The translations under genes were made by a program, and so were the position numbers. A stretch of 64,000 nucleotides of DNA from Gammaproteobacteria bacterium (GTDB taxonomy: Bacteria > Pseudomonadota > Gammaproteobacteria > Eutrophobiales > Eutrophobiaceae): NCBI GenBank assembly GCA_003250975.1, contig QKIY01000009.1, positions 30,727 to 94,726 on the forward strand, in the 5' to 3' direction. Of this stretch, positions 1 through 64,000 are shown in pieces. Numbering within the stretch: position 1 is the first letter of the stretch; the number at the start of each line of letters is the position of its first letter. A model generated the notes under the pieces. The model was not told where the DNA came from and ran no database searches. It was given only the letters and a program-made list of their open reading frames with translations.

Positions 1-1361
1 ATAACATCCTGCGTTGGGAAGGTATTGTGATTGATCCACTGGGTGCATTACTGGCAGTGCTTGTATTCGACTTTATTATCAGTAGCCAGGATGGTAACGC
101 TTACCAGACAGTAGCCTACGTGTTTGGCAAGATCGTGATTACAGGATGTCTGGCAGGTTTTGTATTCGCACATTTCATGGGTTTCATTCTGAGAAGACAC
201 CTGGCCCCTGAATACCTGCACAATATACTGGCGCTGATACTGGTATTTGCCGTCTATACACTCTCTGATCTCTTTGCCCATGAATCCGGACTGCTGGCAG
301 TGACCGTGATGGGAATGACACTGGCCAATATGGAAGATACCGATATCGAAGACATCCTAGATTTCAAGGAAAGTCTCAGTGTGCTGCTCATTTCTGGCCT
401 GTTTATAATCCTGGCCGCACGTATTGATTTTTACCAGTTTACGCAGATAGGCTGGCAGGCTCTCGGTGTCCTTGCCATCTTGATGCTGGTCGCAAGGCCA
501 TTGTCCGTATTTATCTCCTCACTGGGTTCCGATCTGAAGTTTAACGAAAAGCTGCTGATTTCCTGGATAGGTCCCCGCGGCATAGTCGCAGCTGCTGTTG
601 CATCGATATTTGCCCTTAGGCTTGAAACAAGAGGTTATCCTGAAGCCGTGTTAATGGTACCGCTGGCCTTTATTGTCATAATCGGCACAGTGGTTATCCA
701 AAGTGCCACCAGTAAATCGCTTGCAAAGTGGTTACGTGTCAGGGAACCGCCGCCAACAGGTGTCTTGATTATCGGCGCCGGTATTGTGGCAAGGACCATA
801 GGCAAGGCAATCCAGGATAATGGTTTCAACGTCATGCTGACCGACAGCAACTGGGAAAACACCCGCACGGCGCGTATGAACGGATTGCCCACCTATTATG
901 GCAACCCAATCTCTGACCATGCAGAAAGACACCTGGAGCTGGTAGGGCTGGGTAAAATGCTTGCCATGTCAGGCCGCGAAAATATGGATACTCTGGCGAA
1001 TCTGCGGTTCAAATCCGATTTTGGTGAAAACAATATGTATCAACTGAAAACCACCCGGGAAAAAAGGGTGTCTGAACTACACCGGATCTCCACCCGCCAT
1101 CGCGGTTACCAGTTATTCGGCAAGGAAATTACCCACGGGGAACTTGCGAATTGGCTGCGGGAAGGCGCAGAGATAAAGAGCACCCAGCTTAGCGATGAGT
1201 TTGATTTTGAAAGTTATCAACTGAAATACCGCAAAAACTCAATTCCGTTGTTTGCCATCGACAATAAGGAAAAACTTCAGTTCTTTGTGGCAGAAGGCAA
1301 GATGGAGCCTGAGTCAGGATGGAAGATTATCAGTCTCATCAAAGCAGGCAGTAAAGTATAG
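1..1361 (+). CDS. Cation:proton antiporter (CPA1/NhaP-type) C-terminal half with a TrkA-N/RCK NAD-binding regulatory domain. The gene is 5'-partial: the reading frame is open to the window edge.
   Basis: The reading frame has no stop from nt 3 and the ORF-track start at 27 is GTG. The N-terminal part is a polytopic membrane segment. The tail contains a Rossmann GxGxxG-like motif (VLIIGAGIVARTIG), typical of RCK/TrkA-N domains fused to NhaP2-type exchangers. Confidence 0.7.
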   Translation, partial: NILRWEGIVIDPLGALLAVLVFDFIISSQDGNAYQTVAYVFGKIVITGCLAGFVFAHFMGFILRRHLAPEYLHNILALILVFAVYTLSDLFAHESGLLAVTVMGMTLANMEDTDIEDILDFKESLSVLLISGLFIILAARIDFYQFTQIGWQALGVLAILMLVARPLSVFISSLGSDLKFNEKLLISWIGPRGIVAAAVASIFALRLETRGYPEAVLMVPLAFIVIIGTVVIQSATSKSLAKWLRVREPPPTGVLIIGAGIVARTIGKAIQDNGFNVMLTDSNWENTRTARMNGLPTYYGNPISDHAERHLELVGLGKMLAMSGRENMDTLANLRFKSDFGENNMYQLKTTREKRVSELHRISTRHRGYQLFGKEITHGELANWLREGAEIKSTQLSDEFDFESYQLKYRKNSIPLFAIDNKEKLQFFVAEGKMEPESGWKIISLIKAGSKV

Positions 1362-1514
1362 GAATATCCAGACCTCATTCTGTTTACTGACCATTTAATG
1401 TCCACTTGAAATCCTGGATAACGTTTTTGTGTTCCAGTTCACATAAGCCTGATGCGCATTAGACTAGAATATCGATCAACAAGAAATCATTCCTCCCCCG
1501 ATTCTTGTGACTAA

Positions 1515-1570
1515 CCCGGAACCGGTCTTCCCCTCCCCCCAACTGACCGCTCCGGGTTTTTTATTTGTTT
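1515..1570 (+). terminator. Putative rho-independent terminator downstream of the antiporter gene.
   Basis: An imperfect GC-rich inverted repeat (CCCGGAACCGGTC ... GACCGCTCCGGG) is followed by TTTTTTATTTGTTTT on the + strand. Confidence 0.35.
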
Positions 1571-2380
1571 TCATTTTATAACATCAGGATAAAAAAGTTG
1601 CTTGCCGTGTACCTTGAAACTACGAATCAGAGACTGTCCTTCATCCCCCGTTAAAAAGTCGATATATTTCCTTCCCTGGATCGCCTTCACATGGGGATGC
1701 TTGTCCGGATTCACCAGAATGACATGATAGGGGTTGAACAATTCCTTTGCCCCTTGATACAACACTTGTAATTCAAGCTTGTCGGCAAACGCCAGGTAAG
1801 TTCCCCGGTCACTCAGGGTATAAGCCTGTTTTTCATCAGTGATACGCAACACCTGTCCCATGCCCTGGCCCACCGAGAGGTACCAGTTCCCACCAGGCTG
1901 CTCAATATCAGCCATGCTCCAGAGTTGCCTTTCCTTCTTGTGTGTGCCGGAATCATCACCTCGCGAGACAAACGTACTACCGCTCTGCCGGATACGTTTG
2001 AAGGCATCCGCCACGGAGTTTGCCTTCGCAATATCCGCCGGGTCTTCAGCCGGACCGAGAATAATAAAATCATTATGCATTACCGCCTGCCGTTCGATAC
2101 CGAAGCCTGCTTTCACAAATTCCATCTCGGCCGCCGGCGCATGAACCAGAACCACATCCACATCACCACCCCTGCCCAGTCGTAGGGCCTTGCCCGTCCC
2201 TACAGCGATGACATGAACCTGAATGCCGGTGGCCTCTTCGAAGGCGGGGTTTATTATCGATAATAATCCGGAATTCTCGGTACTGGTGGTTGTTGCCAGC
2301 CTTATAGTTTCACCGGCATGCACCGGAACCATTATCACAGCGGCCAACACTGCAAAAATGTATTTCTTTATACTGATCAT
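1571..2380 (-). CDS. tupA: Periplasmic tungstate/molybdate-type oxyanion-binding protein (TupA-like, PBP_like_2 family). It is orphan: no adjacent permease or ATPase gene.
   Basis: The 269-aa protein has a signal peptide and the TupA-type oxyanion-binding motif TTTSTENSGLL. The start is an ATG preceded by an AAAGGAAAG RBS. The gene lies 38 bp downstream of the porin gene on the same strand. Confidence 0.6.
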   Translation of the reverse strand: MISIKKYIFAVLAAVIMVPVHAGETIRLATTTSTENSGLLSIINPAFEEATGIQVHVIAVGTGKALRLGRGGDVDVVLVHAPAAEMEFVKAGFGIERQAVMHNDFIILGPAEDPADIAKANSVADAFKRIRQSGSTFVSRGDDSGTHKKERQLWSMADIEQPGGNWYLSVGQGMGQVLRITDEKQAYTLSDRGTYLAFADKLELQVLYQGAKELFNPYHVILVNPDKHPHVKAIQGRKYIDFLTGDEGQSLIRSFKVHGKQLFYPDVIK

Positions 2381-2418
2381 GGCACTTTCCTTTTGTTACT
2401 TAGCAGTTAATTGAATTA

Positions 2419-3789
2419 TTAAAATTCGACCTGGCTTCTGATCTGGAAGATATCGGGCTCATCACCATCTGCGGGACCTCCATCAACATCCAGAACGCTC
2501 ACATAATTCGCTGAAAAACGGATGTTCGGCGTGGCAAACCAGTTCAGGGCCAGTGTGAAGTTATCTTCTTCCCCGCCGGTTATGTCTCCGTCTGTCAGGT
2601 CAACATTGCTGAAGCGCGCCGCGATCTGCCAGGCGCCGATCCCGCCCCTGCCGACGATTCCACGAGGGGTGATCTTCCCGAAGGCCCCTTGATTTGCAAA
2701 ATAATTCATGGATTCCCCTGTCAGGAACCAGCCGCCTTCGATGTAGTAACCGGAGAAATCCAGTGACGGGTTACCCGCTAGCGCACGTTCTAGCATCACG
2801 AAGTAATACTCACCGGCCAGGGATAGTGGCCCGCTTATCAGGGCGGATTCCAGGACAAAGCGGTTGTAATCGTCCGTATCGATGTTTCCGGTATCAACCA
2901 GGCGTGTATCCGTCATGTGCGATTCGGGCCGTTCCCTGAACCGGACATTTTCATTTGTACCCGTATTCCTGTAAGCGGCGGAAGCGCCGAGGTGCAAGCG
3001 GGTGTTCTCCGCCAGCAGGGGCCCGTAGGTCAACCGCCCAGAAAAACCAAAACCCTCATCGTTGTCCGAACCTGCTCCATCGATTCCTTCACCATAGGCG
3101 CCTGCTCCCGCACTCCAGTTGCTGCCGCTGGCCAAGATAGCAGCACCGATATTCCTGCCCGGTACAAACACATGGGGCAGTCCCCTTTCCATGAAGGTGT
3201 TGTACTTCGAGCTGGTCATGTTTTGCAGGCTAAAGGGTTCCTTGAAATGGCCCGTCCGGATCCTGAGCTGGTCAAATCCGTTAAAATCCAGATAGGCGTC
3301 CTGGATCCCGCTGCTGCCCGAGCCGGTAAATTCATACTGCAGTTTGTAACCCCAGTTTTCCCAGAGCTTGCCCTCGGCAAATAACCTTGCGCGCCTGACC
3401 TCCGTGCCATCATTGTGGTGGAGTTCGTCTTCGGAATAGATCGCAGCATCTACCATGATGCGTCCGCCTACCCGGAAAGAAAAATCACCATCCGGTGACT
3501 CAACCATAAATTTGCCTTTGGTCGTTATCCGCGATTGATCCTGTGTGGCCTCGGCGACCTCTGAATTGACAGCCTGTTTGACCTCATCAGTCAATTCCAC
3601 AGCAGCGGGAGACGCAGGTGGCTTGTCTTCATTCACACTCATAATCCTTTGATAGGTCTGCGTATCGATCGTGCCGTTTTCGTGTAACGCCTTGAGCAGC
3701 TCTAGCAAGGCGTCATTATCGGCATAAGATGGCACAATGGTTAAGAGGCCGGAAAGACCGAGGAGGATACAAGCGAATTTCCTGAACAT
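2419..3789 (-). CDS. Phosphate-selective porin O/P family outer-membrane anion porin.
   Basis: The 456-aa protein has a signal peptide and a beta-barrel-rich, Gly/aromatic-rich sequence ending in a C-terminal Phe, matching the OprO/OprP (Porin_O_P) family. Confidence 0.8.
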   Translation of the reverse strand: MFRKFACILLGLSGLLTIVPSYADNDALLELLKALHENGTIDTQTYQRIMSVNEDKPPASPAAVELTDEVKQAVNSEVAEATQDQSRITTKGKFMVESPDGDFSFRVGGRIMVDAAIYSEDELHHNDGTEVRRARLFAEGKLWENWGYKLQYEFTGSGSSGIQDAYLDFNGFDQLRIRTGHFKEPFSLQNMTSSKYNTFMERGLPHVFVPGRNIGAAILASGSNWSAGAGAYGEGIDGAGSDNDEGFGFSGRLTYGPLLAENTRLHLGASAAYRNTGTNENVRFRERPESHMTDTRLVDTGNIDTDDYNRFVLESALISGPLSLAGEYYFVMLERALAGNPSLDFSGYYIEGGWFLTGESMNYFANQGAFGKITPRGIVGRGGIGAWQIAARFSNVDLTDGDITGGEEDNFTLALNWFATPNIRFSANYVSVLDVDGGPADGDEPDIFQIRSQVEF

Positions 3790-3893
3790 GGTTGGCTCCT
3801 GTCTTAATATGTATTAATTTGCATATCTGTGATAAATGTAAAATACATATATGTTACTGGGTTAAGCCATTAAATAAGTAATATTTTGCATAT
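3790..3893. promoter_or_regulatory. Divergent AT-rich control region between the porin/tupA operon and the tunR-like regulator. It carries palindromes and a direct repeat that are candidate operator sites.
   Basis: An ATATG-N10-CATAT inverted repeat lies at about 3807-3826. A 10-bp palindrome ACATATATGT lies at about 3845-3854. TTTGCATAT occurs twice, at about 3818-3826 and 3885-3893. ModE/TunR-family regulators bind palindromic AT-rich operators. Confidence 0.3.
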
Positions 3894-4952
3894 ATGAAGA
3901 TCAGGCCTGATATCTGCTGGAAACTGGAGAATAACAATATCGACCCTGATATCTTCGCCCTCCTGCATGGCATCAGAGCGAAAGGATCACTGAAACAGGC
4001 AGCCGAGGATGCAGGCCTGTCATATCGTCATGCCTGGGGAATACTAAAGGCGCTGGGTGAAAAATTGAAATCACCCCTGACACGAATGGAGAGGGGCCGC
4101 GGTGCCAGCTTGACAGAGGTGGGTGAAAACCTGCTCTGGGCTGAGGAGCTGGCCCGTACGCGCCTAGCGGGGGAACTGCAGGTCTTGGCAGGGGACATCA
4201 ACCGGCAACTGGCGGAGTTTCTCCATGAAGCTCGGTCCGGCAAGCTCCGTATCAATGCCAGCCATGGTCTCGCCATTGCACATCTGCATACTCTGTTGCA
4301 GGAGTCCACCAAACTCATCGTGGACTTTCATTTCCGAGGCAGCCTCGAGAGCCTCAGGGAACTCGCCAACTCCCGTTGTGACATAGCGGGGTTCCATTTT
4401 CCTGCCGGCCCGATTGGCAAAAAGCTTGCACCGCATTACCGGCAGTGGCTGGACAGGGAAAGACATCTTCTTTTTAAATTTGCTACCCGGAAGCAGGGCT
4501 TGATGATCAAGCCCGGCAACCCGCGGAAGATCACTCGTCTCCAGGACCTGACCAAACGTTCCGTCAGATTCATCAATCGTCAGGAGGAATCAGGTACGCG
4601 AACAATCCTTGATGCCCTGCTGAGCGAGCAAAAGATCGATAAGACGCGTATCAAGGGATACCATGATGAAGAATTTACCCATGTAGCTGTCGCCGCATTG
4701 ATTGCCAGCGGGGTAGCAGACGCCGGCTTCGGGATCGAGGCCGCGGCCCGGAAGTTCGGTCTGCAGTTTATCCCCATAGTCTCTGAAACCTATGTGTTTG
4801 CCATAGATTCCTCGATCCAGGAAACGCTGGTGGATGAATTTATCCGGACAGTCAGGTCCCGGAAGATAAAATCTCTCGTCAATGCTCTGCCCGGTTATGA
4901 TGTGAGAGATGCCGGCAGGAAAATGGATATTGAAGATCTGTTTGCAAGCTGA
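3894..4952 (+). CDS. ModE-N-type winged-HTH regulator fused to a periplasmic-binding-protein-like (TupA/ModA-like) sensor domain. This is the TunR-like tungstate/molybdate-responsive architecture.
   Basis: The N-terminal region (LLHGIRAKGSLKQAAEDAGLSYRHAWGILKAL...GRGASLTEVGENLL) matches the ModE N-terminal HTH. The C-terminal ~230 aa are PBP-like rather than TOBE/Mop domains. The gene is divergent from the oprP-like/tupA operon. Confidence 0.65.
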   Translation: MKIRPDICWKLENNNIDPDIFALLHGIRAKGSLKQAAEDAGLSYRHAWGILKALGEKLKSPLTRMERGRGASLTEVGENLLWAEELARTRLAGELQVLAGDINRQLAEFLHEARSGKLRINASHGLAIAHLHTLLQESTKLIVDFHFRGSLESLRELANSRCDIAGFHFPAGPIGKKLAPHYRQWLDRERHLLFKFATRKQGLMIKPGNPRKITRLQDLTKRSVRFINRQEESGTRTILDALLSEQKIDKTRIKGYHDEEFTHVAVAALIASGVADAGFGIEAAARKFGLQFIPIVSETYVFAIDSSIQETLVDEFIRTVRSRKIKSLVNALPGYDVRDAGRKMDIEDLFAS

Positions 4953-4978
4953 AATTGTTCCCTGGTTTCTAGAGAATT

Positions 4979-6454
4979 TCAGGGAAAGACTCCAACATCG
5001 ATGCCCCACACCAATGGCAGCAGGAACACCACGAAGAAGGTGATAACCACGATGCCGATAAGGTTCAGACCCAGTCCCGCTTTCATCATTTGCGGGATGG
5101 TTACATAGCGACTGCCGAATACGATGGCATTAGGCGGTGTGGCAACCGGCAACATAAAGGCAAAAGAGGCGGCTATCGCGGCTGCAATCATGATCCCATA
5201 GGGATGGATCTGCAAGGCCTCGGCAACTGCCATCATAACCGGCAGGGAAATCGAGGCAGTCGCCGTGTTCGAGGTCATTTCTGTCAGCATGATGATCAGG
5301 GCAGTAATCCCCCCGACAATCAAGATGATGGCGGTACCCCGCAGTCCAACCAGCAGCTCGGCAATCGATTTCGTCAGTCCGGATTCGCTGAAACCAGCGG
5401 CCAGTGCAAAACCGCCGCCGAACAATATCAACACATCCCAGGGGATGGTCACGGCGGTCTTCCAATCAAGCAGGAACTGCCGTGCCTTCAGGTTACTGGG
5501 AATTATAAATAATAACAGTGCTCCCCCAATGGCGATGGTCGAATCCTTTACAAATCTCAATGCCTCTATATTCACCAGACCGGTGATAATCCAGCCAAGC
5601 GCCACGAGTACCAGCACAAGCGTGATTATCAACTCTTCACGGGAGAACGGCCCCAACTCCACTGTTTCCTGCCGGATAGTCTCCCGGCTTCCCGGGATAT
5701 GGTCCATGCCCGACGGATAGACCAACCGGGTGAGGTAATACCAAGTAAGGATCAACATGATGAATGACAGGGGAAAGGCAAACATCATCCAGTCCAGCAG
5801 ACGGATAGTCTCACCATACTGCTGTTCAACGATGCCGGCAAAGATGGCATTCGGTGGCGTACCTATCAATGTGGCCACACCACCAATGGATGCGGAATAG
5901 GCAATACCCAGCATCAGGGCGATCCCGAAATTGAAATGCCCTTGCCGGGTATCAACGCATCTGTTTGCTAGCTTATCGAGTTGCCTGCGGGTGCGATCGA
6001 TCACGGCAAGGCCGATGGTCATCATCATCATGGTGGCCGCCGTATTACTGATCCACATCGAAAGCAGGGCCGTCGCCAGCATAAAACCGAGAATAACCCG
6101 CTCGGGCGTATGACCCACAAGTCGCAAAGTAGCTAAGGCGATGCGACGATGCAGTTGCCACTTCTCGACAGTTACGGCGATAAAAAAACCCCCCATAAAG
6201 AGAAAGACCAGATGATTGCCATAGGCCAGTGTAGTCTTGCTGGCACTCATGATCCCCATGGGCGGGTAAAGCACGATCGGCAGCAATGAGGTGGCAGGGA
6301 TTGGGATCGCCTCGGTGATCCAGAAGGCCGCCATCAACAAGGCGATGGCTACTACCCGCATGGATTCGGCGGTAAAACCATCGGGTACGGGCATTAATAA
6401 CACGAGAATAAACAGGGACGGGCCCAGGATAAGGCCTATATTGGCACGTGACAT
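4979..6454 (-). CDS. DASS/SLC13-family Na+-coupled divalent anion symporter (sulfate/dicarboxylate/oxyanion transporter family).
   Basis: The ~491-aa protein is polytopic with duplicated hairpin-type motifs (SNTA..., GTPPN) typical of the DASS/CitT/NadC fold. The ORF-track start at 6457 is TTG; the adjacent ATG at 6452-6454 is used here. Confidence 0.75.
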   Translation of the reverse strand: MSRANIGLILGPSLFILVLLMPVPDGFTAESMRVVAIALLMAAFWITEAIPIPATSLLPIVLYPPMGIMSASKTTLAYGNHLVFLFMGGFFIAVTVEKWQLHRRIALATLRLVGHTPERVILGFMLATALLSMWISNTAATMMMMTIGLAVIDRTRRQLDKLANRCVDTRQGHFNFGIALMLGIAYSASIGGVATLIGTPPNAIFAGIVEQQYGETIRLLDWMMFAFPLSFIMLILTWYYLTRLVYPSGMDHIPGSRETIRQETVELGPFSREELIITLVLVLVALGWIITGLVNIEALRFVKDSTIAIGGALLLFIIPSNLKARQFLLDWKTAVTIPWDVLILFGGGFALAAGFSESGLTKSIAELLVGLRGTAIILIVGGITALIIMLTEMTSNTATASISLPVMMAVAEALQIHPYGIMIAAAIAASFAFMLPVATPPNAIVFGSRYVTIPQMMKAGLGLNLIGIVVITFFVVFLLPLVWGIDVGVFP

Positions 6455-6575
6455 CAAGGGATCTTATCAAAATCCGCCATTAATGTGAGTGACTGGTTTT
6501 TTTGAATTAAAACCGTGCCCAGCAGCCGCTTTTCGTTATAATGCCCGGCTTTGTTCATTAGAGATACCACTGAAC

Positions 6576-8396
6576 GTGATAGAGAATATCCGTAACATCG
6601 CCATTATCGCTCACGTCGATCACGGGAAAACCACCCTCGTTGATGAGTTGCTCAAGCAATCCGGCACGCTCGCCTCCCGCAACATGACACAGGAGCGGGT
6701 GATGGACAGTAATGAACTGGAACGGGAGCGCGGCATCACTATCCTGGCCAAGAACACGGCTCTGCAGTGGCAGGACTACCGCATCAACATCATCGATACG
6801 CCAGGACATGCCGATTTCGGCGGCGAAGTGGAACGCGTCCTGTCCATGGCCGATTCTGTCCTGTTACTGGTCGACGCTGTTGATGGCCCCATGCCACAGA
6901 CACGTTTCGTCACGCAAAAGGCACTGGCCCGGGGTTTCAGGCCAATAGTGGTCATCAACAAGGTGGACCGGACCGGCGCGAGGCCGCACTGGGTATTGGA
7001 CAGGACCTTTGACCTGTTTGATCGCCTGGGCGCAACGGATGAACAACTCGACTTTCCGGTTGTCTATGCCTCAGCACTCAATGGCTACAGTTCGCTGGAT
7101 GCCGATTGCCATAACGGTGACATGCGGCCCCTCTTCCAGACCATTATCGACAAAGTACCGCCACCGGAAGTGGACCCCGAAGGACCATTCCAGATGCAGA
7201 TCAGCTCACTGAGCTACAACAGCTATGTCGGTGTGATCGGGATTGGTCGCGTCACCCGTGGTTCCATAAAGACCAATACACAAGTCACCGTTATCGACGG
7301 CACAGGCAACGCCCGCCCGGGCCGTATCCTGCAGATCTATAAACTGCTGGGCCTGGAACGCATCGAGATCCCACAGGCAACGGCCGGAGACATCATTGCC
7401 ATGTGCGGGATTGAGGACCTGGGCATATCGGAGACGCTGTGCTCACTTGCAAAGCCGGAGGCCCTGCCGCCGTTGACTATTGATGAACCGACCGTCAGCA
7501 TGACCTTCCAGGTCAATGATTCACCCTTCTGTGGCAGGGACGGCAAGTATGTGACCTCACGCCAGATCAAGGAACGCCTGGCCCAGGAACTGAAGCACAA
7601 TGTGGCCCTGCGCGTGGAGAAGACCGATGATCCTGACAAATTCAAGGTCTCCGGCCGCGGCGAACTGCACCTGTCGATCCTGATCGAGACCATGCGACGT
7701 GAAGGATACGAGTTGGGTGTTTCCCGCCCCGAAGTGATAATGAAAGAGATTGGCGGCGAACTGCGCGAGCCATACGAGCAGCTGACTGTGGACATGGACA
7801 GTGAATACCAGGGCGCCGTCATGGAACTGCTCGGGCAACGCGGTGGCGAATTGAAAGAGATGTTGCCGGACGGTAAGGGGCGCATCAGGCTGGACTACAT
7901 CATCCCTGCCAGAGGTTTGATAGGACTGCGCACACTCTATATGACCACCACGTCGGGGACCGGACTGATGTACCATGTTTTTGATCATTATGGCAGCATC
8001 AGGAAAACCGATGTCGGCGAGCGCAGCAACGGGGTATTGATCGCAAACGCGACCGGTAAGGCGCTGGGGTATGCGCTCTTCAACCTCCAGGAACGCGGCC
8101 AGATGTTGATTGGGCCCGGAACCGAGGTCTATGAAGGCATGATTGTCGGCATCCACTCCCGCGACAATGATCTGGTAGTAAATGCGCTCAAAGCGAAACA
8201 ACTCACCAATATTCGGGCGGCTGGCAAGGATGACAATATCCTGCTGACCCCACCGCTGCGGCTCAGCCTGGAACAGGCGCTGGAATTTATCGACGATGAC
8301 GAGCTGGTGGAGATCACGCCCAAGCATATACGTCTAAGGAAAAAACTCCTGCAAGAGCATGAACGCAAGAGCGCCTCAAGGAAAAAGGCAGGCTAA
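6576..8396 (+). CDS. typA: Translational GTPase BipA/TypA.
   Basis: From the in-frame GTG the protein begins (M)[30 protein letters not shown]..., near-collinear with E. coli TypA ([21 protein letters not shown]...), and the full length aligns. The ORF-track start at 6489 is an upstream GTG that adds a non-conserved leader. Confidence 0.9.
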
Positions 8397-8804
8397 TCAA
8401 TCATAACATTTGAATCGGAAACCGCAGTGGCTGACATCCAGTTCACGACAGACGAATTGTCCGGAGTCAGTGCTATCCCATTCACCGGCATCTGGAGTAA
8501 TCGTACAATTCTGTGACACCGGTTTGCCGTCCATTGTTACAGGCCACTTGTCTGTTGTATAGCGGCATGAAACATATTCACCAAAATTGATAATGCGCAC
8601 GGCATAGAGTGTCTTCACGCCTAGCAAATCATCCAGGCTGGTCCGTTCATCCACTGTCCATTCCATGTATTGTGAAATATCACGTTGCCTTATCTGTTCC
8701 GGTTCAGGACAGGAGTCGGCAAATGATACAGCGGAAAAGAAACCCATGATTACTATCACGCCTGTCAGGTTCAAAAGCATCACCGCTAGTTTTTTGCAAA
8801 TCAC
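8397..8804 (-). CDS. Small secreted cysteine-containing hypothetical protein.
   Basis: The 135-aa protein has an N-terminal signal peptide (MICKKLAVMLLNLTGVIVIMGFFSAVSFA|DS) and 6 Cys in the mature part. The start is GTG. Its stop abuts the typA stop (convergent). I recognise no confident family. Confidence 0.45.
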   Translation of the reverse strand: MICKKLAVMLLNLTGVIVIMGFFSAVSFADSCPEPEQIRQRDISQYMEWTVDERTSLDDLLGVKTLYAVRIINFGEYVSCRYTTDKWPVTMDGKPVSQNCTITPDAGEWDSTDSGQFVCRELDVSHCGFRFKCYD

Positions 8805-8814
8805 GTGACAGCGC

Positions 8815-9390
8815 TCATCCGATATGCTTTACCATTAACAGGGCGCTCCCTGAACAGCGTATTAACGGATGGGGCACAATCGCATCCCGCGCCACCTCCC
8901 GGTAGCCGTGTTTGAGGTATAGCCTGTGTGCCCCCTCTTTTTCTTCCACCACAATCAGGCTCAGCTTGTCCATATCCTGTTCCCTTGCCAGTCGCTCTGC
9001 AATCATCAGAAACTTGTGACCTATCCCCTGGCCGCGGAATTCAGGTAATACCGACATACTGCATATATAAAAACTATTGTCCTCTTCCAGCCTGTTGTAA
9101 GGCGCGAGTATGGGATCGAGTTCCTCCTCCCCTTCACTGGAAAAAAAGGGAAAGGCCACCAGCATTCCAATGACCTGCTTCCCGCAAGTGGCAACAGTAC
9201 AGTTTTTGTAGCTGAATACGGAGTCTTCCTGTTCATAACGGCGCTGGCCAACATCAATTATGTCTTCACCAGGTTCGGCAAGTTTCGTCCAGATATAATC
9301 AGATACCCCGTCAGAAGAGATACTGTAGAGCTTCGCAATGGTCCTGCAGTCAGCCTTGATTGCAGGGCGAAATGCAATGTTAGTCATCAT
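8815..9390 (-). CDS. GNAT family N-acetyltransferase.
   Basis: The 191-aa protein has an acetyl-CoA-binding motif of the R/QxxGxG/A type (LPEFRGQGIGHKFL) and an ATG start. It overlaps the arfB stop by 11 nt, indicating an operon. Confidence 0.8.
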   Translation of the reverse strand: MMTNIAFRPAIKADCRTIAKLYSISSDGVSDYIWTKLAEPGEDIIDVGQRRYEQEDSVFSYKNCTVATCGKQVIGMLVAFPFFSSEGEEELDPILAPYNRLEEDNSFYICSMSVLPEFRGQGIGHKFLMIAERLAREQDMDKLSLIVVEEKEGAHRLYLKHGYREVARDAIVPHPLIRCSGSALLMVKHIG

Positions 9391-9799
9391 AGACTGTCTT
9401 TTGCCGCAATATTTTTAACTGTGCCCGTTGTTTTTTTGTTTCAAGGCGTTTCATTTTCGATCGTAAAGTGGGCTGTGTTTTTTTGCGCACTTTGGGGCTA
9501 TACCCCGCTTCCTGCACCAGTGTCTGCAGACGTGACAATGCGGCCGCCCTGTTTTTTTCCTGACTGCGATACTGCTGGGCCTTGATGATGATTACACCAT
9601 TACGGCTGATGCGCCTGTCATTGGAAACTAGCAGGCGTTTTTTATAAAACTCTGGTAAGGATGAGGCCTGCGAATCAAACCGCAGGTGAATGGCCGTTGA
9701 GACCTTGTTGACATTCTGCCCACCTGCACCCCGGGCCCGGATAGGGTGCAGTTCAATTTCACTTTCAGGGATGCTGACCCGTGACGAAATTCTTAACAT
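9380..9799 (-). CDS. arfB: Alternative ribosome-rescue factor ArfB (YaeJ), a peptidyl-tRNA hydrolase.
   Basis: The 139-aa protein has the GGQ motif (ARGAGGQNVNKVSTAIHLRF) followed by a basic C-terminal tail. This is typical of ArfB. Confidence 0.85.
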   Translation of the reverse strand: MLRISSRVSIPESEIELHPIRARGAGGQNVNKVSTAIHLRFDSQASSLPEFYKKRLLVSNDRRISRNGVIIIKAQQYRSQEKNRAAALSRLQTLVQEAGYSPKVRKKTQPTLRSKMKRLETKKQRAQLKILRQKTVYDD

Positions 9800-9828
9800 G
9801 CCCGGTTATGTAATACCCTTAACAACCC

Positions 9829-9999
9829 CTACTTGAAAAAACAGTATTTGGTATAACTGGCGGCCTCATTGGCCGTCCATTCCCCCTTTGGTTTTTCTGC
9901 AATCGACTCACACCAAGCCTCGCTGCCCACTTCCGGCGAACAGGCCGTAGCGAACAGCAACTGGCCCAGCACTATCAAATAAACGGTGATTTTTTTCAT
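9829..9999 (-). CDS. Small lipoprotein of the DUF3012 family (56 aa). It is not in the supplied ORF track.
   Basis: The manual translation is MKKITVYLIVLGQLLFATACSPEVGSEAWCESIAEKPKGEWTANEAASYTKYCFFK. It has a lipobox-like FATAC motif and the KPKGEW signature I associate with DUF3012. Its ATG overlaps the tag stop as ATGA (9996-9999). It ends 29 bp before the arfB start. Confidence 0.55.
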   Translation of the reverse strand: MKKITVYLIVLGQLLFATACSPEVGSEAWCESIAEKPKGEWTANEAASYTKYCFFK

Positions 10000-10574
10000 T
10001 GGTCTTTTACCTGTTTTAATTCTTTATAACGAAAACAGCACGTTAAATGATCATTCACCAAGCCAACAGCTTGCATGAAAGCATAACATATTGTCGGGCC
10101 AACAAAGGTAAATCCCCGGTGTTTCAGGTCATCCGACAGTTGCCGGGACTGCGGGGTTGATGCCGGTACGTCCCGCAAGGTCTTCCAACGATTCAATACA
10201 GGTCTGCCATCAGTAAACCCCCACAGGTACCGGGCGAATGTACCGTATTCACTGCGCACTTTTTTAAACGCCTTGGCATTCCTCACAGCAGCCCGGACCT
10301 TGAGCTCGTTCCGGACGATGCCGGGGTTTGCCAATATCCGCTTTATCTCCCGTTCACCGTATTCAGCGACCTTGTTGAAATCAAACCAGTCAAAAGCTGC
10401 GCGGTAGGCCGGACGCTTTCTGAGGATCGTTATCCAGCTTAGACCCGCCTGAGCACCCTCAAGAATCAGGAATTCGAATAATTTACGGTCGGAATGCACC
10501 GGCACAGCCCATTCCCTGTCATGGTAGCGCGTATAAAGAGGGTCCCCTTCACACCAGCTGCATCGTACTTTCAT
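9996..10574 (-). CDS. tag: DNA-3-methyladenine glycosylase I (Tag).
   Basis: The 192-aa protein begins MKVRCSWCEGDPLYTRYHDREWAVPVHSD...FEFLILEGAQAGLSW, the Tag family signature including Zn-binding Cys and His residues. Confidence 0.9.
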   Translation of the reverse strand: MKVRCSWCEGDPLYTRYHDREWAVPVHSDRKLFEFLILEGAQAGLSWITILRKRPAYRAAFDWFDFNKVAEYGEREIKRILANPGIVRNELKVRAAVRNAKAFKKVRSEYGTFARYLWGFTDGRPVLNRWKTLRDVPASTPQSRQLSDDLKHRGFTFVGPTICYAFMQAVGLVNDHLTCCFRYKELKQVKDQ

Positions 10575-10704
10575 AAATCAATATAATTATTTATTAATCA
10601 GATAGATATGTATACATGAGAACCAGAGAAAATCAATGATGCAGCGCACAATATTTTAGGTTAAAATAATACTAATATTTTCTCTGTCATGAGGTAGCCG
10701 GATT

Positions 10705-11523
10705 ATGGAAATTCAAGACAAAGTTGCGGTAATCACGGGCGCAGCCAGTGGTATTGGCCACGCCGTATGCCTGGAACTGGCATCAAAGGGCATCAAGGCC
10801 ATTGCGATGATTGACATGAATGAAGAGGTCAAGACCGCGGCAGAGCAGATCAATCGTGAGGCCGGGCGTGAGGTTGCCGTTCCCTTTATCGGTGATACCA
10901 CCAATGAAAAATTCAGATGTAATGTTTTTGATTCCATCTCAAAAGACTACGGTACTGTTAGCATCTGTGTGCCCTGCGCAGGTATTACGCGTGACGCATT
11001 GGCCGTAAGGATGAACAAGGATAGCGGCAAGGCGGAGATCTATTCTATTGATAAGTTCCGGCAGGTTGTTGAAGTAAACCTGATCGCCCCTGTTTACTGG
11101 GTCATGGAAATGATCGCAAGAATCGCAGAAGATAGGCATAGTAAAGGCCTGAAAAAATGGCATCCGGATGAAAGGATACAAGGTACCGCAATATTCATCG
11201 GTTCAATCTCGTCACAGGGAAATAAAGGCCAAGTTTCCTATGCAAGCACCAAGGCAGGGCTGGAAGGCGCAGCCGCCACGCTGACCAAGGAAGCAATTTT
11301 CCATGGCGTGCGCTGCGGTGTGATTCACCCTGGCTTTACCGATACCCCGATGGTGCGCGCCCTGGGCGAAGAATACATAGAGAAAAACATTCTCAAGGAT
11401 ACTCAGTTGGGTCGCTTGATTCGCCCGACGGAGATCGCGGACGCTATCTGTTTCATGATCGCTAATTCGGCGGTGAGTGGGGAACTCTGGGCGGACGCGG
11501 GCTGGCACCCCACCCCAGCCTAA
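10705..11523 (+). CDS. SDR family short-chain dehydrogenase/reductase.
   Basis: The protein has the TGAASGIG cofactor-binding motif, a YASTK catalytic motif and a GAGG RBS upstream. Confidence 0.85.
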   Translation: MEIQDKVAVITGAASGIGHAVCLELASKGIKAIAMIDMNEEVKTAAEQINREAGREVAVPFIGDTTNEKFRCNVFDSISKDYGTVSICVPCAGITRDALAVRMNKDSGKAEIYSIDKFRQVVEVNLIAPVYWVMEMIARIAEDRHSKGLKKWHPDERIQGTAIFIGSISSQGNKGQVSYASTKAGLEGAAATLTKEAIFHGVRCGVIHPGFTDTPMVRALGEEYIEKNILKDTQLGRLIRPTEIADAICFMIANSAVSGELWADAGWHPTPA

Positions 11524-12008
11524 TCCTGCTTCCGGTCAGGGGTTGCAGCAAGGTACTTTTCCATAAAATAGAGCTTGAATGCGAGTTCACGATAAAGTTT
11601 CTCCTGCTCCCTGACTGTTTTAAATCCCTTTTGGGTGAAGAAAGGTCGTGCGGTAATACTTATGTCCGCGAACAATCGCTTGTATTGATGTTTCTCCGCC
11701 TCTTTCTCAACAGTCTGCAGTAACTTTGAACCTACCCCACGACGTTGCCATTCATGGTGGACATAAAAACAGTCAATGTGGCCCGGATACTGGAATTCGC
11801 AGAAACCTACAACCTGACCATCCTCTTCCGCCACAAATACGGTGTAGTTATCAAAACGCCTGGCCCAGAATGCGTCTTCATAGACCTCCGGGGCCCATAC
11901 GGCCACCTGCTCAGGGGAATAGTCCCTGCTGTTTATATTGCGGACCGTATCAAAATAGAGCTTTGATATCTGTGGTAAATCACTGTCCTTAAATTCTCGA
12001 ATAACCAT
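11520..12008 (-). CDS. GNAT family N-acetyltransferase.
   Basis: The 162-aa protein has the HEWQRRGVGSKLL acetyl-CoA motif. It overlaps the SDR stop (convergent). Confidence 0.8.
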   Translation of the reverse strand: MVIREFKDSDLPQISKLYFDTVRNINSRDYSPEQVAVWAPEVYEDAFWARRFDNYTVFVAEEDGQVVGFCEFQYPGHIDCFYVHHEWQRRGVGSKLLQTVEKEAEKHQYKRLFADISITARPFFTQKGFKTVREQEKLYRELAFKLYFMEKYLAATPDRKQD

Positions 12009-12169
12009 AAAAAATTGAACTTGGGTGAATCAGGAATATCTACTTTATGATATTATAAAAATAATATTAAACTTCTGCGTTCTTTTCATCGTACATAATG
12101 CATAAACATAGAACATATTACCGTTAAAAGAATCATGCAACAGATATAATTCCAAACAGAGATGTCATA

Positions 12170-12697
12170 ATGAGCGAAAATAATTCAAATCCGGGGGGTG
12201 TCATTATCTGGCAGGCCGTTGCCATACTTATTGATGGCAATAACATAGAACGCAGTATTCATACTGAAGCTGATGACAAAAACGCCATGTTGAATTTTGA
12301 CGTGCTGATACCGCGTCTCCTGGACAACCGTGGCCTCAGCCGGCTGGTCTATTTCCGTGAAGGGGTGAATATTTCAAGTAAGCTCCAGGAACGGTTACAT
12401 AATTATTATCATGGCTCTGTACGCCCATGTCATAAAAGCGCTGATATTCCTCTGACCATCAATGCCATACAGGTAGCAGACAAGGTGGACACCATCATTA
12501 TCATGTCGGGTGATTCGGATTATATTGAACTGGTCAGGCAACTACATTCTATTGGTGTGCGTGTTGAAATCGCGGCCGTACCCAGCACGACTTCCAATCT
12601 GCTGATCGATGAAGCCGACTATTTTCACGAAATTACCAGTGATGACTGGTTTACCCTACCACCCAAAAAACCTCATAAGAAACACCGTTTCAAATAA
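12170..12697 (+). CDS. NYN/LabA-like domain protein (predicted RNase of the PIN-like superfamily).
   Basis: The protein has the NYN motifs LIDGNN near the N-terminus and IIMSGDSDY. It is a stand-alone gene. Confidence 0.7.
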   Translation: MSENNSNPGGVIIWQAVAILIDGNNIERSIHTEADDKNAMLNFDVLIPRLLDNRGLSRLVYFREGVNISSKLQERLHNYYHGSVRPCHKSADIPLTINAIQVADKVDTIIIMSGDSDYIELVRQLHSIGVRVEIAAVPSTTSNLLIDEADYFHEITSDDWFTLPPKKPHKKHRFK

Positions 12698-12892
12698 ATG
12701 ATCACAATAACAAGTTGATCACCATTCAGGTCCTTGCGCGGAATTAGGGTGGAATAATTTCACCATCAGAGGCATAGTGAACAGTCTGTAAACGACACGC
12801 TCTCGCCCTGTCTGAACCCTGTCCTTTACAAAAGTCGCTTAATGGCCTGAATAGCTGGTCAAAATTTAATACACATAATCCGGAGAAGCTCT

Positions 12893-13375
12893 ATGCAAGT
12901 GAAGAAACACAAGGTTGCGACCATCAACTATGTGCTTACGGATGAAGAAGGCAACACCATCGACCAATCAAACGATGGCAATTTTGCCTATATCCACGGA
13001 ACCAACAGCATCATCCCCGGCCTTGAAAATGCGATTGAAGGTAAAAAGGCAGGCGACAAAATGGATGTCAGCATCGCCCCGGGAGACGCCTACGGTGAAC
13101 GCCATCTGGAAAACATCCAGAAGGTTTCACGCTCAATGTTCCCTCCTGATATGGAATTGCAGACGGGTATGCAGTTCCAGGCCCAGGCTGCAGAGGGACA
13201 ACCCATAATACTTACCATTACTTCCATTGAAGGAGATGAAGTGGTCGTTGATGGCAACCATCCCCTCGCGGGCAAACAGTTAAATTTCTCGGTTGAGGTC
13301 GTAGATGTGCGTGATGCGACTGAAACAGAGATCCAGCACGGGCATGTACATGGCTCCGGCGATGAAGATCACTAG
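12893..13375 (+). CDS. slyD: FKBP-type peptidyl-prolyl cis-trans isomerase SlyD.
   Basis: The protein has an FKBP fold with an inserted IF domain and a His/Asp/Glu-rich metal-binding tail (HGHVHGSGDEDH). A GGAGAAG RBS is present. Confidence 0.85.
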   Translation: MQVKKHKVATINYVLTDEEGNTIDQSNDGNFAYIHGTNSIIPGLENAIEGKKAGDKMDVSIAPGDAYGERHLENIQKVSRSMFPPDMELQTGMQFQAQAAEGQPIILTITSIEGDEVVVDGNHPLAGKQLNFSVEVVDVRDATETEIQHGHVHGSGDEDH

Positions 13376-13403
13376 TTAACCCCATTCAGTATGACATCCC
13401 GTT

Positions 13404-14270
13404 ATGCTGAAAACGAGACAACTTGGTAAAACCGGTAAATCAGTCACCGCGATTGGACTTGGCGCCATGCCTCTGTCCCTAGCCAACCGGCCGGACGAGA
13501 AAACAGCCATCGAAGTCATCCGTGTCTTTATCGACCTTGGTGGAAATTTTATTGATACTGCCAATGTCTACTGTAAGGATAATTCTGATGTTGGCCATAA
13601 CGAACGTCTGATACAAAAAGCGTTGAAGACCGCTGGAAAGACCGGCGAGATAATTATCGCCACCAAGGGCGGGCTCAGGCGACCAAAGGGACGATGGGAA
13701 ACCGATGCAAGTCCAGCGTGGTTAAGGACTTCCTGCGAACGCAGCCTGCTCGATCTGGATACGGACAGTATTTTCCTTTACCAGTTACATGCCCCCGACC
13801 CCAGAGTATCCCTGATCGAATCGGTGGGTGAGCTTCTGAGACTCAGGGAGGAAGGCAAGATTCAGCATATTGGCCTTTCGAATGTAAACACCCACGAGAT
13901 CCTCGCCGCGCTTACTATTGCACCGATCACCTCGGTACAAAACCGATGTAACTTTCTCGAAAGGAAGTCCTTTACCAATGGCGTTATCGAACTCTGCGTG
14001 GAAAAGAATATCACCTTCATTGCACACAGCCCGGTAGGTGGACATTTTGACCACGGCAAACTGGCAACAAACAGGACACTGATGAAGCTGGCCCAGGAAC
14101 ACGGTGCTAGCCCTTATGAGATCGCCCTGGCTTGGTTGCTCGCCAGTGGTGAACATATTCTGCCGATCCCCGGGGCAAGTAAAGTCAGCAGCATCACCAG
14201 TAGCCTAAAATCAATGGATATCACGTTATCACACAGCGATTTTCGCCTTCTGAATCAAGTCGATATCTGA
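13404..14270 (+). CDS. Aldo/keto reductase family oxidoreductase.
   Basis: The protein has AKR motifs (GLGAMPLS, IIIATKGG, QHIGLSNV). Confidence 0.85.
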   Translation: MLKTRQLGKTGKSVTAIGLGAMPLSLANRPDEKTAIEVIRVFIDLGGNFIDTANVYCKDNSDVGHNERLIQKALKTAGKTGEIIIATKGGLRRPKGRWETDASPAWLRTSCERSLLDLDTDSIFLYQLHAPDPRVSLIESVGELLRLREEGKIQHIGLSNVNTHEILAALTIAPITSVQNRCNFLERKSFTNGVIELCVEKNITFIAHSPVGGHFDHGKLATNRTLMKLAQEHGASPYEIALAWLLASGEHILPIPGASKVSSITSSLKSMDITLSHSDFRLLNQVDI

Positions 14271-14281
14271 CACTAAATTAA

Positions 14282-15187
14282 TCAGTATCTTGCTTCCGCT
14301 TCCACAAAGATACGTTTTACCAGGGGAAATTTCTTTTTGATTTCCCGGTCAAGCTCAGCAACCACTCTTTCTATTTCATCTCCGCTCACCGGATCTACGA
14401 AATCCACGCTGATATTTACAAGGATGAAATCAGGCCCCATATGCATGGTGAGTATTTCATTAAGATGATCAATCTGCGGAAATGAAGCGGCCAGTTCCTT
14501 GATGCCTTCTATCACATGGATGTTTGCACGCTCGCCAATCAGAAGCCCTTTTGTTTCATACGCCAGCCAGGCAGCTGTAGTTGCCAGGATCAAGCCGATA
14601 ATGATTGAAGCAATTCCATCGAAGAAATACAGCCCTGTCGTCTGGGCGATAATATTTGCCGCCAGGGCCACGACCAGTCCCAGCAATGCCGCTGAATCCT
14701 CGAACAATACAACAAACATGGAGGGGTCCTTGCCCCTGTGCACGGCCTCAAAATAACCCCATTCACCCTTGCTATACTGAAATTCCCTAAGGGCAAAAAA
14801 CCAGGCCGCACCTTCGAATATAATTGCCAGACCAAGGACAACATAGTTGACGATTATATTTGTGATAGGCCCGGGACTGTACAGGCGATGAATACCTTCA
14901 TAAATGGAAACACCTGCACCGACAGCAAAGATCATGATTGCAACCACGAAACTCCAGAAATAAATTTCCTTGCCGTGACCAAAGGGGAAGCGTTCATTTG
15001 CTGGAAGTTTGGATCGCTTCAATCCATATAGCAGCAAGATCTGGTTGCCGGTATCAACCAGTGAGTGTATCCCTTCTGAAAACATGGCGGAACTTGATGT
15101 TATCCAGGCGGCAACAAATTTTGTTATGGCGATGAGCGTATTGCCCAGTAATGCAGCGTAAATTACCAGCTTGCGGGATGAATGCAT
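14282..15187 (-). CDS. Cation diffusion facilitator (CDF) family metal efflux transporter (FieF/CzcD-like).
   Basis: The protein has six TM segments with the HSLVDTGNQ and H...D metal-site motifs and a C-terminal cytoplasmic domain. Confidence 0.85.
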   Translation of the reverse strand: MHSSRKLVIYAALLGNTLIAITKFVAAWITSSSAMFSEGIHSLVDTGNQILLLYGLKRSKLPANERFPFGHGKEIYFWSFVVAIMIFAVGAGVSIYEGIHRLYSPGPITNIIVNYVVLGLAIIFEGAAWFFALREFQYSKGEWGYFEAVHRGKDPSMFVVLFEDSAALLGLVVALAANIIAQTTGLYFFDGIASIIIGLILATTAAWLAYETKGLLIGERANIHVIEGIKELAASFPQIDHLNEILTMHMGPDFILVNISVDFVDPVSGDEIERVVAELDREIKKKFPLVKRIFVEAEARY

Positions 15188-15243
15188 AAATAAACCCCTT
15201 GCCTGGAAAAATCAGAAATATAGTTGAATAATAATAAGCGTTT

Positions 15244-15672
15244 TTATTGACACAAAGCCGGGGTCAACTCTCTTGACATCCGCGCTGTACATTTCCACTT
15301 GATCATGTCATCAAACAGCGATGGTGACAGGTAGACAACCGCATTGTCTATATCTGGCGGGGCGCCATCCGTTCTGTTTGCAGAAAAATGTATGCTGATT
15401 ACACCAGGCCCATCTTCGCCAACCGTTATCGAATCCACGGCTGTCCTGTCAAAACCCACCTTAACCGTTATCCTTTCCTTTGCAAGGTCATCTTTTCCCG
15501 GAAACGCCTGTGTACGGCTGACATACTCCGCGACTGCAGCCTTGTAGGGTTGCGCCAGCGAGATACCTTTCAGTACCCAAAGCTTATCCCTTGTGGATTT
15601 TGAGGGAGAGAACAGCCAGGCAACTATCACAATAAAAAGGATAAAAAACATGAAATTCAGTTGTTTCTTCAC
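15244..15672 (-). CDS. Pilin-fold hypothetical protein lacking a prepilin (G|FTLIE) leader.
   Basis: The protein has a GTG start with an AAAGG RBS and an N-terminal hydrophobic anchor (MKKQLNFMFFILFIVIVAWLF). Its globular part resembles the type IV pilin head (YKAAVAEYVSRTQAFPG), and it has a C-terminal WKC...C disulfide loop like the pilin D-region. Confidence 0.4.
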   Translation of the reverse strand: MKKQLNFMFFILFIVIVAWLFSPSKSTRDKLWVLKGISLAQPYKAAVAEYVSRTQAFPGKDDLAKERITVKVGFDRTAVDSITVGEDGPGVISIHFSANRTDGAPPDIDNAVVYLSPSLFDDMIKWKCTARMSRELTPALCQ

Positions 15673-15822
15673 ATCATGACCTTTCTGTATTCAGATAGTC
15701 TTCTATTTCCCTTTAATAATAGGACCACATCTTCCGAGTGTGAAGACAGGTTGACGGTTGAATTGTTTGATAACTGTAATCATAGGCTGCTGAAATCGTG
15801 AACAGGTTAACTTTTACTGCAG

Positions 15823-18800
15823 TTACTTTACCCTGTTTAACAAAGTCAATTCACGCCAGGCCTGCAACAGCGGAAAATAAAGACCCAGTCTTGTCGGTTT
15901 GTCCTCCAAAGCCTGCATCAATCGGGCATACCTGTTGAGCTGGGGCATATAACGCTCCTCTTCCTGTTCGAGAAATGTGTTCAGGTCGGTCCCTTCGTGA
16001 CGGCTGGTCTTGTAGTCGATGATCCAACGATTGCCTTCCTTATCAATAAAGGTGCGGTCCAGGACGACGTTGACTATACAATTATCGATCACGCCCGTGA
16101 CCGGTAATTCACAGGCGCCTGCCTCATGTTCACCTCCGAGAATCCAGCGGCCGCGCTCATCGTCAAGGGTTCTTAGTAAAGCGGCTTCTACATTATCCGT
16201 TGCCCAGGAAAGGTCCGTATCCGGTACACCGTAACGCTTCAGTGCACTTACAAGTCGAAACCGCTGTGAAGTGATATATGACGCGGTCCACAACGCCAGG
16301 CCCTCTTCTGCCATGAGCTGTAGGTAGCGGTGAACGACACTCCCGATATGCTTAATGGTCTCCCCTGCCCATTCGTACTCCGGCAAGGCATCCGGCAATT
16401 GTTGTTGTTCGAAGACCTGAATTGTGTCGATTTCAGGCGGGGGCCCAGGTAATTGCCAGTCGCATGGTAACCTTCGCAGGCAGTTGAATTCGATTACTCC
16501 TGAATCGCCTTCCCCGTTTTCAACCGGCATAAGATTTTCCACCAGTTTTATATACTCCTGTTCAAGTACCGGCCAGAGATGTCTTAACAGAGAGTTTTTT
16601 GCGGGCTGGTTGAAGCCTGCCTTTTCGTGATCGTATTGAATTGAAGTAAAGAGATGAAGTTTGTTCCTTGGCCGTGTTGCCGCAACATAAAGCAAACGGC
16701 CCAGCTCATGGTCCTGCTTCTGGTTCTCGAGCAGATTCAGGTAATCATAAAACGGTGACCGGGTCTGGCCCGCCTGCTTTACCGGCGCCAGCAACAGGTC
16801 CTTGTGACCATGATGCGGTGACTCTGCCCAGGTCAGCAAGCGTGCTTCGTTGTTCCTTCCGCGCCGCTCCAGTGAAGGCACGATTACCTGGTCAAACTCC
16901 AGACCCTTGGCCTTGTGTATCGTCATAATCTGAAGGCTGTCATCGGCATGGACATCCGCTGCAGCAAACAGTTTGCCGACCTGTTCCTCAAACCGTAGCC
17001 TGTCTGACAGGCTGCCACCCTCATCATACTGTTCGAGCAGCTCGAAGAATTCACCGGCATTTTCCAAATCAGACTCATCATTCAGTGTGGCGGGACCACC
17101 GAGACCCAGCCATACTGATTCTACGGTCCTCCGTAACGACCTGCGGCCCTGTTGTGTTAATGCCTGTTCCAGGACGCTCTTAACGCGCAGTAGCCGTTGG
17201 CGCCCTTCTTCCGGCAGGAGGTCCAGCCTGACAGGGGAATGCATGCACTCCCAAACTGTCTTTTGTTGGTCCCCGTTGGTCAGTAACAGCAGGTCATCCA
17301 GAGACAGGCCGCACCAGGGTGCGCGCAGGATGGCAAGCCAGGCAATTCGGTCAGCCAGGTGATCCAGAGCCCTGGTCAGCGCCAGGAGGTCCTGTATCGC
17401 TGGACGCTGCCCCAGTTCATCAATCTCCACCGCCTTAAAGCGCAATCCCGCAGCCTTCAGGGCCGGGGTTATCTCCAGCAAATGATTGCGGTTACGAACC
17501 AGTATGGCAATGCGCTGAGCAGGGTCTTCCTGTCTGGCTGACTGGATCAGTTGCACGATCTGCCGCCCCTCCTCAACCGCACTGGCGGCAAGGTGCGGGC
17601 AGACCGCCCTGGTCCCCACTACCGAATGAAAGGCAACCGCACTGGCATAACTGACGGCACCACGGGTACTATCGGCGACTTCCGGCAGGATATGGCTGAA
17701 TGCATCGTTCACCCAGTCGACGACACCGGCCTGTGAGCGGAAATTGACCCTGATATTCAGCGGCACCAGGGAAACCTGCCCGAGGCGTTTTTGTTCCCAT
17801 GTATCAAGAAACAGGCCCACCTCGGCCTCCCTGAAGCGATAGATGGATTGCATGGGATCGCCCACCAGGAAGAGGCTGTGGCCATCACCGTGCGACCAGC
17901 CTGCCGTCAGCCTTTCGACGAGTTCATACTGGTTAACGGAGACATCCTGGAATTCATCGATCAGAAGGTGTCTGATCCGGTAATCAAGCCGCAGGGCAAG
18001 GTCCGTTGGTGTATCTTCTTGACCTAGGGCCTGTATGGCGGCCCGCGTAATACCGGTAAAGTCTATCTGGTTACGCTCCCCGAACAGCACGCTCAGATGG
18101 GCATCGGCCAGTTTCAGGAGTTCGCACAGGGCCCTGACCACCTGCCAGTCGGCATCTGTGTAATGCAGGGGAGGCAGGCAACGGATATCAGTCAGTTGAG
18201 ATAACAGCTCTTCGTCACCGGAGAGCCGGGACAACAGCGCCTGGACCCCGTCCTTCATCCGCTTGCGAATCTCTCCCTCTGCTGTCTTGTCGGCCGCCGG
18301 AAAACCGGTCTGTTTATTGACCTGCTTGCGCCATGTATTGCTGGTCGTCAGGCAGAGCTCGGAGATTGCCAGCCAGGGTGGTAGATCCGTAACCGTGAAA
18401 CCGGGGAACGCCTTGATTTCTCTACAGTGAGTAATCACCGAGTCCGATCCCTCTGCGGCAAGATTGCCCGCCGCAAAGCGGAGATACCCCAGCATCTCTT
18501 CCTGGTATTCGGCCGGGAAAAGCGTCAGGGCAATCTCCAGCGTGGCCTCTATGGCATGTCCGAATGCAGACTCCAGGGTGTCACGATCAATATTGCCCGC
18601 GATATGACGCAACCACTGATCGCGTCTCGCCAGCATTTCGGCGAGCATATTCCTGGCAACGACCAAGTTATTATCCAGATGGGCGAGTAATACAGCGATG
18701 TCATCGGACCAGTGTTCACCACTTTCAAGCTCCGCCAGGGTATTGACCGAGGCCTGCAGATACAACTCACTGGCGTCATCCAGCAATTCGGGTTGAGCCC

Positions 18801-19212
18801 CGAGCCCGGCAAGTACCGGCATCTGCCGGACCAGCCAGCCACAGAGCGAATCGATTGTCTGGATCCGCAGACGGCCCGGATTGTCTTCCAAGCGCCAGCC
18901 TTGTTCCCCGTCACGCTGCAATACGGCAAGGGCCAGTTCATCTGTCTGCCGCGTGGCGTCATCTCTTGGCTCAGTTCCGGCACGTGCGCGTTGTAGTGCA
19001 GATATAATACGCGCCTGCATCTCGGAGGCCGCCTTACGTGTAAATGTAATCGCGATGATTTCTTCCGGGTACTCAACAGTGTCCAGCAATCGCAGATACC
19101 GCTGGATCAGTAATTCTGTCTTGCCGGACCCGGCCGGTGCCTGGATGATGAACGAGGTATCCACTGCCAGCGCCTGCTGCCTTTCAGCCTGATCCATAAT
19201 CCTGTGTTTCAT
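15823..19212 (-). CDS. addA: AddA-type UvrD-family helicase with a C-terminal RecB-like nuclease domain (double-strand break repair).
   Basis: The 1129-aa protein has a Walker A motif (QAPAGSGKTE), UvrD/PcrA helicase motifs, and a C-terminal PD-(D/E)xK motif (VVLDRTFIDKEGNRWIIDYKTS). It overlaps the upstream addB stop as ATGA. Confidence 0.85.
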   Translation of the reverse strand: MKHRIMDQAERQQALAVDTSFIIQAPAGSGKTELLIQRYLRLLDTVEYPEEIIAITFTRKAASEMQARIISALQRARAGTEPRDDATRQTDELALAVLQRDGEQGWRLEDNPGRLRIQTIDSLCGWLVRQMPVLAGLGAQPELLDDASELYLQASVNTLAELESGEHWSDDIAVLLAHLDNNLVVARNMLAEMLARRDQWLRHIAGNIDRDTLESAFGHAIEATLEIALTLFPAEYQEEMLGYLRFAAGNLAAEGSDSVITHCREIKAFPGFTVTDLPPWLAISELCLTTSNTWRKQVNKQTGFPAADKTAEGEIRKRMKDGVQALLSRLSGDEELLSQLTDIRCLPPLHYTDADWQVVRALCELLKLADAHLSVLFGERNQIDFTGITRAAIQALGQEDTPTDLALRLDYRIRHLLIDEFQDVSVNQYELVERLTAGWSHGDGHSLFLVGDPMQSIYRFREAEVGLFLDTWEQKRLGQVSLVPLNIRVNFRSQAGVVDWVNDAFSHILPEVADSTRGAVSYASAVAFHSVVGTRAVCPHLAASAVEEGRQIVQLIQSARQEDPAQRIAILVRNRNHLLEITPALKAAGLRFKAVEIDELGQRPAIQDLLALTRALDHLADRIAWLAILRAPWCGLSLDDLLLLTNGDQQKTVWECMHSPVRLDLLPEEGRQRLLRVKSVLEQALTQQGRRSLRRTVESVWLGLGGPATLNDESDLENAGEFFELLEQYDEGGSLSDRLRFEEQVGKLFAAADVHADDSLQIMTIHKAKGLEFDQVIVPSLERRGRNNEARLLTWAESPHHGHKDLLLAPVKQAGQTRSPFYDYLNLLENQKQDHELGRLLYVAATRPRNKLHLFTSIQYDHEKAGFNQPAKNSLLRHLWPVLEQEYIKLVENLMPVENGEGDSGVIEFNCLRRLPCDWQLPGPPPEIDTIQVFEQQQLPDALPEYEWAGETIKHIGSVVHRYLQLMAEEGLALWTASYITSQRFRLVSALKRYGVPDTDLSWATDNVEAALLRTLDDERGRWILGGEHEAGACELPVTGVIDNCIVNVVLDRTFIDKEGNRWIIDYKTSRHEGTDLNTFLEQEEERYMPQLNRYARLMQALEDKPTRLGLYFPLLQAWRELTLLNRVK

Positions 19213-21902
19213 TGTGATTCATCCTCCCCCGTACTTACCGGCACAGTCTGTAATTCATGGATTCGGCAAAAGGAGTGGAGATCGCAATAGGTACAGGTTT
19301 TCCCCTCTTTCGGATCTACCGTGGCAACTCCTTCGCGAAAATCACTGGCCAGCTTATCCAGGGTCACCTGCCACTGACGAAGCAGATCGGGCCAGTCCCT
19401 GACCTGGTCTCTTATGGCACTTACCTTGTCTATCGTTTTTACGCCGGGCAAAAGGCCCTCTTCCTCGGCAAGCCCGGCGCAGGCCACCTCGCCCAGCCTG
19501 AGCTTGATAAACGTTACTGCCGCAACTGCACCCTCACTGCTCACGGCATAAAGCGGTAGCTGTGGTTCGTCCGGCCGTTCACCGATCCATGTACCCGGTT
19601 TCGGGTCACTGGCCCCTGTCTTGTAATCAATGACAACTAGCCGGCCATCAAGCAATTGATCGATCCGATCGATACGGGTACTGATATCAATATCGTTGAT
19701 CGTAACGCTATGCCAGTGTTCGCATTGCCTAACTTCAAAGGGCTGGCGTTGTTTTTCAAGCTCGGCCAGTTCTGTTAACAGCCGCTTCAGCCGCTCTGTT
19801 TCCAGGTCTGTAAAGCGCCCTGTGAAAGTGAAAGGGAATTTTTGTTGATACCTTTGCACTGTCTCGGCGACCACCTGCCCGATGATGTCCTCCAGTTCCG
19901 AAGGAGTCTTTTCCTGCAGGTTTTTCAGGCTGCCCATCCTGAGCCAGAAGGTCTCCATCACTGTATGGGCGATCGATCCACGGTCCATTGCACTCAGGCC
20001 GATATCCCGTGTTTCCAGACGCCGGGCCGCAAGTCGGTGACGTGCAAACGCCCTGAAGGGGCAGGCGGCCTGATCCCTGAAGAGCGCCGTCCCTCCCCTG
20101 ACCTGTTCACCGGCGGGGATTGCCCGCGCACGCTGATCAGTGAATGTTTCAGTATGCCCAGCAAGAAACTGTATACGGACATATCCTTCAAGCTGACCAT
20201 CGCCATCGTATTCATCCGCAAGATAGGGCCTGATCAAGGCACTCGGTTGTAGGACTTGGTCCTTATCATTCGCGGGATAACTCAGGACCACATCACCGGC
20301 AGAACTGATCAGCCTGTCCAGCATCTTCCCTGCATAAGACAGGCGGTTTTCCGGTGAAGCGCCGGGCAACCCGAATTCACGTTGTAATGCCAGGGGAATA
20401 AAGACATCGGGCTCCGCCCGTCCAGGCCAGGCCTCTTGATGCAGGCCCATGACCCAGAGATGATCAAACTGCATCCCCGCCGCACCGTTCATTCCAAGGA
20501 TCTGGACGGGTGCCTCGTGGGTCTCGGGTTGGAAACGGGTATTCACAAGTATGCGTCGCATTTGCGTACAGGCATCCTGGAAACCCAAGCGCGGACTGAC
20601 AACGTCTAGCATGGCAAATTGTTCCAGAATCGATTGCCATTCATTTACTGTCTGGTACTCTCGACTGTCGAGGGGCCGTTCACCCGGCCAGGCAAAGACC
20701 TTTAATAATTCATTAAACACCCTGGCCCATTCGGCGGTGGATTGCCGCCTCCCTACATGACTCTGCAAGGTCTTTTCAAGCGACGTACAACACGCCATAA
20801 AATCACCCGGCACCAATGTCGGGTGAATATCCTGCCTCTCAAGTAGCTGCCGCAAGGAGTTAAATGTGATGCTGTGTTCACTGTATTTACGCAGTACTTC
20901 ATCAAACAATGCCCTTAACGGCCTTTCTTCACTTGCTGATTTAATAAACGGTGAGCGCAGGACCCTGCTGAATTCTTCCGTCGGAATTGACAATCTGCCC
21001 AGGGAAAGGATCCGCCAGGCATCAGCAATGAGCGGGTATTCAAGCAAGGGACGACCAAGAGAAATACTAAAGGATTTTGCCGCCGACACCTCCCCATCCA
21101 GTATGGCCCCGGGTTGCATGACATCTTCAAAGGTATTTTTTATCTGTGAATGGAGGGCATTCAGATTGTGGACGACGATACCGATACTGTGATCAGGGTT
21201 TGCAGCAAGTATTTCACGGGCCCAGTGGGCCGCAGCGCTTATCTCGGAGCGCCTGTCGACCAGTCCATAAGCCACTACTCTCTGGTTTGCTTCCGCCAGA
21301 GGGACTTCACGGATGTCGCTACCGTCCGCAGCCAGTTTCTCCAGCAGCCGACGCTGCTGGGGGGTAATCTCATCAAAACCCGCAAGCGCGAGTTTTTCAT
21401 TTCCCGGGAGCATTTCTCCGCTCCCGGACAACAAGTCGGGAAGCAAGGCGTGGTCGACCCAGCCGTGTTCTTGGCAGCGGTCCTGGTATTCCCGGCACCA
21501 TTGCTGGAAAGCATAGGCATCTTCGTCAATATAAACATCCCCAGGAAAAACCGGGATCTGCCATTCCTGACAGATCTGCCAGGAAACCAAGGCCTGGCGC
21601 GCAGCCTGACCGCCATTCAGCAGCCGGTCAGAGACCGGGGAATGGCTGATGTTTTCGGCCCAGAGTTGTTGTTGCTGGTGGCTTGAGAGGAGCATCTGAT
21701 CACATTGACGGCCTAGGGCATACCTTTCCCAGCATCTCTGTAACCATCCCTGCCAGGGCAAGATATCCGGTGACTGCCATGCCGTTTTCCCCTGCCTGGC
21801 CTGCTCCAGCGCATACTGGTATTGAAGTGCACGACTCAAGCGGGTTGTGGGGGTAATCAGGGTATAATGGCTTGCCAGCAATCGGCTGAGTTCTTTATTC
21901 AT
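19209..21902 (-). CDS. addB: AddB-type PD-(D/E)xK nuclease subunit with a C-terminal Fe-S cluster (helicase-nuclease partner of AddA).
   Basis: The 897-aa protein has an inactive-helicase-like N-terminal region. The C-terminal nuclease carries the Cys cluster ACPF...CTYCDLHSFC that is characteristic of AddB. Confidence 0.8.
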   Translation of the reverse strand: MNKELSRLLASHYTLITPTTRLSRALQYQYALEQARQGKTAWQSPDILPWQGWLQRCWERYALGRQCDQMLLSSHQQQQLWAENISHSPVSDRLLNGGQAARQALVSWQICQEWQIPVFPGDVYIDEDAYAFQQWCREYQDRCQEHGWVDHALLPDLLSGSGEMLPGNEKLALAGFDEITPQQRRLLEKLAADGSDIREVPLAEANQRVVAYGLVDRRSEISAAAHWAREILAANPDHSIGIVVHNLNALHSQIKNTFEDVMQPGAILDGEVSAAKSFSISLGRPLLEYPLIADAWRILSLGRLSIPTEEFSRVLRSPFIKSASEERPLRALFDEVLRKYSEHSITFNSLRQLLERQDIHPTLVPGDFMACCTSLEKTLQSHVGRRQSTAEWARVFNELLKVFAWPGERPLDSREYQTVNEWQSILEQFAMLDVVSPRLGFQDACTQMRRILVNTRFQPETHEAPVQILGMNGAAGMQFDHLWVMGLHQEAWPGRAEPDVFIPLALQREFGLPGASPENRLSYAGKMLDRLISSAGDVVLSYPANDKDQVLQPSALIRPYLADEYDGDGQLEGYVRIQFLAGHTETFTDQRARAIPAGEQVRGGTALFRDQAACPFRAFARHRLAARRLETRDIGLSAMDRGSIAHTVMETFWLRMGSLKNLQEKTPSELEDIIGQVVAETVQRYQQKFPFTFTGRFTDLETERLKRLLTELAELEKQRQPFEVRQCEHWHSVTINDIDISTRIDRIDQLLDGRLVVIDYKTGASDPKPGTWIGERPDEPQLPLYAVSSEGAVAAVTFIKLRLGEVACAGLAEEEGLLPGVKTIDKVSAIRDQVRDWPDLLRQWQVTLDKLASDFREGVATVDPKEGKTCTYCDLHSFCRIHELQTVPVSTGEDESQ

Positions 21903-22022
21903 AGCTCATCCGGCATTCTCATTAATATTCTTCCCACAGGCAACTCCTTGTCCGGGACATTGGCAGACTGAACCCCGGGTGTTAGCCTTTGTCATACCAA
22001 GGGTAAATAACTACAAGAACCG

Positions 22023-23024
22023 ATGCGAACCCCGGGATTGAAAATTGCAAATAAGTTTCAGCGTGTGTGTGTCCCTGTTGCGCCGGCTCACCCGGTCCCT
22101 GACATTGTGGATGATGCACGGGAGGGGCTGCTTAGGCCGCCCCGCAGCCTGCCACCCAAATATTTCTACGATGAGGCAGGATCACTACTCTTCACTAAAA
22201 TTTGCGAAACCCGAGAATACTACCCGACCCGCACAGAAGATAGACTGTTGGCCTCACATGCGCCGGACATTATCAGGATAGCCAGGCCTGGTCAGATTAT
22301 CGAACTGGGCAGCGGTAATTCGCAAAAGACGCGGCGCCTCTTTGATGCCTGTGAGAATACCGATCATACCTGCACTTATGCACCCTTTGATGTCTGTGCC
22401 CCCATCCTGGAAGAGACGGCTGATCAGCTTCAGGCAGAGTATGGCTGGCTGCATGTCACACCTTTACTGGGCGATTATCATGCCGGCCTTGACCATCTTC
22501 CGGCATTTACGGGGCGACGCCTGTTTGTCTTTCTGGGCAGCACCATTGGCAACTTCGAACCGGGAGAGGCCCACACATTCCTGCGGGAGATTACGGCTAT
22601 CATGAATCCCGGGGATTACCTGTTGATTGGTGCAGACAGGGTAAAGGATACGCGGGTGCTGGATAGTGCCTATAATGATGCCGAAGGGATAACGGCTGCT
22701 TTCAACCTGAATTTACTCGAGGTCCTGAATCGTGAACTGGATGCTGATTTTAATCCCTGCCACTTCCGGCACAAGGCGGAGTTTGTTCCTGAAAGATCCA
22801 GGATAGAGATGAAACTGGTTTGCAATGCCACACATCAAATCACACTGAAGGAACTCGATGAAACGATCGCCTTCCTGCCCGATGACGAGATCCTCACTGA
22901 AGTCAGCTATAAATTTACTCATGATGGCGCAGAAAAATTACTGGAAGAAGGCGGTATGAATGTCGTAAAGCACTATGAACCGGAAAACAGGTATTTCTCG
23001 TTGATACTTGGACAATTTATCTAG
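22023..23024 (+). CDS. egtD: EgtD-family SAM-dependent L-histidine N-alpha-methyltransferase (ergothioneine/hercynine-type). It is stand-alone.
   Basis: The 333-aa protein is collinear with mycobacterial EgtD (LPPKYFYDEAGSLLFTKICETREYYPTRTE, ELGSGNSQKTRRL, VFLGSTIGNF, TEVSYKF). No egtB/egtC/egtE is present in the window. Confidence 0.8.
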   Translation: MRTPGLKIANKFQRVCVPVAPAHPVPDIVDDAREGLLRPPRSLPPKYFYDEAGSLLFTKICETREYYPTRTEDRLLASHAPDIIRIARPGQIIELGSGNSQKTRRLFDACENTDHTCTYAPFDVCAPILEETADQLQAEYGWLHVTPLLGDYHAGLDHLPAFTGRRLFVFLGSTIGNFEPGEAHTFLREITAIMNPGDYLLIGADRVKDTRVLDSAYNDAEGITAAFNLNLLEVLNRELDADFNPCHFRHKAEFVPERSRIEMKLVCNATHQITLKELDETIAFLPDDEILTEVSYKFTHDGAEKLLEEGGMNVVKHYEPENRYFSLILGQFI

Positions 23025-23046
23025 GATATCCAGCTTGTGATCCATT

Positions 23047-23445
23047 ATGAAAAAACCCGATAAGACCGAAGCGGAATGGAAGCAGAAACTGACTCCGGAA
23101 CAATTTAGCATTTGCAGGAAAAAAGGCACTGAACGACCCTTCACGGGCAAATATTATAATTGCACCAGAAAAGGGGTTTACCACTGCAGCTGTTGCGGAA
23201 ATCCTTTGTTCAGTTCCGAGACCAAATATAATTCCGGCAGTGGCTGGCCCAGCTTTTACGCGCCTATGGAACAACAGGCAATCAAGACCGCTTTCGATGA
23301 TAGCTTCGGAATGCGGCGGGTGGAAGTCCTGTGCCAAAAGTGTGACGCACATCTCGGACATGTATTCGAGGACGGCCCGAAACCGACTGGCCTGCGTTTT
23401 TGTATCAATTCAGTCTCGCTGGATCTCAAGGAAGATGAAGAATAG
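23047..23445 (+). CDS. msrB: Peptide methionine-(R)-S-oxide reductase MsrB.
   Basis: The protein has the SelR fold with Zn-binding CxxC pairs (CSCC..., [12 protein letters not shown]) and a catalytic Cys in RFCINS. Confidence 0.9.
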
Positions 23446-23483
23446 TAATTGAGCATCAAAACCCTCTCGGCTATGATTAGCGG

Positions 23484-24389
23484 GTGAGGCATATTACTGA
23501 GTCTGAATGGATATTCGGGGCTATTTTTCTATTGGCCTACTGTTTCTTCGCGTATCTTGATTTCTATCTTGCTAACGAAATCACCACATCAATTTCCTAT
23601 GTTTCACTCCTGGGCTTTGGCCTTTTGGCGCGCTCAAAACGACTGACGATAATAATTGGCGTCATTAGTGTTGTGACCACTGCAACCGGCATGTATCTCA
23701 TACCATCAGAACTGGTTGATACTACCAACCGTCAACTTGTAATCATTGCCATTATTACCATTACCATTACCAGTCATATTTTCATGGATCGACAACAGGC
23801 CTTTGAAGAAAAACTTTACAGGTTTGCGAGCACAGATGCGCTTACCGGCGTGGCAAATAGGAGGACCCTGGCAAACGAGATTGAACAACGTCTTTCCGAA
23901 GCACTGCGCTACAAGAAGGACCTGTCGTTGATCCTTTTTGACCTTGATAACTTCAAGCAAATTAATGACAAGTATGGGCACCTGGCTGGTGATGAGATTC
24001 TAAAAAAGATCACGGAAATCTGCCTTAAATGGTTACGTATTACAGACGTCATGGGGCGTTATGGCGGGGAGGAATTCATGGTCGTCTGCCCAAACACATC
24101 ACTGGAAGGAGCTTTGACGCTGGGAGAAAGGATCAGGGTCGCCATTCAAAATGCTGCTTTTCGTTTTGACAATGATATTATCAAGATCACCGTCAGTGTC
24201 GGGGTCACCGAACTAAGGGGGCATCTGAGCAGAGGAGAACAATCCACCATCAAGATGCAATTGTCTCACTACCTGATAGATGCTGCCGATACCGCTCTCT
24301 ATAATGCCAAGTCTTCAGGCAAAAACTGCGTTATTGCATTTGACCCGGAAAAAGACAGGGTCGCTTCTGAACAGACCGTACCTGTCTGA
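23484..24389 (+). CDS. Membrane-anchored diguanylate cyclase (GGDEF domain).
   Basis: The protein has an N-terminal multi-TM region and a GGDEF domain with an intact GGEEF active site (RYGGEEFMVV). The start is GTG. Confidence 0.85.
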   Translation: MRHITESEWIFGAIFLLAYCFFAYLDFYLANEITTSISYVSLLGFGLLARSKRLTIIIGVISVVTTATGMYLIPSELVDTTNRQLVIIAIITITITSHIFMDRQQAFEEKLYRFASTDALTGVANRRTLANEIEQRLSEALRYKKDLSLILFDLDNFKQINDKYGHLAGDEILKKITEICLKWLRITDVMGRYGGEEFMVVCPNTSLEGALTLGERIRVAIQNAAFRFDNDIIKITVSVGVTELRGHLSRGEQSTIKMQLSHYLIDAADTALYNAKSSGKNCVIAFDPEKDRVASEQTVPV

Positions 24390-24394
24390 GCGGC

Positions 24395-24973
24395 TTAGTT
24401 ATCAATAAAATCAAACAGTAACTCGTCGCTCAACAGATTCTGCAAGACTATGGCGAGAGATTCATTCACCAAAATTTCATTATCTTCCATGTCAGGCGTC
24501 TTCACTACATCCTTTTTGCGTGACACGGTATAGTTGCGTCTGAATTCTCTGTTACCTTTCTGGACTACTGCTTCTAGTTCTATATCGATCTGGATCTGGT
24601 TCAGGAGTTTTTCTTCAATTACGGTGTATTTAATGCTTGATGTATTGATAGTCAGATAGGCATCAGGACTTTCCTTCGAAATAACGGTGTACCCGAGCGC
24701 GCTGAATTTGGCAGAGAGTTTCTTCTGCAAGGTCGCCGTCATGGCCTGGTCAGTACTGATATGCGAGGTTTCTTTATAAATGCCACCCCGTTGACCTATG
24801 ATGGGAGAGCTTCGCGGATCCTCGACATCAACCTTGAGGCTGACTGGTTTGAGGGCAACATTGCTCGCCTCAGTAGAGAGTTCAGGATCAATAACAACGA
24901 CTTGCGGACTGAGAGCGCAGGCATGCAGCAGCAAGGTCAGCCAAGCCAGTAAAATTAATTCTCGCATCTTCAT
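24395..24973 (-). CDS. Putative lipoprotein (YajG-like).
   Basis: The internal ATG at 24971-24973 has a GGAG RBS and gives MKMRELILLAWLTLLLHAC..., a lipoprotein-type signal. Its size and position resemble YajG-family lipoproteins. The ORF-track start at 24988 adds 5 residues. Confidence 0.45.
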   Translation of the reverse strand: MKMRELILLAWLTLLLHACALSPQVVVIDPELSTEASNVALKPVSLKVDVEDPRSSPIIGQRGGIYKETSHISTDQAMTATLQKKLSAKFSALGYTVISKESPDAYLTINTSSIKYTVIEEKLLNQIQIDIELEAVVQKGNREFRRNYTVSRKKDVVKTPDMEDNEILVNESLAIVLQNLLSDELLFDFIDN

Positions 24974-25012
24974 AATATCTCCGGACATATTTATGTCATT
25001 TATTAGCCAAAG

Positions 25013-26413
25013 TTAACCAGCGCCATCCAGGGGCTCAAACCAGGCAAGCTTTTCATGGAGCCTGACGACCTCTCCCACGATGATCATGCTGGGTGGTTTA
25101 ATCTCATGTTGTTGAGGTATCTCATGTAGATTACTTAATGTACTCACGTAGACGCGTTGGTGCTGCGTGGTAGCCTGTTGGATGATTGCCGCAGGCGTAT
25201 CCGCCGACATGCCTCGTGCGATCAATTCAGCACACAACACATCAATACCGTGTGTCCCCATATAGACTGCTATGGTCTGTCTGGGTTGCACCAGTGCATC
25301 CCAGTTCAAATCCATGCTGCCGTCTTTCAGGTGGCCGGTAACAAAGATACAGGAATGGGCATGGTCGCGGTGCGTCAAAGGAATACCAGCATAGGAAGCG
25401 CAACCTGCCGCCGCAGTGATGCCCGGTACCACCTGGAAAGGAATTCCTTCACTCGACAGGGTCTCAATCTCTTCTCCACCACGACCAAAGATAAACGGAT
25501 CGCCGCCCTTTAATCGCAGGACGCGCTTGCCTTCCTTTGCCAGCTTGATTAGCAACTGGTTGATCTCATCCTGTGGCAAGACATGCTGGTCCCGTTGCTT
25601 GCCGACGTAGATCCGATCGGCATCCTTGCGCGCCAGGTCTACAATCGCCGGCGCCACCAGCCGGTCATAAAGCACAACATCCGCCTGCTGCATCAGGCGC
25701 AGAGCACGGAAGGTCAGTAAATCCGGGTCACCTGGTCCGCCACCAACGAGATAGACCTCGCCGGTCTTGCTGACTGATACCGACTCATCTTCAAGCTGCA
25801 GTTCCAGTGCCTGGACCGCCTGTTTTTCGCGGCCCGCAAACAACATCTCGGCCACCGATCCCTGCAGGATATGCTCCCAGAAGCGGCGCCGTTCGCGCTG
25901 ATTGGGAAACCGTTCCCTGACCTTCTGCCGGGATTTTGCCATCAATGCCGCCAGCCGGCCGAAGGATGGTGGTATCAGGGTCTCCAGCCGCGCCCGCAGA
26001 AGACGCGCCAGTATCGGCGAGGCGCCTCCCGTGGAGATGGCAATCTGCACCGGCGAACGATCGATCACCGAGGGCATGATAAAGGAACAGAGGGCCGGGT
26101 TATCTACGACGTTAACGGGCAGTTTCCTTTCCCTGCACAAACCGGAAACCGTTTCATTCAGTGAGCGATCATCGGTAGCCGCTATCACCAGCACCATGCC
26201 GTCCAGATAGCCGGGATCAAACCGGTTGTTGATATGGACCAGGTTGCCGGCGTCACGCAACGCAGAAAGCGAGCTGCACAATTCGGGCGAAACAACGGTT
26301 ACCCGTGCCCTGGCCTTGAGTAACTGCAGAACCTTTCGATAGGCAACTTCACCTCCACCAATAACCAGGCAGGGCTCATCTGACAATTTGAGAAATACAG
26401 GGAGGAAATTCAT
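25013..26413 (-). CDS. cysG: Siroheme synthase CysG (precorrin-2 dehydrogenase/sirohydrochlorin ferrochelatase fused to uroporphyrinogen-III C-methyltransferase).
   Basis: The protein has an N-terminal Rossmann motif (LVIGGGEVAYRK). The C-terminal SUMT domain has the GGGPGDPDLLT and VLRLKGGDPFIFGRGGEE motifs. Confidence 0.9.
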   Translation of the reverse strand: MNFLPVFLKLSDEPCLVIGGGEVAYRKVLQLLKARARVTVVSPELCSSLSALRDAGNLVHINNRFDPGYLDGMVLVIAATDDRSLNETVSGLCRERKLPVNVVDNPALCSFIMPSVIDRSPVQIAISTGGASPILARLLRARLETLIPPSFGRLAALMAKSRQKVRERFPNQRERRRFWEHILQGSVAEMLFAGREKQAVQALELQLEDESVSVSKTGEVYLVGGGPGDPDLLTFRALRLMQQADVVLYDRLVAPAIVDLARKDADRIYVGKQRDQHVLPQDEINQLLIKLAKEGKRVLRLKGGDPFIFGRGGEEIETLSSEGIPFQVVPGITAAAGCASYAGIPLTHRDHAHSCIFVTGHLKDGSMDLNWDALVQPRQTIAVYMGTHGIDVLCAELIARGMSADTPAAIIQQATTQHQRVYVSTLSNLHEIPQQHEIKPPSMIIVGEVVRLHEKLAWFEPLDGAG

Positions 26414-26456
26414 CGTTTATCCGCCGGAAATGAGGCGACTTTGTAACAGGATATTG

Positions 26457-27023
26457 TCACGTCTTGGGCAAGGTGACTCCGGTCTGGCCCTGGTATTTGC
26501 CGCCCCTGTCCTTGTAGGAAATATCACAGACCTCGTCCGATTCAATGAAGATCATCTGCGCGACCCCTTCATTGGCATAGATCTTTGCAGGCAACGGCGT
26601 GGTATTGGAAAACTCCAGTGTCACATGGCCTTCCCATTCGGGTTCCAGTGGCGTGACATTTACGATGATCCCGCAGCGCGCGTAAGTGGATTTCCCCAGG
26701 CAGATCGTCAGGACATTACGGGGAATACGGAAATACTCTACTGTGCGGGCCAGGGCAAACGAATTTGGCGGGATGATGCATACATCACCCTTGAAATCGA
26801 CAAACGATTTCTCGTCGAAGGCCTTCGGATCCACGATACTGCTGTTGATATTGGTAAATATCTTGAATTCATCGGCACAACGAACATCATAGCCATAGCT
26901 CGAGGTCCCGTAGGAGATCAACCTGTGGGAACCGTTCTGCTTTATCTGGTCGGGGGAAAAGGGCTCAATCAGGCCCGCCTGTTCCGCCATACGGCGGATC
27001 CATTTATCAGATTTGACACTCAT
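26457..27023 (-). CDS. dcd: dCTP deaminase.
   Basis: The 188-aa protein is collinear with E. coli Dcd ([15 protein letters not shown]...GYDVR...). It is positioned next to apbC/metG as in enterobacteria. Confidence 0.9.
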
Positions 27024-27028
27024 ACCGT

Positions 27029-28120
27029 CTAGTTATTATCCACAACGATTTTGGGGAAGACGCGACTGTAATCTTTTGCCTGCAGGGCCAGTTTGGCCAC
27101 AGCCTTTCGGGCAATCTCGCGGTAGGTCCGGGCTATGGATGAATCGGGTGCAAGGGCCACCGTCGGCTTGCCATTATCGACTCCTTCGCGGATGGTGATA
27201 TCCAGCGGAAGGCTGCCAAGCAGGTCCACGCCGTATTGCCTCGCCATCTGTTCACCTCCACCTGCACCGAAGATATGTTCCTCATGGCCACACTGGCTGC
27301 AGATATGGGTGCTCATGTTCTCTACGATCCCTAGGACGGAGACCTCGACCTTTTCAAACATCTTCAGGGCCTTCCGGGCATCGAGCAAGGCAATGTCCTG
27401 CGGGGTAGTCACAATCACTGCGCCGCTGACTGGTATCTTCTGGCACAGGGTCAGCTGGATATCACCGGTGCCGGGTGGCAGGTCGATCACCAGGTAATCC
27501 AGATCATCCCAGTTCGTGTCATGTAGCAGTTGTTCCAGGGCGGAAGTCACCATCGGCCCACGCCAAATCATCGGGGTGTCTTCCTCTATCAGGTAACCGA
27601 TCGACATGCTCTGCAACTGGTAACTGACATTCGGTTCAAGGGTCTTGCCGTCCTTTGTGTCCGGCTTGCCATGGCAACCGAGCATGCGCGGCTGGCTCGG
27701 GCCGTAGATATCGGCATCGAGGATTCCAACCCTGGCACCCTCGGCCTGTAAGGCCAGGGCCAAATTAACGGCCGTGGTGGATTTGCCCACCCCGCCCTTG
27801 CCGGATGCCACCGCAATGGTGTTTTTGACACTCGGCAGTACCTGCACACCCTTTTGCACGGAGTGAGCAATGATTTTGCTGTTAATGGTGATACGGGCCT
27901 CTCCGATATCAAAATCCTCCCGCAGCTTTGCCCTGATTATCTCCGCCAACCGGTCATGAAATCCCGCGGCGGGATAACCCAGCTGAATCTCGATGACCGG
28001 CCCGCCATCCTCAAGTCTGACCGACTTGATAACACGCGCAGCAGCCAAGTCCTGGCCCAGGTAAGGATCTGTGATCCGGCCGATAGCGGCCTCAATCTTT
28101 TCAGGGGTTAATTCTGACAT
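27029..28120 (-). CDS. apbC: Fe-S cluster carrier ATPase ApbC/Mrp (NBP35 family).
   Basis: The protein has a P-loop ([21 protein letters not shown]) and a CxxC Fe-S motif ([10 protein letters not shown]). It is divergent from metG as in E. coli. The start was chosen at the ATG giving MSELTPEK...; the ORF track extends 15 codons further to a GTG at 28165. Confidence 0.8.
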
Positions 28121-28298
28121 CTCTAGGGTCACGTCTGGTTTTTTATGATCCGGGCATCTTACCACAAGGCAGGGACTATAGTCAGAGACCCGGTGTGTTT
28201 TGGCCCGGCGTGAGGGACTGTTGCCAATCCATAAATTTTTGTTCTGCCGCCAGCTGACGTGTTAACTTATTGCGCCTTTATGGCATAAAAGACCGCAT

Positions 28299-30344
28299 AT
28301 GACAGACCATCCTCGAAAAATCCTGGTAACCAGCGCCCTGCCCTACGCAAACGGGCCGATTCATATAGGGCACCTGGTAGAATACATCCAGACCGATATC
28401 TGGGTGCGTTTCCAGAAGATGCGTGGTCATGTTTGTCATTACGTCTGCGCCGATGATGCACATGGCACGCCGATCATGCTGTGTGCCCGGCAGGAAGGGA
28501 TCGAACCAGAAGCCCTGATTGCGCGGGTCATGGAAGAACATCAGCAGGATTTCGCGCAGTTCGCAGTGGCCTTTGACAACTATCACAGTACTCACTCGGA
28601 AGAAAACCGTGAGCTTGCTGAAATGATCTATCGTCGCCTAGCGGATGCGGGCCATATCAATCGGCGTACGATCAAGCAGGCATATGATGCGGTCAAGGAA
28701 ATGTTTTTGCCGGATCGCTTCATCCGCGGAGAATGTCCGAAATGCGGAGCCGCCGACCAGTATGGCGACAGTTGCGAGGTCTGCGGGGCAACCTATACAC
28801 CCACTGACCTCAAAAATGCCGTTTCGGCCCTTTCCGGCACAAAACCGGTCGAAAGGGAATCCGAGCATTATTTTTTCAAGCTGGCGGACTTCGAAACCCT
28901 GTTACGTGAATGGACACGGGGCGGACACTTGCAGGATGAGGTCAGCAATAAACTGGATGAATGGTTTGAGGCCGGGCTACAGGAATGGGACATCTCAAGG
29001 GACAAACCATATTTCGGATTCAGGATCCCGGACACAGATGACAAGTATTTCTACGTCTGGCTGGATGCGCCGATAGGTTACCTTGCAAGTTTCAAGAATC
29101 TCTGCGATCGCAGCGGGCTGGATTTTGATGAATACTTTGCTGCCGGCAGCACAACGGAACTCTACCATTTCATCGGCAAGGATATCATTTATTTTCATGC
29201 CCTGTTCTGGCCGGCCATGCTTTATGGTAGCAAGCTGCGTACACCGACTGCCATATTTGCCCACGGGTTTCTGACAGTAAATGGCCAGAAGATGTCAAAG
29301 TCGCGCGGGACATTCATCACGGCAAGGACCTACCTTGACCATCTCGACCCACAATACCTGCGCTACTACTTTGCGGCCAAACTTGGCAGCGGCGTGGAAG
29401 ATATCGATCTCAATTTCGAGGATTTCTGCAACCGCGTGAATGCCGACCTGGTCGGCAAGGTAGTTAATATAGCCAGTCGCTGTGCCGGCTTCATTAACAA
29501 GCGCTTTGATGGAAAACTGGCGGCCATGATTCACAGACCGGAATTGCTGGATGAATTCACCGCCGCAGGCGAGGCAATTGCCGATCACTACGAATCACGC
29601 GAGTACGCAAAGGCCATGCGCGAGATCATGGCACTGGCTGACCGCGCCAACCAGTATATCGATGAACTCAAGCCCTGGGTCATTGCAAAGGACACAGCGC
29701 GTGAGAATGAATTACAGTCTGTCTGTAGTATGGGGATAAATCTGTTCCGCTGTCTTATGATCTACCTGAAGCCGGTCCTGCCGGTGATGGCGGAACAGGG
29801 TGAAGCATTCCTGAATGTAAAACCCCTGCAATGGAGTGACTTAGGGTCCCCCTTGCTCGATCATTCAATCAATATATTCAAACCGCTGATGCAACGAGTA
29901 GAAATGGAGAAAATACATGCCATGATTGATGCTAGTAAAGATGACCTTTCACAGAAAACTGCTGGAGGTGGGAAACCCGAACCTGGTACGGGCCATCTTG
30001 CCGATAACCCGATCGATGATGAAATCACTATTGATGATTTCGCGAAAATTGATCTGCGTGTTGCAAAGATAGTCCGGGCCGAAAATGTGGAAGGTGCAGA
30101 TAAACTTCTGCAACTGACGCTTGATATCGGGGGCGAAACGCGTAATGTCTTCGCGGGAATCAGATCAGCCTATCAACCTGAGGAGCTGGAAGGAAGATTG
30201 ACTGTCGTGGTCGTCAACCTGGCGTCGCGTAAGATGCGATTCGGTGTATCTGAAGGAATGGTGCTCGCGGCAGGACCCGGTGGAAAAGAACTTTACATAC
30301 TGAGCCCGGATTCCGGCGCAGAACCCGGAATGAAAGTAAAGTAA
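28299..30344 (+). CDS. metG: Methionine--tRNA ligase.
   Basis: The protein has the HIGH motif ([12 protein letters not shown]), the KMSKS motif, a Zn knuckle (CPKCGA...CEVCG) and a C-terminal tRNA-binding (Trbp111-like) domain. Confidence 0.95.
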
Positions 30345-30354
30345 TATTATTTTT

Positions 30355-30930
30355 ATGTCCGGTTTTCTGCTAATCCTGCTCAGTACCGTACTTGCAAATA
30401 ATATTATTCTTCAACAGCTGGTCGGTGCAGACCCTGCGCTCGCGCTTGAGCGTAAACTGCAACTTGCTGTTGATGTCTCAATCACGCTTGTGGTGCTGTT
30501 GCCGCTGGTTAGCCTGGCCTGCAGTTTCATTGACGTGTTCCTGCTGGCGCCCTTGCAACTGGACTATCTGCGCCTGCTGGTATTCATATTGACTATCCTT
30601 ATTATCTGCCTCTCATTGAAATATACCATCCGGCTGATCCTGCCGCGCCTGTCTGCAAGGATGGATGACCTGTTGCCGTTTGTCGGCATCAATACCACTG
30701 TCCTCGGAATGGTATTGCTGGGCCGGGAGGCAGCGACAGACCTGGTTCATGCACTGGCGTACGGACTGGGTACCGCAACAGGCTTCGCCTTGGTCCTCTT
30801 GCCGCTCACGGCCGTGAGCGAACGGCTAGACGAGGCCGATGTCCCTGCCCCTTTCAGGGGCCTCCCGCTCCAGTTGATCAGCTTGGCCATTGTCTCCCTC
30901 GCCTTTCAGGGTTTTACCGGGATGTTTTAA
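30355..30930 (+). CDS. rnfA: Rnf/Rsx electron-transport complex subunit A homolog. It is atypical because the conserved Cys residues are absent.
   Basis: The 191-aa, 6-TM protein is collinear with RsxA/RnfA and shares ...ADVPAPFRG.... The family GLCP motif is replaced by GADP. The TNCAVLG motif is replaced by INTTVLG. The gene starts 10 bp after the metG stop. Confidence 0.75.
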   Translation: MSGFLLILLSTVLANNIILQQLVGADPALALERKLQLAVDVSITLVVLLPLVSLACSFIDVFLLAPLQLDYLRLLVFILTILIICLSLKYTIRLILPRLSARMDDLLPFVGINTTVLGMVLLGREAATDLVHALAYGLGTATGFALVLLPLTAVSERLDEADVPAPFRGLPLQLISLAIVSLAFQGFTGMF

Positions 30931-30934
30931 TCCG

Positions 30935-31441
30935 ATGGCCGGCATCCTGATCATACTGGCATTTGCCCTTCTGCTTGGAATGCTCCTGGGCTTGTCGGCT
31001 GATGATAGGGTGACCAGCGAAACTGACTACATCGAACAACTCGATACCATGTTGCCGCAGACACAGTGCGGCCAGTGCGGCTATTCAGGTTGCGCTCCCT
31101 ATGCGTCGGCAATATTGGCCGGTGAGGTGGGAATCGATCAGTGCCCACCGGGCGGGACAAAAATCGTCCGCGATCTCTCACGCCTGCTGGGGCTCGCAGG
31201 TCCATTTCTTAAAGCCATGGACGATAATGAGGCTGTTCGGAAGATTGCATTCATTGACGAAGACAGTTGTATTGGCTGTGTCAAATGTATTCGTGCCTGC
31301 CCTGTGGATGCAATAGTGGGTGCAGTTAAACAGATGCACACGGTGGTGCCTGAGTTGTGTACCGGTTGTGAGTTATGTGTGGCACCCTGTCCTGTAGATT
31401 GTATCAGCATGCAAACCGTCAACCCGATGCCGCTGACATGA
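30935..31441 (+). CDS. rnfB: Rnf complex subunit B (polyferredoxin).
   Basis: From the ATG (MAGILIILAF...) there is an N-terminal TM segment, the QCGQCGYSGCAPY cluster motif and two 4Fe-4S ferredoxin motifs (CIGCVKCIRACP and CTGCELCVAPCP). The ORF-track start is an upstream TTG. Confidence 0.85.
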   Translation: MAGILIILAFALLLGMLLGLSADDRVTSETDYIEQLDTMLPQTQCGQCGYSGCAPYASAILAGEVGIDQCPPGGTKIVRDLSRLLGLAGPFLKAMDDNEAVRKIAFIDEDSCIGCVKCIRACPVDAIVGAVKQMHTVVPELCTGCELCVAPCPVDCISMQTVNPMPLT

Positions 31442-31463
31442 ACCGTTCGGCAATTCTCAACAC

Positions 31464-32990
31464 ATGATCAGCGAAGGACTGCATCGATTTCCCGGAGGAC
31501 TGAAGCTTCCAACGGAAAAGGGCCTGTCCAATGGACACGAATCCCTGATTACGCCACTGCCAGACGAGATCATTCTGCCACTCAAGCAACATGTCGGGCA
31601 CCCGGCTGAACCTGTTATCTCTATTGGAGACAATGTCTACAAAGGTCAGGTCATTGCGAGGGCAAACGGATATGTCAGCCTGCCGGTCCATGCTAGTACC
31701 TCCGGGAAGATTCGAGATATCGGATTGTATGCCGTTCCCGACGCACTCGGGCTAAAAGCACCCTGTATCAAAATAGAACCGGATGGCCTTGACAGCTGGT
31801 GCGATATCCAAGGCGTGGGGGATTTTGCCTCCATGGACCCGCTGACCCTGCAACATGTAATCCGTGATGCGGGTATTTCCGGCATGGGTGGTGCAGCTTT
31901 CCCTGCCCACGTCAAACTGAAGGAAGGGACACAAACCGAGGTCAATGTATTGATCATCAATGCCGTGGAGTGCGAGCCATTCATTACCTGCGATGACCGT
32001 CTTATCCGGGAAAAACCAGGTTATATCGTGGCCGGTACACGGATGATACGTCATGCAGTACAGGCCCGACGTTGCATCATCGCCATAGAAGAAGACATGC
32101 CCGAGGCGCGCGATGCACTCTTGCCCCTGCTTGATGATGACATTGAATTGATCACGGTGCCCACCATCTATCCCCAGGGAGGGGAGAAACAACTTATCAG
32201 AGTACTGACCGGCCTTGACGTGCCAAGTAATGGTCTGCCCATTGACATAGGCATCATCATGCACAACGTTGCAACAGCGGCGGCCACCTATCGCGCAGTC
32301 CACCGTGGGGAACCCTTGATATCCCGTTATGTCACCGTCACCGGCCATGTTCCATCCCCTCGTAACTTGCAGGTCCTGCTGGGCACGCCAGTCAGGCATT
32401 GTGCCAATCAATGCGGCTATCAGGAGCGCTCTGGTGACAGCATTATCCTTGGCGGAGCAATGATGGGCACGCTGGTCAGGAACATGCACATGCCCGTAAT
32501 AAAATCGACCCATTGCATTTTGGTTAAACGCGTGCTTAATCGTGCACCTGAGATGCCCTGCATACGATGCGGGAGGTGTTCTGACGTGTGCCCTGCCCGG
32601 TTATTGCCCCAACAATTGTACTGGTACGCGCGCAGTCAGGATCAGGATCGCCTTAGGAAGCACCATTTGTTTGAATGCATAGAATGCGGATGTTGCTCCT
32701 ATGTCTGTCCAAGCAATATCCCGCTGGTCCACTATTACCGCGTAGCCAAGAATAAAATTAATCAACATGAGAAGTCCTTATTCGATGCGATGCAGGCAAG
32801 GCAACGCTATCTGACCAGGAAAGAACGTCTTGCAAGGGAGGCAGAACTTCAGTCAGAAAAGAGGCCGGATACTGAGGCTACAAAGACAGAAACACAGGAT
32901 AAAAAGGCCTATATCAGGGAGGCCGTGAAGCGGGGCCGGACTAGGCGCCGCAAGAATCACGGTCACAAAGGTGATGTATCGGATGAATAG
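31464..32990 (+). CDS. rnfC: Rnf complex subunit C (NADH/FMN-binding, 2x 4Fe-4S).
   Basis: The protein has the RnfC N-terminal domain, a glycine-rich NADH site (GMGGAAFP) and two ferredoxin CxxCxxCxxxCP motifs. It has a basic C-terminal tail. Confidence 0.85.
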   Translation: MISEGLHRFPGGLKLPTEKGLSNGHESLITPLPDEIILPLKQHVGHPAEPVISIGDNVYKGQVIARANGYVSLPVHASTSGKIRDIGLYAVPDALGLKAPCIKIEPDGLDSWCDIQGVGDFASMDPLTLQHVIRDAGISGMGGAAFPAHVKLKEGTQTEVNVLIINAVECEPFITCDDRLIREKPGYIVAGTRMIRHAVQARRCIIAIEEDMPEARDALLPLLDDDIELITVPTIYPQGGEKQLIRVLTGLDVPSNGLPIDIGIIMHNVATAAATYRAVHRGEPLISRYVTVTGHVPSPRNLQVLLGTPVRHCANQCGYQERSGDSIILGGAMMGTLVRNMHMPVIKSTHCILVKRVLNRAPEMPCIRCGRCSDVCPARLLPQQLYWYARSQDQDRLRKHHLFECIECGCCSYVCPSNIPLVHYYRVAKNKINQHEKSLFDAMQARQRYLTRKERLAREAELQSEKRPDTEATKTETQDKKAYIREAVKRGRTRRRKNHGHKGDVSDE

Positions 32991-33993
32991 TTCGTCCGCT
33001 TTCAGTTCACCCCATATCCACCAGGCACCCTCTGTGCAACAGGTCATGTGCCAAGTCATATTGGCCCTGGTACCCGGCATATTGTTCTCCACCTGGATAT
33101 ATGGCTGGGGGGTATTGATACAATGTTTCCTCGCCGTTTTATTTGCACAAGTGCTTGAAGCAATCATGCTGCGCTTGAGAAAACAGCCGCTTCAATTGTT
33201 CCTGTTTGATGGCAGTGCTGTGGTGACCGCACTTCTGTTTGCCCTGTGTATCACACCCTACACACCATGGTGGATAAACCTGGTCGGTATGGCATTTGCA
33301 ATTAGTATCGCCAAGCATTGTTACGGCGGGCTCGGACAGAATATTTTCAATCCAGCGATGGCAGCCTATATCTTTGTACTCTTGTGTTTTCCCCTTGAGC
33401 TTTCCCTGCATCCTGCTGCCGGACATTATCCGGGGCTGAGGGATACGCTGGAGATTATTGCGTTCGGAATCCAGGGTTATTCCGACGGGGTAAGCGGCGC
33501 CACCGTCCTGGCCACGCTCAAGACCGGTCTTGACGGCATGGGCATGATTTCTGAAATCCGGACCTCGCCGGTGTTTGGCCAGCTGGCCGGCAAGGGGTCT
33601 GAATGGATCCCGGTATTCTGGTTGGCAGGGGGAATATGGCTTGCCTATCAGAAGATAATCAAATGGCAGGTGCCTGCTGCCTTTCTTGCAGTACTGTTTG
33701 TCATCAGTCTCATATTTTACTGGTACGATGACAGTCACTATATCTCCCCGTTATTCACTTTACTTGCTGGTGGCAGCATGCTGGCGGCATTTTTTATCAT
33801 TACCGAGCCTGTATCTTCATCTACAACACCTGCCGGCAGGATAATTTTTGCATCAGGAGTCGCGATTATTGCCTATGTGATAAGAACCTGGGGGAATTAC
33901 CCTGATGGCGTAGCTTTTGCTGTGCTCCTAATGAATTTTTCCGCGCCGATTATCGACAGGTTGACACGCCCGAAGGTTGTCGGGGAGACATGA
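32974..33993 (+). CDS. rnfD: Rnf complex subunit D (NqrB-like, FMN-binding membrane subunit).
   Basis: The protein is collinear with RsxD and carries the flavinylation motif DGVSGATVLATLK. The start was taken at the ATG after the GTG at 32971. Confidence 0.85.
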   Translation: MYRMNSSSAFSSPHIHQAPSVQQVMCQVILALVPGILFSTWIYGWGVLIQCFLAVLFAQVLEAIMLRLRKQPLQLFLFDGSAVVTALLFALCITPYTPWWINLVGMAFAISIAKHCYGGLGQNIFNPAMAAYIFVLLCFPLELSLHPAAGHYPGLRDTLEIIAFGIQGYSDGVSGATVLATLKTGLDGMGMISEIRTSPVFGQLAGKGSEWIPVFWLAGGIWLAYQKIIKWQVPAAFLAVLFVISLIFYWYDDSHYISPLFTLLAGGSMLAAFFIITEPVSSSTTPAGRIIFASGVAIIAYVIRTWGNYPDGVAFAVLLMNFSAPIIDRLTRPKVVGET

Positions 33994-34616
33994 TGATGTC
34001 GTTTTACAGAAACATGCTACCGGTGGCCATAACAGCAGTGCTTTGTGTTACAACGCTGGTCATCCTTAATGCAAATACCAGAGAGACCATTAGGGCGAAT
34101 TCCCAAAAATACTTTTTTAAAGTTTTTGAAACCATGGTGCCGGTTGATTATAACAATTCAATTTATAATGATTATGTTGAGATAAAAGATCCTGCGTCGC
34201 CTGATGTACGAAATGCCGCGCGTGTATACCGGGTTAGGAAAGATAATATGAATATGGGTGTTATATATATGCCTGTTACAGCAGCGGGTTATAATGGTCC
34301 GATAAAACTTGCAATTAGCATATCAAAACCTGGCCGTATCATGGCAATAAAGGTGATCGAACAAAATGAATCAGATGGTCTGGGTGACCAAATCGATAAT
34401 GATAAAACGGACTGGGTTGATCAATTCAACACTCATTCATTACTTAATACTCCTGTTCAAAAATGGCAGATTAAGGAAGACGCCGGTGTTTTTGATGCCG
34501 TAAGCGGAGCAACCATTACCTCCCGGGCAGTTACTTTTGCCATCAGATTGACTCTTGAACACTATCAGTTAAATAGTGATATACTTTACAGGCAGGAATC
34601 AACAAGTGACCATTAA
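33990..34616 (+). CDS. rnfG: Rnf complex subunit G (NqrC-like, FMN-binding).
   Basis: The protein has an N-terminal TM segment and the flavinylation motif DAVSGATITSRAV. It has a GGGGAG RBS and overlaps the rnfD stop. Confidence 0.85.
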   Translation: MMMSFYRNMLPVAITAVLCVTTLVILNANTRETIRANSQKYFFKVFETMVPVDYNNSIYNDYVEIKDPASPDVRNAARVYRVRKDNMNMGVIYMPVTAAGYNGPIKLAISISKPGRIMAIKVIEQNESDGLGDQIDNDKTDWVDQFNTHSLLNTPVQKWQIKEDAGVFDAVSGATITSRAVTFAIRLTLEHYQLNSDILYRQESTSDH

Positions 34617-35305
34617 TGAGCCTTGTAGAAAAAAACAGAAATATAGTTTCCGATATAATCGATTATCTGAACAGTCATCCGGACTTTTTCCGGGATCACC
34701 CTGACCTACTTACTCGAATCAACATTCCCCATATCCCGGAACAGGAAATCAGTTCCCTGATTGAATACCAGGTCCATCGCCTTCGGCAACTGATCCTTGA
34801 TACAGAAACAAAGCTACAGTCTCTTGAGAAACAGACTGACATTAACAGCCTGTTCATAGAGGATGTGCTGGGATATTCACTGTCATTATACGAATGTGAA
34901 AATATCGAAACGTTATTCAACAAGGTAGATTGTGGACTGAAACAGTATTATTCCGCCGATCGGACAGCCCTGTTGGTATTCCCAAAGCCCGGCTGTATCA
35001 GGGCATTATCTGACTATGGCATCAAACCGGTTGATGATAAGGTCAGGTTTATGTTCACCGAGCTCTTCCACAGAGACAAGCCACTTTGCGACAGCCTTCA
35101 GGAAGAGCATCTGAAAATGCTTTTCGGAGAGGACACAGATGCTATCCGATCAACTGTTCTCCTACCATTACAGGGTGATTGCTGGCAAGCACTGCTAGTG
35201 TTGGGATCACATAACAGGAATTCCTACCGTCACGGCATCGAACTTGAGATGCTCATTTATATCAGCAATCTGATACAGCGCAAGCTCAATCATTTTATTG
35301 AATAA
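34616..35305 (+). CDS. DUF484 (YigA-like, GAF-fold) family protein.
   Basis: The 229-aa protein has the N-terminal motif IIDYLNSHPDFFRDHPDLL typical of DUF484. Its start overlaps the rnfG stop as TAATG, indicating translational coupling. Confidence 0.6.
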   Translation: MSLVEKNRNIVSDIIDYLNSHPDFFRDHPDLLTRINIPHIPEQEISSLIEYQVHRLRQLILDTETKLQSLEKQTDINSLFIEDVLGYSLSLYECENIETLFNKVDCGLKQYYSADRTALLVFPKPGCIRALSDYGIKPVDDKVRFMFTELFHRDKPLCDSLQEEHLKMLFGEDTDAIRSTVLLPLQGDCWQALLVLGSHNRNSYRHGIELEMLIYISNLIQRKLNHFIE

Positions 35306-35594
35306 TTTCTTTTGCTTATCCAGGCACTACTGCCAGACTGCGAAAATCAATATTAAAATCAAATAGCCTTGTTTTGAGTTAGTTATTATACTAGCCTGAA
35401 AAATAAGCCTTTATTATGGACACAGATTTTCACTGTTACGCGAAGCAACACAGTAAACCCAGCTTTGTAATACAGTTGTATTAATCTGCAACTATGATCC
35501 GGGCAGATGCCATATGGGTCTGTCTCCCGTCCTGGATGACCTGGATTGATTTTTTAATACTGATTCTTTAACGTGTTGCTAGAGTTCACATTTG

Positions 35595-36830
35595 ATGCTA
35601 ACTGACAAAAAAGATTCTATGGAATCGTTTAATTTCAGCGATCTCAGTTTTATGATTGTTGATGATGATCCCATAGTCCTCAAACTGGCTGAAAAAATCC
35701 TGACCGAGGCCGGTGCCAAGTCCATAGTGTCTGCCTGTAACGGGCTAGAAGCCATAAACAACCTTTCTGCACCTGACGCCGTATTTGATGTAATCCTGTG
35801 TGATCTGAACATGCCCGAAATGGATGGTGTAGAATTGTTACACAAGATTGCAGAGAAGAATTATACCGGGGGTATCCTGCTACTCAGCGGGGAAGATGAC
35901 CGCATGCTGGAAGCAGCCTATGATCTCGCCAGGGCACATCAACTAAACATGATCGGTGCAATCCCCAAGGACCTCCTTGTGTCTGATACAGTCAACAGGA
36001 TCCGGGAAAACTACACGCCCTACCACTCCAGGGAAAAGGATATACAAGCGGAGCCGATTACAATAAACGAGCTTGAATCCGGTATTCAAAACAAAAATAA
36101 CTCTCTCATTTTATATTTTCAGCCCAAGGTATCTATCAACAATATGGATATTATCGGTGTCGAGATACTTGCTCGCTGGCAACATCCCGATAGGGGAACA
36201 CTACTGCCAAATACATTTATCCCCTTGGCAGAGGAAGCGGGGTTGATAAACGTACTGACATACTCAATTTACAGACTTGCACTGAAGCAGATTAGCCAAT
36301 GGCAAAAGGCAGGTATTAATCTGAATGCCTCGATCAATGTCTCTGTAAATTCATTTGCCTCACCTGAATTTTCCGAATTTCTTATAAATGCGGCCAATGA
36401 ATACGGTGTTGATACTTCAAGAATAATACTGGAAGTGACTGAGAGTGAAATCATGACAGATGCCATCAAGTGCCTGGAAATGATGATGCATCTCAGAATG
36501 AAAAAATTCGGTCTGTCAATTGATGATTTCGGCACCGGACATTCTTCCATGGAGAAACTGAAAACCATTCCCTTTACAGAACTTAAAATTGATCGGGCAT
36601 TTGTCAGAGATGCGGACAAGAATTCCGCAGCAAAGTTTATCGTTGAATCCAGTGTAGATCTGGCTAAAAAACTCAACATGAAAATTGTGGCTGAAGGGGT
36701 AGAAAACCGCGGTAATTGGGACCTGGTAGAACAACTAGGTTGTGACCAGGTTCAGGGATTTTATTGTGGTGCACCCATGTCGAATCCGGATCTCATGGAT
36801 TACCTGAGATACTGGAAAGGCCCCCACTGA
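35595..36830 (+). CDS. Response-regulator receiver (REC) domain fused to an EAL c-di-GMP phosphodiesterase.
   Basis: The REC domain has the acidic pocket and phospho-acceptor (IVDDDP...DVILCDLNMPEMDG). The EAL domain has ELLARWQHP, the catalytic EVTES glutamate, and DDFGTG. The ORF-track start is a TTG one codon upstream. Confidence 0.8.
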   Translation: MLTDKKDSMESFNFSDLSFMIVDDDPIVLKLAEKILTEAGAKSIVSACNGLEAINNLSAPDAVFDVILCDLNMPEMDGVELLHKIAEKNYTGGILLLSGEDDRMLEAAYDLARAHQLNMIGAIPKDLLVSDTVNRIRENYTPYHSREKDIQAEPITINELESGIQNKNNSLILYFQPKVSINNMDIIGVEILARWQHPDRGTLLPNTFIPLAEEAGLINVLTYSIYRLALKQISQWQKAGINLNASINVSVNSFASPEFSEFLINAANEYGVDTSRIILEVTESEIMTDAIKCLEMMMHLRMKKFGLSIDDFGTGHSSMEKLKTIPFTELKIDRAFVRDADKNSAAKFIVESSVDLAKKLNMKIVAEGVENRGNWDLVEQLGCDQVQGFYCGAPMSNPDLMDYLRYWKGPH

Positions 36831-36842
36831 AACACCAACACC

Positions 36843-38633
36843 TCAGTTAGCCGATTGCCTTACGCCATAAAGCTTCGAGTAAAGGCCATTCTGGGACAGT
36901 AACTCCCTGTGACTGCCTTGTTCACTGATAGTACCGGATTCGAACACATATACATGGCTTGCCTGTTTAATCGCACTCAACCTGTGGGCAACGATTATTG
37001 TCGTCCTGTTATGTAGGAACCTGCTCATTGCTTCATGCAACCTGTATTCTGTTTCAGCGTCGAGGGCGGAGGTTGCTTCATCCAGAATAACTACCTTGGG
37101 ATCCGTCAGAATCATCCTGGCAATTGCCAGGCGTTGCCTCTGCCCCCCGGAAAGACGCACCCCCTGCCGACCAACAATCGTATCGAGACCCAGAGGCAGT
37201 TCCTCTACAGTAACCTTTAATTGTGCAATTTCCAGTGCCTGCCAGAGTTCAGCATCACTGGTATCACGACCCAGAGTCAGGTTGGTACGAATGGTGTCGT
37301 TAAATATGGCAGGATGCTGAAGAACCGTCGCTACGTTTTCACGGACAACATCGAGACCGATCTGTGATACCGGTATGTCATCGTAATAGACCATCCCGGA
37401 ACGGGCCGGGTAGAGGCCAATCAGAACTTGTACCAGGGTTGATTTGCCTCCACCACTGGCTCCCACCAGGGCAACCTTGTCACCGGGTTTTACGACCAAA
37501 TCGATTCCATTCAGCACATCCGGTCCATCACCATAAGCAAAATAGAGATCTTCAATCCTGATCCCCACCGTAGTCTTGTTGAGAAAGGGATTTACCTCGT
37601 GAGGATAATCAGGTTCCTGATTCAAATCCGCCAACTTGTTTATCCGGTTCAGCGCTGCATTGGCGCTGTAATAGGCATACTGGATATTAAGAATCTCCTG
37701 AACGGGGCCCATCATGAACCACAGGTAGCCAAATACGGCAAACATATGCCCGATAGTCAGATCTGAAAAAACTACCATCAACATCGATACCGCCCGGAAC
37801 ACATCAAAACCAAATAGGAAGACCATGAAGCTGAAGCGGTTGGCAGCATCACTCTTCCAGGCAAAGGCAGACCCATGGTTCTTTACTGCACGGGCCTGAT
37901 CGATGATCCGGAGTATGTAATGCCGCTCCCGATTGCTTGCCCTGATCTGGTGGATGGAATCCAGTGTTTCGGTAAGAGCCTGCTGAAATGCGGCAAAGGC
38001 TGCGTTCTCCCTGCTTTTCAATTCCTTAACCTGTTTCCCCAACAGCATGGTGAAATAAATGACGACCGGATTTGCAAAGAGAATAAAGAGCGCGAGTTGC
38101 CAGTGAATCCAGAGCAGGATAACAGCGACACCGACAATCGATAGCAAGGCAACAAGTAACCGGCTTACCGTGGTTCCGACAAACTGGTCTATGGTATCCA
38201 GATCAGTAACAAAATAAGAAGCGACAGTACCACTACCCAATGTTTCATACTCGGACATCGATACTTTTTCCAGACGGGAAAGCAAAGCACGTCTGATCCT
38301 GTAAATTACATCCTTTGCTATAAAAGTGAATTGTCTCGTCTGCCAGACATTCAATATTAGTGCTATCAGCCTGAGGAGCACTGATAAAATAAATACAGTC
38401 AGGATATAGAGTACCGGCCCATGCCATGTGGCCGGCGTTAATGAATTGATAGTCCCGACAATCATCCCTGGTTGGTCCAAGAGGACCTCATCGACCAGAA
38501 GTGGCAGCAGGAGGGGAACAGGCACGCTGCTGACGGTTGCCATAATCGCAATCAGGTTGGCAAGAATGACTTCTTTCCGGTGCTCTTCAGCGACGGAAAG
38601 AATATAGCGCCAGTCATATCGTAACTTTGTCAT
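36843..38633 (-). CDS. ABC exporter with fused transmembrane and ATP-binding domains (MsbA/multidrug-type).
   Basis: The protein has a 6-TM domain plus a Walker A motif (GASGGGKST), the ABC signature LSGGQRQRLAIARMIL and a Walker B motif (ILDEATSALD). Confidence 0.85.
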   Translation of the reverse strand: MTKLRYDWRYILSVAEEHRKEVILANLIAIMATVSSVPVPLLLPLLVDEVLLDQPGMIVGTINSLTPATWHGPVLYILTVFILSVLLRLIALILNVWQTRQFTFIAKDVIYRIRRALLSRLEKVSMSEYETLGSGTVASYFVTDLDTIDQFVGTTVSRLLVALLSIVGVAVILLWIHWQLALFILFANPVVIYFTMLLGKQVKELKSRENAAFAAFQQALTETLDSIHQIRASNRERHYILRIIDQARAVKNHGSAFAWKSDAANRFSFMVFLFGFDVFRAVSMLMVVFSDLTIGHMFAVFGYLWFMMGPVQEILNIQYAYYSANAALNRINKLADLNQEPDYPHEVNPFLNKTTVGIRIEDLYFAYGDGPDVLNGIDLVVKPGDKVALVGASGGGKSTLVQVLIGLYPARSGMVYYDDIPVSQIGLDVVRENVATVLQHPAIFNDTIRTNLTLGRDTSDAELWQALEIAQLKVTVEELPLGLDTIVGRQGVRLSGGQRQRLAIARMILTDPKVVILDEATSALDAETEYRLHEAMSRFLHNRTTIIVAHRLSAIKQASHVYVFESGTISEQGSHRELLSQNGLYSKLYGVRQSAN

Positions 38634-38707
38634 CGGGAATTATTGGTAGCTTGCAGCATGTGCCAGTATATTTCTTAATCTGGAAATTAACGAATTTCCC
38701 TGCCAGT

Positions 38708-39709
38708 TTATTTAAACCATTCCAGGGGACCCTCGTCCATCAGGGCGACCTGCTCACGCAACGAGAGGATCTGGTCCTGCCAGAAATGCTGGGTATTGAA
38801 ATAAGGAAAGGCCGGCGGAAAGGCTGGGTCATCCCATCGCCGGGCAATCCAGGCCGCAAAATACATCATACGCAAGGTCCTTAATGCCTCAACCAGGTGT
38901 AATTCACGGGGATCGAACTCACAAAATTCGATATAACCCTCAAGCAGATCTGCCAGGCGTGCCGTCATATAAGGACGATCACCGGACAGAAACATCCATA
39001 AGTCCTGGATTGCAGGGCCTTTTCTGGCATCGTCGAAATCAAGAATGAACGGTGTCTCATCACGCCAGAGAATATTGCCATGATGGCAATCTCCGTGCAG
39101 TCGTATAGAGACTATCTCACCGGCACGCGCGTAGCATTGACGAACCCGTTCAATGGCAATGCTGCACAATGAAGTATATGGCTCCCGGAGCTCATCCGGA
39201 ATAAACCCGTTCGCTAGCAGGAAACTCACCGAATCCTCGGCAAAATCCTTGATACTGATCTCGGGCCTGCAGCTGAAGGCCCCGCTCCTTCCCACGGCGT
39301 GAATTCTCCCGATATAACGACCCAGTTGCTTCAACTGGTCGGGTGAATCAAGCTCAGGGGGCCTCCCGCCCTGACGCGGATAAAGAGTAAAACGAAAGCT
39401 GGCATGGTTATGTAACGTCTCTCCTTCATGCACCAGGGGGGCGATTACCGGGATCTCATGCTCTGCCAGTTCCAGGGTGAATCGGTGTTCTTCCCTTATT
39501 TGCGCATCGGACCAGCGGCCGGGGCGGTAAAATTTAGCAACCAGTGGCGACCCGTCATCTATGCCCACCTGGTAGACCCTATTCTCGTAGCTATTCAGGG
39601 CATAAATCGTACCATCGCAATAAAATCCTTTAGTTTCAACAGCATCGAGAATCTTTTCAGGATTAAGATTAAGATAAGACTGTAATTCTTCATTTTCAGG
39701 CATGTCCAT
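38708..39709 (-). CDS. srkA: Stress-response Ser/Thr protein kinase SrkA/RdoA (YihE family, aminoglycoside-phosphotransferase-like fold).
   Basis: The protein is collinear with E. coli YihE (LNSYENRVYQ..., FYRPGRW, HGDCHHGNILW, DFDD). The start was chosen at the ATG giving MDMPENEE.... The ORF track extends to a GTG at 39802, which would overlap the divergent Sel1 gene. Confidence 0.75.
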   Translation of the reverse strand: MDMPENEELQSYLNLNPEKILDAVETKGFYCDGTIYALNSYENRVYQVGIDDGSPLVAKFYRPGRWSDAQIREEHRFTLELAEHEIPVIAPLVHEGETLHNHASFRFTLYPRQGGRPPELDSPDQLKQLGRYIGRIHAVGRSGAFSCRPEISIKDFAEDSVSFLLANGFIPDELREPYTSLCSIAIERVRQCYARAGEIVSIRLHGDCHHGNILWRDETPFILDFDDARKGPAIQDLWMFLSGDRPYMTARLADLLEGYIEFCEFDPRELHLVEALRTLRMMYFAAWIARRWDDPAFPPAFPYFNTQHFWQDQILSLREQVALMDEGPLEWFK

Positions 39710-39782
39710 TATTGTAACAGCACTATGGTGCTGATCAGCCTGATTGAATATCATGACCCTATACTTTACAAAGAGGCGGGTT

Positions 39783-41042
39783 ATGCCAGTTGATATTGCC
39801 ACTATTACCGCTGAAGCTCATACCGGTGAGGTAGATGCCCAGGTTCGCCTCGCGGAACTGTATGATCAGGGATTTGGCGTACCCGCCGACCCTGCTCATG
39901 CGGCCTACTGGTACCGAAAGGCTGCCGACCAGGGTTGTGCCAAGGGACAGCGGCGACTCGGGAAGATGTATGCCAACGGTCGTGGCGTGGAAAATGATTA
40001 TGTCTCAGCCGTACACTGGCTCAGCCTTGCAGCAAACCAGGATGATGCCTCTGCCCAGGCCAGCCTCGCCTGGTGTTACCAGCAAGGCCTGGGGCTGGAG
40101 AAGGATATCTATCAGGCCAGCAAGTGGTATCAGCGTGCCGCCAAACTGGGCCATCCTGGGGCCTGTTACAACTTGGGTTATATGTATGCCAATGGCTTCG
40201 GGGTGGAGCAGAATGATACGGAAGCCCTGCACTGGTACCGTCTGGCTGCCGATCAGGGCCATTGCAAGGCGCAACTGAATGCCGCACTGATGTATATCCA
40301 GGGGATCGGTACGGAAAAAAATGAAGCTGAAGGTGCAAGACTCTATCAACTAGCCGCCAACCAGGGCTATGTCAAAGCACAATATAATCTGGCCATGTTG
40401 TATGCCGGTGGTTACGGTGTGCCACAGGATGACTATGAATCACTCAAATGGCTTACGGAGGCTGCCAACAAGGGCTATGTAAGGGCACAGTTTAATCTCG
40501 CCCTTGCCTATATTTATGCCCTTGGAACTGACCAGAACTATGAAAAGGCCATCACTTGGCTCCAGCGCGCAGCAAGGCAGAATTACTCCAAGGCGTATTA
40601 CCAGCTTGGTTACCTTGTCGGGGAAGGGCTGGGGACAACAGCCGATCCCTATGAAGCCGCAAAATATTACCGTCTTGCTGCAAACCTGGGTTATGCACGT
40701 GCCCAATTCCGGCTGGGAAGGCTGTACGATATTGGCAACGGCGTAAATGTTGATCGTATTGCGGCACACTACTGGTATCTGCAGGCAGCACAACAGGGAT
40801 ACAGTAAGGCCCAGTTCATACTGGGGCTGAATTACGCCGGCCGTAAGGGTGCTCAAACTGATATGATCAGGGCATGTGCATGGTTATCGCTCGCCGCCAG
40901 GAATAACAACCAGAAGTTTCTATCAGTCCTGAACAAGATAGCAGCCAAACTGGATACGGATGAAATGATAGAGGCCAAGCAACTGGCTGACAGCCTTTGT
41001 CATGAAAAAATTGATGAAGAAAGCCTGATGGTTACCCTGTAA
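39783..41042 (+). CDS. Sel1-like repeat (SLR/TPR-like) protein, about 10 repeats, with no signal peptide.
   Basis: The protein has tandem ~36-aa repeats of the form AQxxLGxMYxxGxGVxxDxxxAxxWYxxAAxQG. The start was chosen at an ATG with an AGAGG RBS; the ORF-track start is a TTG at 39744. Confidence 0.75.
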   Translation: MPVDIATITAEAHTGEVDAQVRLAELYDQGFGVPADPAHAAYWYRKAADQGCAKGQRRLGKMYANGRGVENDYVSAVHWLSLAANQDDASAQASLAWCYQQGLGLEKDIYQASKWYQRAAKLGHPGACYNLGYMYANGFGVEQNDTEALHWYRLAADQGHCKAQLNAALMYIQGIGTEKNEAEGARLYQLAANQGYVKAQYNLAMLYAGGYGVPQDDYESLKWLTEAANKGYVRAQFNLALAYIYALGTDQNYEKAITWLQRAARQNYSKAYYQLGYLVGEGLGTTADPYEAAKYYRLAANLGYARAQFRLGRLYDIGNGVNVDRIAAHYWYLQAAQQGYSKAQFILGLNYAGRKGAQTDMIRACAWLSLAARNNNQKFLSVLNKIAAKLDTDEMIEAKQLADSLCHEKIDEESLMVTL

Positions 41043-41289
41043 ATTTGCTGTTTACCCCATCTTACCATCAGCCAGCGTTTACATATGCCTGTTTCCTGTT
41101 TCATCAATTTGATTCTTTCACCTGTTTATTGATTAAATACCACTCTTCTTATACAGAGTATCCGATAAAATTAAACAGGCAGATTTAAATCTGCAACTTT
41201 TGACTCGTTGCTTTTAACTTTTCGCTATAGTTCAGGAGAGGTGTAGGCTGCCATATCGAAAAAGCAGGATATCGATTAAGTGAAACGAT

Positions 41290-41379
<90 letters not shown>

Positions 41380-41574
41380 ACTTATTCAAATACGACCCAT
41401 CTGGCAGTATTTTAACGAGAAGGAGCCGGGAGAACCTAGTACGAACCCTTCTCCTTCCCTGCTATTTTAGAAGCAGGCCTGAATCAACAATAATAATTTT
41501 CATGAATCGGTTATTCTTTATGAAGAAATCCTTTGATTGATAATCTTGCACTGGCCGAAAACTTGGAATAGTTA

Positions 41575-42621
41575 ATGTTTCCCCGTCAATTTAAATCACT
41601 TATTCCAGCAGTAATATTCCTGGTATCCCTATATATGGCCGCCTGCGACAGAAACCAGGCAGGTCATGTGGAAACTTTTTCGGGCCTGACCATGGGGACA
41701 AGCTATAGCATCAAGTTTATTCCACCGAAAAATGTCAATCTGACGGCAATTAAACAGGATGTCGAGAACCGTCTGCAAAATATCAATGCCAGCATGTCCA
41801 CCTACCTGGAAGATTCGGAATTATCATTAATCAACAAGACCGGAGCAAATGTCTGGGTCCCTGTATCAAACGACCTGTTTAAGGTACTGGAAACTGCCAG
41901 AAATATCAGTATTAAGAGCGAGGGGGCGTTCGATATAACCGTTGGCCCCCTGGTTAACCTCTGGGGATTCGGACCTGAAAAGCGACCCATCGTCACACCG
42001 GATGAAAGGGTTATAAAAAAACTCCTGAATAATACCGGCATCAACAAGATCAAACTGGATAAAAATAACAAAGCCATTAAAAAGGCACATGATTCTGTTT
42101 ACATCGATTTATCCGCTATTGCAAAAGGATTTGCCGTAGACAGTATCGCCTCACTATTACATGAAAAATACGGTCTGAATAGTTACCTCGTAGAGATTGG
42201 CGGAGAAGTCAGCGCGTCGGGATATAATCAGGGAGGGGAAAGATGGCGAGTCGGGATTGAGAGGCCTGAGCCTGAAAGACGGGAAATCCAGCGAATTATC
42301 CGGCTCGAGGAAATAGCAATGGCAACTTCTGGAGGTTATCGGAACTATTTTGATCTGGAAGGGAAACGGTATTCCCATACAATAAATCCTGCTACCGGGC
42401 AACCTGTTACCCATAATCTTGAGTCAGTAACGGTGCTCCACAAGAGCGCCATGATCGCCGATGCATGGGCTACGGCAATGCTGGTTATGGGCGTAGAACA
42501 GGCAAAAATTAAGGCGGAAGAATATCAACTTGCTGTTCTCATGGTAGCTAAACTGGACAACGAGCGGCATCTAGAGATCATGAATAATCATTTCAGAAAA
42601 TACCTGCTGCCTTCAGAATAA
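41575..42621 (+). CDS. apbE: FAD:protein FMN transferase ApbE (flavinylates RnfD/RnfG/NqrBC-type SGAT motifs).
   Basis: The protein has a lipoprotein-type signal (LYMAAC) and is collinear with the ApbE family (AFDITVGPL..., conserved Mg/FAD-binding residues). Confidence 0.85.
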   Translation: MFPRQFKSLIPAVIFLVSLYMAACDRNQAGHVETFSGLTMGTSYSIKFIPPKNVNLTAIKQDVENRLQNINASMSTYLEDSELSLINKTGANVWVPVSNDLFKVLETARNISIKSEGAFDITVGPLVNLWGFGPEKRPIVTPDERVIKKLLNNTGINKIKLDKNNKAIKKAHDSVYIDLSAIAKGFAVDSIASLLHEKYGLNSYLVEIGGEVSASGYNQGGERWRVGIERPEPERREIQRIIRLEEIAMATSGGYRNYFDLEGKRYSHTINPATGQPVTHNLESVTVLHKSAMIADAWATAMLVMGVEQAKIKAEEYQLAVLMVAKLDNERHLEIMNNHFRKYLLPSE

Positions 42622-42632
42622 ATAGATCTAGA

Positions 42633-42974
42633 ATGAATGCCATACCGTTCCTGTTGATAATGGCCCTGATAGTCTGGTACTGGCAAATAAACCTCAGAGC
42701 CCGGGAACATGCCATTCGGCAGTGCAGGTTGATATGTAATGACATGAAATTACAATTGCTGGACCAGACCGTTGCCCTGGCTTCAATGGCAATACAATTA
42801 GAGAAACGCTATCAAATACGGCTTGTACGCAAATACAGATTTGAAATAAGTCAGGACGGGTTTAACCGCTACCAGGGATGTATGAAATTACATGGTTTGA
42901 AACTACAGTACGCTGAATTTAACCTGCCAGATGGCACAGTTATCATGGATAGGGACAACAGACAGGTGCATTAA
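42633..42974 (+). CDS. DUF3301-like small membrane-anchored protein.
   Basis: The 113-aa protein has an N-terminal TM segment (PFLLIMALIVWYW) followed by REHAIRQCRLICNDMKLQLLDQTVAL, which resembles the DUF3301 family. It follows apbE directly. Confidence 0.5.
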   Translation: MNAIPFLLIMALIVWYWQINLRAREHAIRQCRLICNDMKLQLLDQTVALASMAIQLEKRYQIRLVRKYRFEISQDGFNRYQGCMKLHGLKLQYAEFNLPDGTVIMDRDNRQVH

Positions 42975-42997
42975 GAAATTTATCAGAGGAATCGTTT

Positions 42998-43480
42998 ATG
43001 CCTTCATTCGATATAGTTTCCGAAGTAGATACACATGAACTTACAAATTCGGTAGACCAGGCCAACCGGGAAATTACCAATCGCTTTGATTTCAAGGGTA
43101 CTGATTCACGTGTTGAACTGGCAGAGAGCCTTATCACGCTTATAGCCCCTGCCGAATTCCAGATAAAACAAATTGAAGATATCCTGACAAACAAGATGTC
43201 TAAAAGGGGAATTGACATCAATTGCCTGGAGAGAGGCGACATATCTGAAAGCAATAATCAGGCAAGACTGGTATTCACAGTGCGTCAGGGAATTGACAAG
43301 GAAACGGCAAAAAAACTGATAAAGCTGATTAAGGAATCCAAACTGAAAATCCAGTCAGCTATTCAGGGTGAACAGGTAAGGGTAACGGGTAAAAAACGAG
43401 ACGACTTGCAGGAGGCCATCCACCTCCTGAAAAACAGCAAGCTGGACTTGCCCCTGCAATTCGTCAATTTCAGGGATTAG
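42998..43480 (+). CDS. yajQ: YajQ family (UPF0234) nucleotide/c-di-GMP-binding protein.
   Basis: The 160-aa protein begins MPSFDIVSEVDTHELTNSVDQANREITNRFDFKG..., the YajQ family signature. An AGAGGA RBS is present. Confidence 0.85.
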   Translation: MPSFDIVSEVDTHELTNSVDQANREITNRFDFKGTDSRVELAESLITLIAPAEFQIKQIEDILTNKMSKRGIDINCLERGDISESNNQARLVFTVRQGIDKETAKKLIKLIKESKLKIQSAIQGEQVRVTGKKRDDLQEAIHLLKNSKLDLPLQFVNFRD

Positions 43481-43623
43481 TCCCTTGCAACCAGCCCTTT
43501 CTGCAATTGCTCGGCACCCATACTTCAACAATCAAGCCTTTGCGTCTTTCAGACTCAGGACATTGTATGTCGTGACGGGACGTTGAAAATTTTTGATGTT
43601 CAAATCGCCGATGGATCCTACCT

Positions 43624-43842
43624 CTATTCCAGGTTGCCACCTTGTGTGAGCCCATGGGCGATAAGGGCAGCATTCATCGCTCCTGCATTGGTACCCATGA
43701 TTCCTTCTATTGCAATGCGTTCATCCTCGAGTATCCTGTCGAGGACGCCCCAGGCGAAAGCACCATGCGATCCACCGCCCTGCAGGGCAAGATTAATGTG
43801 CTTATTTACAGTCGGTCTATGGCGTTTTGCTTTATGTGCCAT
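43624..43842 (-). pseudogene. Remnant of a patatin-like phospholipase gene: only the N-terminal 72 codons are present.
   Basis: The fragment encodes the oxyanion-hole motif GGGSHGAFAWGVL and the GTNAGA nucleophile elbow (GxSxG with Asn in place of Ser). The ORF stops after 72 aa and no continuation exists in any frame of the 143 bp downstream. Confidence 0.55.
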
Positions 43843-43946
43843 ACTGGTTTTCTCCCCGGACCATGCGTGAGGAAGCTTTTAAAGTCTTGAATTGATTTTG
43901 TCCCTAGGTGAAAATTACCTGGTCAATCCTGACCCGGGCATTAATA

Positions 43947-46451
43947 TTAGTCTTTTTTATCCAACTGTGATTCAATATCTGAAAACAGGTTTTTTGTAGC
44001 ATTTTCAGCTTCTCTTTTTGCGGCCTCAGCCCTTTCCTTGATACGTTTAACATGTTCCGAATGTGATATCACCCTTGACGCACTTCGTTCCAGTCTATCC
44101 TGCTCATCCATAAACATGGCGAGATCTTCTTCTACCTGCCTTCCGAGATCATCGTTTTTCAACTGCTGAACCTCTATCTCCTGACGTCTGATCTGTTCTG
44201 CGGTCTGCACATTAACCTTGGCCTGATGTGCATTTTCCAGGTTCTTTTCAGCCTGCCTCAACTTGTATTCAGCCATCCTCATCTGATCTTCAGCTTCTTT
44301 CCTGGCCTTTTCATCAAGGGCATCGGCCTGTGCAGCACGAAGTTTTTGTGCTTCAAGGGCCGCTGCAGCCTTGGCTGCTTCAGCTTCCCTTTTGGTCCTT
44401 TCTATGTCATTCAGAACTTCCTTTATCTTGCTGGATTCCTTTTCCAGCTGCTTCTTTTCATGTTCAAGCCTTGCACGTTCCTTGGCTCTTTCTTCTTCAA
44501 ACTGCTTTTTATATTCATCTATAATGCTTTTTGCTTCTTCTGCTGCTGCCTTGCGTGCTGCTTCAGCCATGGCATTTTTCTTGTTAGCCTCTTCCAGCTC
44601 GGCATTTGCTTTAGCTACTTCCTCGGCGAGTGTACGTCTTTCTGCCTCAAGCTTGGCCTTTGCCTTGGCCTGGGCCTCCTTTTCCATATTAGCCTGCTCT
44701 TCACGTTTCCTGCTGGCCTCTTCTTCCAGGGCCTTATGCGATTCTTCAAGTTTCTTTTTAACCTCATCGGCACTCTGTAATTTTTCCCTGGCCTCGGCAG
44801 CTTCCTGTTCAAGCTTTTCCCGCTCCTTCCTTATTTGCTCCTCAGCCTCCTGCTTCATTTTTTGGAGCTTCTCCATCTCCTCGGTATTCTTGGAATAAAT
44901 CTCCTCCAGTTTCTTCTTTTCGTCGGCAAGACGTTTTTCCGTTTCTTCCTTTAATTTTGCAATCTTTCGGGCTTCTTCTTCCTTGAACCTTCTGGCCTCT
45001 TCTTCGGCTGCTTTCTTTTCAATCTCGAGTTTTTTTCTCTCATCTTCCAGTTCCTGTTTCTTGCGCCTTATATCAGTTGTATCCTCATCGTCCCTGGCTT
45101 CGGCCAGCCTATGACTAGTGTCCTCGAGCTTCAATTCATTCTTGGCAATGTCCGCATCGATCACGGCTGAACGTACTGCCGGATCATCATTATCCTCTGA
45201 TTCAAATACAGGAGCCCGTTGTGTTCTGCGTTTTGGCTTGCCTTCCTTTGAGGATGGTTCCGGGCGTGTGGTTTTTGCCGGAGCCGGCCTGTCTTTTTTC
45301 AGAGTAGGTGCTTCTGCCTTCGCTGGAGTCAGTTTTTCTTTTTTCGGTGCAGTCGCTTCTGCCTCTGAACCCAGTGACGGTATCGAAGCCAATCCGCCTT
45401 TTAGGACGCTGACATTAAATCCGTTATTAATCAGGGTGAAAGCAGCAGCTGAACTGCGACCACCTGAATCACAGCAGATAATATATTGTTTGTTCTTATC
45501 CAGTTTATCCAGCTGCGCCCGCAACATGTTAAATGGAATATTGATGCTGCCCTTAATACTGGATTCCTTAAATTCATCTTTAAAACGGACATCAAGCCAG
45601 ACTGCACCAGCTTCCACCAAGGTCTTGCCCTGATCATAAGTGACTTCGCTCATTGAAGGTATTTTTACCAGTGTGATGAAGTTTTCCTTGCTGAGCTTCA
45701 TCAAGATACCATCGGTCTTCATAATGACAGACGCATTGCGTTTACCCCCCATCAGCAACGCTTCTTCACCAAAACTGTCACCAGGAGACAAATCAGCAAG
45801 CTTGACCGGCTTGGAACCGGGGGATGGTATTCTGGAAACTTCACACTGGCCATCCTGAATAATGTAATAACTGTCACCGGGATCGCCCTGCTTGATTACC
45901 GTATTACCTGCCTTGAATTCCAGGGGCTCAAGCATGACAAATAATTGCTGGATATTGGCGGTTGGCAACTGGCTGAAGATTTCGGATTGCAACATCTTGG
46001 TCATCCAGTCGACCGCATCATCTTCATCCCCGATTTCGCTGACTTCAAAATGTCGACTGGCGGTTATAGTTGTACTATCCGACTTGTCTGCAACAATTGT
46101 CCTGTCGACAGCAGCCTTATCCAGTTGGAGAACCATGCAGTCTTCCACGGCCCTGGCGGTAAACTGGCGTGGCAAAAGGCGAGCCATGGCATAGCGTGCA
46201 CTGTCTGTACCTCCTGTAATGGTACTTTTCACTTCCCTGTTCGAAAGCATTTCGATCACGCCCTCTAGCAGGTAATACGTAAAATTGTCTCTGTCTCCCT
46301 GTTTAAAGACGACGTTCCTTTTCCCGTACTTGAACACCTTCCCCATCTGGATAATCTCGTTCTGGGCCTGGGTAGACAGCTCATCGAACGGCACCAAGGT
46401 CCTTATCAGTTCAACATACGGTTTTTTGTCTAGTTCTTTATTAAAGATCAT
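43947..46451 (-). CDS. Large multidomain protein with two cyclic-nucleotide-binding (CAP-family) domains, a rhodanese domain and a ~450-aa K/E-rich coiled-coil tail.
   Basis: The first CNB domain is degenerate (residues ~30-150). The second is canonical, with GDSFGEEALLMGGKRNASVIMK. The rhodanese domain has an active-site Cys in ICCDSGGRS. From ~aa 380 to the end the sequence is low-complexity, charged and heptad-like (EEARRFKEEEARKIAKLKEETEKRLADEKKKLEE...). Confidence 0.7.
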   Translation of the reverse strand: MIFNKELDKKPYVELIRTLVPFDELSTQAQNEIIQMGKVFKYGKRNVVFKQGDRDNFTYYLLEGVIEMLSNREVKSTITGGTDSARYAMARLLPRQFTARAVEDCMVLQLDKAAVDRTIVADKSDSTTITASRHFEVSEIGDEDDAVDWMTKMLQSEIFSQLPTANIQQLFVMLEPLEFKAGNTVIKQGDPGDSYYIIQDGQCEVSRIPSPGSKPVKLADLSPGDSFGEEALLMGGKRNASVIMKTDGILMKLSKENFITLVKIPSMSEVTYDQGKTLVEAGAVWLDVRFKDEFKESSIKGSINIPFNMLRAQLDKLDKNKQYIICCDSGGRSSAAAFTLINNGFNVSVLKGGLASIPSLGSEAEATAPKKEKLTPAKAEAPTLKKDRPAPAKTTRPEPSSKEGKPKRRTQRAPVFESEDNDDPAVRSAVIDADIAKNELKLEDTSHRLAEARDDEDTTDIRRKKQELEDERKKLEIEKKAAEEEARRFKEEEARKIAKLKEETEKRLADEKKKLEEIYSKNTEEMEKLQKMKQEAEEQIRKEREKLEQEAAEAREKLQSADEVKKKLEESHKALEEEASRKREEQANMEKEAQAKAKAKLEAERRTLAEEVAKANAELEEANKKNAMAEAARKAAAEEAKSIIDEYKKQFEEERAKERARLEHEKKQLEKESSKIKEVLNDIERTKREAEAAKAAAALEAQKLRAAQADALDEKARKEAEDQMRMAEYKLRQAEKNLENAHQAKVNVQTAEQIRRQEIEVQQLKNDDLGRQVEEDLAMFMDEQDRLERSASRVISHSEHVKRIKERAEAAKREAENATKNLFSDIESQLDKKD
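43950..45314. repeat. Low-complexity GAA/AAG-rich coding repeat region (the K/E-rich coiled coil) within the 834-aa CDS.
   Basis: Purine-rich codon runs on the coding strand produce many long spurious antisense ORFs (44226-45858). Confidence 0.5.
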
Positions 46452-46568
46452 TCGCTACATATCCCTCGGGCGGGAAGATTCATGTACACTTTCGACTGGT
46501 TTATTTTAGGACCGACCTAGCCTTTAAGATTATATAGTTTTGATGATAGATAGCATACCCGTAAGTCT

Positions 46569-47255
46569 ATGAATCAATTAACACAATTAATAGCGGAACT
46601 GGGCATGGGCATTGGCTTAGCGGCAATTGTCCCGGCCCTGCTTGGCCTAGTTCTCATAGTCGCCGCCCTGAAACGCCTCAGACACCGGAAACTATTCTCC
46701 GCCGGTTTTAACGGGACACTGGGTCTCTGCCTGTTATTCAGCGCGGTAATCTTGCTTCTTGTTGCAATAAATATTCATACATATCAGAGACTTACATATG
46801 AAGAGCCCATACTGACGATCAGTTTTCAACAACTTGCCGAGAAACAATATACAGCGACCTTAGACTACGCTAACGGCCAGAAACAACACTACAGCCTGAC
46901 CGGTGATGAATGGCAGATTGATGCAAGGGTCATTAACTGGTCACCTCCGGCAAGAATTTTGGGACTTAATGCACTCTACCGCCTAGAGAGGCTGCATGGC
47001 CGTTATCGATCCATCGATCAGGAGCGGCAATTGGAAAGAACAGTCTATCCACTGTCGGAGGAGCGCGGCCTAGACATCTGGTCACTGGCAAAAAAGTATC
47101 AGGACCGCGTGTCATGGATAGACACATATTTTGGCAGCGCGACCTACCTGCCAATGGAAGACGGCGCCACTTACGAGGTATTAATCACTCAGAACGGTCT
47201 GATTGCCAGACCAGTGAATACAGCCGCCAAAACAAAACTGCACCAATGGAAATAG
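46569..47255 (+). CDS. Hypothetical membrane protein (two N-terminal TM helices plus a soluble domain).
   Basis: The 228-aa protein has no family I recognise. It is convergent with the sensor kinase of the sortase locus, with a 22-bp gap. Confidence 0.5.
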   Translation: MNQLTQLIAELGMGIGLAAIVPALLGLVLIVAALKRLRHRKLFSAGFNGTLGLCLLFSAVILLLVAINIHTYQRLTYEEPILTISFQQLAEKQYTATLDYANGQKQHYSLTGDEWQIDARVINWSPPARILGLNALYRLERLHGRYRSIDQERQLERTVYPLSEERGLDIWSLAKKYQDRVSWIDTYFGSATYLPMEDGATYEVLITQNGLIARPVNTAAKTKLHQWK

Positions 47256-47277
47256 CCCGGCCTTTAATGGTGCGGCG

Positions 47278-49383
47278 TTACTGCCTGAAATTGATCCTGA
47301 AACACACACCGCTGGAATCGGCAAGGTTTTCCGCAATAATTGTTCCATTATGAAACTCGGCAATAATCCTAGCGATATAAAGCCCGAGGCCGAGATGCGG
47401 GCTGCCTTTCCTGTCCTTGTCACGGACAGATACCATCGAATTGAACAGTTCCCCCTTCATCTCTTCGGGTAAGAGCGGCCCCCGGTTGACAATACTGATG
47501 AAACTGTCAGCTCCATCAGTGTGCAAGGAAATAATAACTGGCTTGTCCGGCACACTGAAATCGACTGCATTTGAAACCAGCTTGTCGATCATCTGCATAA
47601 ACAGATCCGGCGCAATATTCATTACATGTTTGATCGGGGGGAGATTCAGTTCAAACGGGTGTGGTGCATAGGCAAGGCGGTAACCGTCAATAGCCTGGGT
47701 CAACAGCTCACAAATATTAACCCTTACTTTTTCTGTCCCCTGCAGTGCCTGCTCCAGCCGTGCAGCTTCACTCAGACGGGTAACCAGGGTATTCAGGCGT
47801 TGAATACCATCCCGCGCCCGTTCGATATAGACCTGTTTGTCCGTTTCAATATCTGAATCCAGATTGTCCAGAGATGATTGCACTACTGCCATGGGTGTAC
47901 GCAACTCATGCGAAAGTTTCCCCGCCATTCCTTCAAGATAATGGTTATATTGCCTGAGCCTTTCCAGGATTGCGGCGTAGTTACGAGACAGATCACCAAT
48001 TTCATCACTGGCCTGACTCACCGGCATATCGCCCACCACTCGGCCATACTCATCTATCGCGGTGGCCGCTTCTCTGCTTAAACGCCTCAATCTCACAGAC
48101 AACCTGCTGGCGAAGAAAAGCAGCAGTAGAGTTATTATAAAAAACAGTAGCAAGGTCCTGTTAACTAGGCCAACCAGAGCATCACGTTGCAATAACTGGA
48201 TATTATTGGTTGTTTCCTCGGCCACAACTACGCCCCTGATCTCATCAAACACCCATACAGGAGCGGCGGCGGACACGATGACAGCCTTTTTATCAGGCGA
48301 TGATCGCCAGCGAGAACCGGCATTGCCCCTGAGTGCCGATCTGATCTCCTCGCCGTATAACCGGGAGGCGCCTGCGAGATCATCTTTGAACCGGTCAGTT
48401 ACCGGAGGCAACACCAGTTTATAAAAGAGGTTGAGGGGGTGTTTTTTAAAATCCTGCTTCAGGCTGCCGGAATTGGCAAGCACCTGCCCCCTGCTGTCCA
48501 GTACCCAGATCCTCCTGCCCGGACTGCTGTGCAGGCGAGTAATCAAAGTTTCCAGATAATTATCCGGCAGTATGACCCGCCCGGGACGGTTCAGGGTGTT
48601 TTTTCCGGCAGTACCAGTGTAATGGAAATCAATCTGTGTGCCCCTTTTGTCGGTGTCAGCAACCATTATGCCTAGTCGCTCATGTACTAGGTTAAGAGGC
48701 AGGGCAATCTCAAGGTCATACCCTTCTTGGGAGGGCTGCCAGCTGGCAACGATGTTTGTTTTATATCGAATGAATTTCTTTTCGATCCAGTCGACCTCAA
48801 CAGTTTCAATCTGAAATGGATTGAACATCCCCGGCACAGAGGGTGCAAGATAGTAACGTTCCTTCACCACATAATCATCCCCGATAACCAGTATCACGTG
48901 ATCACTGTCAATGATCGTTTCACTGTCAGGCTTATGGTAGATAGTCTGGTCGTCCCTGATACGAAGTAATATATGCAGGGTATTCTCATGGATACCCGCA
49001 ACTAGCCTAAACGCTACTGGTTCCGTAATATTGCCTGCATCGTCGGCAAATGACTGCGGATAAACCTCCGACCAGTCAAGATATTGCACCCAGTCATCCA
49101 GATACCCGTCTGTCTGCATCGGTGTTTCAATCTTGTGTATGAACAGAGTCGGATCTACGGCCGTTTGTCTGTCAGGAAACTGGCGGTAACTCTGATGCAG
49201 GGAGGTGGCAATGGCTTTTGCGGTATCGAGTAATGAGGTCTCGAGGTTGCTCCTCAATCGATACTCCATTTCACGCATGTATTCATAGGCAATATAAGGC
49301 AGGGTTAATATCGCGATGGAGAGCAATAAAAGTTTAACGCGAATTGTAAAGCGGAATCGGGGACGTGTATTAATATCTGCCAT
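47278..49383 (-). CDS. Sensor histidine kinase with a large periplasmic domain, the PdsS-like kinase of the proteobacterial dedicated sortase system.
   Basis: The 701-aa protein has an N-terminal TM segment, a ~370-aa periplasmic region, a second TM segment, HisKA (SHELRTPM) and a HATPase_c domain. It lies immediately downstream of the OmpR-type regulator in the same operon. Confidence 0.7.
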   Translation of the reverse strand: MADINTRPRFRFTIRVKLLLLSIAILTLPYIAYEYMREMEYRLRSNLETSLLDTAKAIATSLHQSYRQFPDRQTAVDPTLFIHKIETPMQTDGYLDDWVQYLDWSEVYPQSFADDAGNITEPVAFRLVAGIHENTLHILLRIRDDQTIYHKPDSETIIDSDHVILVIGDDYVVKERYYLAPSVPGMFNPFQIETVEVDWIEKKFIRYKTNIVASWQPSQEGYDLEIALPLNLVHERLGIMVADTDKRGTQIDFHYTGTAGKNTLNRPGRVILPDNYLETLITRLHSSPGRRIWVLDSRGQVLANSGSLKQDFKKHPLNLFYKLVLPPVTDRFKDDLAGASRLYGEEIRSALRGNAGSRWRSSPDKKAVIVSAAAPVWVFDEIRGVVVAEETTNNIQLLQRDALVGLVNRTLLLFFIITLLLLFFASRLSVRLRRLSREAATAIDEYGRVVGDMPVSQASDEIGDLSRNYAAILERLRQYNHYLEGMAGKLSHELRTPMAVVQSSLDNLDSDIETDKQVYIERARDGIQRLNTLVTRLSEAARLEQALQGTEKVRVNICELLTQAIDGYRLAYAPHPFELNLPPIKHVMNIAPDLFMQMIDKLVSNAVDFSVPDKPVIISLHTDGADSFISIVNRGPLLPEEMKGELFNSMVSVRDKDRKGSPHLGLGLYIARIIAEFHNGTIIAENLADSSGVCFRINFRQ

Positions 49384-49414
49384 CTTGATTAGTCCTGCTG
49401 ATCAGTTACTTTTA

Positions 49415-50104
49415 TCAGGCATTCCAGCGGTAACCCAGACCATAGACCGTCTCGATGCAGTCAAAATCCTGATCAACAGCGATAAACTTTTTCCTGATCC
49501 TCTTTATATGTGATGTGACTGTCCCTTCATCCACAAAGATTCTTGCTTCACTCATCAATTGCTCCCTGCTCTTCACATGACCCGGTCTGCTGGCAAGGGA
49601 ACAGATGATCCAGAATTCTGTCAATGTCAGGTCAATTTTCCTGTTCTGCCATTCAGCCAGCAGACGGTTTTTATCTATCAAGAGGTTTCCGTGGTGAATA
49701 ATGTCTTCAGCCGGGACTGGGCTACGCAATGCATCAACCCTTCTGAACAAGGCAGCAATCCTGGCCAGCAATTGCGGCAAGGTTATGTCCTTGGTCAGAT
49801 AATCATCTGCGCCGAGCCTGAGACCCGAGATTGTATCCAGGTCAGAGTCCCTCGCTGTGAGAAATATAATCGGAACTGTCTGCGAAAGAACCCGTAGCTC
49901 ACGACAGAGATCAAATCCTCCCTCGTTCTCCTCACCCAGGCCAATATCTATTAGCACCAGGTCAGGCAGGCTCGACTTGAAGTGCCTTAATGCATCCTGT
50001 CGGCTGGAAAAGCTACTCACCCTGTATCCCTGTTTGACCAGGGCATCTGAATAGTTTTCCCGGATAGCTTTTTCGTCTTCAACCAGCGCTACAGTTTTAA
50101 CCAT
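49415..50104 (-). CDS. OmpR/PhoB-family response regulator (PdsR-like).
   Basis: The protein has REC (VALVEDEKAIR...DLVLIDIGL) plus a winged-helix trans_reg_C domain (LTLTEFWIICSLASRPGHVKSREQLM...GLGYRW). The start was taken at the ATG with a GAGGA RBS (MVKTVALVEDE); the ORF track begins 5 codons upstream. Confidence 0.75.
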   Translation of the reverse strand: MVKTVALVEDEKAIRENYSDALVKQGYRVSSFSSRQDALRHFKSSLPDLVLIDIGLGEENEGGFDLCRELRVLSQTVPIIFLTARDSDLDTISGLRLGADDYLTKDITLPQLLARIAALFRRVDALRSPVPAEDIIHHGNLLIDKNRLLAEWQNRKIDLTLTEFWIICSLASRPGHVKSREQLMSEARIFVDEGTVTSHIKRIRKKFIAVDQDFDCIETVYGLGYRWNA

Positions 50105-50291
50105 GCTACATCCTCGCATTACCCCGCTGCCAATTTATAACATTATCAGGGAAAAATATTCCCCCCGCGAACAATTACCATAATTTCGCCATATTTCATC
50201 GTTTCATTTCCCTTTTTTCAGCGCAGTTCCGCCACTGAGAGACGCTTAAATATATCGCTGTAACCCACTTGATTAATACAGGAGAACTGAA

Positions 50292-50999
50292 ATGAAACAT
50301 ACATTCATAACCCTTGCCCTGGTAAGCCTTTTTGCCAGCTCATCCAGCATGGCAGATGAACAGTCAACCCGGGCCATACACGAGACCGCCGGTTTCGGTA
50401 CCGGTGCACTGATAGGCGGACTTATCGCCGGGCCTCCGGGGATTGTCCTTGGTGCCATTGGCGGGACGATTTATGGAAATCGCCAAGGCGAAAAAGAAAA
50501 CCATGTTACCGCAGTAGAAACAAAACTTCAGGACAGGGAAATTGAGCTGGCTCTGGTGAAAAATGAACTTTCACAGACCCGGACTGAATACGCCCGCAAA
50601 TTACAAAAAGCAGCCCTGGGGGACCGGCGTGCCCCGTTGGATAAACTGTCCGATGGTGTGTCCTTATCCGTCTACTTCCGCACCAACGAGAGCATGGTTG
50701 ACGCCGGGTTGAAACCACACCTGCAAAAGCTTGTCACGCTTATCAAGGACATACCGGAAATATCGATCAGCCTGAATGCCTATGCCGATCAACGAGGAGA
50801 CGACTCACATAACCTTGAGTTGAGCCGTGCACGCGCTCATGCAGTTGAGGCCGAACTTATTGAGGCGGGACTGCCCGGCAATCGCATCTACCGGCATGCA
50901 CATGGTGAAAGTAACGCCAAAGCGGCTGAGGGTGATATCGAAGGCTACATCTTTGACCGTCGCGTGGACATTGAACTCACTCTGGATACGGAAGTGTAA
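50292..50999 (+). CDS. OmpA-family protein (PdsO-like component of the dedicated sortase system).
   Basis: The protein has a signal peptide and a glycine-zipper segment (GFGTGALIGGLIAGPPGIVLGAIGGTIYG). The C-terminal OmpA-like peptidoglycan-binding domain has NAYADQRGDDSHNLELSRARA. Confidence 0.7.
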   Translation: MKHTFITLALVSLFASSSSMADEQSTRAIHETAGFGTGALIGGLIAGPPGIVLGAIGGTIYGNRQGEKENHVTAVETKLQDREIELALVKNELSQTRTEYARKLQKAALGDRRAPLDKLSDGVSLSVYFRTNESMVDAGLKPHLQKLVTLIKDIPEISISLNAYADQRGDDSHNLELSRARAHAVEAELIEAGLPGNRIYRHAHGESNAKAAEGDIEGYIFDRRVDIELTLDTEV

Positions 51000-51025
51000 A
51001 CATCAACCGAGCGGAACAAGCCGAT

Positions 51026-53149
51026 ATGAAGATCAATAAAACACACCTGCTGGCGAATACTGTGCTGTGTATCCTGGAGAGTCTCCTTGCAGCGATTATA
51101 GGCACTGTATTTCTGGTGTTGCTTGTCCTGTTGCTGTCAGGCGTCGCCAGCGCCGAAACCACGGAAGGTTTGGCTGCAACGGACATCATCACTGTGCGTG
51201 ACGCCGGGGAAGTCACACGCGGTACCCTGTTATTCCGACACTCAGAAAATTTCCGCAGCGCCCCGATCCTAGAAACCGGGGTCCAGATGGATATCACGGG
51301 GATGATTGTCCGTGTCAGGGTGCGGCAACGCTTTCACAACCCTGACACGGTCTGGCAGGAAGGGATCTACGTATTCCCACTACCGGAAGATGCCGCAGTG
51401 GATCATCTGCGCATGCAGATCGGCGAGCGTGTGATTGAAGGACAAATCAGGGAAAAAGAAACTGCAAGGAAAGAATATCAGCAGGCGCGCGACAGCGGTA
51501 AAAAGGCCAGCCTGGTAGAACAGGAACGTCCGAATATCTTCACCACCTCGGTGGCAAATATCGCACCGGAGGAAGAGATCACGGTAGAGATCGAGTACCA
51601 GCAGACAGTACGTTATGACTCGGGTGAATTTCGCCTGCGTTTCCCGATGGTCGTGGCACCACGCTATATCCCTGGCAAGACAGTTATAAAAGGGTTCAGC
51701 GGCACTGGCTGGGCGGTCAACACGGATCAGGTCGAGGATGCGGCCCGCATCACTCCCCCTGTCCTGTATCCCGACGAGAGGTTAATCAATCCCGTGATGA
51801 TCAGGATAAAACTCAATGCAGGATTCCCGCTGGAACAGATCACCAGTTCCTACCACAACATCCTGATCGATCAAATCGACTCTTCTACGTACAACATTCA
51901 ATTGGAGCAACAGACCATGGCAGATCGCGACTTTGAACTTTACTGGCTGCCTGAATCGAAAGACGCACCCCAGGCCGCCTTCTTCAGGGAACATCAGAAA
52001 AGCAGGGATTACGGACTGATCATGATGCTCCCACCAATGCAAGAGCGTGCCGAGACCCTGAACCGCGAGGTGATCTTTGTTATAGATACCTCAGGTTCAA
52101 TGGCAGGCACTTCCATCGTGCAAGCCAAGGCGGCCCTGGTTCTGGCACTCGAACGTCTGAAACCGGGTGACAGTTTCAATATCATTGAATTCAATTCAAA
52201 CACCAGCCAATTATTCAACTGGCCCCACCCGTTCAATCACCAGTCATTGCGGCAAGCAAAAGAATATGTGCGTCGTTTACAGGCAGATGGCGGTACCGAG
52301 ATGTTACCAGCCCTGGATTTGGCACTGACAGATAACAATGATCGTTCAGCGGTCAGACAGGTGATCTTTCTCACCGACGGCAGCATCGGCAATGAGAATG
52401 CCCTGTTTCGAACCATCAGCCGGAAACTGGGCAGGAGTCGCTTGTTCACCATCGGTATTGGCTCCGCGCCTAATTCACACTTCATGACCCGCGCCGCCCG
52501 ATTCGGACGCGGAACCTATACGTACATCGGCGATGTGAATGAAGTGCAGGAAAAAATGGCCACCCTGTTCAGTAAACTGGAAAGTCCGGTACTTACCGAC
52601 ATCCAGATAGACTGGCAAGGCGCCGATAATGTTGAAGCCTGGCCGCAAAAGATCCCGGACCTCTACCTGGGCGAACCACTGCTGGTCAGTGTCGCGTCCA
52701 CTACTCTACCGGAAAAAATAAATATCTCTGGCGTCGTCTCCGGTGCGCTCTGGCAAAGCACCATGCAACTCGACGGCCATGGTCAGCATGACGGGGTCCA
52801 TGTCCTCTGGGCGCGCAAGAAGATTGCAGCGCTCATGGATAACCTTAACCAGGTCTCGGAAAAAAATTCCCTGCGGCAGGAGATCATTGATACCGCCCTT
52901 CGCCATCATCTGGTAAGCCGCTTCACCAGTCTGGTCGCCATTGATGTTACGACGGCGAGAGATAAAGGCGTTCCGTTCCACTCTTCTGCCTTGCCAGTCA
53001 ACCTTCCTGAAGGATGGAAATATGAAAAGGTGTTCGGCCAGTTGCCACGCACAGCAACCGATGCCGAGCAGAAAATACTGATCGGGCTGTTGCTATTGTT
53101 GTTCAGTGTGTTCCTCGTACTGGGCCGCCACTATGTCTTACCCGACTAA
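51026..53149 (+). CDS. Sortase target protein of the marine-proteobacterial type, with VIT and von Willebrand factor A domains and a C-terminal LPxTG-like sorting signal.
   Basis: The 707-aa protein has a signal peptide, a VIT domain, and a vWA domain with the MIDAS motif (DTSGSM). The C-terminus is ...GQLPRTATDAEQKILIGLLLLLFSVFLVLGRHYVLPD: LPRTAT, then a hydrophobic TM segment, then a charged tail. Confidence 0.75.
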   Translation: MKINKTHLLANTVLCILESLLAAIIGTVFLVLLVLLLSGVASAETTEGLAATDIITVRDAGEVTRGTLLFRHSENFRSAPILETGVQMDITGMIVRVRVRQRFHNPDTVWQEGIYVFPLPEDAAVDHLRMQIGERVIEGQIREKETARKEYQQARDSGKKASLVEQERPNIFTTSVANIAPEEEITVEIEYQQTVRYDSGEFRLRFPMVVAPRYIPGKTVIKGFSGTGWAVNTDQVEDAARITPPVLYPDERLINPVMIRIKLNAGFPLEQITSSYHNILIDQIDSSTYNIQLEQQTMADRDFELYWLPESKDAPQAAFFREHQKSRDYGLIMMLPPMQERAETLNREVIFVIDTSGSMAGTSIVQAKAALVLALERLKPGDSFNIIEFNSNTSQLFNWPHPFNHQSLRQAKEYVRRLQADGGTEMLPALDLALTDNNDRSAVRQVIFLTDGSIGNENALFRTISRKLGRSRLFTIGIGSAPNSHFMTRAARFGRGTYTYIGDVNEVQEKMATLFSKLESPVLTDIQIDWQGADNVEAWPQKIPDLYLGEPLLVSVASTTLPEKINISGVVSGALWQSTMQLDGHGQHDGVHVLWARKKIAALMDNLNQVSEKNSLRQEIIDTALRHHLVSRFTSLVAIDVTTARDKGVPFHSSALPVNLPEGWKYEKVFGQLPRTATDAEQKILIGLLLLLFSVFLVLGRHYVLPD

Positions 53150-53759
53150 AAAAATGCTGTACCTCTGTTTACTCACCACCCTCTCCTTTTGCGGCTTGTG
53201 GCAGATGGGACAGGGCACCTATATCCACGCCAAGGCAATCCTCGCGCAATACCTCCTCGAGTCGGCCTGGTCAGAAACACTGCTGGGGGTAAAGAAGGAG
53301 GTGAAACCATGGCCCTGGGCAGATACCTGGCCAGTCAGCCGGCTCACCGCACTCCGCCTTGGAATCAGCCGCATCGTCCTGGCCGGGGCAAGTGGTTCAT
53401 CACTTGCCTTCGGCCCAGGACATCTTTTTGGCACAGCCTATCCAGGTGAACAGGGTAATAGTGTAATTGCTGGGCACAGGGATACACATTTCCGGTTTTT
53501 ACAACAGCTGACAGACGGCGACATCCTGCAACTTGAGACGGAAGACGGAACCAACAGGCAATACCAGGTTATCCAGACTCGGGTTATTCACGAGAGCGAG
53601 GTGCAATATCTGCAAGAAACACCTGATAACCGATTAACACTGATTACCTGTTTCCCCTTTAACAGCCCCACTCCGGGCGGACCTCTGCGCTTCGTGGTAA
53701 TCGCCATGGAGCTACCAAGGACCGCAAATGGTACTCACACACATGATTCATTGATCTGA
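53133..53759 (+). CDS. Sortase of the class found in the proteobacterial dedicated sortase system.
   Basis: The protein has a catalytic His (VIAGHRDTHF), the catalytic Cys in TLITCFPF and a conserved Arg (LRFVVIAM). The start was taken at the ATG overlapping the target-gene end; the ORF-track start is an upstream GTG. Confidence 0.8.
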   Translation: MSYPTKKMLYLCLLTTLSFCGLWQMGQGTYIHAKAILAQYLLESAWSETLLGVKKEVKPWPWADTWPVSRLTALRLGISRIVLAGASGSSLAFGPGHLFGTAYPGEQGNSVIAGHRDTHFRFLQQLTDGDILQLETEDGTNRQYQVIQTRVIHESEVQYLQETPDNRLTLITCFPFNSPTPGGPLRFVVIAMELPRTANGTHTHDSLI

Positions 53760-53808
53760 TATATTAGGCGCCGAAACATTTATTCATTGCCTGAAAAGGA
53801 GAATCCTA

Positions 53809-54600
53809 ATGGAAACAATCGGCGTTAATTTCCTGATTAATTTTGCAACAGCCTTGGCCATTCTGGTTATCGGTTGGTGGGTCGCGAAACTGGTCCGCAA
53901 ACTAATCGTCAATATCATGGAAAGCAAAGATATTGATGCCTTGCTGGTGTCATTCACAAGTAACGTGTCCTATATTGCCCTGCTGGCCTTTGTCATTATC
54001 GCCGCTCTCGGTGAACTCGGCGTGCAGACAACTTCTTTTGTGGCTATTATCGGTGCGGCCGGTCTGGCGATTGGTCTTTCATTGCAGGGATCACTGTCCA
54101 ATTTCGCCTCAGGTATCATGATTATCTTCTTTCGCCCCTTCAAGGTCGGCGATTTTATCGAAGCCGGCGGCGTCAGCGGTATAGTGGAAGGCATACAAAT
54201 CTTTTCAACCCAGATGCGCACAGGTGATAACAAGGCGATCATCGTCCCGAATTCCAGTATTACCGGCGGCAATATCACCAACTATTCTGCCAAGGACACA
54301 CGCCGTATTGATCTGGTATTCGGCATTGGCTACGGCGACGATATCAAATCGGCAAAACAAATTCTGGAAGCAATCATCGCGCAGGACGAACGCATCCTGA
54401 AAGACCCTGCCCCCATCGTTGCCGTCTCGGAACTCGGTGAGAGCAGTGTTAACTTTGTTGTCCGCCCCTGGGTAAAGACTGAAGACTACTGGGATGTCTA
54501 CTGGGACCTGACGGAAAAGGTTAAATTGAGATTCGATGCGGAAGGCATCAGTATACCGTTCCCGCAACGTGATGTGCATGTCCACCAGGTGGCCGCCTGA
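53809..54600 (+). CDS. Small-conductance mechanosensitive channel (MscS family).
   Basis: The protein has three TM helices and an MscS beta-domain. An AAAGGAG RBS is present. Confidence 0.85.
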   Translation: METIGVNFLINFATALAILVIGWWVAKLVRKLIVNIMESKDIDALLVSFTSNVSYIALLAFVIIAALGELGVQTTSFVAIIGAAGLAIGLSLQGSLSNFASGIMIIFFRPFKVGDFIEAGGVSGIVEGIQIFSTQMRTGDNKAIIVPNSSITGGNITNYSAKDTRRIDLVFGIGYGDDIKSAKQILEAIIAQDERILKDPAPIVAVSELGESSVNFVVRPWVKTEDYWDVYWDLTEKVKLRFDAEGISIPFPQRDVHVHQVAA

Positions 54601-54624
54601 TCCGGCATGACGGAAAATAAGCCA

Positions 54625-55437
54625 CTAGGTCTGGCTGTCTTCCTCCCTGCCATATAGTTCTAGATATTCCCTGGCCCGCTCGCGGGCCAGGGCAAGGTCA
54701 TCAGGGTCCATCTTGGATTCCAGGATCGCAATATTCAGGCCGGCTTGCTCCGCGCCACCCGCTTCCGCCAGCTTGAACCAGGCATAGGACTCTATCCAGT
54801 CCTTCTCCACTCCCTGGCCGTCATGGTACATTGCGCCAAGACTGTTCTGTGCCTCAGCCAGACCCTGCTCCGCCGCTTTCCTGTACCAGAAAACGGCTCT
54901 CTCAAAATCCTGTTTCACACCCTTTCCGAGAAAATACATCAGGCCCAGGTTGTTTTGCGCCCTTTCACCCCCCAGGTCTGCAGCCCTGCGCCACCATTTA
55001 ATAGCCTCTTCAATATCCGGATCGATCCCATCCCCATGGTAATAGATCAGGGCCAGGTTCTGCTGGGAATCAATGTAATCTTTCGCTGCTGCCCGTTTAT
55101 ACCATTCAACCGCCTTGGGAACATCGCGGGGGACCGTAATGCCATTATGGTAGAATAGCGCTACATTGTGGGCTGATCCGGCAGACCCCTGCATTGCCGC
55201 CTGTTTATACAGGGTCAATGCCTTGGCATAGTCCTGATCTACTCCCTGCCCCTCCCGGTACATGTTGGCAAGATAATACTGTGACTTCATATCGCCTTCC
55301 TCGGCCAGGAGGGTAAACCCATCAAGGGCCGCAGCATAGTCTCCGGCGGTATAGGCCTTATAAGCCTGGTCATATTCTGTCCCGGCATACAGGGATGCGG
55401 ACATTAGGGATATCAAAATCAGGAAGAGTGCTTTCAT
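54625..55437 (-). CDS. Secreted Sel1-like repeat protein.
   Basis: The protein has the signal peptide MKALFLILISLMSASLYA|G, from an internal ATG with an AGGA RBS. It has about 6 Sel1 repeats (AQxNLGxMYxxGxGVxxD...). The ORF track begins 19 codons upstream. Confidence 0.75.
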   Translation of the reverse strand: MKALFLILISLMSASLYAGTEYDQAYKAYTAGDYAAALDGFTLLAEEGDMKSQYYLANMYREGQGVDQDYAKALTLYKQAAMQGSAGSAHNVALFYHNGITVPRDVPKAVEWYKRAAAKDYIDSQQNLALIYYHGDGIDPDIEEAIKWWRRAADLGGERAQNNLGLMYFLGKGVKQDFERAVFWYRKAAEQGLAEAQNSLGAMYHDGQGVEKDWIESYAWFKLAEAGGAEQAGLNIAILESKMDPDDLALARERAREYLELYGREEDSQT

Positions 55438-55549
55438 CGAGCATTCCTGTGATTTACATAGAAGGGACAATGATAAGTAGTATAACCACGACATGGACGT
55501 GAAAGGCTTTGGTATTGATCCGCTCCCATCATAGGTTCCCCTGAGAAAC

Positions 55550-56197
55550 CTATAGTAATCGATAGATTAACTGTTCCAGGCCGAAGATTACCGGCCCGAT
55601 AATACGGGCAAGTACTCCTGTTACCAGAAGAACCAGCAGGATAACCAATCCCGCCGGTTCCAGCTTGGCATATTCCCTTGCCAGCTCCGGTGGCAGGAGT
55701 GCCGTCATTACCCTGCCTCCATCCAGGGGCAGCAACGGGAACAGGTTTAATACCATTAATACAATATTTATTACGATCCCGATTTTTACCATCGTCAGCA
55801 TAAACGGCCCCAGCCAGGAAGCATCCATACCCGTTACCAGGATCAGTTTTGCAATGACTGCCCAGATAAACATCATCAGGAGATTGGCCGCCGGACCGGC
55901 GGCGGCAACCAGAGCCATATCACGCCGGGGGCGGCCCAGCCTCTGGAAATTTACCGGGACGGGTTTGGCCCAGCCAAAGATAAAACCACCCAGCCAGGCC
56001 AGTAGCAGGGGCAACAGGATGGTCCCCACCGGATCGATATGCCTTATCGGGTTGAGGGTAAGACGACCCATCATCTTCGCCGTTGGATCTCCCAGATTAT
56101 TGGCCACCCAGCCATGTGCCACTTCGTGCACTGTAATGGCAAACAGGATCGGGATCCCCCAGGCAATAATGGTTTCGATTAATCCAAGTTCAGGCAT
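55550..56197 (-). CDS. Site-2 protease (peptidase M50) family membrane metalloprotease.
   Basis: The protein has the HEVAHG zinc motif in its first TM helix and is a multi-TM protein. Confidence 0.75.
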   Translation of the reverse strand: MPELGLIETIIAWGIPILFAITVHEVAHGWVANNLGDPTAKMMGRLTLNPIRHIDPVGTILLPLLLAWLGGFIFGWAKPVPVNFQRLGRPRRDMALVAAAGPAANLLMMFIWAVIAKLILVTGMDASWLGPFMLTMVKIGIVINIVLMVLNLFPLLPLDGGRVMTALLPPELAREYAKLEPAGLVILLVLLVTGVLARIIGPVIFGLEQLIYRLL

Positions 56198-56343
56198 ATG
56201 GAAATATCAGTGCAATTGCTCCCTGGCAATATTGGTCCAGTGTTTTTCTTCTGCCTGTAATACTTCGGGGCGCGTTTCACCCTGATAATTAACGGGACCC
56301 CGAGTATGGGCATATACGGCAAGCTTCTTCCATCGTAACAGGC

Positions 56344-57147
56344 TTATTCGGTATCCTTTCCTGGCGAGATAAAATCATGCAACGACGTATCCGCCAGGTG
56401 GGTAGGTATAACATTCTGTATACTGGCAAAGATAGTCTCGATCCTGCCCGGATATTTCCTGTCCCAGTCTCTTAGCATGCTCTTGATCGCCTGGCGTTGC
56501 AGGTTATCTTGAGAGCCACACAGGGTGCAGGGGATTATTGGAAACTGCTTGTACTCCGCGTAGTCCTTGATATCTGTCTCCTTGCAATAGGCCAGCGGGC
56601 GAATAACGATATTCTCGCCATCATCACTCAGCAGCTTGGGCGGCATGGCCTTGAGCTTGCCACCATAAAACATGTTCAGAAATAAGGTTTCAATAATATC
56701 GTCGCGGTGGTGGCCCAGTGCAATTTTGTTAAAACCATTTTTCTTCGCAAAATTGTACAACACGCCCCGCCGCAACCTTGAACAAAGACCGCACATGGTC
56801 TTGCCCTCGGGGACCACATTCTTTACCACGCTGTAGGTATCCTGCTCCAGGATATGGAACGGCACGCCACGCCCGGTGAGATACTCCGGCAGGACGTGCT
56901 CCGGGTAACCCGGTTGTTTCTGATCGAGATTTACGGCCACCAGTTCATACCTTACCGGTGCATATTGTTGCAGGCTGAGCAGGATATCCAGCATCGTATA
57001 GGAATCTGCCCCGCCTGACAGGCAAACCATAATCCTGTCACCGTCCTCTATCAGATTAAAATCCTCGATGGCCCGGCCGACATTCCGGTGCAGACGTTTC
57101 TGCACCTTGTTATGGTTATAAGTCTCTTTTCTGGCAACTGCTTTCAT
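56344..57147 (-). CDS. ttcA: tRNA 2-thiocytidine(32) synthetase TtcA.
   Basis: The protein has a PP-loop (VCLSGGADS) and Fe-S Cys motifs ([18 protein letters not shown]). Confidence 0.9.
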
Positions 57148-57156
57148 GCTGATCGA

Positions 57157-57549
57157 TCAGATTTTGTTCATTCCACAGGGATAGTTCTTGTGCAGGGCTT
57201 CGGTCACCAGGATATAGGCGTCTTCACTGAGGCGTTCAGGGTATTTTTTCAGCCAGTTGGTGGTTGTCTCGGTGACTTCCTGGAGACTCACCTGTTGCGG
57301 GTCAATACAAAATACCTTTTGTGAAGGGTCAACTTGCTGGAATGAATCCACAACCTGCACCAGACCGAAGATATAACGCATGCAATATTGATTGGGTGCG
57401 CCCGGCGCGGCCCCTTCCGCACAGCCGTCTAGTAATTCCTGCCCTGACAGGGCCTCTTCTTCCACAGCATCCGCTTCCTCCGCTAAAACGGGGACGGACA
57501 GAGCCAGTAACAGGGCCAGGGCCAGGCTTGAATGTAACAAGTATTTCAT
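57157..57549 (-). CDS. Small secreted 4-Cys hypothetical protein (possibly a Rap1a/Tai4-like periplasmic fold).
   Basis: An internal ATG with an AGGA RBS gives the signal peptide MKYLLHSSLALALLLALSVPVLA|EE. The mature part is ~108 aa with 4 Cys. The ORF-track start is a TTG 21 codons upstream. The family call is a guess. Confidence 0.4.
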   Translation of the reverse strand: MKYLLHSSLALALLLALSVPVLAEEADAVEEEALSGQELLDGCAEGAAPGAPNQYCMRYIFGLVQVVDSFQQVDPSQKVFCIDPQQVSLQEVTETTTNWLKKYPERLSEDAYILVTEALHKNYPCGMNKI

Positions 57550-57734
57550 TGAGAGTTCCTGATTAAATAACCGTTGGATTCTATCATCTGTCGGATCGCC
57601 GGAAAAATACAATTCTCCGGGTTTATATGACTGGTACTGATATTAAACTGCGACGAGACTTCAAAATTTTGCTCATCAAGGCAATCGACCATTTGAGCTG
57701 AAAAGAGTTCCGGTGAATCCCGGGCTACAGACCA

Positions 57735-57923
57735 CTAGCCCCGGGCAATTAAGATCAGGATAATAACGAATAAAACCACTAGCCCTATGGGGATGAGTGC
57801 GCCCTGCCAGTCCGGGTTCTCGGCCTCCTTGCTTCTCTGCATGGCTGCCCTTGCGCCGGGCCAGAAGATAAAAACCAGGATGGCGGCAGCCAATCCCAAT
57901 AACACCTGTTCCCAAATCTGCAT
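57735..57923 (-). CDS. Small two-TM membrane protein (62 aa).
   Basis: The protein has a strong GAGGAG RBS and two hydrophobic helices. It is DUF2897-like. Confidence 0.5.
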   Translation of the reverse strand: MQIWEQVLLGLAAAILVFIFWPGARAAMQRSKEAENPDWQGALIPIGLVVLFVIILILIARG

Positions 57924-57990
57924 TTGATCTCCTCATGGGTAAATTGCCAGTACAATAACACATCAATATTAGGGGCGCTCTTATCAGAAC

Positions 57991-58015
57991 TATAAAAAAC
58001 CCCGCTCTGGCGGGG
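57991..58015 (-). terminator. Rho-independent terminator of the csp gene.
   Basis: On the minus strand the hairpin CCCCGC-CAGA-GCGGGG is followed by TTTTTTAT. Confidence 0.55.
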
Positions 58016-58042
58016 TCAAGAGGAAAATCTGGCAGGGCATAT

Positions 58043-58249
58043 CTATTTTTCAACTTCCACATCAACGGCATGCGCCCCTTTTGGTCCTGTCTCGATCTCG
58101 AATGTTACGCTCTGACCTTCAGAGAGAGTGCGGAACCCTTCTGCCTTAATAGCGGTATAATGTACAAACACATCATCACCCCCGCCCTCAGGTGCGATAA
58201 ACCCGAAACCTTTGGACTCGTTAAACCACTTGACAATACCTTTACTCAT
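58043..58249 (-). CDS. cspA: Cold-shock protein, CspA family.
   Basis: The 68-aa protein begins [34 protein letters not shown]... and has the RNP1/RNP2 motifs. A GGAGG RBS is present. The ORF track adds 7 upstream codons. Confidence 0.9.
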
Positions 58250-58500
58250 ACAGACTCCCTCCCCAAACAAATTGATGGATTACATGCAGCAGATGGCAGA
58301 ACGGTGTTTAAAGATACGGCGAGACCCCAGAGGATACATCCGATACCAAGCACAACTGACTACCCGACTACATATGGGGAAAGAATAGAACAAAGTTTCT
58401 GGAATAGCCATGTATTGCACGCCAGATAGATGTAAAAAAAAACAGGCCCACGGCCATTTTTCCCGATCAGCCGGCAGCAATTAAATCGAGACAGGCCTGA

Positions 58501-59682
58501 CTAGTACACCCTAGGACGGGTGGAGCGGTACACCTGCGCCCGCTGGCGCTTGGTCAAGATCATCTGCCAGAGCTGGCCACGCCTCGATCGGAAAAACCCG
58601 GCACAGCAGTGCAGATAATACTTCCACATACGGTAAAACCGTAAATCATATTTCCCTGCGAGCGAATCCCAGGCCTGGTTAAAGTTATTCCACCAGGACA
58701 TCAGAGTCCTGTCATAGTCCAGACCAAAATTATGCCAGTCCTCAATCAGGAATCGGTCTTCAAGGGCTGCAGTTATATTTCTTGCGGCTGGTAATCTTCC
58801 ATTACGGAAAATATATTTATCTATCCAGGGATCGATTGCCCATACTTCTGATCTGTCTGTGCCTATTGTATGCAACAGAAACAACCCATCGTCCTTCAGC
58901 AATTCCAGAACCTTATCGAAAAACACACCGTAGTTTTTCAAACCGACGTGTTCGAACATTCCAACTGAAACCACCTTGTCAAACTTCCCTGTGACATCCC
59001 GATAGTCAGAAAGTAGTATCTCCACGGGCAGCCCTTCACAACGCTGCCTTGCCCATTCCTCCTGCTGCTTCGAGACCGTTACACCGACCACCTCTACACC
59101 GTAATTTCTGGCAGCGTGCATCGCAAGACCGCCCCAGCCGCAGCCGATATCCAGCAGACGCTCACCGGACTTGAGTTCCAGTTTCTGGCAGATCATGTCC
59201 AGCTTTTTCTGTTGCGCCTCTTCCAGGTTATCTGCATCTTCCCAGTAGCCACAGGAATAACTCATAGTGGAATCCAGCATGGCCTCGAATACATCATTGC
59301 CAATATCGTAATGCAGCTTGCCGACCTGGAAGGCGCGGGATATGGATTGCAAGTTAAATATTTGGTGACGTATGATCCTGACGATCATGGGCAAACGGAA
59401 CCAGATAGCCAGCCTGTCCTGGACACGAGCAGCCGTTAAACGGGTAAATAATTGATCCAGGGAGCGGCAATCCCACAGGCCGTCCATATAGGCTTCGCCA
59501 AAACCAAGTGATCCCTTTGTCAGGATCATGTCATATACGGCCGCATCATTGACCTGTATATCCCATGGAGATTCGCCATTAAACTTGACCCCGGCCATGC
59601 CGGCGAGTTTACGCAATATGGCAGGTGGCTCGTCAGGCATACTATTTCGATATGAATCCTGCTTTTCAATGTATGACTTCAT
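58501..59682 (-). CDS. cfa: Cyclopropane-fatty-acyl-phospholipid synthase.
   Basis: The protein has the SAM-binding motif DIGCGWGGLA and is collinear with the CFA synthase family. The start is at the ATG with a GGGGGAGG RBS; the ORF-track start is a TTG 17 codons upstream. Confidence 0.85.
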   Translation of the reverse strand: MKSYIEKQDSYRNSMPDEPPAILRKLAGMAGVKFNGESPWDIQVNDAAVYDMILTKGSLGFGEAYMDGLWDCRSLDQLFTRLTAARVQDRLAIWFRLPMIVRIIRHQIFNLQSISRAFQVGKLHYDIGNDVFEAMLDSTMSYSCGYWEDADNLEEAQQKKLDMICQKLELKSGERLLDIGCGWGGLAMHAARNYGVEVVGVTVSKQQEEWARQRCEGLPVEILLSDYRDVTGKFDKVVSVGMFEHVGLKNYGVFFDKVLELLKDDGLFLLHTIGTDRSEVWAIDPWIDKYIFRNGRLPAARNITAALEDRFLIEDWHNFGLDYDRTLMSWWNNFNQAWDSLAGKYDLRFYRMWKYYLHCCAGFFRSRRGQLWQMILTKRQRAQVYRSTRPRVY

Positions 59683-60285
59683 GTTCCTCCCCCTATCCGA
59701 GTAAATATGCAACTTAAAACTGATTCCATTCAATATTAAATCTAGAGTAAGTCTAAATTAAATTCAACCCTGTAAGATTGTTCAAAACCTGGACATCGCT
59801 AATATGGGGATTGTAAAAAAATTTTTAAACCTTCATAACCCGAAAACTATATACGGCAATTAAATTAAAGTGCACCAAACTAGAGCAAATTTCATTACGG
59901 ACAGATGATCTGTATCAGTTAATTAACACATCAAGAAATTTCCATTTTTACTGGAAAACCAACATAGCATCCGATGAACATTTGAATTTAATCTAACTCC
60001 CTGAACTGATTTGAAAAATATGAGTACTAATTATATTGTTTAGCATTAACCATACACACATATCATTTTCATAAAAAATCTGGTTGTTATTTTGTCGAAA
60101 CGCAGAATCAAGACAATTCCCGAAACAGGCATACTGGTTTTACTTCTTGCATACCTGTTTTATATCTATAGCGTACGGTCCGCTCCCAATAATGGTTTCA
60201 ACTTGACGAACAGCATCGTTCCGCAAGACGAGATAATGTAATTAAACTTAACCTCTGAATGTTTCATCCAGCGGGAATAAATTAA

Positions 60286-61095
60286 ATGTCTGATAAAATC
60301 AACAAATATGCCGGATCGATCCCCGACATTTATCATCGTTACCTGGTTCCCTTGATCTTCGACGCTTATGCCAGGGACCTTGCGGAACGCGTTGAAGTAC
60401 CAGCTGGCGGTGCCGTCCTAGAGACCGCCGGCGGCACGGGCGTGCTGACCCGACACTTGCTGGACATTTTGCCGGAAACAATAAGGATAGTAGCAACCGA
60501 CATCAATCCCGCAATGCTCGAGGTTGCGGAAACAAACCTGGGCATGGCCAAAAACATCCGGTTCCAGGTGGCGAACGGAATTGAATTACCATTTGAAGAT
60601 AATTCATTTGATGTTGTCATCTGCCAGTTCGGAGTAATGTTTTTCCCCGATATAGTCCGTGGTTACCGCGAAGCAGTGCGTGTCCTGAAACCAGGTGGAC
60701 AATTTATCTTCAATGTCTGGGATGTCCTTGAAAAAAATATATTCTCCAGCGCCGTTCACGAGGCCGCCATGGCTCTGGCCCCCGGGAACCCGCCTGATTT
60801 CCTGAAGTTTCCCTACGCCTATTCCGACGTTTCCGAAATAACCCGGCAACTTGAAGCGGCGGGATTTACCGACATCGGGAGTACGGTTCTTCCAAAGGAA
60901 AGCCGGGCAGACTCAGCGCGGGACGTGGCCCTGGCGCTTGCCGCAGGCTCACCATTGGCAACCCAGCTTGCTGAGCGGGGTCTGGCGGAAAAAGGCATCG
61001 AAGTTATCGAGGCGGAGCTGAGGCAGAGATTCGGCGGTAGTACAGTCACGGCCCCGATGCAGGCTATAGTCATAAAGGCATACAAGCCTGCCTGA
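60286..61095 (+). CDS. Class I SAM-dependent methyltransferase.
   Basis: The protein has Motif I (VLETAGGTGVLT), the acidic motif (ATDIN) and the Methyltransf_11/25 pattern. Confidence 0.8.
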   Translation: MSDKINKYAGSIPDIYHRYLVPLIFDAYARDLAERVEVPAGGAVLETAGGTGVLTRHLLDILPETIRIVATDINPAMLEVAETNLGMAKNIRFQVANGIELPFEDNSFDVVICQFGVMFFPDIVRGYREAVRVLKPGGQFIFNVWDVLEKNIFSSAVHEAAMALAPGNPPDFLKFPYAYSDVSEITRQLEAAGFTDIGSTVLPKESRADSARDVALALAAGSPLATQLAERGLAEKGIEVIEAELRQRFGGSTVTAPMQAIVIKAYKPA

Positions 61096-61245
61096 TAGAC
61101 CCCACTACACCAGCAGTTAATCCTTTCACTTCCTGACCCAGACATCTGTCCCGTTCAAGGACATTTCAGACATATGTCCATTAAAAACTGTCCTCCGTGA
61201 CCCTAGATTAAGGTTATACACCCAGATCCATGGAGAACATTAATT

Positions 61246-61806
61246 ATGAATACTCTCGTCAATAAATACCCACTCGCTCTCCGGATTACCCACGCCGGCC
61301 TGGCAATCTTTGGTATTTTCGCCTACCTGACAGGGGAATTTGCCGAGGAAACAGAACACGGACTGTCGGTGGGTTACTGGTTGCATGCCTACCTTGGCTT
61401 GACACTGGCCTTATTCTTAATCAGCCATATTATCGGCAGACTTGCATCAAGCGATAGGGTGAAATCAGGCCAACTGGCCGGGAGCCGTTACTTTTTCGCC
61501 TCTATACGTGAGGACATCGGGCAATTGCTTCGTTTTCGATTACCACTGAGAGAAGACCACGGCGGCCTCGCCGGCCTGGTTCAGGTATTCGGCCTGCTGA
61601 TATTCCTGTGGATGTCGATTACCGGTATTATCCTGCTGTACCTGGGGGGGGCCGAGGTCTCTGGCCTTGCCCACAGTGTGGCTGAAGCGCATGAAGTGGG
61701 AGAACAACTGATCCCGATATTTTTATTTCTTCATGTTGGCGCCGTTATCCTGCATTCGATCGCCGGTCACGCAATCTGGCAACGGATGAATCCATTTACG
61801 AAGTAG
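61246..61806 (+). CDS. Cytochrome b561 / Ni-Fe-hydrogenase b-type cytochrome family membrane protein.
   Basis: The protein has four TM helices with conserved His pairs (RITHAG..., HAYLG, HVGAVILH). A GGAG RBS is present. Confidence 0.7.
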   Translation: MNTLVNKYPLALRITHAGLAIFGIFAYLTGEFAEETEHGLSVGYWLHAYLGLTLALFLISHIIGRLASSDRVKSGQLAGSRYFFASIREDIGQLLRFRLPLREDHGGLAGLVQVFGLLIFLWMSITGIILLYLGGAEVSGLAHSVAEAHEVGEQLIPIFLFLHVGAVILHSIAGHAIWQRMNPFTK

Positions 61807-61867
61807 GAGTTGTTTTATCAAAACGATCTCACAGTTTTTAAAAACATATTTTTCCCTTCTGGTCCTT

Positions 61868-62302
61868 GTGGGTGCGTCCTGTTTCTTCCTCTACGATATT
61901 ATCAACGACCTGAACAAGGGGATGGACAGCGCCTTGCACCTGCTGCTTGAAGGCTGTGTGTTTGTCGCGACATCAATTGCCTTATATATTGAGATCAGGC
62001 GTGTAATTGGACTACACAAAAGGATTATTATTGAAGAGGGGAAGGTCTCCAGATTGACCGGGGAGCTGTTTGCGATCATTAACAGTGAATTTGATAAATG
62101 GAACCTGACAGACACAGAAAAGGAAATTGCCATCCTGCTGATCAAGGGACTGTCAATGCGCGAGATTGGTGAATTACGGCAGGTTAAGGAAAAAACAATC
62201 CGCCAGCAGGCTACACAGATCTACGCAAAGGCAGGCTATTCAAACCGCCAGGAACTGGCGTCCCATTTTATTGAAGATCTTATCAACACCGCCCCGCGGT
62301 AA
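61868..62302 (+). CDS. Membrane-anchored LuxR/GerE-family HTH transcriptional regulator.
   Basis: The protein has an N-terminal hydrophobic segment and a C-terminal LuxR-type HTH (TEKEIAILLIKGLSMREIGELRQVKEKTIRQQATQIYAKAG). The start is GTG. Confidence 0.65.
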   Translation: MGASCFFLYDIINDLNKGMDSALHLLLEGCVFVATSIALYIEIRRVIGLHKRIIIEEGKVSRLTGELFAIINSEFDKWNLTDTEKEIAILLIKGLSMREIGELRQVKEKTIRQQATQIYAKAGYSNRQELASHFIEDLINTAPR

Positions 62303-62385
62303 TTTCCCCGATCTGATAATTACCGCTTCCAACGCCGATGAAACATCATCATTCATTGATGATGTTATTAAATCGATGAGTATAT

Positions 62386-62793
62386 TCAGATAACTTCTAT
62401 AAAAAGCAAAATCCACATGACTAGCAAAATAATCTGGCTGACCGAAAAGGCCGTCAGCCGATGAAAGACACGATTATAGGTCAGGTGGATCATCGTATGT
62501 ACAAGGCGAGCAGCAACATAGGCCCAGGCCAGGCCAACCATCAAAGTGTTGTCCATGTGCAAGGAAAACGCCAAAAGACAGGCTACGTAGAAAAGCAGTG
62601 GCGCTTCGTAAAGGTTGGACAAATGGCGTGTGGTTTTCAATACATCTGCAGGTGGTTCTCCACCCCGAAAAATCTCATAATACTCTATCCGCACCACCCC
62701 TTCTCTAACAGACCTTACCCGGGTACTCAGTATCAACGGTCCAACGGCAAATGTAATCAATACCATGGCAAAAACAGGAAATAATATATCCAT
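62386..62793 (-). CDS. MAPEG family membrane protein.
   Basis: The 135-aa protein has 3-4 TM segments and matches the MAPEG pattern (RxxxNxxExxP/L...Y). A GGGGGAG RBS is present. Confidence 0.65.
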   Translation of the reverse strand: MDILFPVFAMVLITFAVGPLILSTRVRSVREGVVRIEYYEIFRGGEPPADVLKTTRHLSNLYEAPLLFYVACLLAFSLHMDNTLMVGLAWAYVAARLVHTMIHLTYNRVFHRLTAFSVSQIILLVMWILLFIEVI

Positions 62794-62912
62794 TTCTCCC
62801 CCTTTTTATTTTACATTTTCAATTAACACATACTCGTCAGGCATCATATAAATCCTATTGAGTATAGGACAATGACATAATACGGAATTACGATTGTCGT
62901 TCATGCGAATCT

Positions 62913-63998
62913 CTAATTATCAACCATGAGACTTCCACCGTGACCGTAACCGCCGGTATCCAAGAAATAGCGTGGCCCTTCTGTCTTGTATCCTCCTTTT
63001 ACGGGATCAGTTGCCAGTAACAGGGGCGTATCAAGGTCAATCCAGTCAAACCCGCCCAGACCAGCCGCGAAGTGGGCGCTGAACCCCATGGCAATGCGGG
63101 TTTCCACCATTCCGCCGATCATCAGTCCGAGCATGCCCGCCCGGGCTATAGCGGTGATTTCCAGGGCTTCCATCACACCGCACTTGGCAATCTTGATATT
63201 AACTACCTGTGCAAGACCTTCCCTGACGATCCGCAGTGCGTCCCCGGCAGAACGGCAGGACTCGTCCGCTGCAATTGCGACCCCGGCCTCCCGTGCCAGA
63301 CGCCCCATCCCATCCCAGTCATCCCGAACCAGCGGCTGTTCCAGCAGGTCTGGATTAATTTTCGCCCGGCGTAATTCTGAAAGAACCTCCAGCGTCTCCT
63401 CAACCGTATAGCCGGTATTGGCATCCAGTATCAGTCTGCAGTCGCTGAAACCACGTTTAATGGCCAGGATGCGATCGAGGTCACTGCCAGTATCATGACC
63501 CATCTTCGTCTTGATGATCGAAAAACCATCCGCCTTGTATTGTCTGGCAAGTCGCTCGGCCTCTGCTGCCGGGCAAATGGGAATAGTGATATCAGTAATG
63601 ATATTGTCTGAACAGCCGCCAAAAAACCGGAACAGGGGTATACGCCAAGAATGCATCAGGGCATCAATCATTGCCATTTCAAGGCCACAGCGTACAGCGG
63701 CATGGTCCGGCAGACGCTCCCGCAGCTCATTGGCGATACGGCGCCATGACCCGGCATTTTTACCTTCAAGCAGTGCGCCCTCCCGGGTGAGGATATCACG
63801 GGCGGTCTCCTGATCCTCTTTAGTTACCTGCGGCAGTATCGGGACCTCGCCCCAGCCAAGTGAACCGTCTGCCAATTCAACGGTCACGGCGAGATTTTCG
63901 ATCACTGACAGAGTTGAGGTTGCAATACTAAAGGTGGCCTTCAGGGGCACGGTCAGGGGATAAAGTGCAACTTTCCTGATCTCGAGATCGGTATTCAT
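62913..63998 (-). CDS. Enolase-superfamily dipeptide epimerase / muconate-cycloisomerase-like enzyme (L-Ala-D/L-Glu epimerase family).
   Basis: The protein has the catalytic Lys-x-Lys (IIKTKMG) and metal ligands in ILDANTGY...DLLEQP...DES. The gene is complete; its ATG lies at 63996-63998. Confidence 0.85.
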   Translation of the reverse strand: MNTDLEIRKVALYPLTVPLKATFSIATSTLSVIENLAVTVELADGSLGWGEVPILPQVTKEDQETARDILTREGALLEGKNAGSWRRIANELRERLPDHAAVRCGLEMAMIDALMHSWRIPLFRFFGGCSDNIITDITIPICPAAEAERLARQYKADGFSIIKTKMGHDTGSDLDRILAIKRGFSDCRLILDANTGYTVEETLEVLSELRRAKINPDLLEQPLVRDDWDGMGRLAREAGVAIAADESCRSAGDALRIVREGLAQVVNIKIAKCGVMEALEITAIARAGMLGLMIGGMVETRIAMGFSAHFAAGLGGFDWIDLDTPLLLATDPVKGGYKTEGPRYFLDTGGYGHGGSLMVDN

Positions 63999-64000
63999 CA

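Follow-up and report, generated by a model that had tools for sequence, protein, structure and literature searches.

A porin-tupA operon with its own one-component regulator, the probable outer half of a split tungstate uptake pathway in marine Gammaproteobacteria

The usual assumption is that molybdate and tungstate pass the outer membrane via general porins. On the periplasmic side, the closest described system is TupABC (Eubacterium acidaminophilum, Campylobacter jejuni, Desulfovibrio alaskensis, Geobacter), in which the D. alaskensis binding protein (SBP) holds tungstate through T9-11, S12, H59, R118, T124 and D170 (PMC5517513). A precedent also exists for an outer-membrane component devoted to group-6 oxyanion acquisition, namely the Pseudomonas aeruginosa ModA-IcmP route, in which, as cited in PMC11734730, secreted ModA docks on an outer-membrane protein. 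The phosphate and diphosphate porins of that species, OprP and OprO, offer a further parallel, as OprP is an anion-specific channel in the service of a high-affinity ABC system with an SBP of its own (PstS/PstABC). Among the regulators that might be compared, ModE has as its box an AT-rich palindrome built around a 6-bp centre, and TunR reportedly combines a XerC/D-like DNA-binding domain with ModE-like Mop domains. TaoR, by the account of Rajeev et al. 2019 cited in PMC11980592 and PMC12327845, regulates a tungsten-dependent aldehyde oxidoreductase and Mo/W transport, and its hallmark is a PBP-like sensor domain (PMC11980592).

The locus considered here is summarised in Table 1. It lies in a 64-kb stretch of DNA that is called the window below. 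The preliminary description listed four genes, all of which were found as open reading frames where it had placed them, and its porin-SBP operon, divergent from the regulator gene, is present: the two genes share a strand with a 38-bp gap, and the 104-bp spacer separates them from the regulator. The classification as a tungstate/molybdate-type module is likewise supported, with the porin and regulator belonging together with the SBP. We consider it probable that this locus supplies the outer half of an uptake pathway for tungstate, and possibly for molybdate, and is genetically apart from the inner-membrane ABC pump of that pathway. In the mechanism that we propose, the one-component regulator, with its cytoplasmic TupA-like PBP sensor, would bind two 20-bp palindromes in the divergent promoter region and would set the expression of porin-tupA, and probably its own, by the cytoplasmic oxyanion level, a direction of regulation that we infer. 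The OprO/P-type porin would provide a selective route for the oxyanion across the outer membrane, periplasmic TupA would capture it at very high affinity, and TupA would then pass it to a TupB-TupC importer whose genes lie at another place in the genome. The metal would probably end up in a tungsten or molybdenum pterin cofactor, such as that of formate dehydrogenase.

Table 1. Genes and candidate control elements of the locus, in window coordinates
Feature	Position	Strand	Description
SBP gene	1571-2380	-	269 aa; tupA-like periplasmic tungstate/molybdate-binding protein
Porin gene	2419-3789	-	456 aa; OprO/P-family, TupA-linked subfamily; first gene of the porin-tupA operon
Divergent control region, porin/regulator	3790-3893		AT-rich spacer, 104 bp; contains both candidate operators
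Candidate operator 1	3807-3826		ATATGTATTAATTTGCATAT; palindrome ATATGNA-N6-TNCATAT, 0 mismatches
Candidate operator 2	3874-3893		ATAAGTAATATTTTGCATAT; 1 mismatch; 67 bp from operator 1; last base abuts the regulator start codon
Regulator gene	3894-4952	+	352 aa; one-component, ModE-type winged-HTH N-domain plus TaoR-type PBP-like sensor
DASS gene	4979-6457	-	492 aa; TIGR00785 family

Judged by its sequence, the SBP is a true member of the TupA family in which every published tungstate ligand residue is retained. Its Pfam match is PBP_like_2 (158 bits) and its sole NCBIfam match is TupA, at 242 bits. This score falls short of the 400-bit cut-off of the TupA equivalog NF041772, a cut-off that we judge to be narrow because TupAs from genuine tupABC operons also score below it (315, 223, 242 and 190 bits). 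The PDB matches are TupA structures with E values from 7e-80 to 5e-56 (3LR1, 7e-80; 3MUQ, 1.5e-78; 5MY5, 1e-64), the sole exception being a 'putative metal binding protein' (4e-14), and ModA, PstS and phosphonate binders do not appear at E <= 0.001. Affinity with phosphate or phosphonate binders, which the preliminary description had named as an outcome contrary to its reading, was thus not found, nor did any phosphate/phosphonate family match above threshold in Pfam, NCBIfam or PDB. The protein is about 56% identical to Geobacter TupA. The oxyanion motif TTTSTxxSGLL that had been recognized earlier is present as TTTSTENSGLL at residues 30-40, and T30-32, S33, H80, R140, T146 and D191 correspond, in order, to the D. 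alaskensis ligands given above; these positions are invariant over 11 TupAs except T30 and S33, and S33 is nearly so. By eye, the protein begins with a Sec-type signal peptide, MISIKKYIFAVLAAVIMVPVHA, followed by GE.

The assignment of the porin to the OprO/P family is borne out by its match to Porin_O_P (PF07396; 236 bits versus a cut-off of 20.9) and to the OprP structure 2O4V (E 1.7e-24). As aligned, it is a member of that family with an altered constriction. The central arginines of OprP (R34, R59, R60 and R133) are retained, as they all are in seven TupA-linked porins, whereas positions 62 and 114 are basic (R and K) in place of the Y/Y of OprP and the F/D of OprO, K121 is replaced by N, and most of the periplasmic lysine cluster has given way to other residues. 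The porin further differs from OprP and OprO in having some shorter loops, an N-terminus that is longer by about 65 residues, and a genetic link to tupA and a Mo/W-type regulator instead of pst genes. The equivalent of D94 is ambiguous in the alignment. We presume that this channel is selective for the oxyanion, and we found no description of a tungstate- or molybdate-regulated porin in the literature searched. Among its relatives at 40-53% identity, about 10 for which the flanking DNA is long enough show no adjacent TupA, so the wider porin clade is not exclusively tungstate-related. Unlike the ModA-IcmP route, which by the account cited above needs T6SS secretion of the SBP and a non-porin outer-membrane protein, the window pairs an ordinary periplasmic SBP with a diffusion channel.

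That the porin and regulator belong together with the SBP, as had been proposed, is apparent from metagenomic loci. TupA adjoins the porin in 62 of 80 such loci, a figure that tells how often the porin has TupA and not the reverse, because the porin was the search seed. The same set has the divergent regulator in 46 loci, moaC in 32 and moaE in 28. Among the 13 closest genome loci found through the SBP (L004-L016), three have a porin and three have tupB. In two further loci (L088 and L183), an AlgE-type barrel fills the outer-membrane slot, and BLASTP, as checked for L088, detects no similarity between this barrel and the porin of the window; the exchange argues that the requirement there is for an outer-membrane channel of some kind. 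A neighbour-joining tree of 142 TupAs places all porin-linked members in one clade, with the tupB-linked TupAs of L008, L011, L015 and L116 also inside. The detached arrangement, tupA with a porin, dominates a whole marine gammaproteobacterial clade.

The regulator had been described as having the TunR architecture. Its HTH and PBP-like sensor are indeed present, but the TunR label does not hold, since a sensor of this kind (PBP_like PF12727, 194 bits) is the TaoR hallmark. The regulator resembles TunR as a tungstate-related regulator adjoining tup genes; Pfam finds no TOBE (Mop) or integrase domain in it, nor any membrane domain, and the XerC/D-like and Mop domains reported for TunR are not detected. 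With TaoR it shares the one-component design, the PBP-like effector domain and a tie to tungsten homeostasis. It differs from TaoR in its targets, which in this system would be the porin-tupA operon and, in Methylophaga, fds genes, and in its DNA-binding domain, which is ModE-N/LysR-like whereas TaoR-like proteins are of the HTH_17 type (PMC11980592). The DNA-binding matches at its N-terminus are limited to HTH_1 (24 bits) and ModE_repress (TIGR00637, 45 bits, under its 98.5 cut-off), with no HTH_17, and ModE itself is matched in the PDB (1O7L, E 2e-5, residues 16-101). The N-terminal winged HTH is probably homologous to that of ModE, and the candidate operator is, as for ModE, an AT-rich 20-bp palindrome; ModE has a Mop/TOBE di-domain where the window regulator would sense by a PBP fold. 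This sensor aligns to TupA (hhalign E 2e-4, probability 45%) such that H168, R229 and S233-G234-T235 fall on TupA H80, R140 and S144-G145-T146; H168, R229, G234 and T235 are invariant over seven orthologues.

Allowing up to one mismatch, 0.17 occurrences of the motif are expected per window and two were found, both in the spacer. Such a pair, 63-67 bp apart, also occurs in L009, L088, L091 and L183. The motif was derived without the metagenomic loci, and in these 50 of 56 operator matches lie <=350 bp upstream of a porin start. Furthermore, in Methylophaga (L012) an operator pair is also located upstream of fdsG/fdsB, which are NAD-linked formate dehydrogenase genes.

The critical matter is the missing pump. 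The preliminary description presented the module as one without an ABC transporter, and this stands for the window and the 5 kb before it; genome-wide it probably does not, as relatives carry tupBC. Searches with TupB and TupC queries (tblastn) reveal no TupB anywhere in the window, and the sole ATPase match is an ABC_membrane-ABC_tran fusion at 36843-38633. A location of tupBC just upstream of position 1 had been raised as a complication, and the genes are absent from the approximately 5 kb there that a Logan contig (L001, identical to the window) provides. That extension holds the remainder of an antiporter, fabB and fabA, and two small ORFs besides. Among 30 further window ORFs, Pfam annotation turned up no gene for a Mo/W enzyme or cofactor. 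None of the Pfam-scanned ORFs (six at the locus and 30 of the larger ones elsewhere in the window) is a TRAP or TTT membrane component of the DctQM/TctAB kind, and the SBP is of TupA type, unlike the DctP/TctC-type SBPs of those transporters.

Relatives provide the missing context. The closest large genome contig bearing the regulator-porin-tupA locus is ENA ERZ25071291 contig_1 (4.67 Mb), where fabA-fabB, the regulator, Porin_O_P and TupA lie at 1.24-1.26 Mb, with identities to the window of 66-67% (SBP), 57.5% (porin) and 50% (regulator). No tupBC is found <=10 kb from that locus, but tupB and tupC(TOBE) lie together at 0.41-0.43 Mb, about 830 kb away, and there the nearest 10 kb hold no SBP gene. 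The same kind of SBP-less tupBC pair is found in L177, beside miaB-phoH-ybeY-corC, and no operator was found upstream of such pairs (L093, L177). Other relatives have unsplit operons, in which tupA is joined to tupB and a TOBE-bearing tupC as in known TupABC systems: L116 has porin-tupA-tupB-tupC, and L183 has the regulator, an Alginate_exp barrel, tupA, tupB and tupC, together with the operator pair. A distant Porin_O_P relative also lies 1.7 kb upstream of tupABC in L078. Given the distant pair in ERZ25071291 contig_1 and the unsplit relatives, the absence of tupBC at the window locus is probably only local. To judge from relatives whose TupAs are 61-67% identical, the window's own genome most likely encodes tupBC. 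Thus, where described tup systems keep tupA with its pump, the window tupA is detached from tupBC and shares an operon with a porin under its own regulator. The system is most likely not transporter-less but split, a tungstate transporter that has a porin of its own and whose ABC pump genes lie elsewhere in the genome.

An alternative advanced in the preliminary description is a non-ABC route, in which the oxyanion would pass from the porin to TupA and on to the neighbouring DASS Na+/anion symporter (TIGR00785, 288 bits versus a cut-off of 198.6), which would then be a secondary transporter of tungstate or molybdate that depends on an SBP. The DASS gene does abut the regulator gene in the window and is near the module in L088 (67% identical), L094 and L097, and sulfate carriers exist among SLC13 relatives. 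Moreover, an SSS-family secondary-carrier-like gene directly follows tupA in L063 and L067, so the pairing of TupA with a secondary carrier is not absurd in principle. Even so, this route appears highly improbable, and the carrier does not hold up as a module partner. Its gene is a separate transcription unit convergent with the regulator, with no operator match near its promoter region (6458-6575), and an rRNA-methyltransferase-like gene intervenes between the two in L088. Its association with the module is confined to the close lineage of the window (L088 and two of the 80 porin-seeded loci), and it is missing from the L091 module and from the other 78 loci. We know of no DASS member that uses an SBP. 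The pocket motifs, GTPPN and VATPPN, match VcINDY/NaDC (VcINDY has GSPPN), whereas NaS1 has GTSTN and VANPPN. At the two positions flagged as separating sulfate from carboxylate carriers (NaS1 S260 and N533; PMC10980263), the window protein has the P of GTPPN and the T of VATPPN, as do VcINDY and NaDC1. In both places this carrier is of the carboxylate rather than the sulfate (NaS) type.

The other alternative in the preliminary description is that TupA is only a periplasmic buffer or sensor, which would concentrate or report tungstate without a dedicated importer. In its favour, tupA lies apart from tupBC in most members of the clade, and no operator was found upstream of the SBP-less tupBC pairs. 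We regard this as unlikely. No chemoreceptor or histidine-kinase partner is conserved beside the module, and the regulator, being cytoplasmic with no membrane domain detected, cannot read periplasmic TupA. The SBP-less pairs must obtain an SBP from somewhere, and the tupBC-bearing operons within the same TupA clade (L116, L008, L011 and L015), like that of L183, make such a reading unnecessary. A change of substrate within the same mechanism, to mainly molybdate or another tetrahedral oxyanion, is somewhat less improbable, although we still do not favour it. The ModE-like DNA-binding domain and the AT-rich operator with its 6-bp centre are consistent with molybdate, moaC and moaE serve both cofactors, and characterised TupAs bind molybdate too, with nanomolar Kd (PMC5517513). 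However, these TupAs favour tungstate by 10^3 to 10^4.7 fold, and that of D. alaskensis does not bind sulfate, phosphate or perchlorate (PMC5517513). The SBP has its TTTS motif and R118 equivalent intact, and the below-threshold status of all phosphate/phosphonate families also speaks against another oxyanion. The substrate is presumably tungstate rather than molybdate.

Beyond the split transporter that we favour, a bolder proposal is that porin and TupA form an autonomous, separately regulated tungstate concentrator, in which a group-6-oxyanion-selective channel and a picomolar trap feed different inner-membrane carriers. These would be TupBC in most genomes and SSS-family carriers in some Thiotrichales-like genomes (L063 and L067). 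We give this proposal only a small chance of being correct; if true, it would provide the first dedicated tungstate porin and the first TupA-type SBP serving a non-ABC carrier. For genome annotation, the split arrangement carries a warning, as an 'orphan' tupA in the porin-linked clade does not imply that the ABC pump is absent. One slot of a conserved, operator-controlled porin-tupA operon is filled in some genomes by an OprP-like channel and in others by an AlgE-like barrel that is not homologous to it, and this argues that outer-membrane passage is regulated and specialised in marine Gammaproteobacteria. Seawater holds tens of pM tungstate versus approximately 100 nM molybdate, and organisms that use tungsten-dependent formate dehydrogenase would be well served by a selective channel working together with a picomolar-affinity trap.

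We believe that the locus is most simply read as one half, the outer one, of a TupABC system that has been split. The four open reading frames (ORFs) between 1571 and 6457 are exactly those listed in the preliminary description, and family scans confirmed the family names it gave to the binding protein (SBP), porin, regulator and carrier. The porin gene lies 38 bp upstream of the SBP gene on the same strand, and the regulator gene is divergent from it across an AT-rich spacer of 104 bp. The DASS gene is convergent with the regulator gene and divergent from typA, and the SBP gene is flanked on its left by a convergent gene for a CPA1-type cation/proton antiporter. Other genes in the window are of the housekeeping kind (AddAB, CysG, ApbC, MetG, Rnf, two-component systems and others). 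An 834-aa ORF (43947-46451) has two cNMP-binding stretches and a rhodanese domain, with more than half of the protein free of any family match, and the 44-46 kb bin around it has an odd strand composition (AT skew -0.33, GC skew -0.18). Proteins identical to the product of 61868-62302 occur on contig QJWO01000068.1 of GCA_003235935.1 and in Logan run SRR7216773, and these copies point to a sibling MAG.

Genes and candidate operators of the porin-tupA locus (window coordinates)
Feature	Position	Strand	Length	Family or sequence
SBP	1571-2380	-	269 aa	PBP_like_2; NCBIfam TupA
Porin	2419-3789	-	456 aa	Porin_O_P
Candidate operator 1	3807-3826		20 bp	ATATGNA-N6-TNCATAT
Candidate operator 2	3874-3893		20 bp	ATATGNA-N6-TNCATAT
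Regulator	3894-4952	+	352 aa	ModE-type HTH; PBP_like PF12727
DASS carrier	4979-6457	-	492 aa	TIGR00785 DASS

By sequence homology, the SBP is a TupA. Its best match among solved structures is Geobacter TupA (3LR1, E 7e-80, about 56% identity as judged by eye), followed by 3MUQ and the Desulfovibrio alaskensis TupA 5MY5. The sole further PDB match is a 'putative metal binding protein' (4e-14). At a threshold of E <= 0.001 there is no match to ModA, PstS or any phosphonate binder, so the protein groups with TupA rather than with phosphate or phosphonate binders. The pocket of D. alaskensis TupA is formed by T9-11, S12, H59, R118, T124 and D170, of which R118 is decisive for oxyanion binding, and that protein does not bind sulfate, phosphate or perchlorate (PMC5517513). 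The equivalents in the window SBP are T30-32, S33, H80, R140, T146 and D191. Across 11 TupAs, drawn from loci of both the porin-linked and the ABC-linked kind, every one of these positions except T30 and S33 is invariant, and S33 is nearly so. The NCBIfam equivalog score of 242 bits is below the 400-bit cut-off, which we attribute to a narrow model and not to a different function, because TupAs inside genuine tupABC operons also score below it (315, 223, 242 and 190 bits).

The regulator had been called TunR-like. TunR reportedly combines an XerC/D-like DNA-binding domain with ModE-like Mop domains. The N-terminus of the window protein is homologous to the ModE winged HTH (PDB 1O7L, E 2e-5) and its C-terminus is a PBP_like domain, which is canonical for TaoR (PMC11980592). 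On that description of TunR, the regulator is not TunR-like. BLASTP finds no significant match between the regulator and TupA (E 0.29). Profile-profile comparison of seven regulator orthologues with the eleven TupAs gives a modest match (E 2e-4, probability 45%) that sets the invariant regulator residues H168, R229 and S233-G234-T235 on TupA H80, R140 and S144-G145-T146. This alignment suggests that the sensor domain holds a TupA-like pocket for oxyanions on the cytoplasmic side.

Homology (E ~1e-24 to OprP and OprO) places the porin in the OprO/P family, where it belongs to a distinct subfamily. When seven TupA-linked porins are aligned with OprP and OprO, all share the OprP core arginines R34, R59, R60 and R133, but they have lost K121 and the greater part of the lysine cluster, and some loops are shorter. 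Positions 62 and 114, which we take to distinguish OprP (Y62, Y114) from OprO (F62, D114), are basic in most of the seven: six have R at position 62, and six have K or R at position 114. In the window porin the corresponding residues are R139 and K190. We therefore infer an anion channel whose constriction has changed. At its N-terminus the porin is also extended by about 65 residues that have no counterpart in the aligned part of OprP/OprO. Within this extension lies a conserved helix motif, LLxLLKALHxNGTIxxxxY (window 3640-3717, porin residues about 25-50), which is present too in porin relatives that lack a TupA neighbour. A porin for tungstate or molybdate did not turn up in our searches of the literature; among outer-membrane components, the ModA-IcmP route of P. 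aeruginosa offers the nearest precedent.

The pairing of porin and TupA is widespread. Among 80 metagenomic loci recovered by a scan seeded with the seven-porin alignment, a TupA gene lies beside the porin in 62 and a divergent regulator is present in 46; moaC is found in 32, moaE in 28, a DASS gene in two and tupBC in one. TupA is absent beside some ten remoter relatives of the porin for which enough flanking DNA is available. The closest genome loci found with the SBP come from Methylococcales, Methylophagaceae and Piscirickettsiaceae MAGs, and these 13 loci (L004-L016) include three with the porin and three with tupB. In a rough neighbour-joining tree of 142 TupAs, with ORF calling likewise rough in high-GC loci, all porin-linked TupAs fall in one clade, which also takes in four tupB-linked loci (L008, L011, L015 and L116); most of the other loci, which come from different lineages, have an adjacent tupB. 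In our view, the best single argument for a functional role of an outer-membrane channel in the system is its non-orthologous displacement. In two loci (L088:8472-9842 and L183:3557-4936), the slot between regulator and tupA is occupied by an Alginate_exp (AlgE-type) barrel of 456-459 aa, nearly the same length as the OprO/P porin, and BLASTP detects no similarity between the L088 barrel and the window porin.

The spacer between porin and regulator genes holds two copies of a 20-bp palindrome, ATATGNA-N6-TNCATAT (candidate operators 1 and 2), 67 bp apart. With up to one mismatch allowed, chance predicts 0.17 matches per window, and the two spacer copies are the only ones found. Since this palindrome was derived by visual comparison of the window spacer with a few orthologous ones, independent loci provide the real test. 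In the 80 metagenomic loci (710 kb), which are independent of its derivation, 50 of the 56 matches fall in the 350 bp upstream of a porin start, and the pair spacing clusters at 65-67 bp. The pair also occurs, 63-67 bp apart, in L009, L088, L091 and L183. Furthermore, two copies lie upstream of fdsG/fdsB, encoding an NAD-linked formate dehydrogenase, in a Methylophaga MAG (L012, 16399-16494), which suggests that the regulon reaches a likely tungsten or molybdenum enzyme. Control by a Moco riboswitch was rejected, as neither the window nor any of four relatives' loci (L009, L012, L091 and L093) has an Rfam match that reaches the gathering score.

The central claim of the preliminary description was that the system lacks an ABC transporter and may use the DASS protein as its carrier. 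The absence holds locally, as there is no TupB-like sequence in the 64-kb window. Nor do tupBC lie just upstream of position 1, where the identical Logan contig L001 shows the antiporter, two small ORFs, fabB and fabA. As a trait of the system the absence is not supported: relatives have tupBC. Nor is use of the DASS carrier supported. The closest relative with a long assembly (ENA ERZ25071291 contig_1, 4,665,672 bp) has a syntenic fabA-fabB ... regulator, Porin_O_P and TupA locus without tupBC at 1.24-1.26 Mb (identity to the window 66-67% for the SBP, 57.5% for the porin and 50% for the regulator), and at 0.41-0.43 Mb it has a tupB-tupC(TOBE) pair that is not accompanied by an SBP gene within 10 kb. 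The search for TupB homologues yielded a second SBP-less pair (L177), likewise adjoining miaB-phoH-ybeY-corC, and, at the same miaB site in L183, an unsplit version in which an outer-membrane barrel, tupA, tupB and tupC run divergently from the regulator and the operator pair is present. In L116, porin, tupA, tupB and tupC stand in a row. In L004 (Methyloprofundus, 8866-9849) and L016 (a Bathymodiolus symbiont, 8787-9770), a TOBE-bearing tupC adjoins tupA divergently with no tupB within 10 kb, leaving the ATPase gene without its permease gene, and thus the tup genes scatter in the window's clade. The window shows no synteny with the flanks of the SBP-less tupBC locus L093 except a weak MscS paralogue, and the TupB homologues P0224, P0194 and P0176 (NCBI and Logan) all come from assemblies other than the window's; we infer tupBC in the window organism from its relatives.

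The DASS gene is kept beside the module only in near relatives of the window (L088, L094 and L097), with an rRNA-methyltransferase-like gene between it and the regulator in L088, and it is missing from the L091 module. No palindrome match lies upstream of it. The closest solved relatives of the carrier are SLC13 proteins of carboxylate and sulfate type alike. At the equivalents of S260 and N533, the two positions singled out in NaS1 (PMC10980263), it has P and T (GTPPN, VATPPN), as do VcINDY and NaDC1. On the grounds of its poor conservation, its separate transcription unit, the lack of an operator and these pocket motifs, we reject it as the partner carrier and conclude that it is an unrelated di- or tricarboxylate-type carrier held nearby by synteny.

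Two other arrangements were encountered. In two Thiotrichales-like genomes (L063:10869-12248 and L067:11058-12275), the gene after tupA, in the same orientation, encodes a multi-pass membrane protein of 405-459 aa with a weak match to sodium:solute symporters (PF00474 25.5 bits; TIGR00813 36 bits). Both loci have the operator and the divergent regulator but no tupB within 10 kb, and they may represent a TupA plus secondary-carrier system. Directly after tupC at L093:11734-12791, L177:9835-10833 and L183:7889-8880 lies a pair of ORFs, one of 208-212 aa and the other of 113 aa, without a recorded Pfam match; the tungstate system may include them as additional components.

In the split TupABC system that we propose, the regulator would sense cytoplasmic tungstate or molybdate and, through the operator pair, control the porin-tupA operon and probably itself, because operator 2 abuts its start codon. 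The oxyanion would enter the periplasm through the porin, be captured by TupA and be imported for cofactor synthesis by TupBC encoded elsewhere. A pterin-cofactor sink such as formate dehydrogenase fits the moaC, moaE and fds linkage in relatives. In seawater, molybdate is present at roughly 100 nM and tungstate at tens of pM. Given that characterised TupAs bind tungstate with a Kd of about 1-6 pM and molybdate with one of 6-50 nM (PMC5517513), the protein would still load mainly tungstate at these concentrations, and we therefore favour tungstate as the substrate. Every component family is already known. What is new is the hybrid regulator, with its ModE-type DNA-binding domain joined to a TaoR-type sensor, and the conserved pairing, under operator control, of an outer-membrane channel with a tupA that is usually detached from tupBC.

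Follow-up and report, generated by a model that had tools for sequence, protein, structure and literature searches.

An rnf operon without rnfE whose RnfA has neither of its [2Fe-2S] cysteine ligands

The rnf operon described here comprises rnfA, rnfB, rnfC, rnfD and rnfG, lacks rnfE, and encodes an RnfA in which both cysteine ligands of the membrane-embedded [2Fe-2S] cluster are replaced, a state that is old and shared by a whole clade in which purifying selection acts on each of the five genes. The reading we favor, with a probability of roughly one half, sees here the orthologous rnf/rsx operon of an uncultured gammaproteobacterial lineage in which the RnfA/RnfE module has been dismantled and the RnfC-RnfD-RnfG wire retained as an electron conduit.

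The locus and its subunits

In the window, by which we mean the whole 64 kb stretch of DNA analysed, open reading frames give the gene order metG-rnfA-rnfB-rnfC-rnfD-rnfG-DUF484, and Pfam and NCBIfam models back every assignment (Table 1). The original prediction, made from the sequence alone, had described an A-B-C-D-G cluster with no rnfE in the window and an apbE gene 7 kb away, and the ORF coordinates and HMM searches bear out both points. The ATG chosen as the rnfB start is also the gene call on an identical JGI contig; a TTG upstream at 30890 is likewise open, and an ATG at 32983 is a possible alternative start for rnfD. The metG-rnfA junction is common to all related loci, canonical and variant, and the closest canonical relative reads metG-rnfABCDGE. 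Since the synteny dcd-mrp-metG-rnfA is kept between the loci without rnfE (E-less loci) and their canonical relatives, the operon is the orthologous gammaproteobacterial rnf/rsx locus, and a paralogous second rnf cluster is ruled out. The DUF484 gene occupies the canonical place of rnfE and lies 3′ of rnfG in most E-less loci; it was not detected in canonical loci among those compared for that neighbor. The related locus L005 likewise has an apbE gene close to its operon. No rRNA was found in the 64 kb window.

Table 1. Coordinates of the operon, its neighbors and the two substituted ligand sites (HMM scores in bits, curated cut-offs after "vs")
Feature	Position	Strand	Evidence or remark
metG (methionyl-tRNA synthetase)	28299..30344	+	ORF; conserved neighbor upstream
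rnfA* (RnfA-type six-helix membrane subunit without both [2Fe-2S] Cys ligands)	30355..30930	+	PF02508 90.8 bits
Asp26 codon GAC, at the [2Fe-2S] ligand Cys25 site of solved RnfA	30430..30432	+	Invariant in clade
Thr114 codon ACC, at the [2Fe-2S] ligand Cys113 site	30694..30696	+	T/S/A/V within clade
rnfB (N-terminal membrane helix, one 4-Cys FeS domain, two [4Fe-4S] ferredoxin motifs)	30935..31441	+	TIGR01944 211.6 bits vs 68.7
rnfC (NADH/FMN-binding subunit, two [4Fe-4S] motifs; intact)	31464..32990	+	TIGR01945 530.4 bits vs 245.95; PF01512, PF13375
rnfD (polytopic membrane flavoprotein)	32971..33993	+	TIGR01946 372.6 bits vs 207
rnfG (membrane-anchored periplasmic FMN-binding subunit)	33990..34616	+	TIGR01947 128 bits vs 102
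DUF484 (YigA-like) gene	34616..35305	+	PF04340 104.1 bits; start overlaps rnfG stop
apbE (flavin transferase needed for RnfD and RnfG flavinylation)	41575..42621	+	PF02424 304.8 bits; NF007774

The substitutions in the RnfA homolog, here RnfA*, can be read directly in the DNA, where ggt gca gac cct (30424-30435) encodes G24 A25 D26 P27 and ggc atc aat acc act gtc ctc gga (30685-30708) encodes G111 to G118. Gapless phmmer alignments to three solved RnfA chains (8AHX_A, 7ZC6_A and 9ERI_A) place D26 opposite Cys25 and T114 opposite Cys113, the two [2Fe2S] ligands that RnfA contributes (Kumar et al. 2025, PMC11889175). The predicted replacement of GLCP by GADP and of TNCAVLG by INTTVLG is thereby confirmed in DNA and protein, and the alignment that had been proposed as a check on the placement of the cysteines leaves Asp and Thr at both ligand positions. 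RnfA* scores below the curated cut-offs for TIGR01943 rnfA (127.0 versus 229.3 bits) and NF003481 RsxA (133.3 versus 240) and above the gathering threshold of PF02508 Rnf-Nqr (90.8 versus 23.8 bits). Its AF2 model (pLDDT 81) agrees in fold with RnfA/NqrE chains, the best PDB matches being RnfA chains at a TM of 0.65-0.68, and a K+R bias of +6 indicates an N-out topology. Two further positions are altered. The residue corresponding to E88 of A. woodii RnfA, which pairs with RnfE R67/E115, is K, R or Q in RnfA* of the clade, and the ion-path residue T110 is Gly in RnfA*; the A. woodii T110G mutant did not grow.

The remaining subunits keep their cofactor motifs, as had been predicted for RnfB, RnfC, RnfD and RnfG including their SGAT motifs. 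In the alignment RnfB has 12 of 12 cysteines together with the membrane anchor, the 4-Cys FeS domain and two [4Fe-4S] motifs, RnfC has the GMGGAAFP motif and both CxxCxxCxxxCP motifs, and the flavinylation motifs are present in RnfD (DGVSGATVLA) and RnfG (DAVSGATITS). RnfD is 340 aa long and matches PF03116 only.

Searches of six-frame ORFs of at least 60 aa with RnfA-family and RnfE HMMs found no second Rnf-Nqr gene in the 64 kb window, and none of the flanks of nine related loci (up to 10 kb, where the contig allows) contains rnfE. All Cys-less loci of the G-x-D-P type with sufficient downstream DNA are without rnfE. Canonical loci with comparable coverage carry it approximately 4.3 kb downstream in the genome set, L058 excepted, and downstream in 39 of 42 cases in the metagenome set. 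Two loci (L123 and L144) encode an RnfA with both cysteines in an rnfABCDG cluster followed by queA and with no adjacent rnfE, so the gene can sit elsewhere in a genome. An RnfE profile search of a 5.8-billion-protein database returned at least 8000 candidates, which are canonical RnfE and are not assignable to genomes. Because RnfA* has no Cys ligands, an rnfE located elsewhere would not restore the [2Fe-2S] cluster. We found no published account of an Rnf that lacks RnfE or whose RnfA lacks these cysteines.

Conservation across the clade and later losses

Nine distinct E-less loci from different assemblies and studies have these substitutions and this gene order in common, and they are monophyletic in neighbor-joining trees of RnfD and of RnfG. 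The RnfA motifs read G[ATS]DP and IN[TSAV][TA]VLG in all nine, and 24 positions including D26 are invariant across 30 clade RnfA sequences. The cofactor ligands and motifs of RnfB, RnfC, RnfD and RnfG are kept across the clade, whose MetG proteins are 64-86% identical. When the window is compared with L005, the nearest relative sequenced, dS is saturated in five of six genes, and dN/dS was taken from closer within-clade pairs, giving 0.09-0.12 for rnfA, rnfB, rnfC and rnfD, with metG at 0.04-0.08, and values near 0.1 for all five rnf genes in pairs with dS of 1-2. The tempo of RnfA evolution has changed. Among canonical operons, identities are 55-93% for RnfA against 38-83% for RnfC and RnfD, whereas clade RnfA proteins are 42-80% identical and fall under RnfB, RnfC and RnfD of the same pair in most pairs. 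RnfA has shifted from the slowest-evolving subunit to the fastest in the E-less clade.

Further losses are documented within the clade and outside it. Two clade sublineages, L017/L018 and L026, lost rnfC independently, and the former share an rnfB frameshift and a decaying 5′ remnant of rnfC; in the rnfC-deleted sublineage dN/dS is 0-0.24 for rnfA*, rnfD and rnfG. These repeated later losses, twice of rnfC and once by rnfB frameshift, suggest that in some settings the residual function can be dispensed with. Outside the clade the RnfA cysteines were lost repeatedly: L094, L095 and L096 represent independent Cys-less RnfA lineages in which an in-operon rnfE is retained with one or no Cys, and at least one Cys is missing in 95 of the best-scoring 150 RnfA-family cluster representatives. 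In L096, which is unrelated to the clade, rnfC was also deleted independently. A metagenome scan with a Cys-less RnfA alignment rested on a generic C-terminal pattern and returned 80 loci, most of them canonical, that served mainly as a control set; it added three short clade members (L098-L100). One locus (L097) combines the Asp with Cys113 and has no rnfE, a state that suggests the Cys25 to Asp change and the loss of rnfE came first.

Proposed electron path without the RnfA/RnfE cluster

In the canonical complex the intramembrane [2Fe2S] cluster is held by two RnfA and two RnfE cysteines and carries electrons between RnfB and RnfG, so the biochemical premise of the original prediction agrees with the literature. 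The cluster is the sole relay between RnfB and RnfG, and RnfD takes electrons across the membrane to RnfG. A consequence, judged from the solved structures, is that a complex without the cluster should have no relay from RnfB to the periplasmic RnfG FMN and, following the A. woodii model, no redox-gated ion site, and it is predicted to be incapable of acting as a canonical ion-pumping ferredoxin:NAD+ oxidoreductase. The surviving wire would run from NADH to RnfC (FMN, two [4Fe-4S]), on to RnfD (riboflavin, FMN) and finally to RnfG (FMN), presumably forming a one-way, single-path conduit between the cytoplasm and a putative periplasmic partner. RnfA* may act chiefly as a scaffold that supports the RnfG and RnfB membrane helices, and RnfB could provide a second cytoplasmic entry or exit point, the sole one where rnfC has been deleted. 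Several observations count against this scheme in its simplest form. A pure RnfC-RnfD-RnfG conduit leaves unexplained why RnfB keeps 12 cysteines at a dN/dS of approximately 0.09 and how the rnfC-less L017/L018 and L026 would be fed, and a scaffold role for RnfA* leaves unexplained the invariant membrane Asp26.

The original prediction had offered a degenerate complex, an RnfE encoded elsewhere, or a variant electron path, and among these we infer that the variant path fits best. Degeneracy in the sense of a dead relic is not supported for this genome, given intact genes across a deep clade at dN/dS near 0.1, and is partly right as a trend, visible in the faster RnfA, the rnfC deletions in two sublineages and the rnfB frameshift in one. 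A non-functional operon heading for deletion, whose intact frames are merely a matter of time, would account for the accelerated RnfA, for the independent rnfC deletions including that of L096, for the shared frameshift and decaying rnfC remnant of L017/L018, and for the many family representatives without one or both cysteines. It is difficult to reconcile with the low dN/dS of five genes in pairs as divergent as dS 1-2, with the constraint that persists on rnfA*, rnfD and rnfG after rnfC deletion, with cofactor ligands kept throughout RnfB, RnfC, RnfD and RnfG at the observed MetG divergence, and with the invariance of D26 and 23 further RnfA positions. For this genome a pseudogene or relic is therefore rejected on dN/dS and motif conservation, and given the sublineage losses it persists as a minority explanation that we regard as unlikely. 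We assign a similarly low likelihood to a relocated rnfE whose product still pairs with RnfA* in a six-subunit Rnf having a cluster-free or differently liganded A/E module. Split arrangements do exist, as L123 and L144 illustrate, and L094, L095 and L096 indicate that a cluster-free A/E pair can persist; nevertheless, no rnfE lies in the window or in the surveyed flanks of the nine loci, clade members have Lys, of opposite charge, in place of the RnfE-pairing residue E88, RnfA outpaces all other subunits in its evolution, and the [2Fe-2S] cluster would be impossible wherever the gene resided.

Two other explanations carry far less weight. A single ancestral gene gave rise to RnfA and RnfE as paralogues of inverted topology (review PMC12174285), and a singleton gene is the expected appearance of a dual-topology protein, so that an antiparallel RnfA* homodimer replacing the heterodimer would amount to a return to the ancestral state. 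However, clade members show a K+R bias of +4 to +9 when their cytoplasmic loops are compared with the periplasmic ones, which equals or exceeds that of canonical RnfA (+3 to +5) and indicates a fixed topology where dual-topology proteins are close to zero; such a dimer would also have no cysteines for any cluster. The homodimer is rejected on this bias and is very improbable. The metagenomic source of the DNA raises the concern that the missing gene and the substitutions reflect an artefact of assembly, binning or sequencing, yet JGI, NCBI and Logan assemblies contribute four independent contigs on which the protein is identical and the genes stand in the same order, a single site separates each of the two longer ones from the window over 4951 bp, and the architecture recurs at nine distinct loci, which come from different assemblies and studies. 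The independent assemblies refute an artefact, whose residual probability is negligible.

A broader and distinctly more tentative proposal extends the favored reading, that of a retained RnfC-RnfD-RnfG conduit. RnfA*BCDG, or RnfA*BDG in some genomes, might be a new enzyme type derived from Rnf by subtraction, a single-path conduit passing electrons from cytoplasmic NADH, or from ferredoxin via RnfB, through the RnfD and RnfG flavins to a periplasmic acceptor, with the invariant membrane Asp26 standing in for the [2Fe-2S] cluster and its negative charge by providing a fixed site for a cation or proton. The many losses of RnfA cysteines (at least one in 95 of the best-scoring 150 representatives) are the reason for considering this a widespread, unrecognised functional class and not decay, although we hold it to be doubtful as a whole.

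Implications and relation to known systems

Reviews describe the membrane-core cofactors of Rnf and Nqr as strictly conserved, and the RnfA/E [2Fe-2S] cluster is seen as the heart of electron transfer and ion pumping. A deep clade maintained by selection without the RnfA/E module suggests that the half comprising RnfC-RnfD-RnfG and RnfB has a use of its own, and it offers a natural knock-out with which to separate the roles of RnfA/E from those of RnfD in ion translocation. In practical terms, scoring "Rnf present" from rnfB, rnfC, rnfD and rnfG would wrongly assign ferredoxin-linked energy conservation to such genomes, and the E-less variant accounts for pipelines that label RnfA* a "hypothetical protein".

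With RnfABCDGE/RsxABCDGE (A. vinelandii 8AHX, A. woodii 9ERI, C. tetanomorphum 7ZC6) the operon shares the A-B-C-D-G order and the canonical gammaproteobacterial setting dcd-mrp-metG-rnfA, RnfB, RnfC, RnfD and RnfG that pass the curated rnf cut-offs with FeS and flavinylation motifs kept, and the fold and topology of RnfA. It differs from that six-subunit complex in having a single PF02508-type ORF across the window and across the flanking DNA of the nine loci, in the changes of Cys25 to Asp, Cys113 to Thr, E88 to Lys and T110 to Gly, and in an RnfA* that fails the curated RnfA/RsxA cut-offs and is the least conserved subunit instead of the most. Na+-NQR (NqrABCDEF) has a homologous membrane core, NqrB/RnfD, NqrC/RnfG and NqrE/RnfA, and the window proteins score far higher on rnf than on nqr models. 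NqrA is an RnfC homologue that has lost its cofactors and still resides in the NQR complex. Unlike the E-less operon, Na+-NQR keeps NqrD, NqrE and the [2Fe-2S] cluster, with NqrF in place of RnfB. Precedent for an RnfC-RnfD-RnfG conduit comes from the partial NQR/RNF-like systems of Actinobacteria and CPR, for which a unidirectional flow of electrons out of the cytosol, starting at NAD(P)H, has been proposed (Meheust et al. 2021, eLife, PMC8238504). Those systems likewise keep one of the two transmembrane paths, an NqrB/RnfD-type subunit with an extracytosolic FMN-binding domain, and have ApbE nearby. In them, however, NqrB/RnfD (PF03116) is fused to an NqrF-type NAD-binding domain (PF00175), whereas here RnfD is unfused, a canonical RnfC forms a distinct NADH module, the operon still has RnfB and a remnant of RnfA, and it arose when a canonical gammaproteobacterial operon recently lost genes.

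The rnf operon and its RnfA-like protein

Five closely packed genes of the window are assigned by Pfam and NCBIfam to rnfA, rnfB, rnfC, rnfD and rnfG; metG lies directly upstream and a DUF484 gene begins on the rnfG stop codon. The original prediction that RnfB, RnfC, RnfD and RnfG are intact is borne out by scores of 211.6, 530.4, 372.6 and 128 bits, all above the curated rnf cut-offs of 68.7, 246, 207 and 102, and by retained cofactor motifs; the apbE gene noted near the operon is also confirmed in the window. The RnfA-like protein is the sole one of the five well below its curated cut-off (127 vs 229.3 bits). The overlap between rnfG and the DUF484 gene suggests that the two may be translationally coupled. 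In most rnfE-less (E-less) loci rnfG is followed by a DUF484 gene; none was detected in those canonical loci that were compared.

Aligned with phmmer to the solved RnfA chains of A. vinelandii (8AHX_A), C. tetanomorphum (7ZC6_A) and A. woodii (9ERI_A), the RnfA-like protein is gapless over both cysteine motifs, with GADP opposite GLCP or GICP and GINTTVLG opposite TTNCAVLG. Counted along the 9ERI_A row, D26, K89, G111, I112 and T114 of the window protein correspond to C25, E88, T110, T111 and C113 of A. woodii RnfA. These alignments, together with direct DNA reading of the codons of the substituted residues, confirm the proposed Cys-to-Asp and Cys-to-Thr replacements. In A. woodii the membrane [2Fe2S] cluster is ligated by RnfA C25 and C113 together with RnfE C25 and C108, RnfA E88 forms part of a network of ion pairs that includes RnfE R67 and E115, and a T110G mutant of RnfA showed no growth (Kumar et al. 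2025, PMC11889175). An AlphaFold2 model of the variant lacking both ligands (RnfA*), made with an alignment of the related sequences as input, has a mean pLDDT of 81, and its best PDB matches are RnfA chains followed by NqrE chains (TM-scores 0.63-0.68). An antiparallel RnfA* homodimer is unlikely because a K+R bias of +4 to +9 across the related proteins fixes their orientation.

The predicted absence of rnfE from the window also stands, since HMMs built from RnfA-family sequences and from 60 RnfE sequences match only the rnfA-like gene, and no second Rnf-Nqr family gene occurs among all six-frame ORFs of 60 aa or more across the 64 kb. The remainder of the window consists of ordinary chromosomal housekeeping genes. 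Local AT skew of -0.33 and GC skew of -0.18 are due to the gene of an 834-aa protein, the VIT/VWA and sortase-domain pair resembles a proteobacterial sortase system, and a single tRNA is the only RNA family match, with no rRNA in the window.

Coordinates of features in the window and in related loci
Feature	Source	Positions	Strand	Remark
metG	window	28299-30344
rnfABCDG	window	30355-34616	+
rnfG stop/DUF484 start overlap	window	34613-34619
DUF484 gene	window	34616-35305
Apparent Sel1-repeat protein	window	39744-41042	+	judged from sequence only
tRNA-Ser (CGA)	window	41290-41379	+	between Sel1-repeat gene and apbE
apbE	window	41575-42621
834-aa protein	window	43947-46451	-	two cyclic-nucleotide-binding domains, rhodanese domain; C-terminal half (~450 aa) Lys/Glu/Ala-rich, coiled-coil-like
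VIT/VWA, then sortase-domain protein	window	51026-53759
Sel1-repeat protein	window	54625-55494	-	Pfam-confirmed
rnfA*-B-D-G	L017	1445-3208
rnfA*-B-D-G	L018	4913-6685
rnfA*-B-D-G	L026	3977-5644
Cys-less RnfA operon	L094	8343-13590		rnfE-nth kept
Cys-less RnfA operon	L095	7351-12336		rnfE-nth kept
Cys-less RnfA operon	L096	2468-6343		rnfE-nth kept
rnfABCDG	L097 (GCA_025450675.1)	8001-12338
rnfABCDG, then queA	L123	1511-6727
rnfABCDG, then queA	L144	6986-12165

Related loci and the fate of rnfE

Among 5.8 billion proteins searched, 63 relatives were recovered; in the closest 47, G-[ATSV]-D-P and IN-[TSAV]-[TAL] replace the cysteine motifs, and the next group is canonical. The protein of the window itself occurs on four independent contigs, which in the part of the operon compared show at most one difference each from the window. 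Genomic context was drawn from these contigs, four further proteins and clade loci found by scanning one genome of each GTDB species. Rough neighbour-joining trees of RnfD and of RnfG group nine distinct E-less loci in a single clade, and the Cys-less, E-less state is a feature of this clade rather than an accident. Among 30 clade RnfA* sequences 24 positions are invariant, D26 included, and the second-cysteine position varies (T/S/A/V).

For clade pairs at dS 1-2, dN/dS (NG86) is 0.09-0.12 for rnfA*, rnfB, rnfC and rnfD and 0.12-0.20 for rnfG, compared with 0.04-0.08 for metG; these low rnf values mean that the genes encode selected proteins. Cofactor sites are kept across the clade: RnfB has all of its 12 cysteines, RnfC both cluster motifs and the FMN/NADH motif, and RnfD and RnfG their flavinylation threonines. 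The pattern of subunit conservation is inverted relative to canonical operons. There no subunit is better conserved than RnfA, at 55-93% identity against 38-83% for RnfC/RnfD; in most clade pairs RnfA* (42-80%) is less conserved than the accompanying RnfB, RnfC and RnfD. Three clade members have also lost rnfC. In two assemblies from different studies (L017, L018) a decaying 5′ remnant of ~50 codons persists, with a stop codon in L018, and rnfB has a common frameshift just past the membrane helix; in L026 rnfC is cleanly deleted and RnfB carries a C-terminal extension. These losses are independent because L017 and L026 lie on different branches, and purifying selection still acts on rnfA*, rnfD and rnfG in the rnfC-less members (L017/L018 dN/dS 0-0.24).

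No rnfE was found in any Cys-less locus of the clade type (metG-rnfA*-B-C-D-G) with enough downstream DNA; in canonical loci of the same genome scan it lies ~4.3 kb downstream, with the one exception of a Candidatus Marithrix locus (L058) that holds rnfABC only, and the nearest canonical relative of the clade is metG-rnfABCDGE. An operon without rnfE does not prove a genome without it, because two low-GC metagenomic operons (L123, L144) have no adjoining rnfE and a fully canonical, Cys-bearing RnfA (GLCP, TNC); their rnfE is presumably encoded elsewhere. In an RnfE profile search of the protein database, canonical RnfE swamped the matches. Real loss of rnfE in the clade, or at least of the RnfA-RnfE partnership, is argued for by the reversed charge of the residue that contacts RnfE (E88 to K89), by the acceleration of RnfA*, and by other lineages in which rnfE is decaying in place.

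Three metG-linked operons outside the clade, independent lineages of RnfA Cys loss, combine a Cys-less RnfA with a retained rnfE. RnfE of L094 and L095 keeps only the first Cys; that of L096 is N-terminally truncated and Cys-free, in an operon missing rnfC and with an RnfB that lacks its anchor. The L096 RnfB ends in a ~240-aa Arg/Ala/Gln-rich tail with an apparent resemblance to the RnfC C-terminal tail. L097, without rnfE, encodes an RnfA with Asp at the first ligand position and with the second Cys and the RnfE-contact Glu kept; its position relative to the clade differs between RnfD and RnfG trees, and it may represent an intermediate state. The clade profile was also run, as an exhaustive HMM search, against 1.84 billion cluster representatives. 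One or both cysteines are missing in 95 of the best 150 matches (both in 63, the first in 29, the second in 3; both present in 55). At the first position, Asp, Gly, Ser, Tyr and Thr are found repeatedly. The counts are not frequencies, as variants are favoured by the query and clustering reduces conserved canonical RnfA to few representatives, but they do show RnfA Cys loss to be recurrent, clearly reaching beyond one clade.

A proposed remaining electron path

In all solved Rnf/Nqr complexes RnfB or NqrF is linked to the periplasmic FMN of RnfG or NqrC by the A/E cluster alone. In A. woodii redox-gated Na+ binding is placed at this cluster, with RnfD serving electron transfer only (Kumar et al. 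2025, PMC11889175). Loss of the cluster removes both the semicircular route from ferredoxin to NAD+ and the site of its coupling. Still intact is the chain from NADH through the RnfC FMN, two [4Fe-4S] clusters, the RnfD riboflavin and the RnfD FMN to the RnfG FMN, which is a complete transmembrane path (PMC11889175). Our best inference is that the remaining complex acts as a one-path conduit, in which electrons would pass from NADH via RnfC, the RnfD flavins and the RnfG FMN as a single path across the membrane. RnfA* would be kept as a scaffold, since RnfG contacts the complex mainly at the RnfA/E cavity and has its helix bound by that of RnfB (Kumar et al. 2025, PMC11889175). The conduit reading leaves unexplained the fully liganded RnfB, the feed of the rnfC-less forms and the invariant membrane Asp26.

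A literature search found no Rnf described as lacking RnfE or the RnfA cysteines, and one clade member is annotated "hypothetical protein" by NCBI, a label that fits the failure of RnfA* at curated cut-offs. Membrane-subunit cofactors have been called strictly conserved (2025 review, PMC12174285); these findings contradict the assumed invariance of the core Rnf cofactors, and the clade offers a natural dissection of the complex. As a one-path conduit, the complex would be analogous to the NQR/RNF-like partial systems described by Meheust et al. 2021 (PMC8238504) without being one of them.

Follow-up and report, generated by a model that had tools for sequence, protein, structure and literature searches.

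An intact proteobacterial dedicated sortase (Pds) locus from an uncultured gammaproteobacterium

The 64-kb stretch of DNA analysed here (the window) carries an intact copy of an already catalogued five-gene system, the proteobacterial dedicated sortase (Pds) system, and the locus is very probably a complete and apparently functional one on the chromosome of an uncultured gammaproteobacterium. It consists of two divergent operons, pdsR-pdsS on the minus strand and pdsO-target-sortase on the plus strand, which share a control region of 172 bp; in the list of open reading frames (ORFs), 26 nt separate pdsO from the target gene. All five ORFs lie where the original prediction placed them, and all are intact:

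47278..49383, minus strand: pdsS, sensor histidine kinase, 701 aa (TIGR03785; Pfam HisKA and HATPase_c; hydropathy)
49415..50119, minus strand: pdsR, OmpR/PhoB-type response regulator, 234 aa (TIGR03787; Pfam Response_reg and Trans_reg_C)
50292..50999, plus strand: pdsO-like gene for an OmpA-like protein, 235 aa (TIGR03789 best match; Pfam OmpA)
51026..53149, plus strand: sortase target, a VIT-vWA protein, 707 aa (TIGR03788; Pfam VIT and VWA)
53133..53759, plus strand: class GN sortase, 208 aa from an ATG; the maximal ORF, from GTG 53106, has 217 aa (TIGR03784; Pfam Sortase)

For each of the five, Pfam domains agree with the predicted arrangement of a two-component pair, a divergent OmpA-family gene, a VIT-vWA target and a sortase. 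Membership of the Pds families was judged by the curated equivalog cut-offs of NCBIfam, and four of the five proteins exceed these: the target (820.6 bits against 551.65), the sortase (220.3 against 158.25, over positions 3-174 of the 174 in the model), PdsR (367.5 against 335.7) and, by a narrow margin of 10 bits, PdsS (622.4 against 612.2, over positions 1-701 of 703). The OmpA-like protein has PdsO as its top-scoring family, yet at 137.1 bits it falls under the cut-off of 152.2. All five ORFs are full length against their models. The locus had been said to contain every part of the system. The five-gene layout is indeed there, but its PdsO-like protein is below the cut-off and PdsO is missing from about 30% of otherwise canonical loci, so that "every part" describes a five-gene variant rather than a universal requirement.

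The arrangement is well conserved. Among 53 species-level loci with at least 6.8 kb of upstream sequence, the response regulator and the histidine kinase are each present in 49, the target in 48 and PdsO in 33; 31 loci have all five genes, and 44 keep the canonical order and orientation. The genes are thus not scattered in related genomes, and their chance juxtaposition is not viable. At the species level, the sortase of the best relative is 75% identical. Two neighbouring genes can be set aside as lineage synteny and not extra components: one for an 834-aa cNMP-binding/rhodanese/coiled-coil protein (43947-46451) and one for a 228-aa membrane protein (46569-47255). Both adjoin pdsS in about 23-28 of 80 genome loci. 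Metagenomes give more than 547 matches to the 228-aa family, and of 37 loci where 5 kb or more of sequence is available just 5 have a PdsS match (directly adjacent in 4), so that its reading as an extra component is rejected. A role in anti-phage defence was likewise rejected, PADLOC yielding generic MotB and cNMP-domain matches only.

These systems had been described as rare and as known from comparative genomics only. Rarity was overstated: the sortase has relatives in at least 521 clusters at 50% identity (E <= 1e-30) and at least 7,996 clusters at 90% identity (E <= 1e-20), NCBI names such relatives "class GN sortase" automatically, and the Pds system is common in environmental bacteria. 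The second description is nearly right, if slightly outdated. In the searchable literature we found comparative-genomics mentions and one study of Shewanella algae, and no class GN sortase experiment that defines cleavage or acceptor. In that 2024 study, all five pds genes are induced, from 4.8- to 799-fold, in a strain with a G547W allele of pdsS (sortase 126-fold, target 388-fold, pdsO 799-fold), and the allele is associated with carbapenem resistance (PMC11580497). With curated HMMs and automatic annotation of its relatives, the Pds system is not new. Curated models for it have existed for years, the present copy is a routine one that automatic annotation can recognise, and existing knowledge is therefore left unchanged.

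In the sortase, a membrane helix at the N-terminus is accompanied by an invariant PWPWADTWP motif and by the predicted TLxTC motif, present as TLITC (aa 178-182 of the 217-aa ORF). Its catalytic triad is in place: H124, C182 and R195 (codons 53475-53477, 53649-53651 and 53688-53690) occur without exception in all 76 relatives compared and correspond in alignment to H120, C184 and R197 of S. aureus SrtA. The N-terminal helix is only moderately hydrophobic, under the 1.6 Kyte-Doolittle threshold, which counts against our best explanation. An AF2 model (pLDDT 74.2) has sortases as all of the best 50 among its 110 PDB matches (E <= 0.001); in Foldseek it resembles classes A, C, D and E to much the same degree (TM about 0.5-0.7), and since class cannot be read from the fold, a structural class assignment was rejected. 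The predicted overlap of the sortase start with the end of the target gene is real and recurs at 17 nt in 24 of 72 loci. Since this overlap and public gene calls (208 aa) both disfavour GTG 53106, ATG 53133 is most likely the start.

Upstream of the sortase gene, the target has a signal peptide (about aa 1-43), a VIT domain (83-191), a vWA domain (348-506) and a C-terminal region. Its MIDAS motif (D354-x-S356-x-S358, T424, D451) is at least 95% conserved in 63 orthologues, and the nearest solved sequences across VIT, vWA and the C-terminal region are PARP4 VIT-vWA (9.5e-35), ITIH4 (2.4e-25) and ITIH1 (5.7e-17). The protein ends in the predicted sorting signal:

53042..53146, plus strand: tripartite sorting signal, with LPRTAT (53042-53059, aa 673-678), a hydrophobic helix (aa 684-700) and the tail RHYVLPD

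Between LPRTAT and RHYVLPD stands ILIGLLLLLFSVFLVLG. The tripartite pattern is conserved: about 65 orthologue C-termini have KVFGq[LFMY]PxTAT[DNP]A in common, after which come a hydrophobic stretch and a basic tail, and P674, T676, A677, T678 and A680 are conserved at 95% or more. The basic tail is weak here, with one Arg and one His, which again counts against the best explanation. Within the 64-kb window no other ORF tail is truly like a sorting signal; a second LPxT-like tail found by regular expression (30355-30930) belongs to a polytopic membrane protein and is a false positive. Because triad, sorting signal and synteny all came out positive in silico, the original prediction of a Pds system is supported.

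The PdsO-like protein comprises a signal peptide (about 1-21), a glycine zipper (34-62), a coiled coil and an OmpA-like peptidoglycan-binding domain (about 123-231), and its nearest solved sequences are the C-terminal domains of OprF and YiaD. Position, zipper and OmpA-like domain are shared with 37 syntenic orthologues; across 38 orthologues, conservation reaches 90% or more at the glycines of the zipper and at D166, R168 and R181, but at no lysine. Where present, pdsO lies directly upstream of the target gene. Of the 44 syntenic loci, 13 lack it yet keep the same sorting motif and operator, and judged by this distribution PdsO is dispensable.

In PdsS, a periplasmic segment of about 370 residues (about aa 35-400) is bracketed by two hydrophobic segments, TM1 (about 12-34) and TM2 (about 401-432), and is followed by HisKA (486-545) and HATPase_c (592-699). 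Two domains are predicted within it:

48607..49149, minus strand: periplasmic β-sandwich, predicted CBM9/DOMON-like (about aa 79-259 of the kinase)
48211..48582, minus strand: membrane-proximal domain, predicted PDC/Cache-like (about aa 268-391 of the kinase)

The Pfam matches of the sensor are weak yet concordant across orthologues, and the first domain scores below the gathering threshold of CBM9 (PF06452). We predict on this basis a sensor made of a CBM9-like β-sandwich and a WalK/CitA-like Cache domain. CBM9/DOMON-like folds are able to bind haem as well as sugars, so that the ligand need not be a glycan. After their own families, PdsS comes closest to CreC, ChvG, CpxA and WalK and PdsR to CreB, BaeR and PhoB, both far below the respective cut-offs. 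For pdsR an alternative start at 50104 would give 229 aa, and both start variants occur among public gene calls.

The control region between the operons contains a candidate operator:

50178..50211, plus strand: candidate PdsR operator, distal part, direct repeats phased 11 bp, CCATAATTTCG / CCATATTTCAT / CGTTTCATTTCC
50231..50252, plus strand: proximal GCCAC half-site (50231-50235) and conserved -10-like CTTAAATA (50245-50252), upstream of pdsO

The pattern CCAYATTTCNNCCAYATTTC occurs once in the 64 kb, with 2 mismatches, where chance alone would give 0.25 occurrences. At 3 mismatches or fewer it is found on the plus strand of 24 of 50 homologous intergenic regions and on the reverse strand of none of the 50; shuffled sequences differ from it by a mean of 7.3 mismatches. 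In the consensus, which comes from an alignment of 31 non-redundant loci, the proximal part reads ctGCCAttT, then about 8 nt, then CTTtAATA, and the step from the second distal repeat down to the proximal half-site is 44 bp (4 x 11). By their conservation, the TGCCAYATTT repeats phased 11 bp at 50178-50235 are a candidate PdsR operator, and we infer that the -10-like element at 50245-50252 is a promoter. Generic scans of 46.4-54.7 kb gave no sigma-70 consensus in the control region, with promoter-like sites fewer than in shuffles, and terminator-like sites at chance level. Short inverted repeats in the pdsR-pdsO intergenic region are unremarkable, and Rfam detects no RNA element in the pdsO leader, its one match in the whole window being a tRNA-Ser.

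How might such a locus work? PdsS would sense a periplasmic cue, probably a glycan or cell-wall-derived ligand, via its CBM9-like β-sandwich and Cache domain and would phosphorylate PdsR, which, as OmpR/PhoB-family regulators do, would bind the repeats as head-to-tail dimers. PdsR would then switch on pdsO-target-sortase as well as its own operon, which fits the S. algae PdsS G547W data. Sec would export the target, whose C-terminal helix would keep it in the inner membrane; the sortase, its translation coupled to that of the target through the 17-nt overlap, would cleave between Thr676 and Ala677 with formation of a thioester on Cys182, and an amine would resolve the acyl-enzyme. PdsO would act as an accessory, envelope-stabilising partner, being a membrane protein with a glycine zipper and an OmpA-like domain that binds peptidoglycan, and not as the acceptor, since it is missing from 13 of the 44 syntenic loci and has no conserved lysine.

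As acceptor we tentatively prefer, with a little less than even confidence, the ε-amino group of meso-diaminopimelate (mDAP) in lipid II or peptidoglycan, which would leave the VIT-vWA protein covalently attached to the sacculus in the periplasm. Gram-negative peptidoglycan contains mDAP. Next to its own family the sortase scores best with class D models (80 bits; class E gives 56, class C 53 and class F 33), far under the class D cut-offs (80.3 against 165 bits for NF033746, 80.2 against 140 for NF058671), so that mDAP chemistry would apply by analogy only. Its best match among solved sequences is the catalytic domain of B. anthracis SrtD (2ln7), in a HMMER alignment that spans all three triad motifs, and the LPxTAT motif of the target matches the class D motif (LPxTA(T) type). 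SortPred independently places proteobacterial sortases in class D (PMC8703055), and class D sortases link Thr to the mDAP amine (PMC8225981). It is this closeness of sortase and motif to class D (LPxTA to mDAP) from which we infer that peptidoglycan is the favoured acceptor.

Alternatively, the sortase may serve maturation or release, passing the C-terminal Thr of the target to a lipid amine (for instance that of phosphatidylethanolamine) or to water by hydrolysis, after which the VIT-vWA protein would pass through the outer membrane and act as a metal-dependent surface adhesin like rhombosortase cargo. We regard this as unlikely, even though an intact MIDAS vWA domain would suit an extracellular adhesin and, in other genomes, members of the same VIT-vWA family carry a GlyGly-CTERM or PEP-CTERM signal (PMC3237569). 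Rhombosortase cargo gains a moiety containing glycerophosphoethanolamine and is displayed on the surface via T2SS (PMC6219818); that rhombosortase and exosortase routes lead homologous cargo to lipid-type modification and surface display, with no peptidoglycan link, counts against mDAP (PMC3237569, PMC6219818). Against surface display, there are no secretion-system genes in or beside the conserved locus, sortase and motif are closest to the mDAP-directed class D sortases, and the partner regulated together with the target binds peptidoglycan, pointing to the periplasm. Moreover, we know of no sortase that uses a lipid amine.

A protein acceptor appears distinctly improbable. Here the target would be joined to a lysine or the mature N-terminus of PdsO, or to another envelope protein or lipoprotein, giving a covalent heterodimer that PdsO would dock non-covalently on peptidoglycan. 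Class C sortases, which make protein-protein isopeptide bonds, are also close structural matches, and pdsO, wherever present, directly precedes the target gene and is the most strongly co-induced gene in S. algae (799-fold; PMC11580497). This reading is at odds with the canonical loci that lack PdsO and retain sorting motif and operator, and with the want of a lysine at 90% conservation among the 38 PdsO orthologues; in addition, a pilin-like motif was not seen and the PdsO of the window scores under its curated cut-off. To read the cluster as a relic, decayed or inactive, or as common domains (two-component system, OmpA, vWA, sortase) that came together by chance is scarcely credible, and this reading is effectively refuted, for although the low PdsO score, the mere 10 bits by which PdsS clears its cut-off and the weak basic tail would suit decay, every ORF spans its model in full, the residues for catalysis, MIDAS, peptidoglycan binding and sorting are all in place, and order, orientation, operator and 17-nt overlap are conserved across dozens of species.

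If peptidoglycan is the acceptor, a further and rather doubtful possibility is that Thr-mDAP tethering of an ITIH-like, metal-binding VIT-vWA protein is an inducible repair or reinforcement of the envelope, triggered through PdsS by exposed glycan or wall damage, for instance from β-lactams. Were this true, it would constitute a sortase-made protein-peptidoglycan linkage in diderms, distinct from the L,D-transpeptidase type (Braun lipoprotein). The underlying question is the role of a sortase beneath the outer membrane and the cue of its kinase, for which cultured carriers such as Shewanella are better suited. What the comparisons add is an operator candidate for PdsR, a sensor domain predicted to be of glycan type, the apparent dispensability of PdsO and a class D/LPxTAT likeness that points toward mDAP, and these additions tie in with the β-lactam tolerance of S. 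algae, to date the sole reported phenotype.

Outside the Pds family, the nearest class by HMM is that of the Bacillus class D sortases (B. anthracis SrtC/SrtD; NF033746 and the 'LPxTATN-specific' NF058671), which resemble class GN in their LPxTA(T) type motif and few dedicated substrates. The sortase of the window resembles these enzymes and is not a member; to our knowledge the class GN-specific PWPWADTWP has no class D counterpart, and the host is a diderm, so that a class GN product would be periplasmic. Rhombosortase/GlyGly-CTERM and exosortase/PEP-CTERM systems share the VIT-vWA cargo family and the same logic of motif, transmembrane helix and basic tail, and are often dedicated pairs of one enzyme and one target (PMC3237569). 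Their enzymes are unrelated, however, being an intramembrane serine protease and a polytopic exosortase, whereas that of Pds is a cysteine transpeptidase. VIT-vWA kinship extends to the vault protein PARP4 and to the ITIH1/4 heavy chains, the latter offering an analogy for C-terminal tethering to a polysaccharide. ITIH heavy chains are cleaved near the C-terminus and their new C-terminal residue is covalently joined to a glycan; the link is an ester to chondroitin sulphate or hyaluronan, made by other machinery with no sortase.

On the regulatory side, PdsSR is nearest to the envelope-stress systems CreBC, BaeSR, CpxAR and WalKR and has a predicted WalK/CitA-like Cache domain, but differs from them in the additional CBM9-like periplasmic β-sandwich predicted for PdsS and in a visible regulon that consists of the adjacent sortase operon. 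The candidate PdsR operator is comparable to pho boxes, which have direct repeats phased by 11 bp and a half-site about 10 bp upstream of the -10: it too has 11-bp direct repeats, and about 10 bp separate one of its half-sites from the -10-like element that follows. The closest likeness is to the Pds systems of Shewanella, Colwellia and relatives, with the same five families, the divergent layout, a single adjacent VIT-vWA target of LPxT type and a TLxTC sortase; their class GN ("marine proteobacterial") sortases of TIGR03784 are the subfamily-6 sortases of Comfort and Clubb. The present locus differs in its uncultured host, its PdsO-like protein under the cut-off and a sortase that is 75% identical at best; otherwise it is the same in kind.

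The six-frame ORF list places the five genes of the proteobacterial dedicated sortase (Pds) locus, 47278-53759, at the positions of the original prediction, to the base. An NCBIfam search, judged by each Pds family's curated equivalog cut-off, yields full-length matches above that value for four of the products:

47278-49383, minus strand: kinase (PdsS), 701 aa; TIGR03785, 622.4 bits (cut-off 612.2)
49415-50119, minus strand: regulator (PdsR), 234 aa; TIGR03787, 367.5 bits (cut-off 335.7)
50292-50999, plus strand: OmpA-like protein, 235 aa; 172-bp intergenic region to the divergent regulator
51026-53149, plus strand: VIT-vWA protein (target), 707 aa, 26 nt past the OmpA-like gene; TIGR03788, 820.6 bits (cut-off 551.65)
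53106-53759, plus strand: sortase ORF, 217 aa with GTG start; TIGR03784 (class GN sortase), 220.3 bits (cut-off 158.25)

The fifth product fits its model less well: TIGR03789 (PdsO) is the top NCBIfam match of the OmpA-like protein, but at 137.1 bits it falls below the cut-off of 152.2. Since position and architecture support the assignment whereas the curated threshold does not, we call this protein PdsO-like. Pfam domains agree for all Pds proteins of the window. The system is known, curated and widespread, and this locus is an ordinary example of it: NCBI relatives of the sortase are already named "class GN sortase", and the family comprises 521 clusters at 50% identity (E<=1e-30) and at least 7,996 at 90% identity (E<=1e-20). 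Pairs of a Gram-negative sortase and a single substrate had been noted by Comfort and Clubb, as cited in PMC8225981.

When 76 class GN sortases of related loci are aligned with SrtA of S. aureus, residues His124, Cys182 (motif TLITC) and Arg195, numbered on the 217-aa ORF, are invariant (76/76) and pair with H120, C184 and R197 of SrtA, so that the predicted catalytic triad is present. The same three motifs, GHRDT, TC.PF and R, are covered by the HMMER alignment with the catalytic domain of B. anthracis SrtD (2ln7). An AlphaFold model built from a 24-sequence alignment (pLDDT 74.2, pTM 0.69) has 110 PDB matches at E <= 0.001, the best 50 of which are all sortases. Two further elements are invariant or nearly so among the 76 sequences and lack any equivalent in S. 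aureus SrtA: past the membrane segment, a K-A-x2-A-Q-x-L-x4-W helix (aa 43-55 in the window sortase), and a Trp/Pro-rich motif, PWPWADTWP, just ahead of the first β-strand (aa 68-76). They may represent a class-specific substrate or acceptor site.

The reported overlap of the sortase and target genes is real, but the start is most likely ATG 53133 rather than GTG 53106. In 24/72 loci the sortase has an in-frame start codon (ATG in 23, GTG in 1) exactly 17 nt short of the target gene's end; its equivalent in the window, ATG 53133, gives a 208-aa sortase, and exactly this protein is found among NCBI and JGI gene calls. Such an overlap implies that the sortase is translationally coupled to its target. 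At one related locus, L021, a single 899-aa ORF (7886-10585) covers both target and sortase: the genes may be naturally fused, or the usual 17-nt overlap may hold a frameshift or an assembly error.

The target ends in ...KVFGQ-LPRTAT-DAEQK-ILIGLLLLLFSVFLVLG-RHYVLPD, and the C-terminal sorting signal ascribed to it is evident among its relatives: [LFMY]PxTAT[DNP]A, then a hydrophobic stretch and a basic tail, recurs in about 65 orthologues, with P674, T676, A677, T678 and A680 at least 95% conserved. Its MIDAS motif is complete (D354-x-S356-x-S358, T424, D451), and among solved sequences it comes nearest to PARP4, ITIH4 and ITIH1. Elsewhere the same VIT-vWA family carries GlyGly-CTERM or PEP-CTERM signals instead (PMC3237569). 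The PdsO-like proteins have in common a signal peptide, a glycine zipper (GxGxGAxIGGLIAGPPGxxxGAxGG) that is strongly conserved, a coiled coil, and an OmpA-like domain in which the conserved Asp/Arg motif residues persist; the C-terminal domains of OprF and YiaD are their closest solved sequences.

With one genome sampled for each GTDB species, 105 relatives were obtained and 80 of them kept; Gammaproteobacteria MAGs make up nearly all of the set, and the best relative has 75% identity. Where at least 6.8 kb precede the sortase (53 loci), the target is present in 48, the regulator in 49, the kinase in 49 and PdsO in 33; 31/53 have all five genes and 13/53 the four without PdsO. As the canonical order and orientation recur in 44/53, the genes are clustered rather than scattered. 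The original prediction of a Pds locus is thus supported at each of the three points that could be computed, namely triad, sorting signal and synteny.

Variant loci occur as well. A shorter PdsS without the predicted CBM9-like sandwich, mostly in Betaproteobacteria-type MAGs, is found in L056 (554 aa; region 7282-10771) and in L068, L069, L035, L052 and L057 (covering about 58% of the window kinase). In L056, L068 and L069 the sortase directly follows the regulator with no adjoining VIT-vWA target; the gene that comes next in L056 has the opposite orientation, and its 551-aa product resembles, by eye, an outer-membrane β-barrel protein. Four loci (L070, L071, L072 and L076), three of them labelled Alphaproteobacteria (Parvibaculum, Rhodobiaceae), have target and sortase without an adjoining PdsS/PdsR pair, and their target motif is ALPQT[AS]TDA.

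The surroundings are ordinary chromosomal genes (MetRS, BipA, an AddAB-like helicase-nuclease, MscS, a Sel1-repeat protein and others), and the G+C content of the plus-strand operon rises only slightly, to 0.53 against about 0.47-0.50 around it. By ARAGORN and Rfam, a tRNA-Ser (anticodon CGA; 41290-41379, plus strand) is the sole RNA gene in the window. An MscS-type channel gene (53809-54600, plus strand) comes directly next, 49 nt downstream of the sortase; most related genomes have an extra 1.5-3 kb before the same gene, so at this junction the window lineage either lacks an insert or has lost genes. On the other side lies a 228-aa protein (46569-47255, plus strand), which joins two TM helices at its N-terminus to a conserved soluble domain bearing the invariant motifs GDEWQxDAR and YGSATYLPM. 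It matched no Pfam or NCBIfam family, has more than 547 metagenome relatives, soil samples among them, and seems to represent a widespread, undescribed family without relation to the Pds system. Beyond it, an 834-aa protein (43947-46451, minus strand) combines cyclic-nucleotide-binding domains (Pfam cNMP_binding, two stretches) and a rhodanese domain with a Lys/Glu-rich coiled-coil tail of about 470 aa, which accounts for the extreme AT skew of -0.45 to -0.49 at 44000-45500. The two genes form a conserved pair in the window's lineage, including at loci without a directly adjoining Pds gene (L083, L084, and L082, where a PdsS match lies about 6 kb away).

What can be said of the control of the locus? 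Between pdsR and pdsO, CCATAATTTCG-CCATATTTCAT stands at 50178-50197, and the pattern CCAYATTTCNNCCAYATTTC occurs once in 64 kb against 0.25 expected by chance. Allowing up to three mismatches, it is found in homologous intergenic regions in 24/50 cases on the pdsO strand and 0/50 on the other, while shuffled sequences average 7.3 mismatches. The consensus of 31 non-redundant regions, ATTgCCAT.TTTTTGCCAcATTTcATC..c.caTttCC, ~19 nt, ctGCCAttT, ~8 nt, CTTtAATA, has two strong half-sites 11 bp apart, a third, weaker one and, after a further 44 bp, a proximal one next to a conserved -10-like element; the last two correspond in the window to GCCAC (50231-50235) and CTTAAATA (50245-50252). Loci with and without PdsO alike have the motif. 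Regulators of the OmpR/PhoB family bind such direct repeats, and we therefore propose these as a candidate PdsR operator.

Control of all five genes by PdsS activity is supported by the literature. A recurrent PdsS allele of Shewanella algae, G547W, selected by β-lactams, is associated with induction of pdsS (4.8-fold), pdsR (18.2-fold), the sortase (126-fold), the target (388-fold) and pdsO (799-fold) (PMC11580497). In relaxed Pfam searches of 16 PdsS orthologues, CBM9_1 was found in 8 (best 3.9e-4), Cache_WalK in 5 (best 2.9e-5) and dCache_1 in 6, a weak agreement, with the window copy sub-threshold. From this a CBM9-like sandwich together with a Cache domain is predicted for the sensor, suggesting a ligand that is a glycan or derives from the cell wall; haem is a possible alternative. 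One MAG protein, P0017 (541 aa, annotated rhodanese-like, with Pfam rhodanese and HisKA domains), is 63% identical to the PdsS periplasmic query across 24% of it; this gene call is perhaps a fusion or chimera of PdsS and the neighbouring rhodanese protein.

The locus has its parts intact, a conserved organisation, conserved operator-like repeats and a translational overlap, and its working might be pictured as follows. A periplasmic signal, probably glycan-type, would activate PdsS, and phosphorylated PdsR on the repeats would induce pdsO, target and sortase. After export of the target by Sec, its C-terminal helix would hold it in the inner membrane until the sortase cut between Thr676 and Ala677; an amine would then resolve the thioester.

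The searchable literature yielded no biochemistry of class GN sortase cleavage or acceptor, and what value the locus still has comes from the testable details added here and from the acceptor question, better pursued in cultured Shewanella. For that acceptor our tentative choice, given slightly less than an even chance, is the ε-amine of mDAP on lipid II or peptidoglycan. Transfer to a lipid amine, or a release route taking the target to the surface, seems unlikely: to our knowledge it has no precedent among sortases, which counts against it, and secretion genes are absent from the conserved neighbourhood. It does find a parallel in rhombosortase (PMC6219818). Attachment to PdsO is more doubtful still, as pdsO is absent from 13/44 syntenic loci and PdsO-like proteins have no conserved lysine. 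The preference for mDAP comes from likeness to class D. Its own family aside, the sortase scores highest against class D models, one of them labelled 'LPxTATN-specific' by NCBI; among solved sequences B. anthracis SrtD, itself class D, matches it best; and SortPred independently assigned proteobacterial sortases to that class (PMC8703055). The target's LPxTAT motif likewise resembles the LPNTA substrates of the class D enzyme BaSrtC, which are joined to DAP cross-bridges (PMC8225981).
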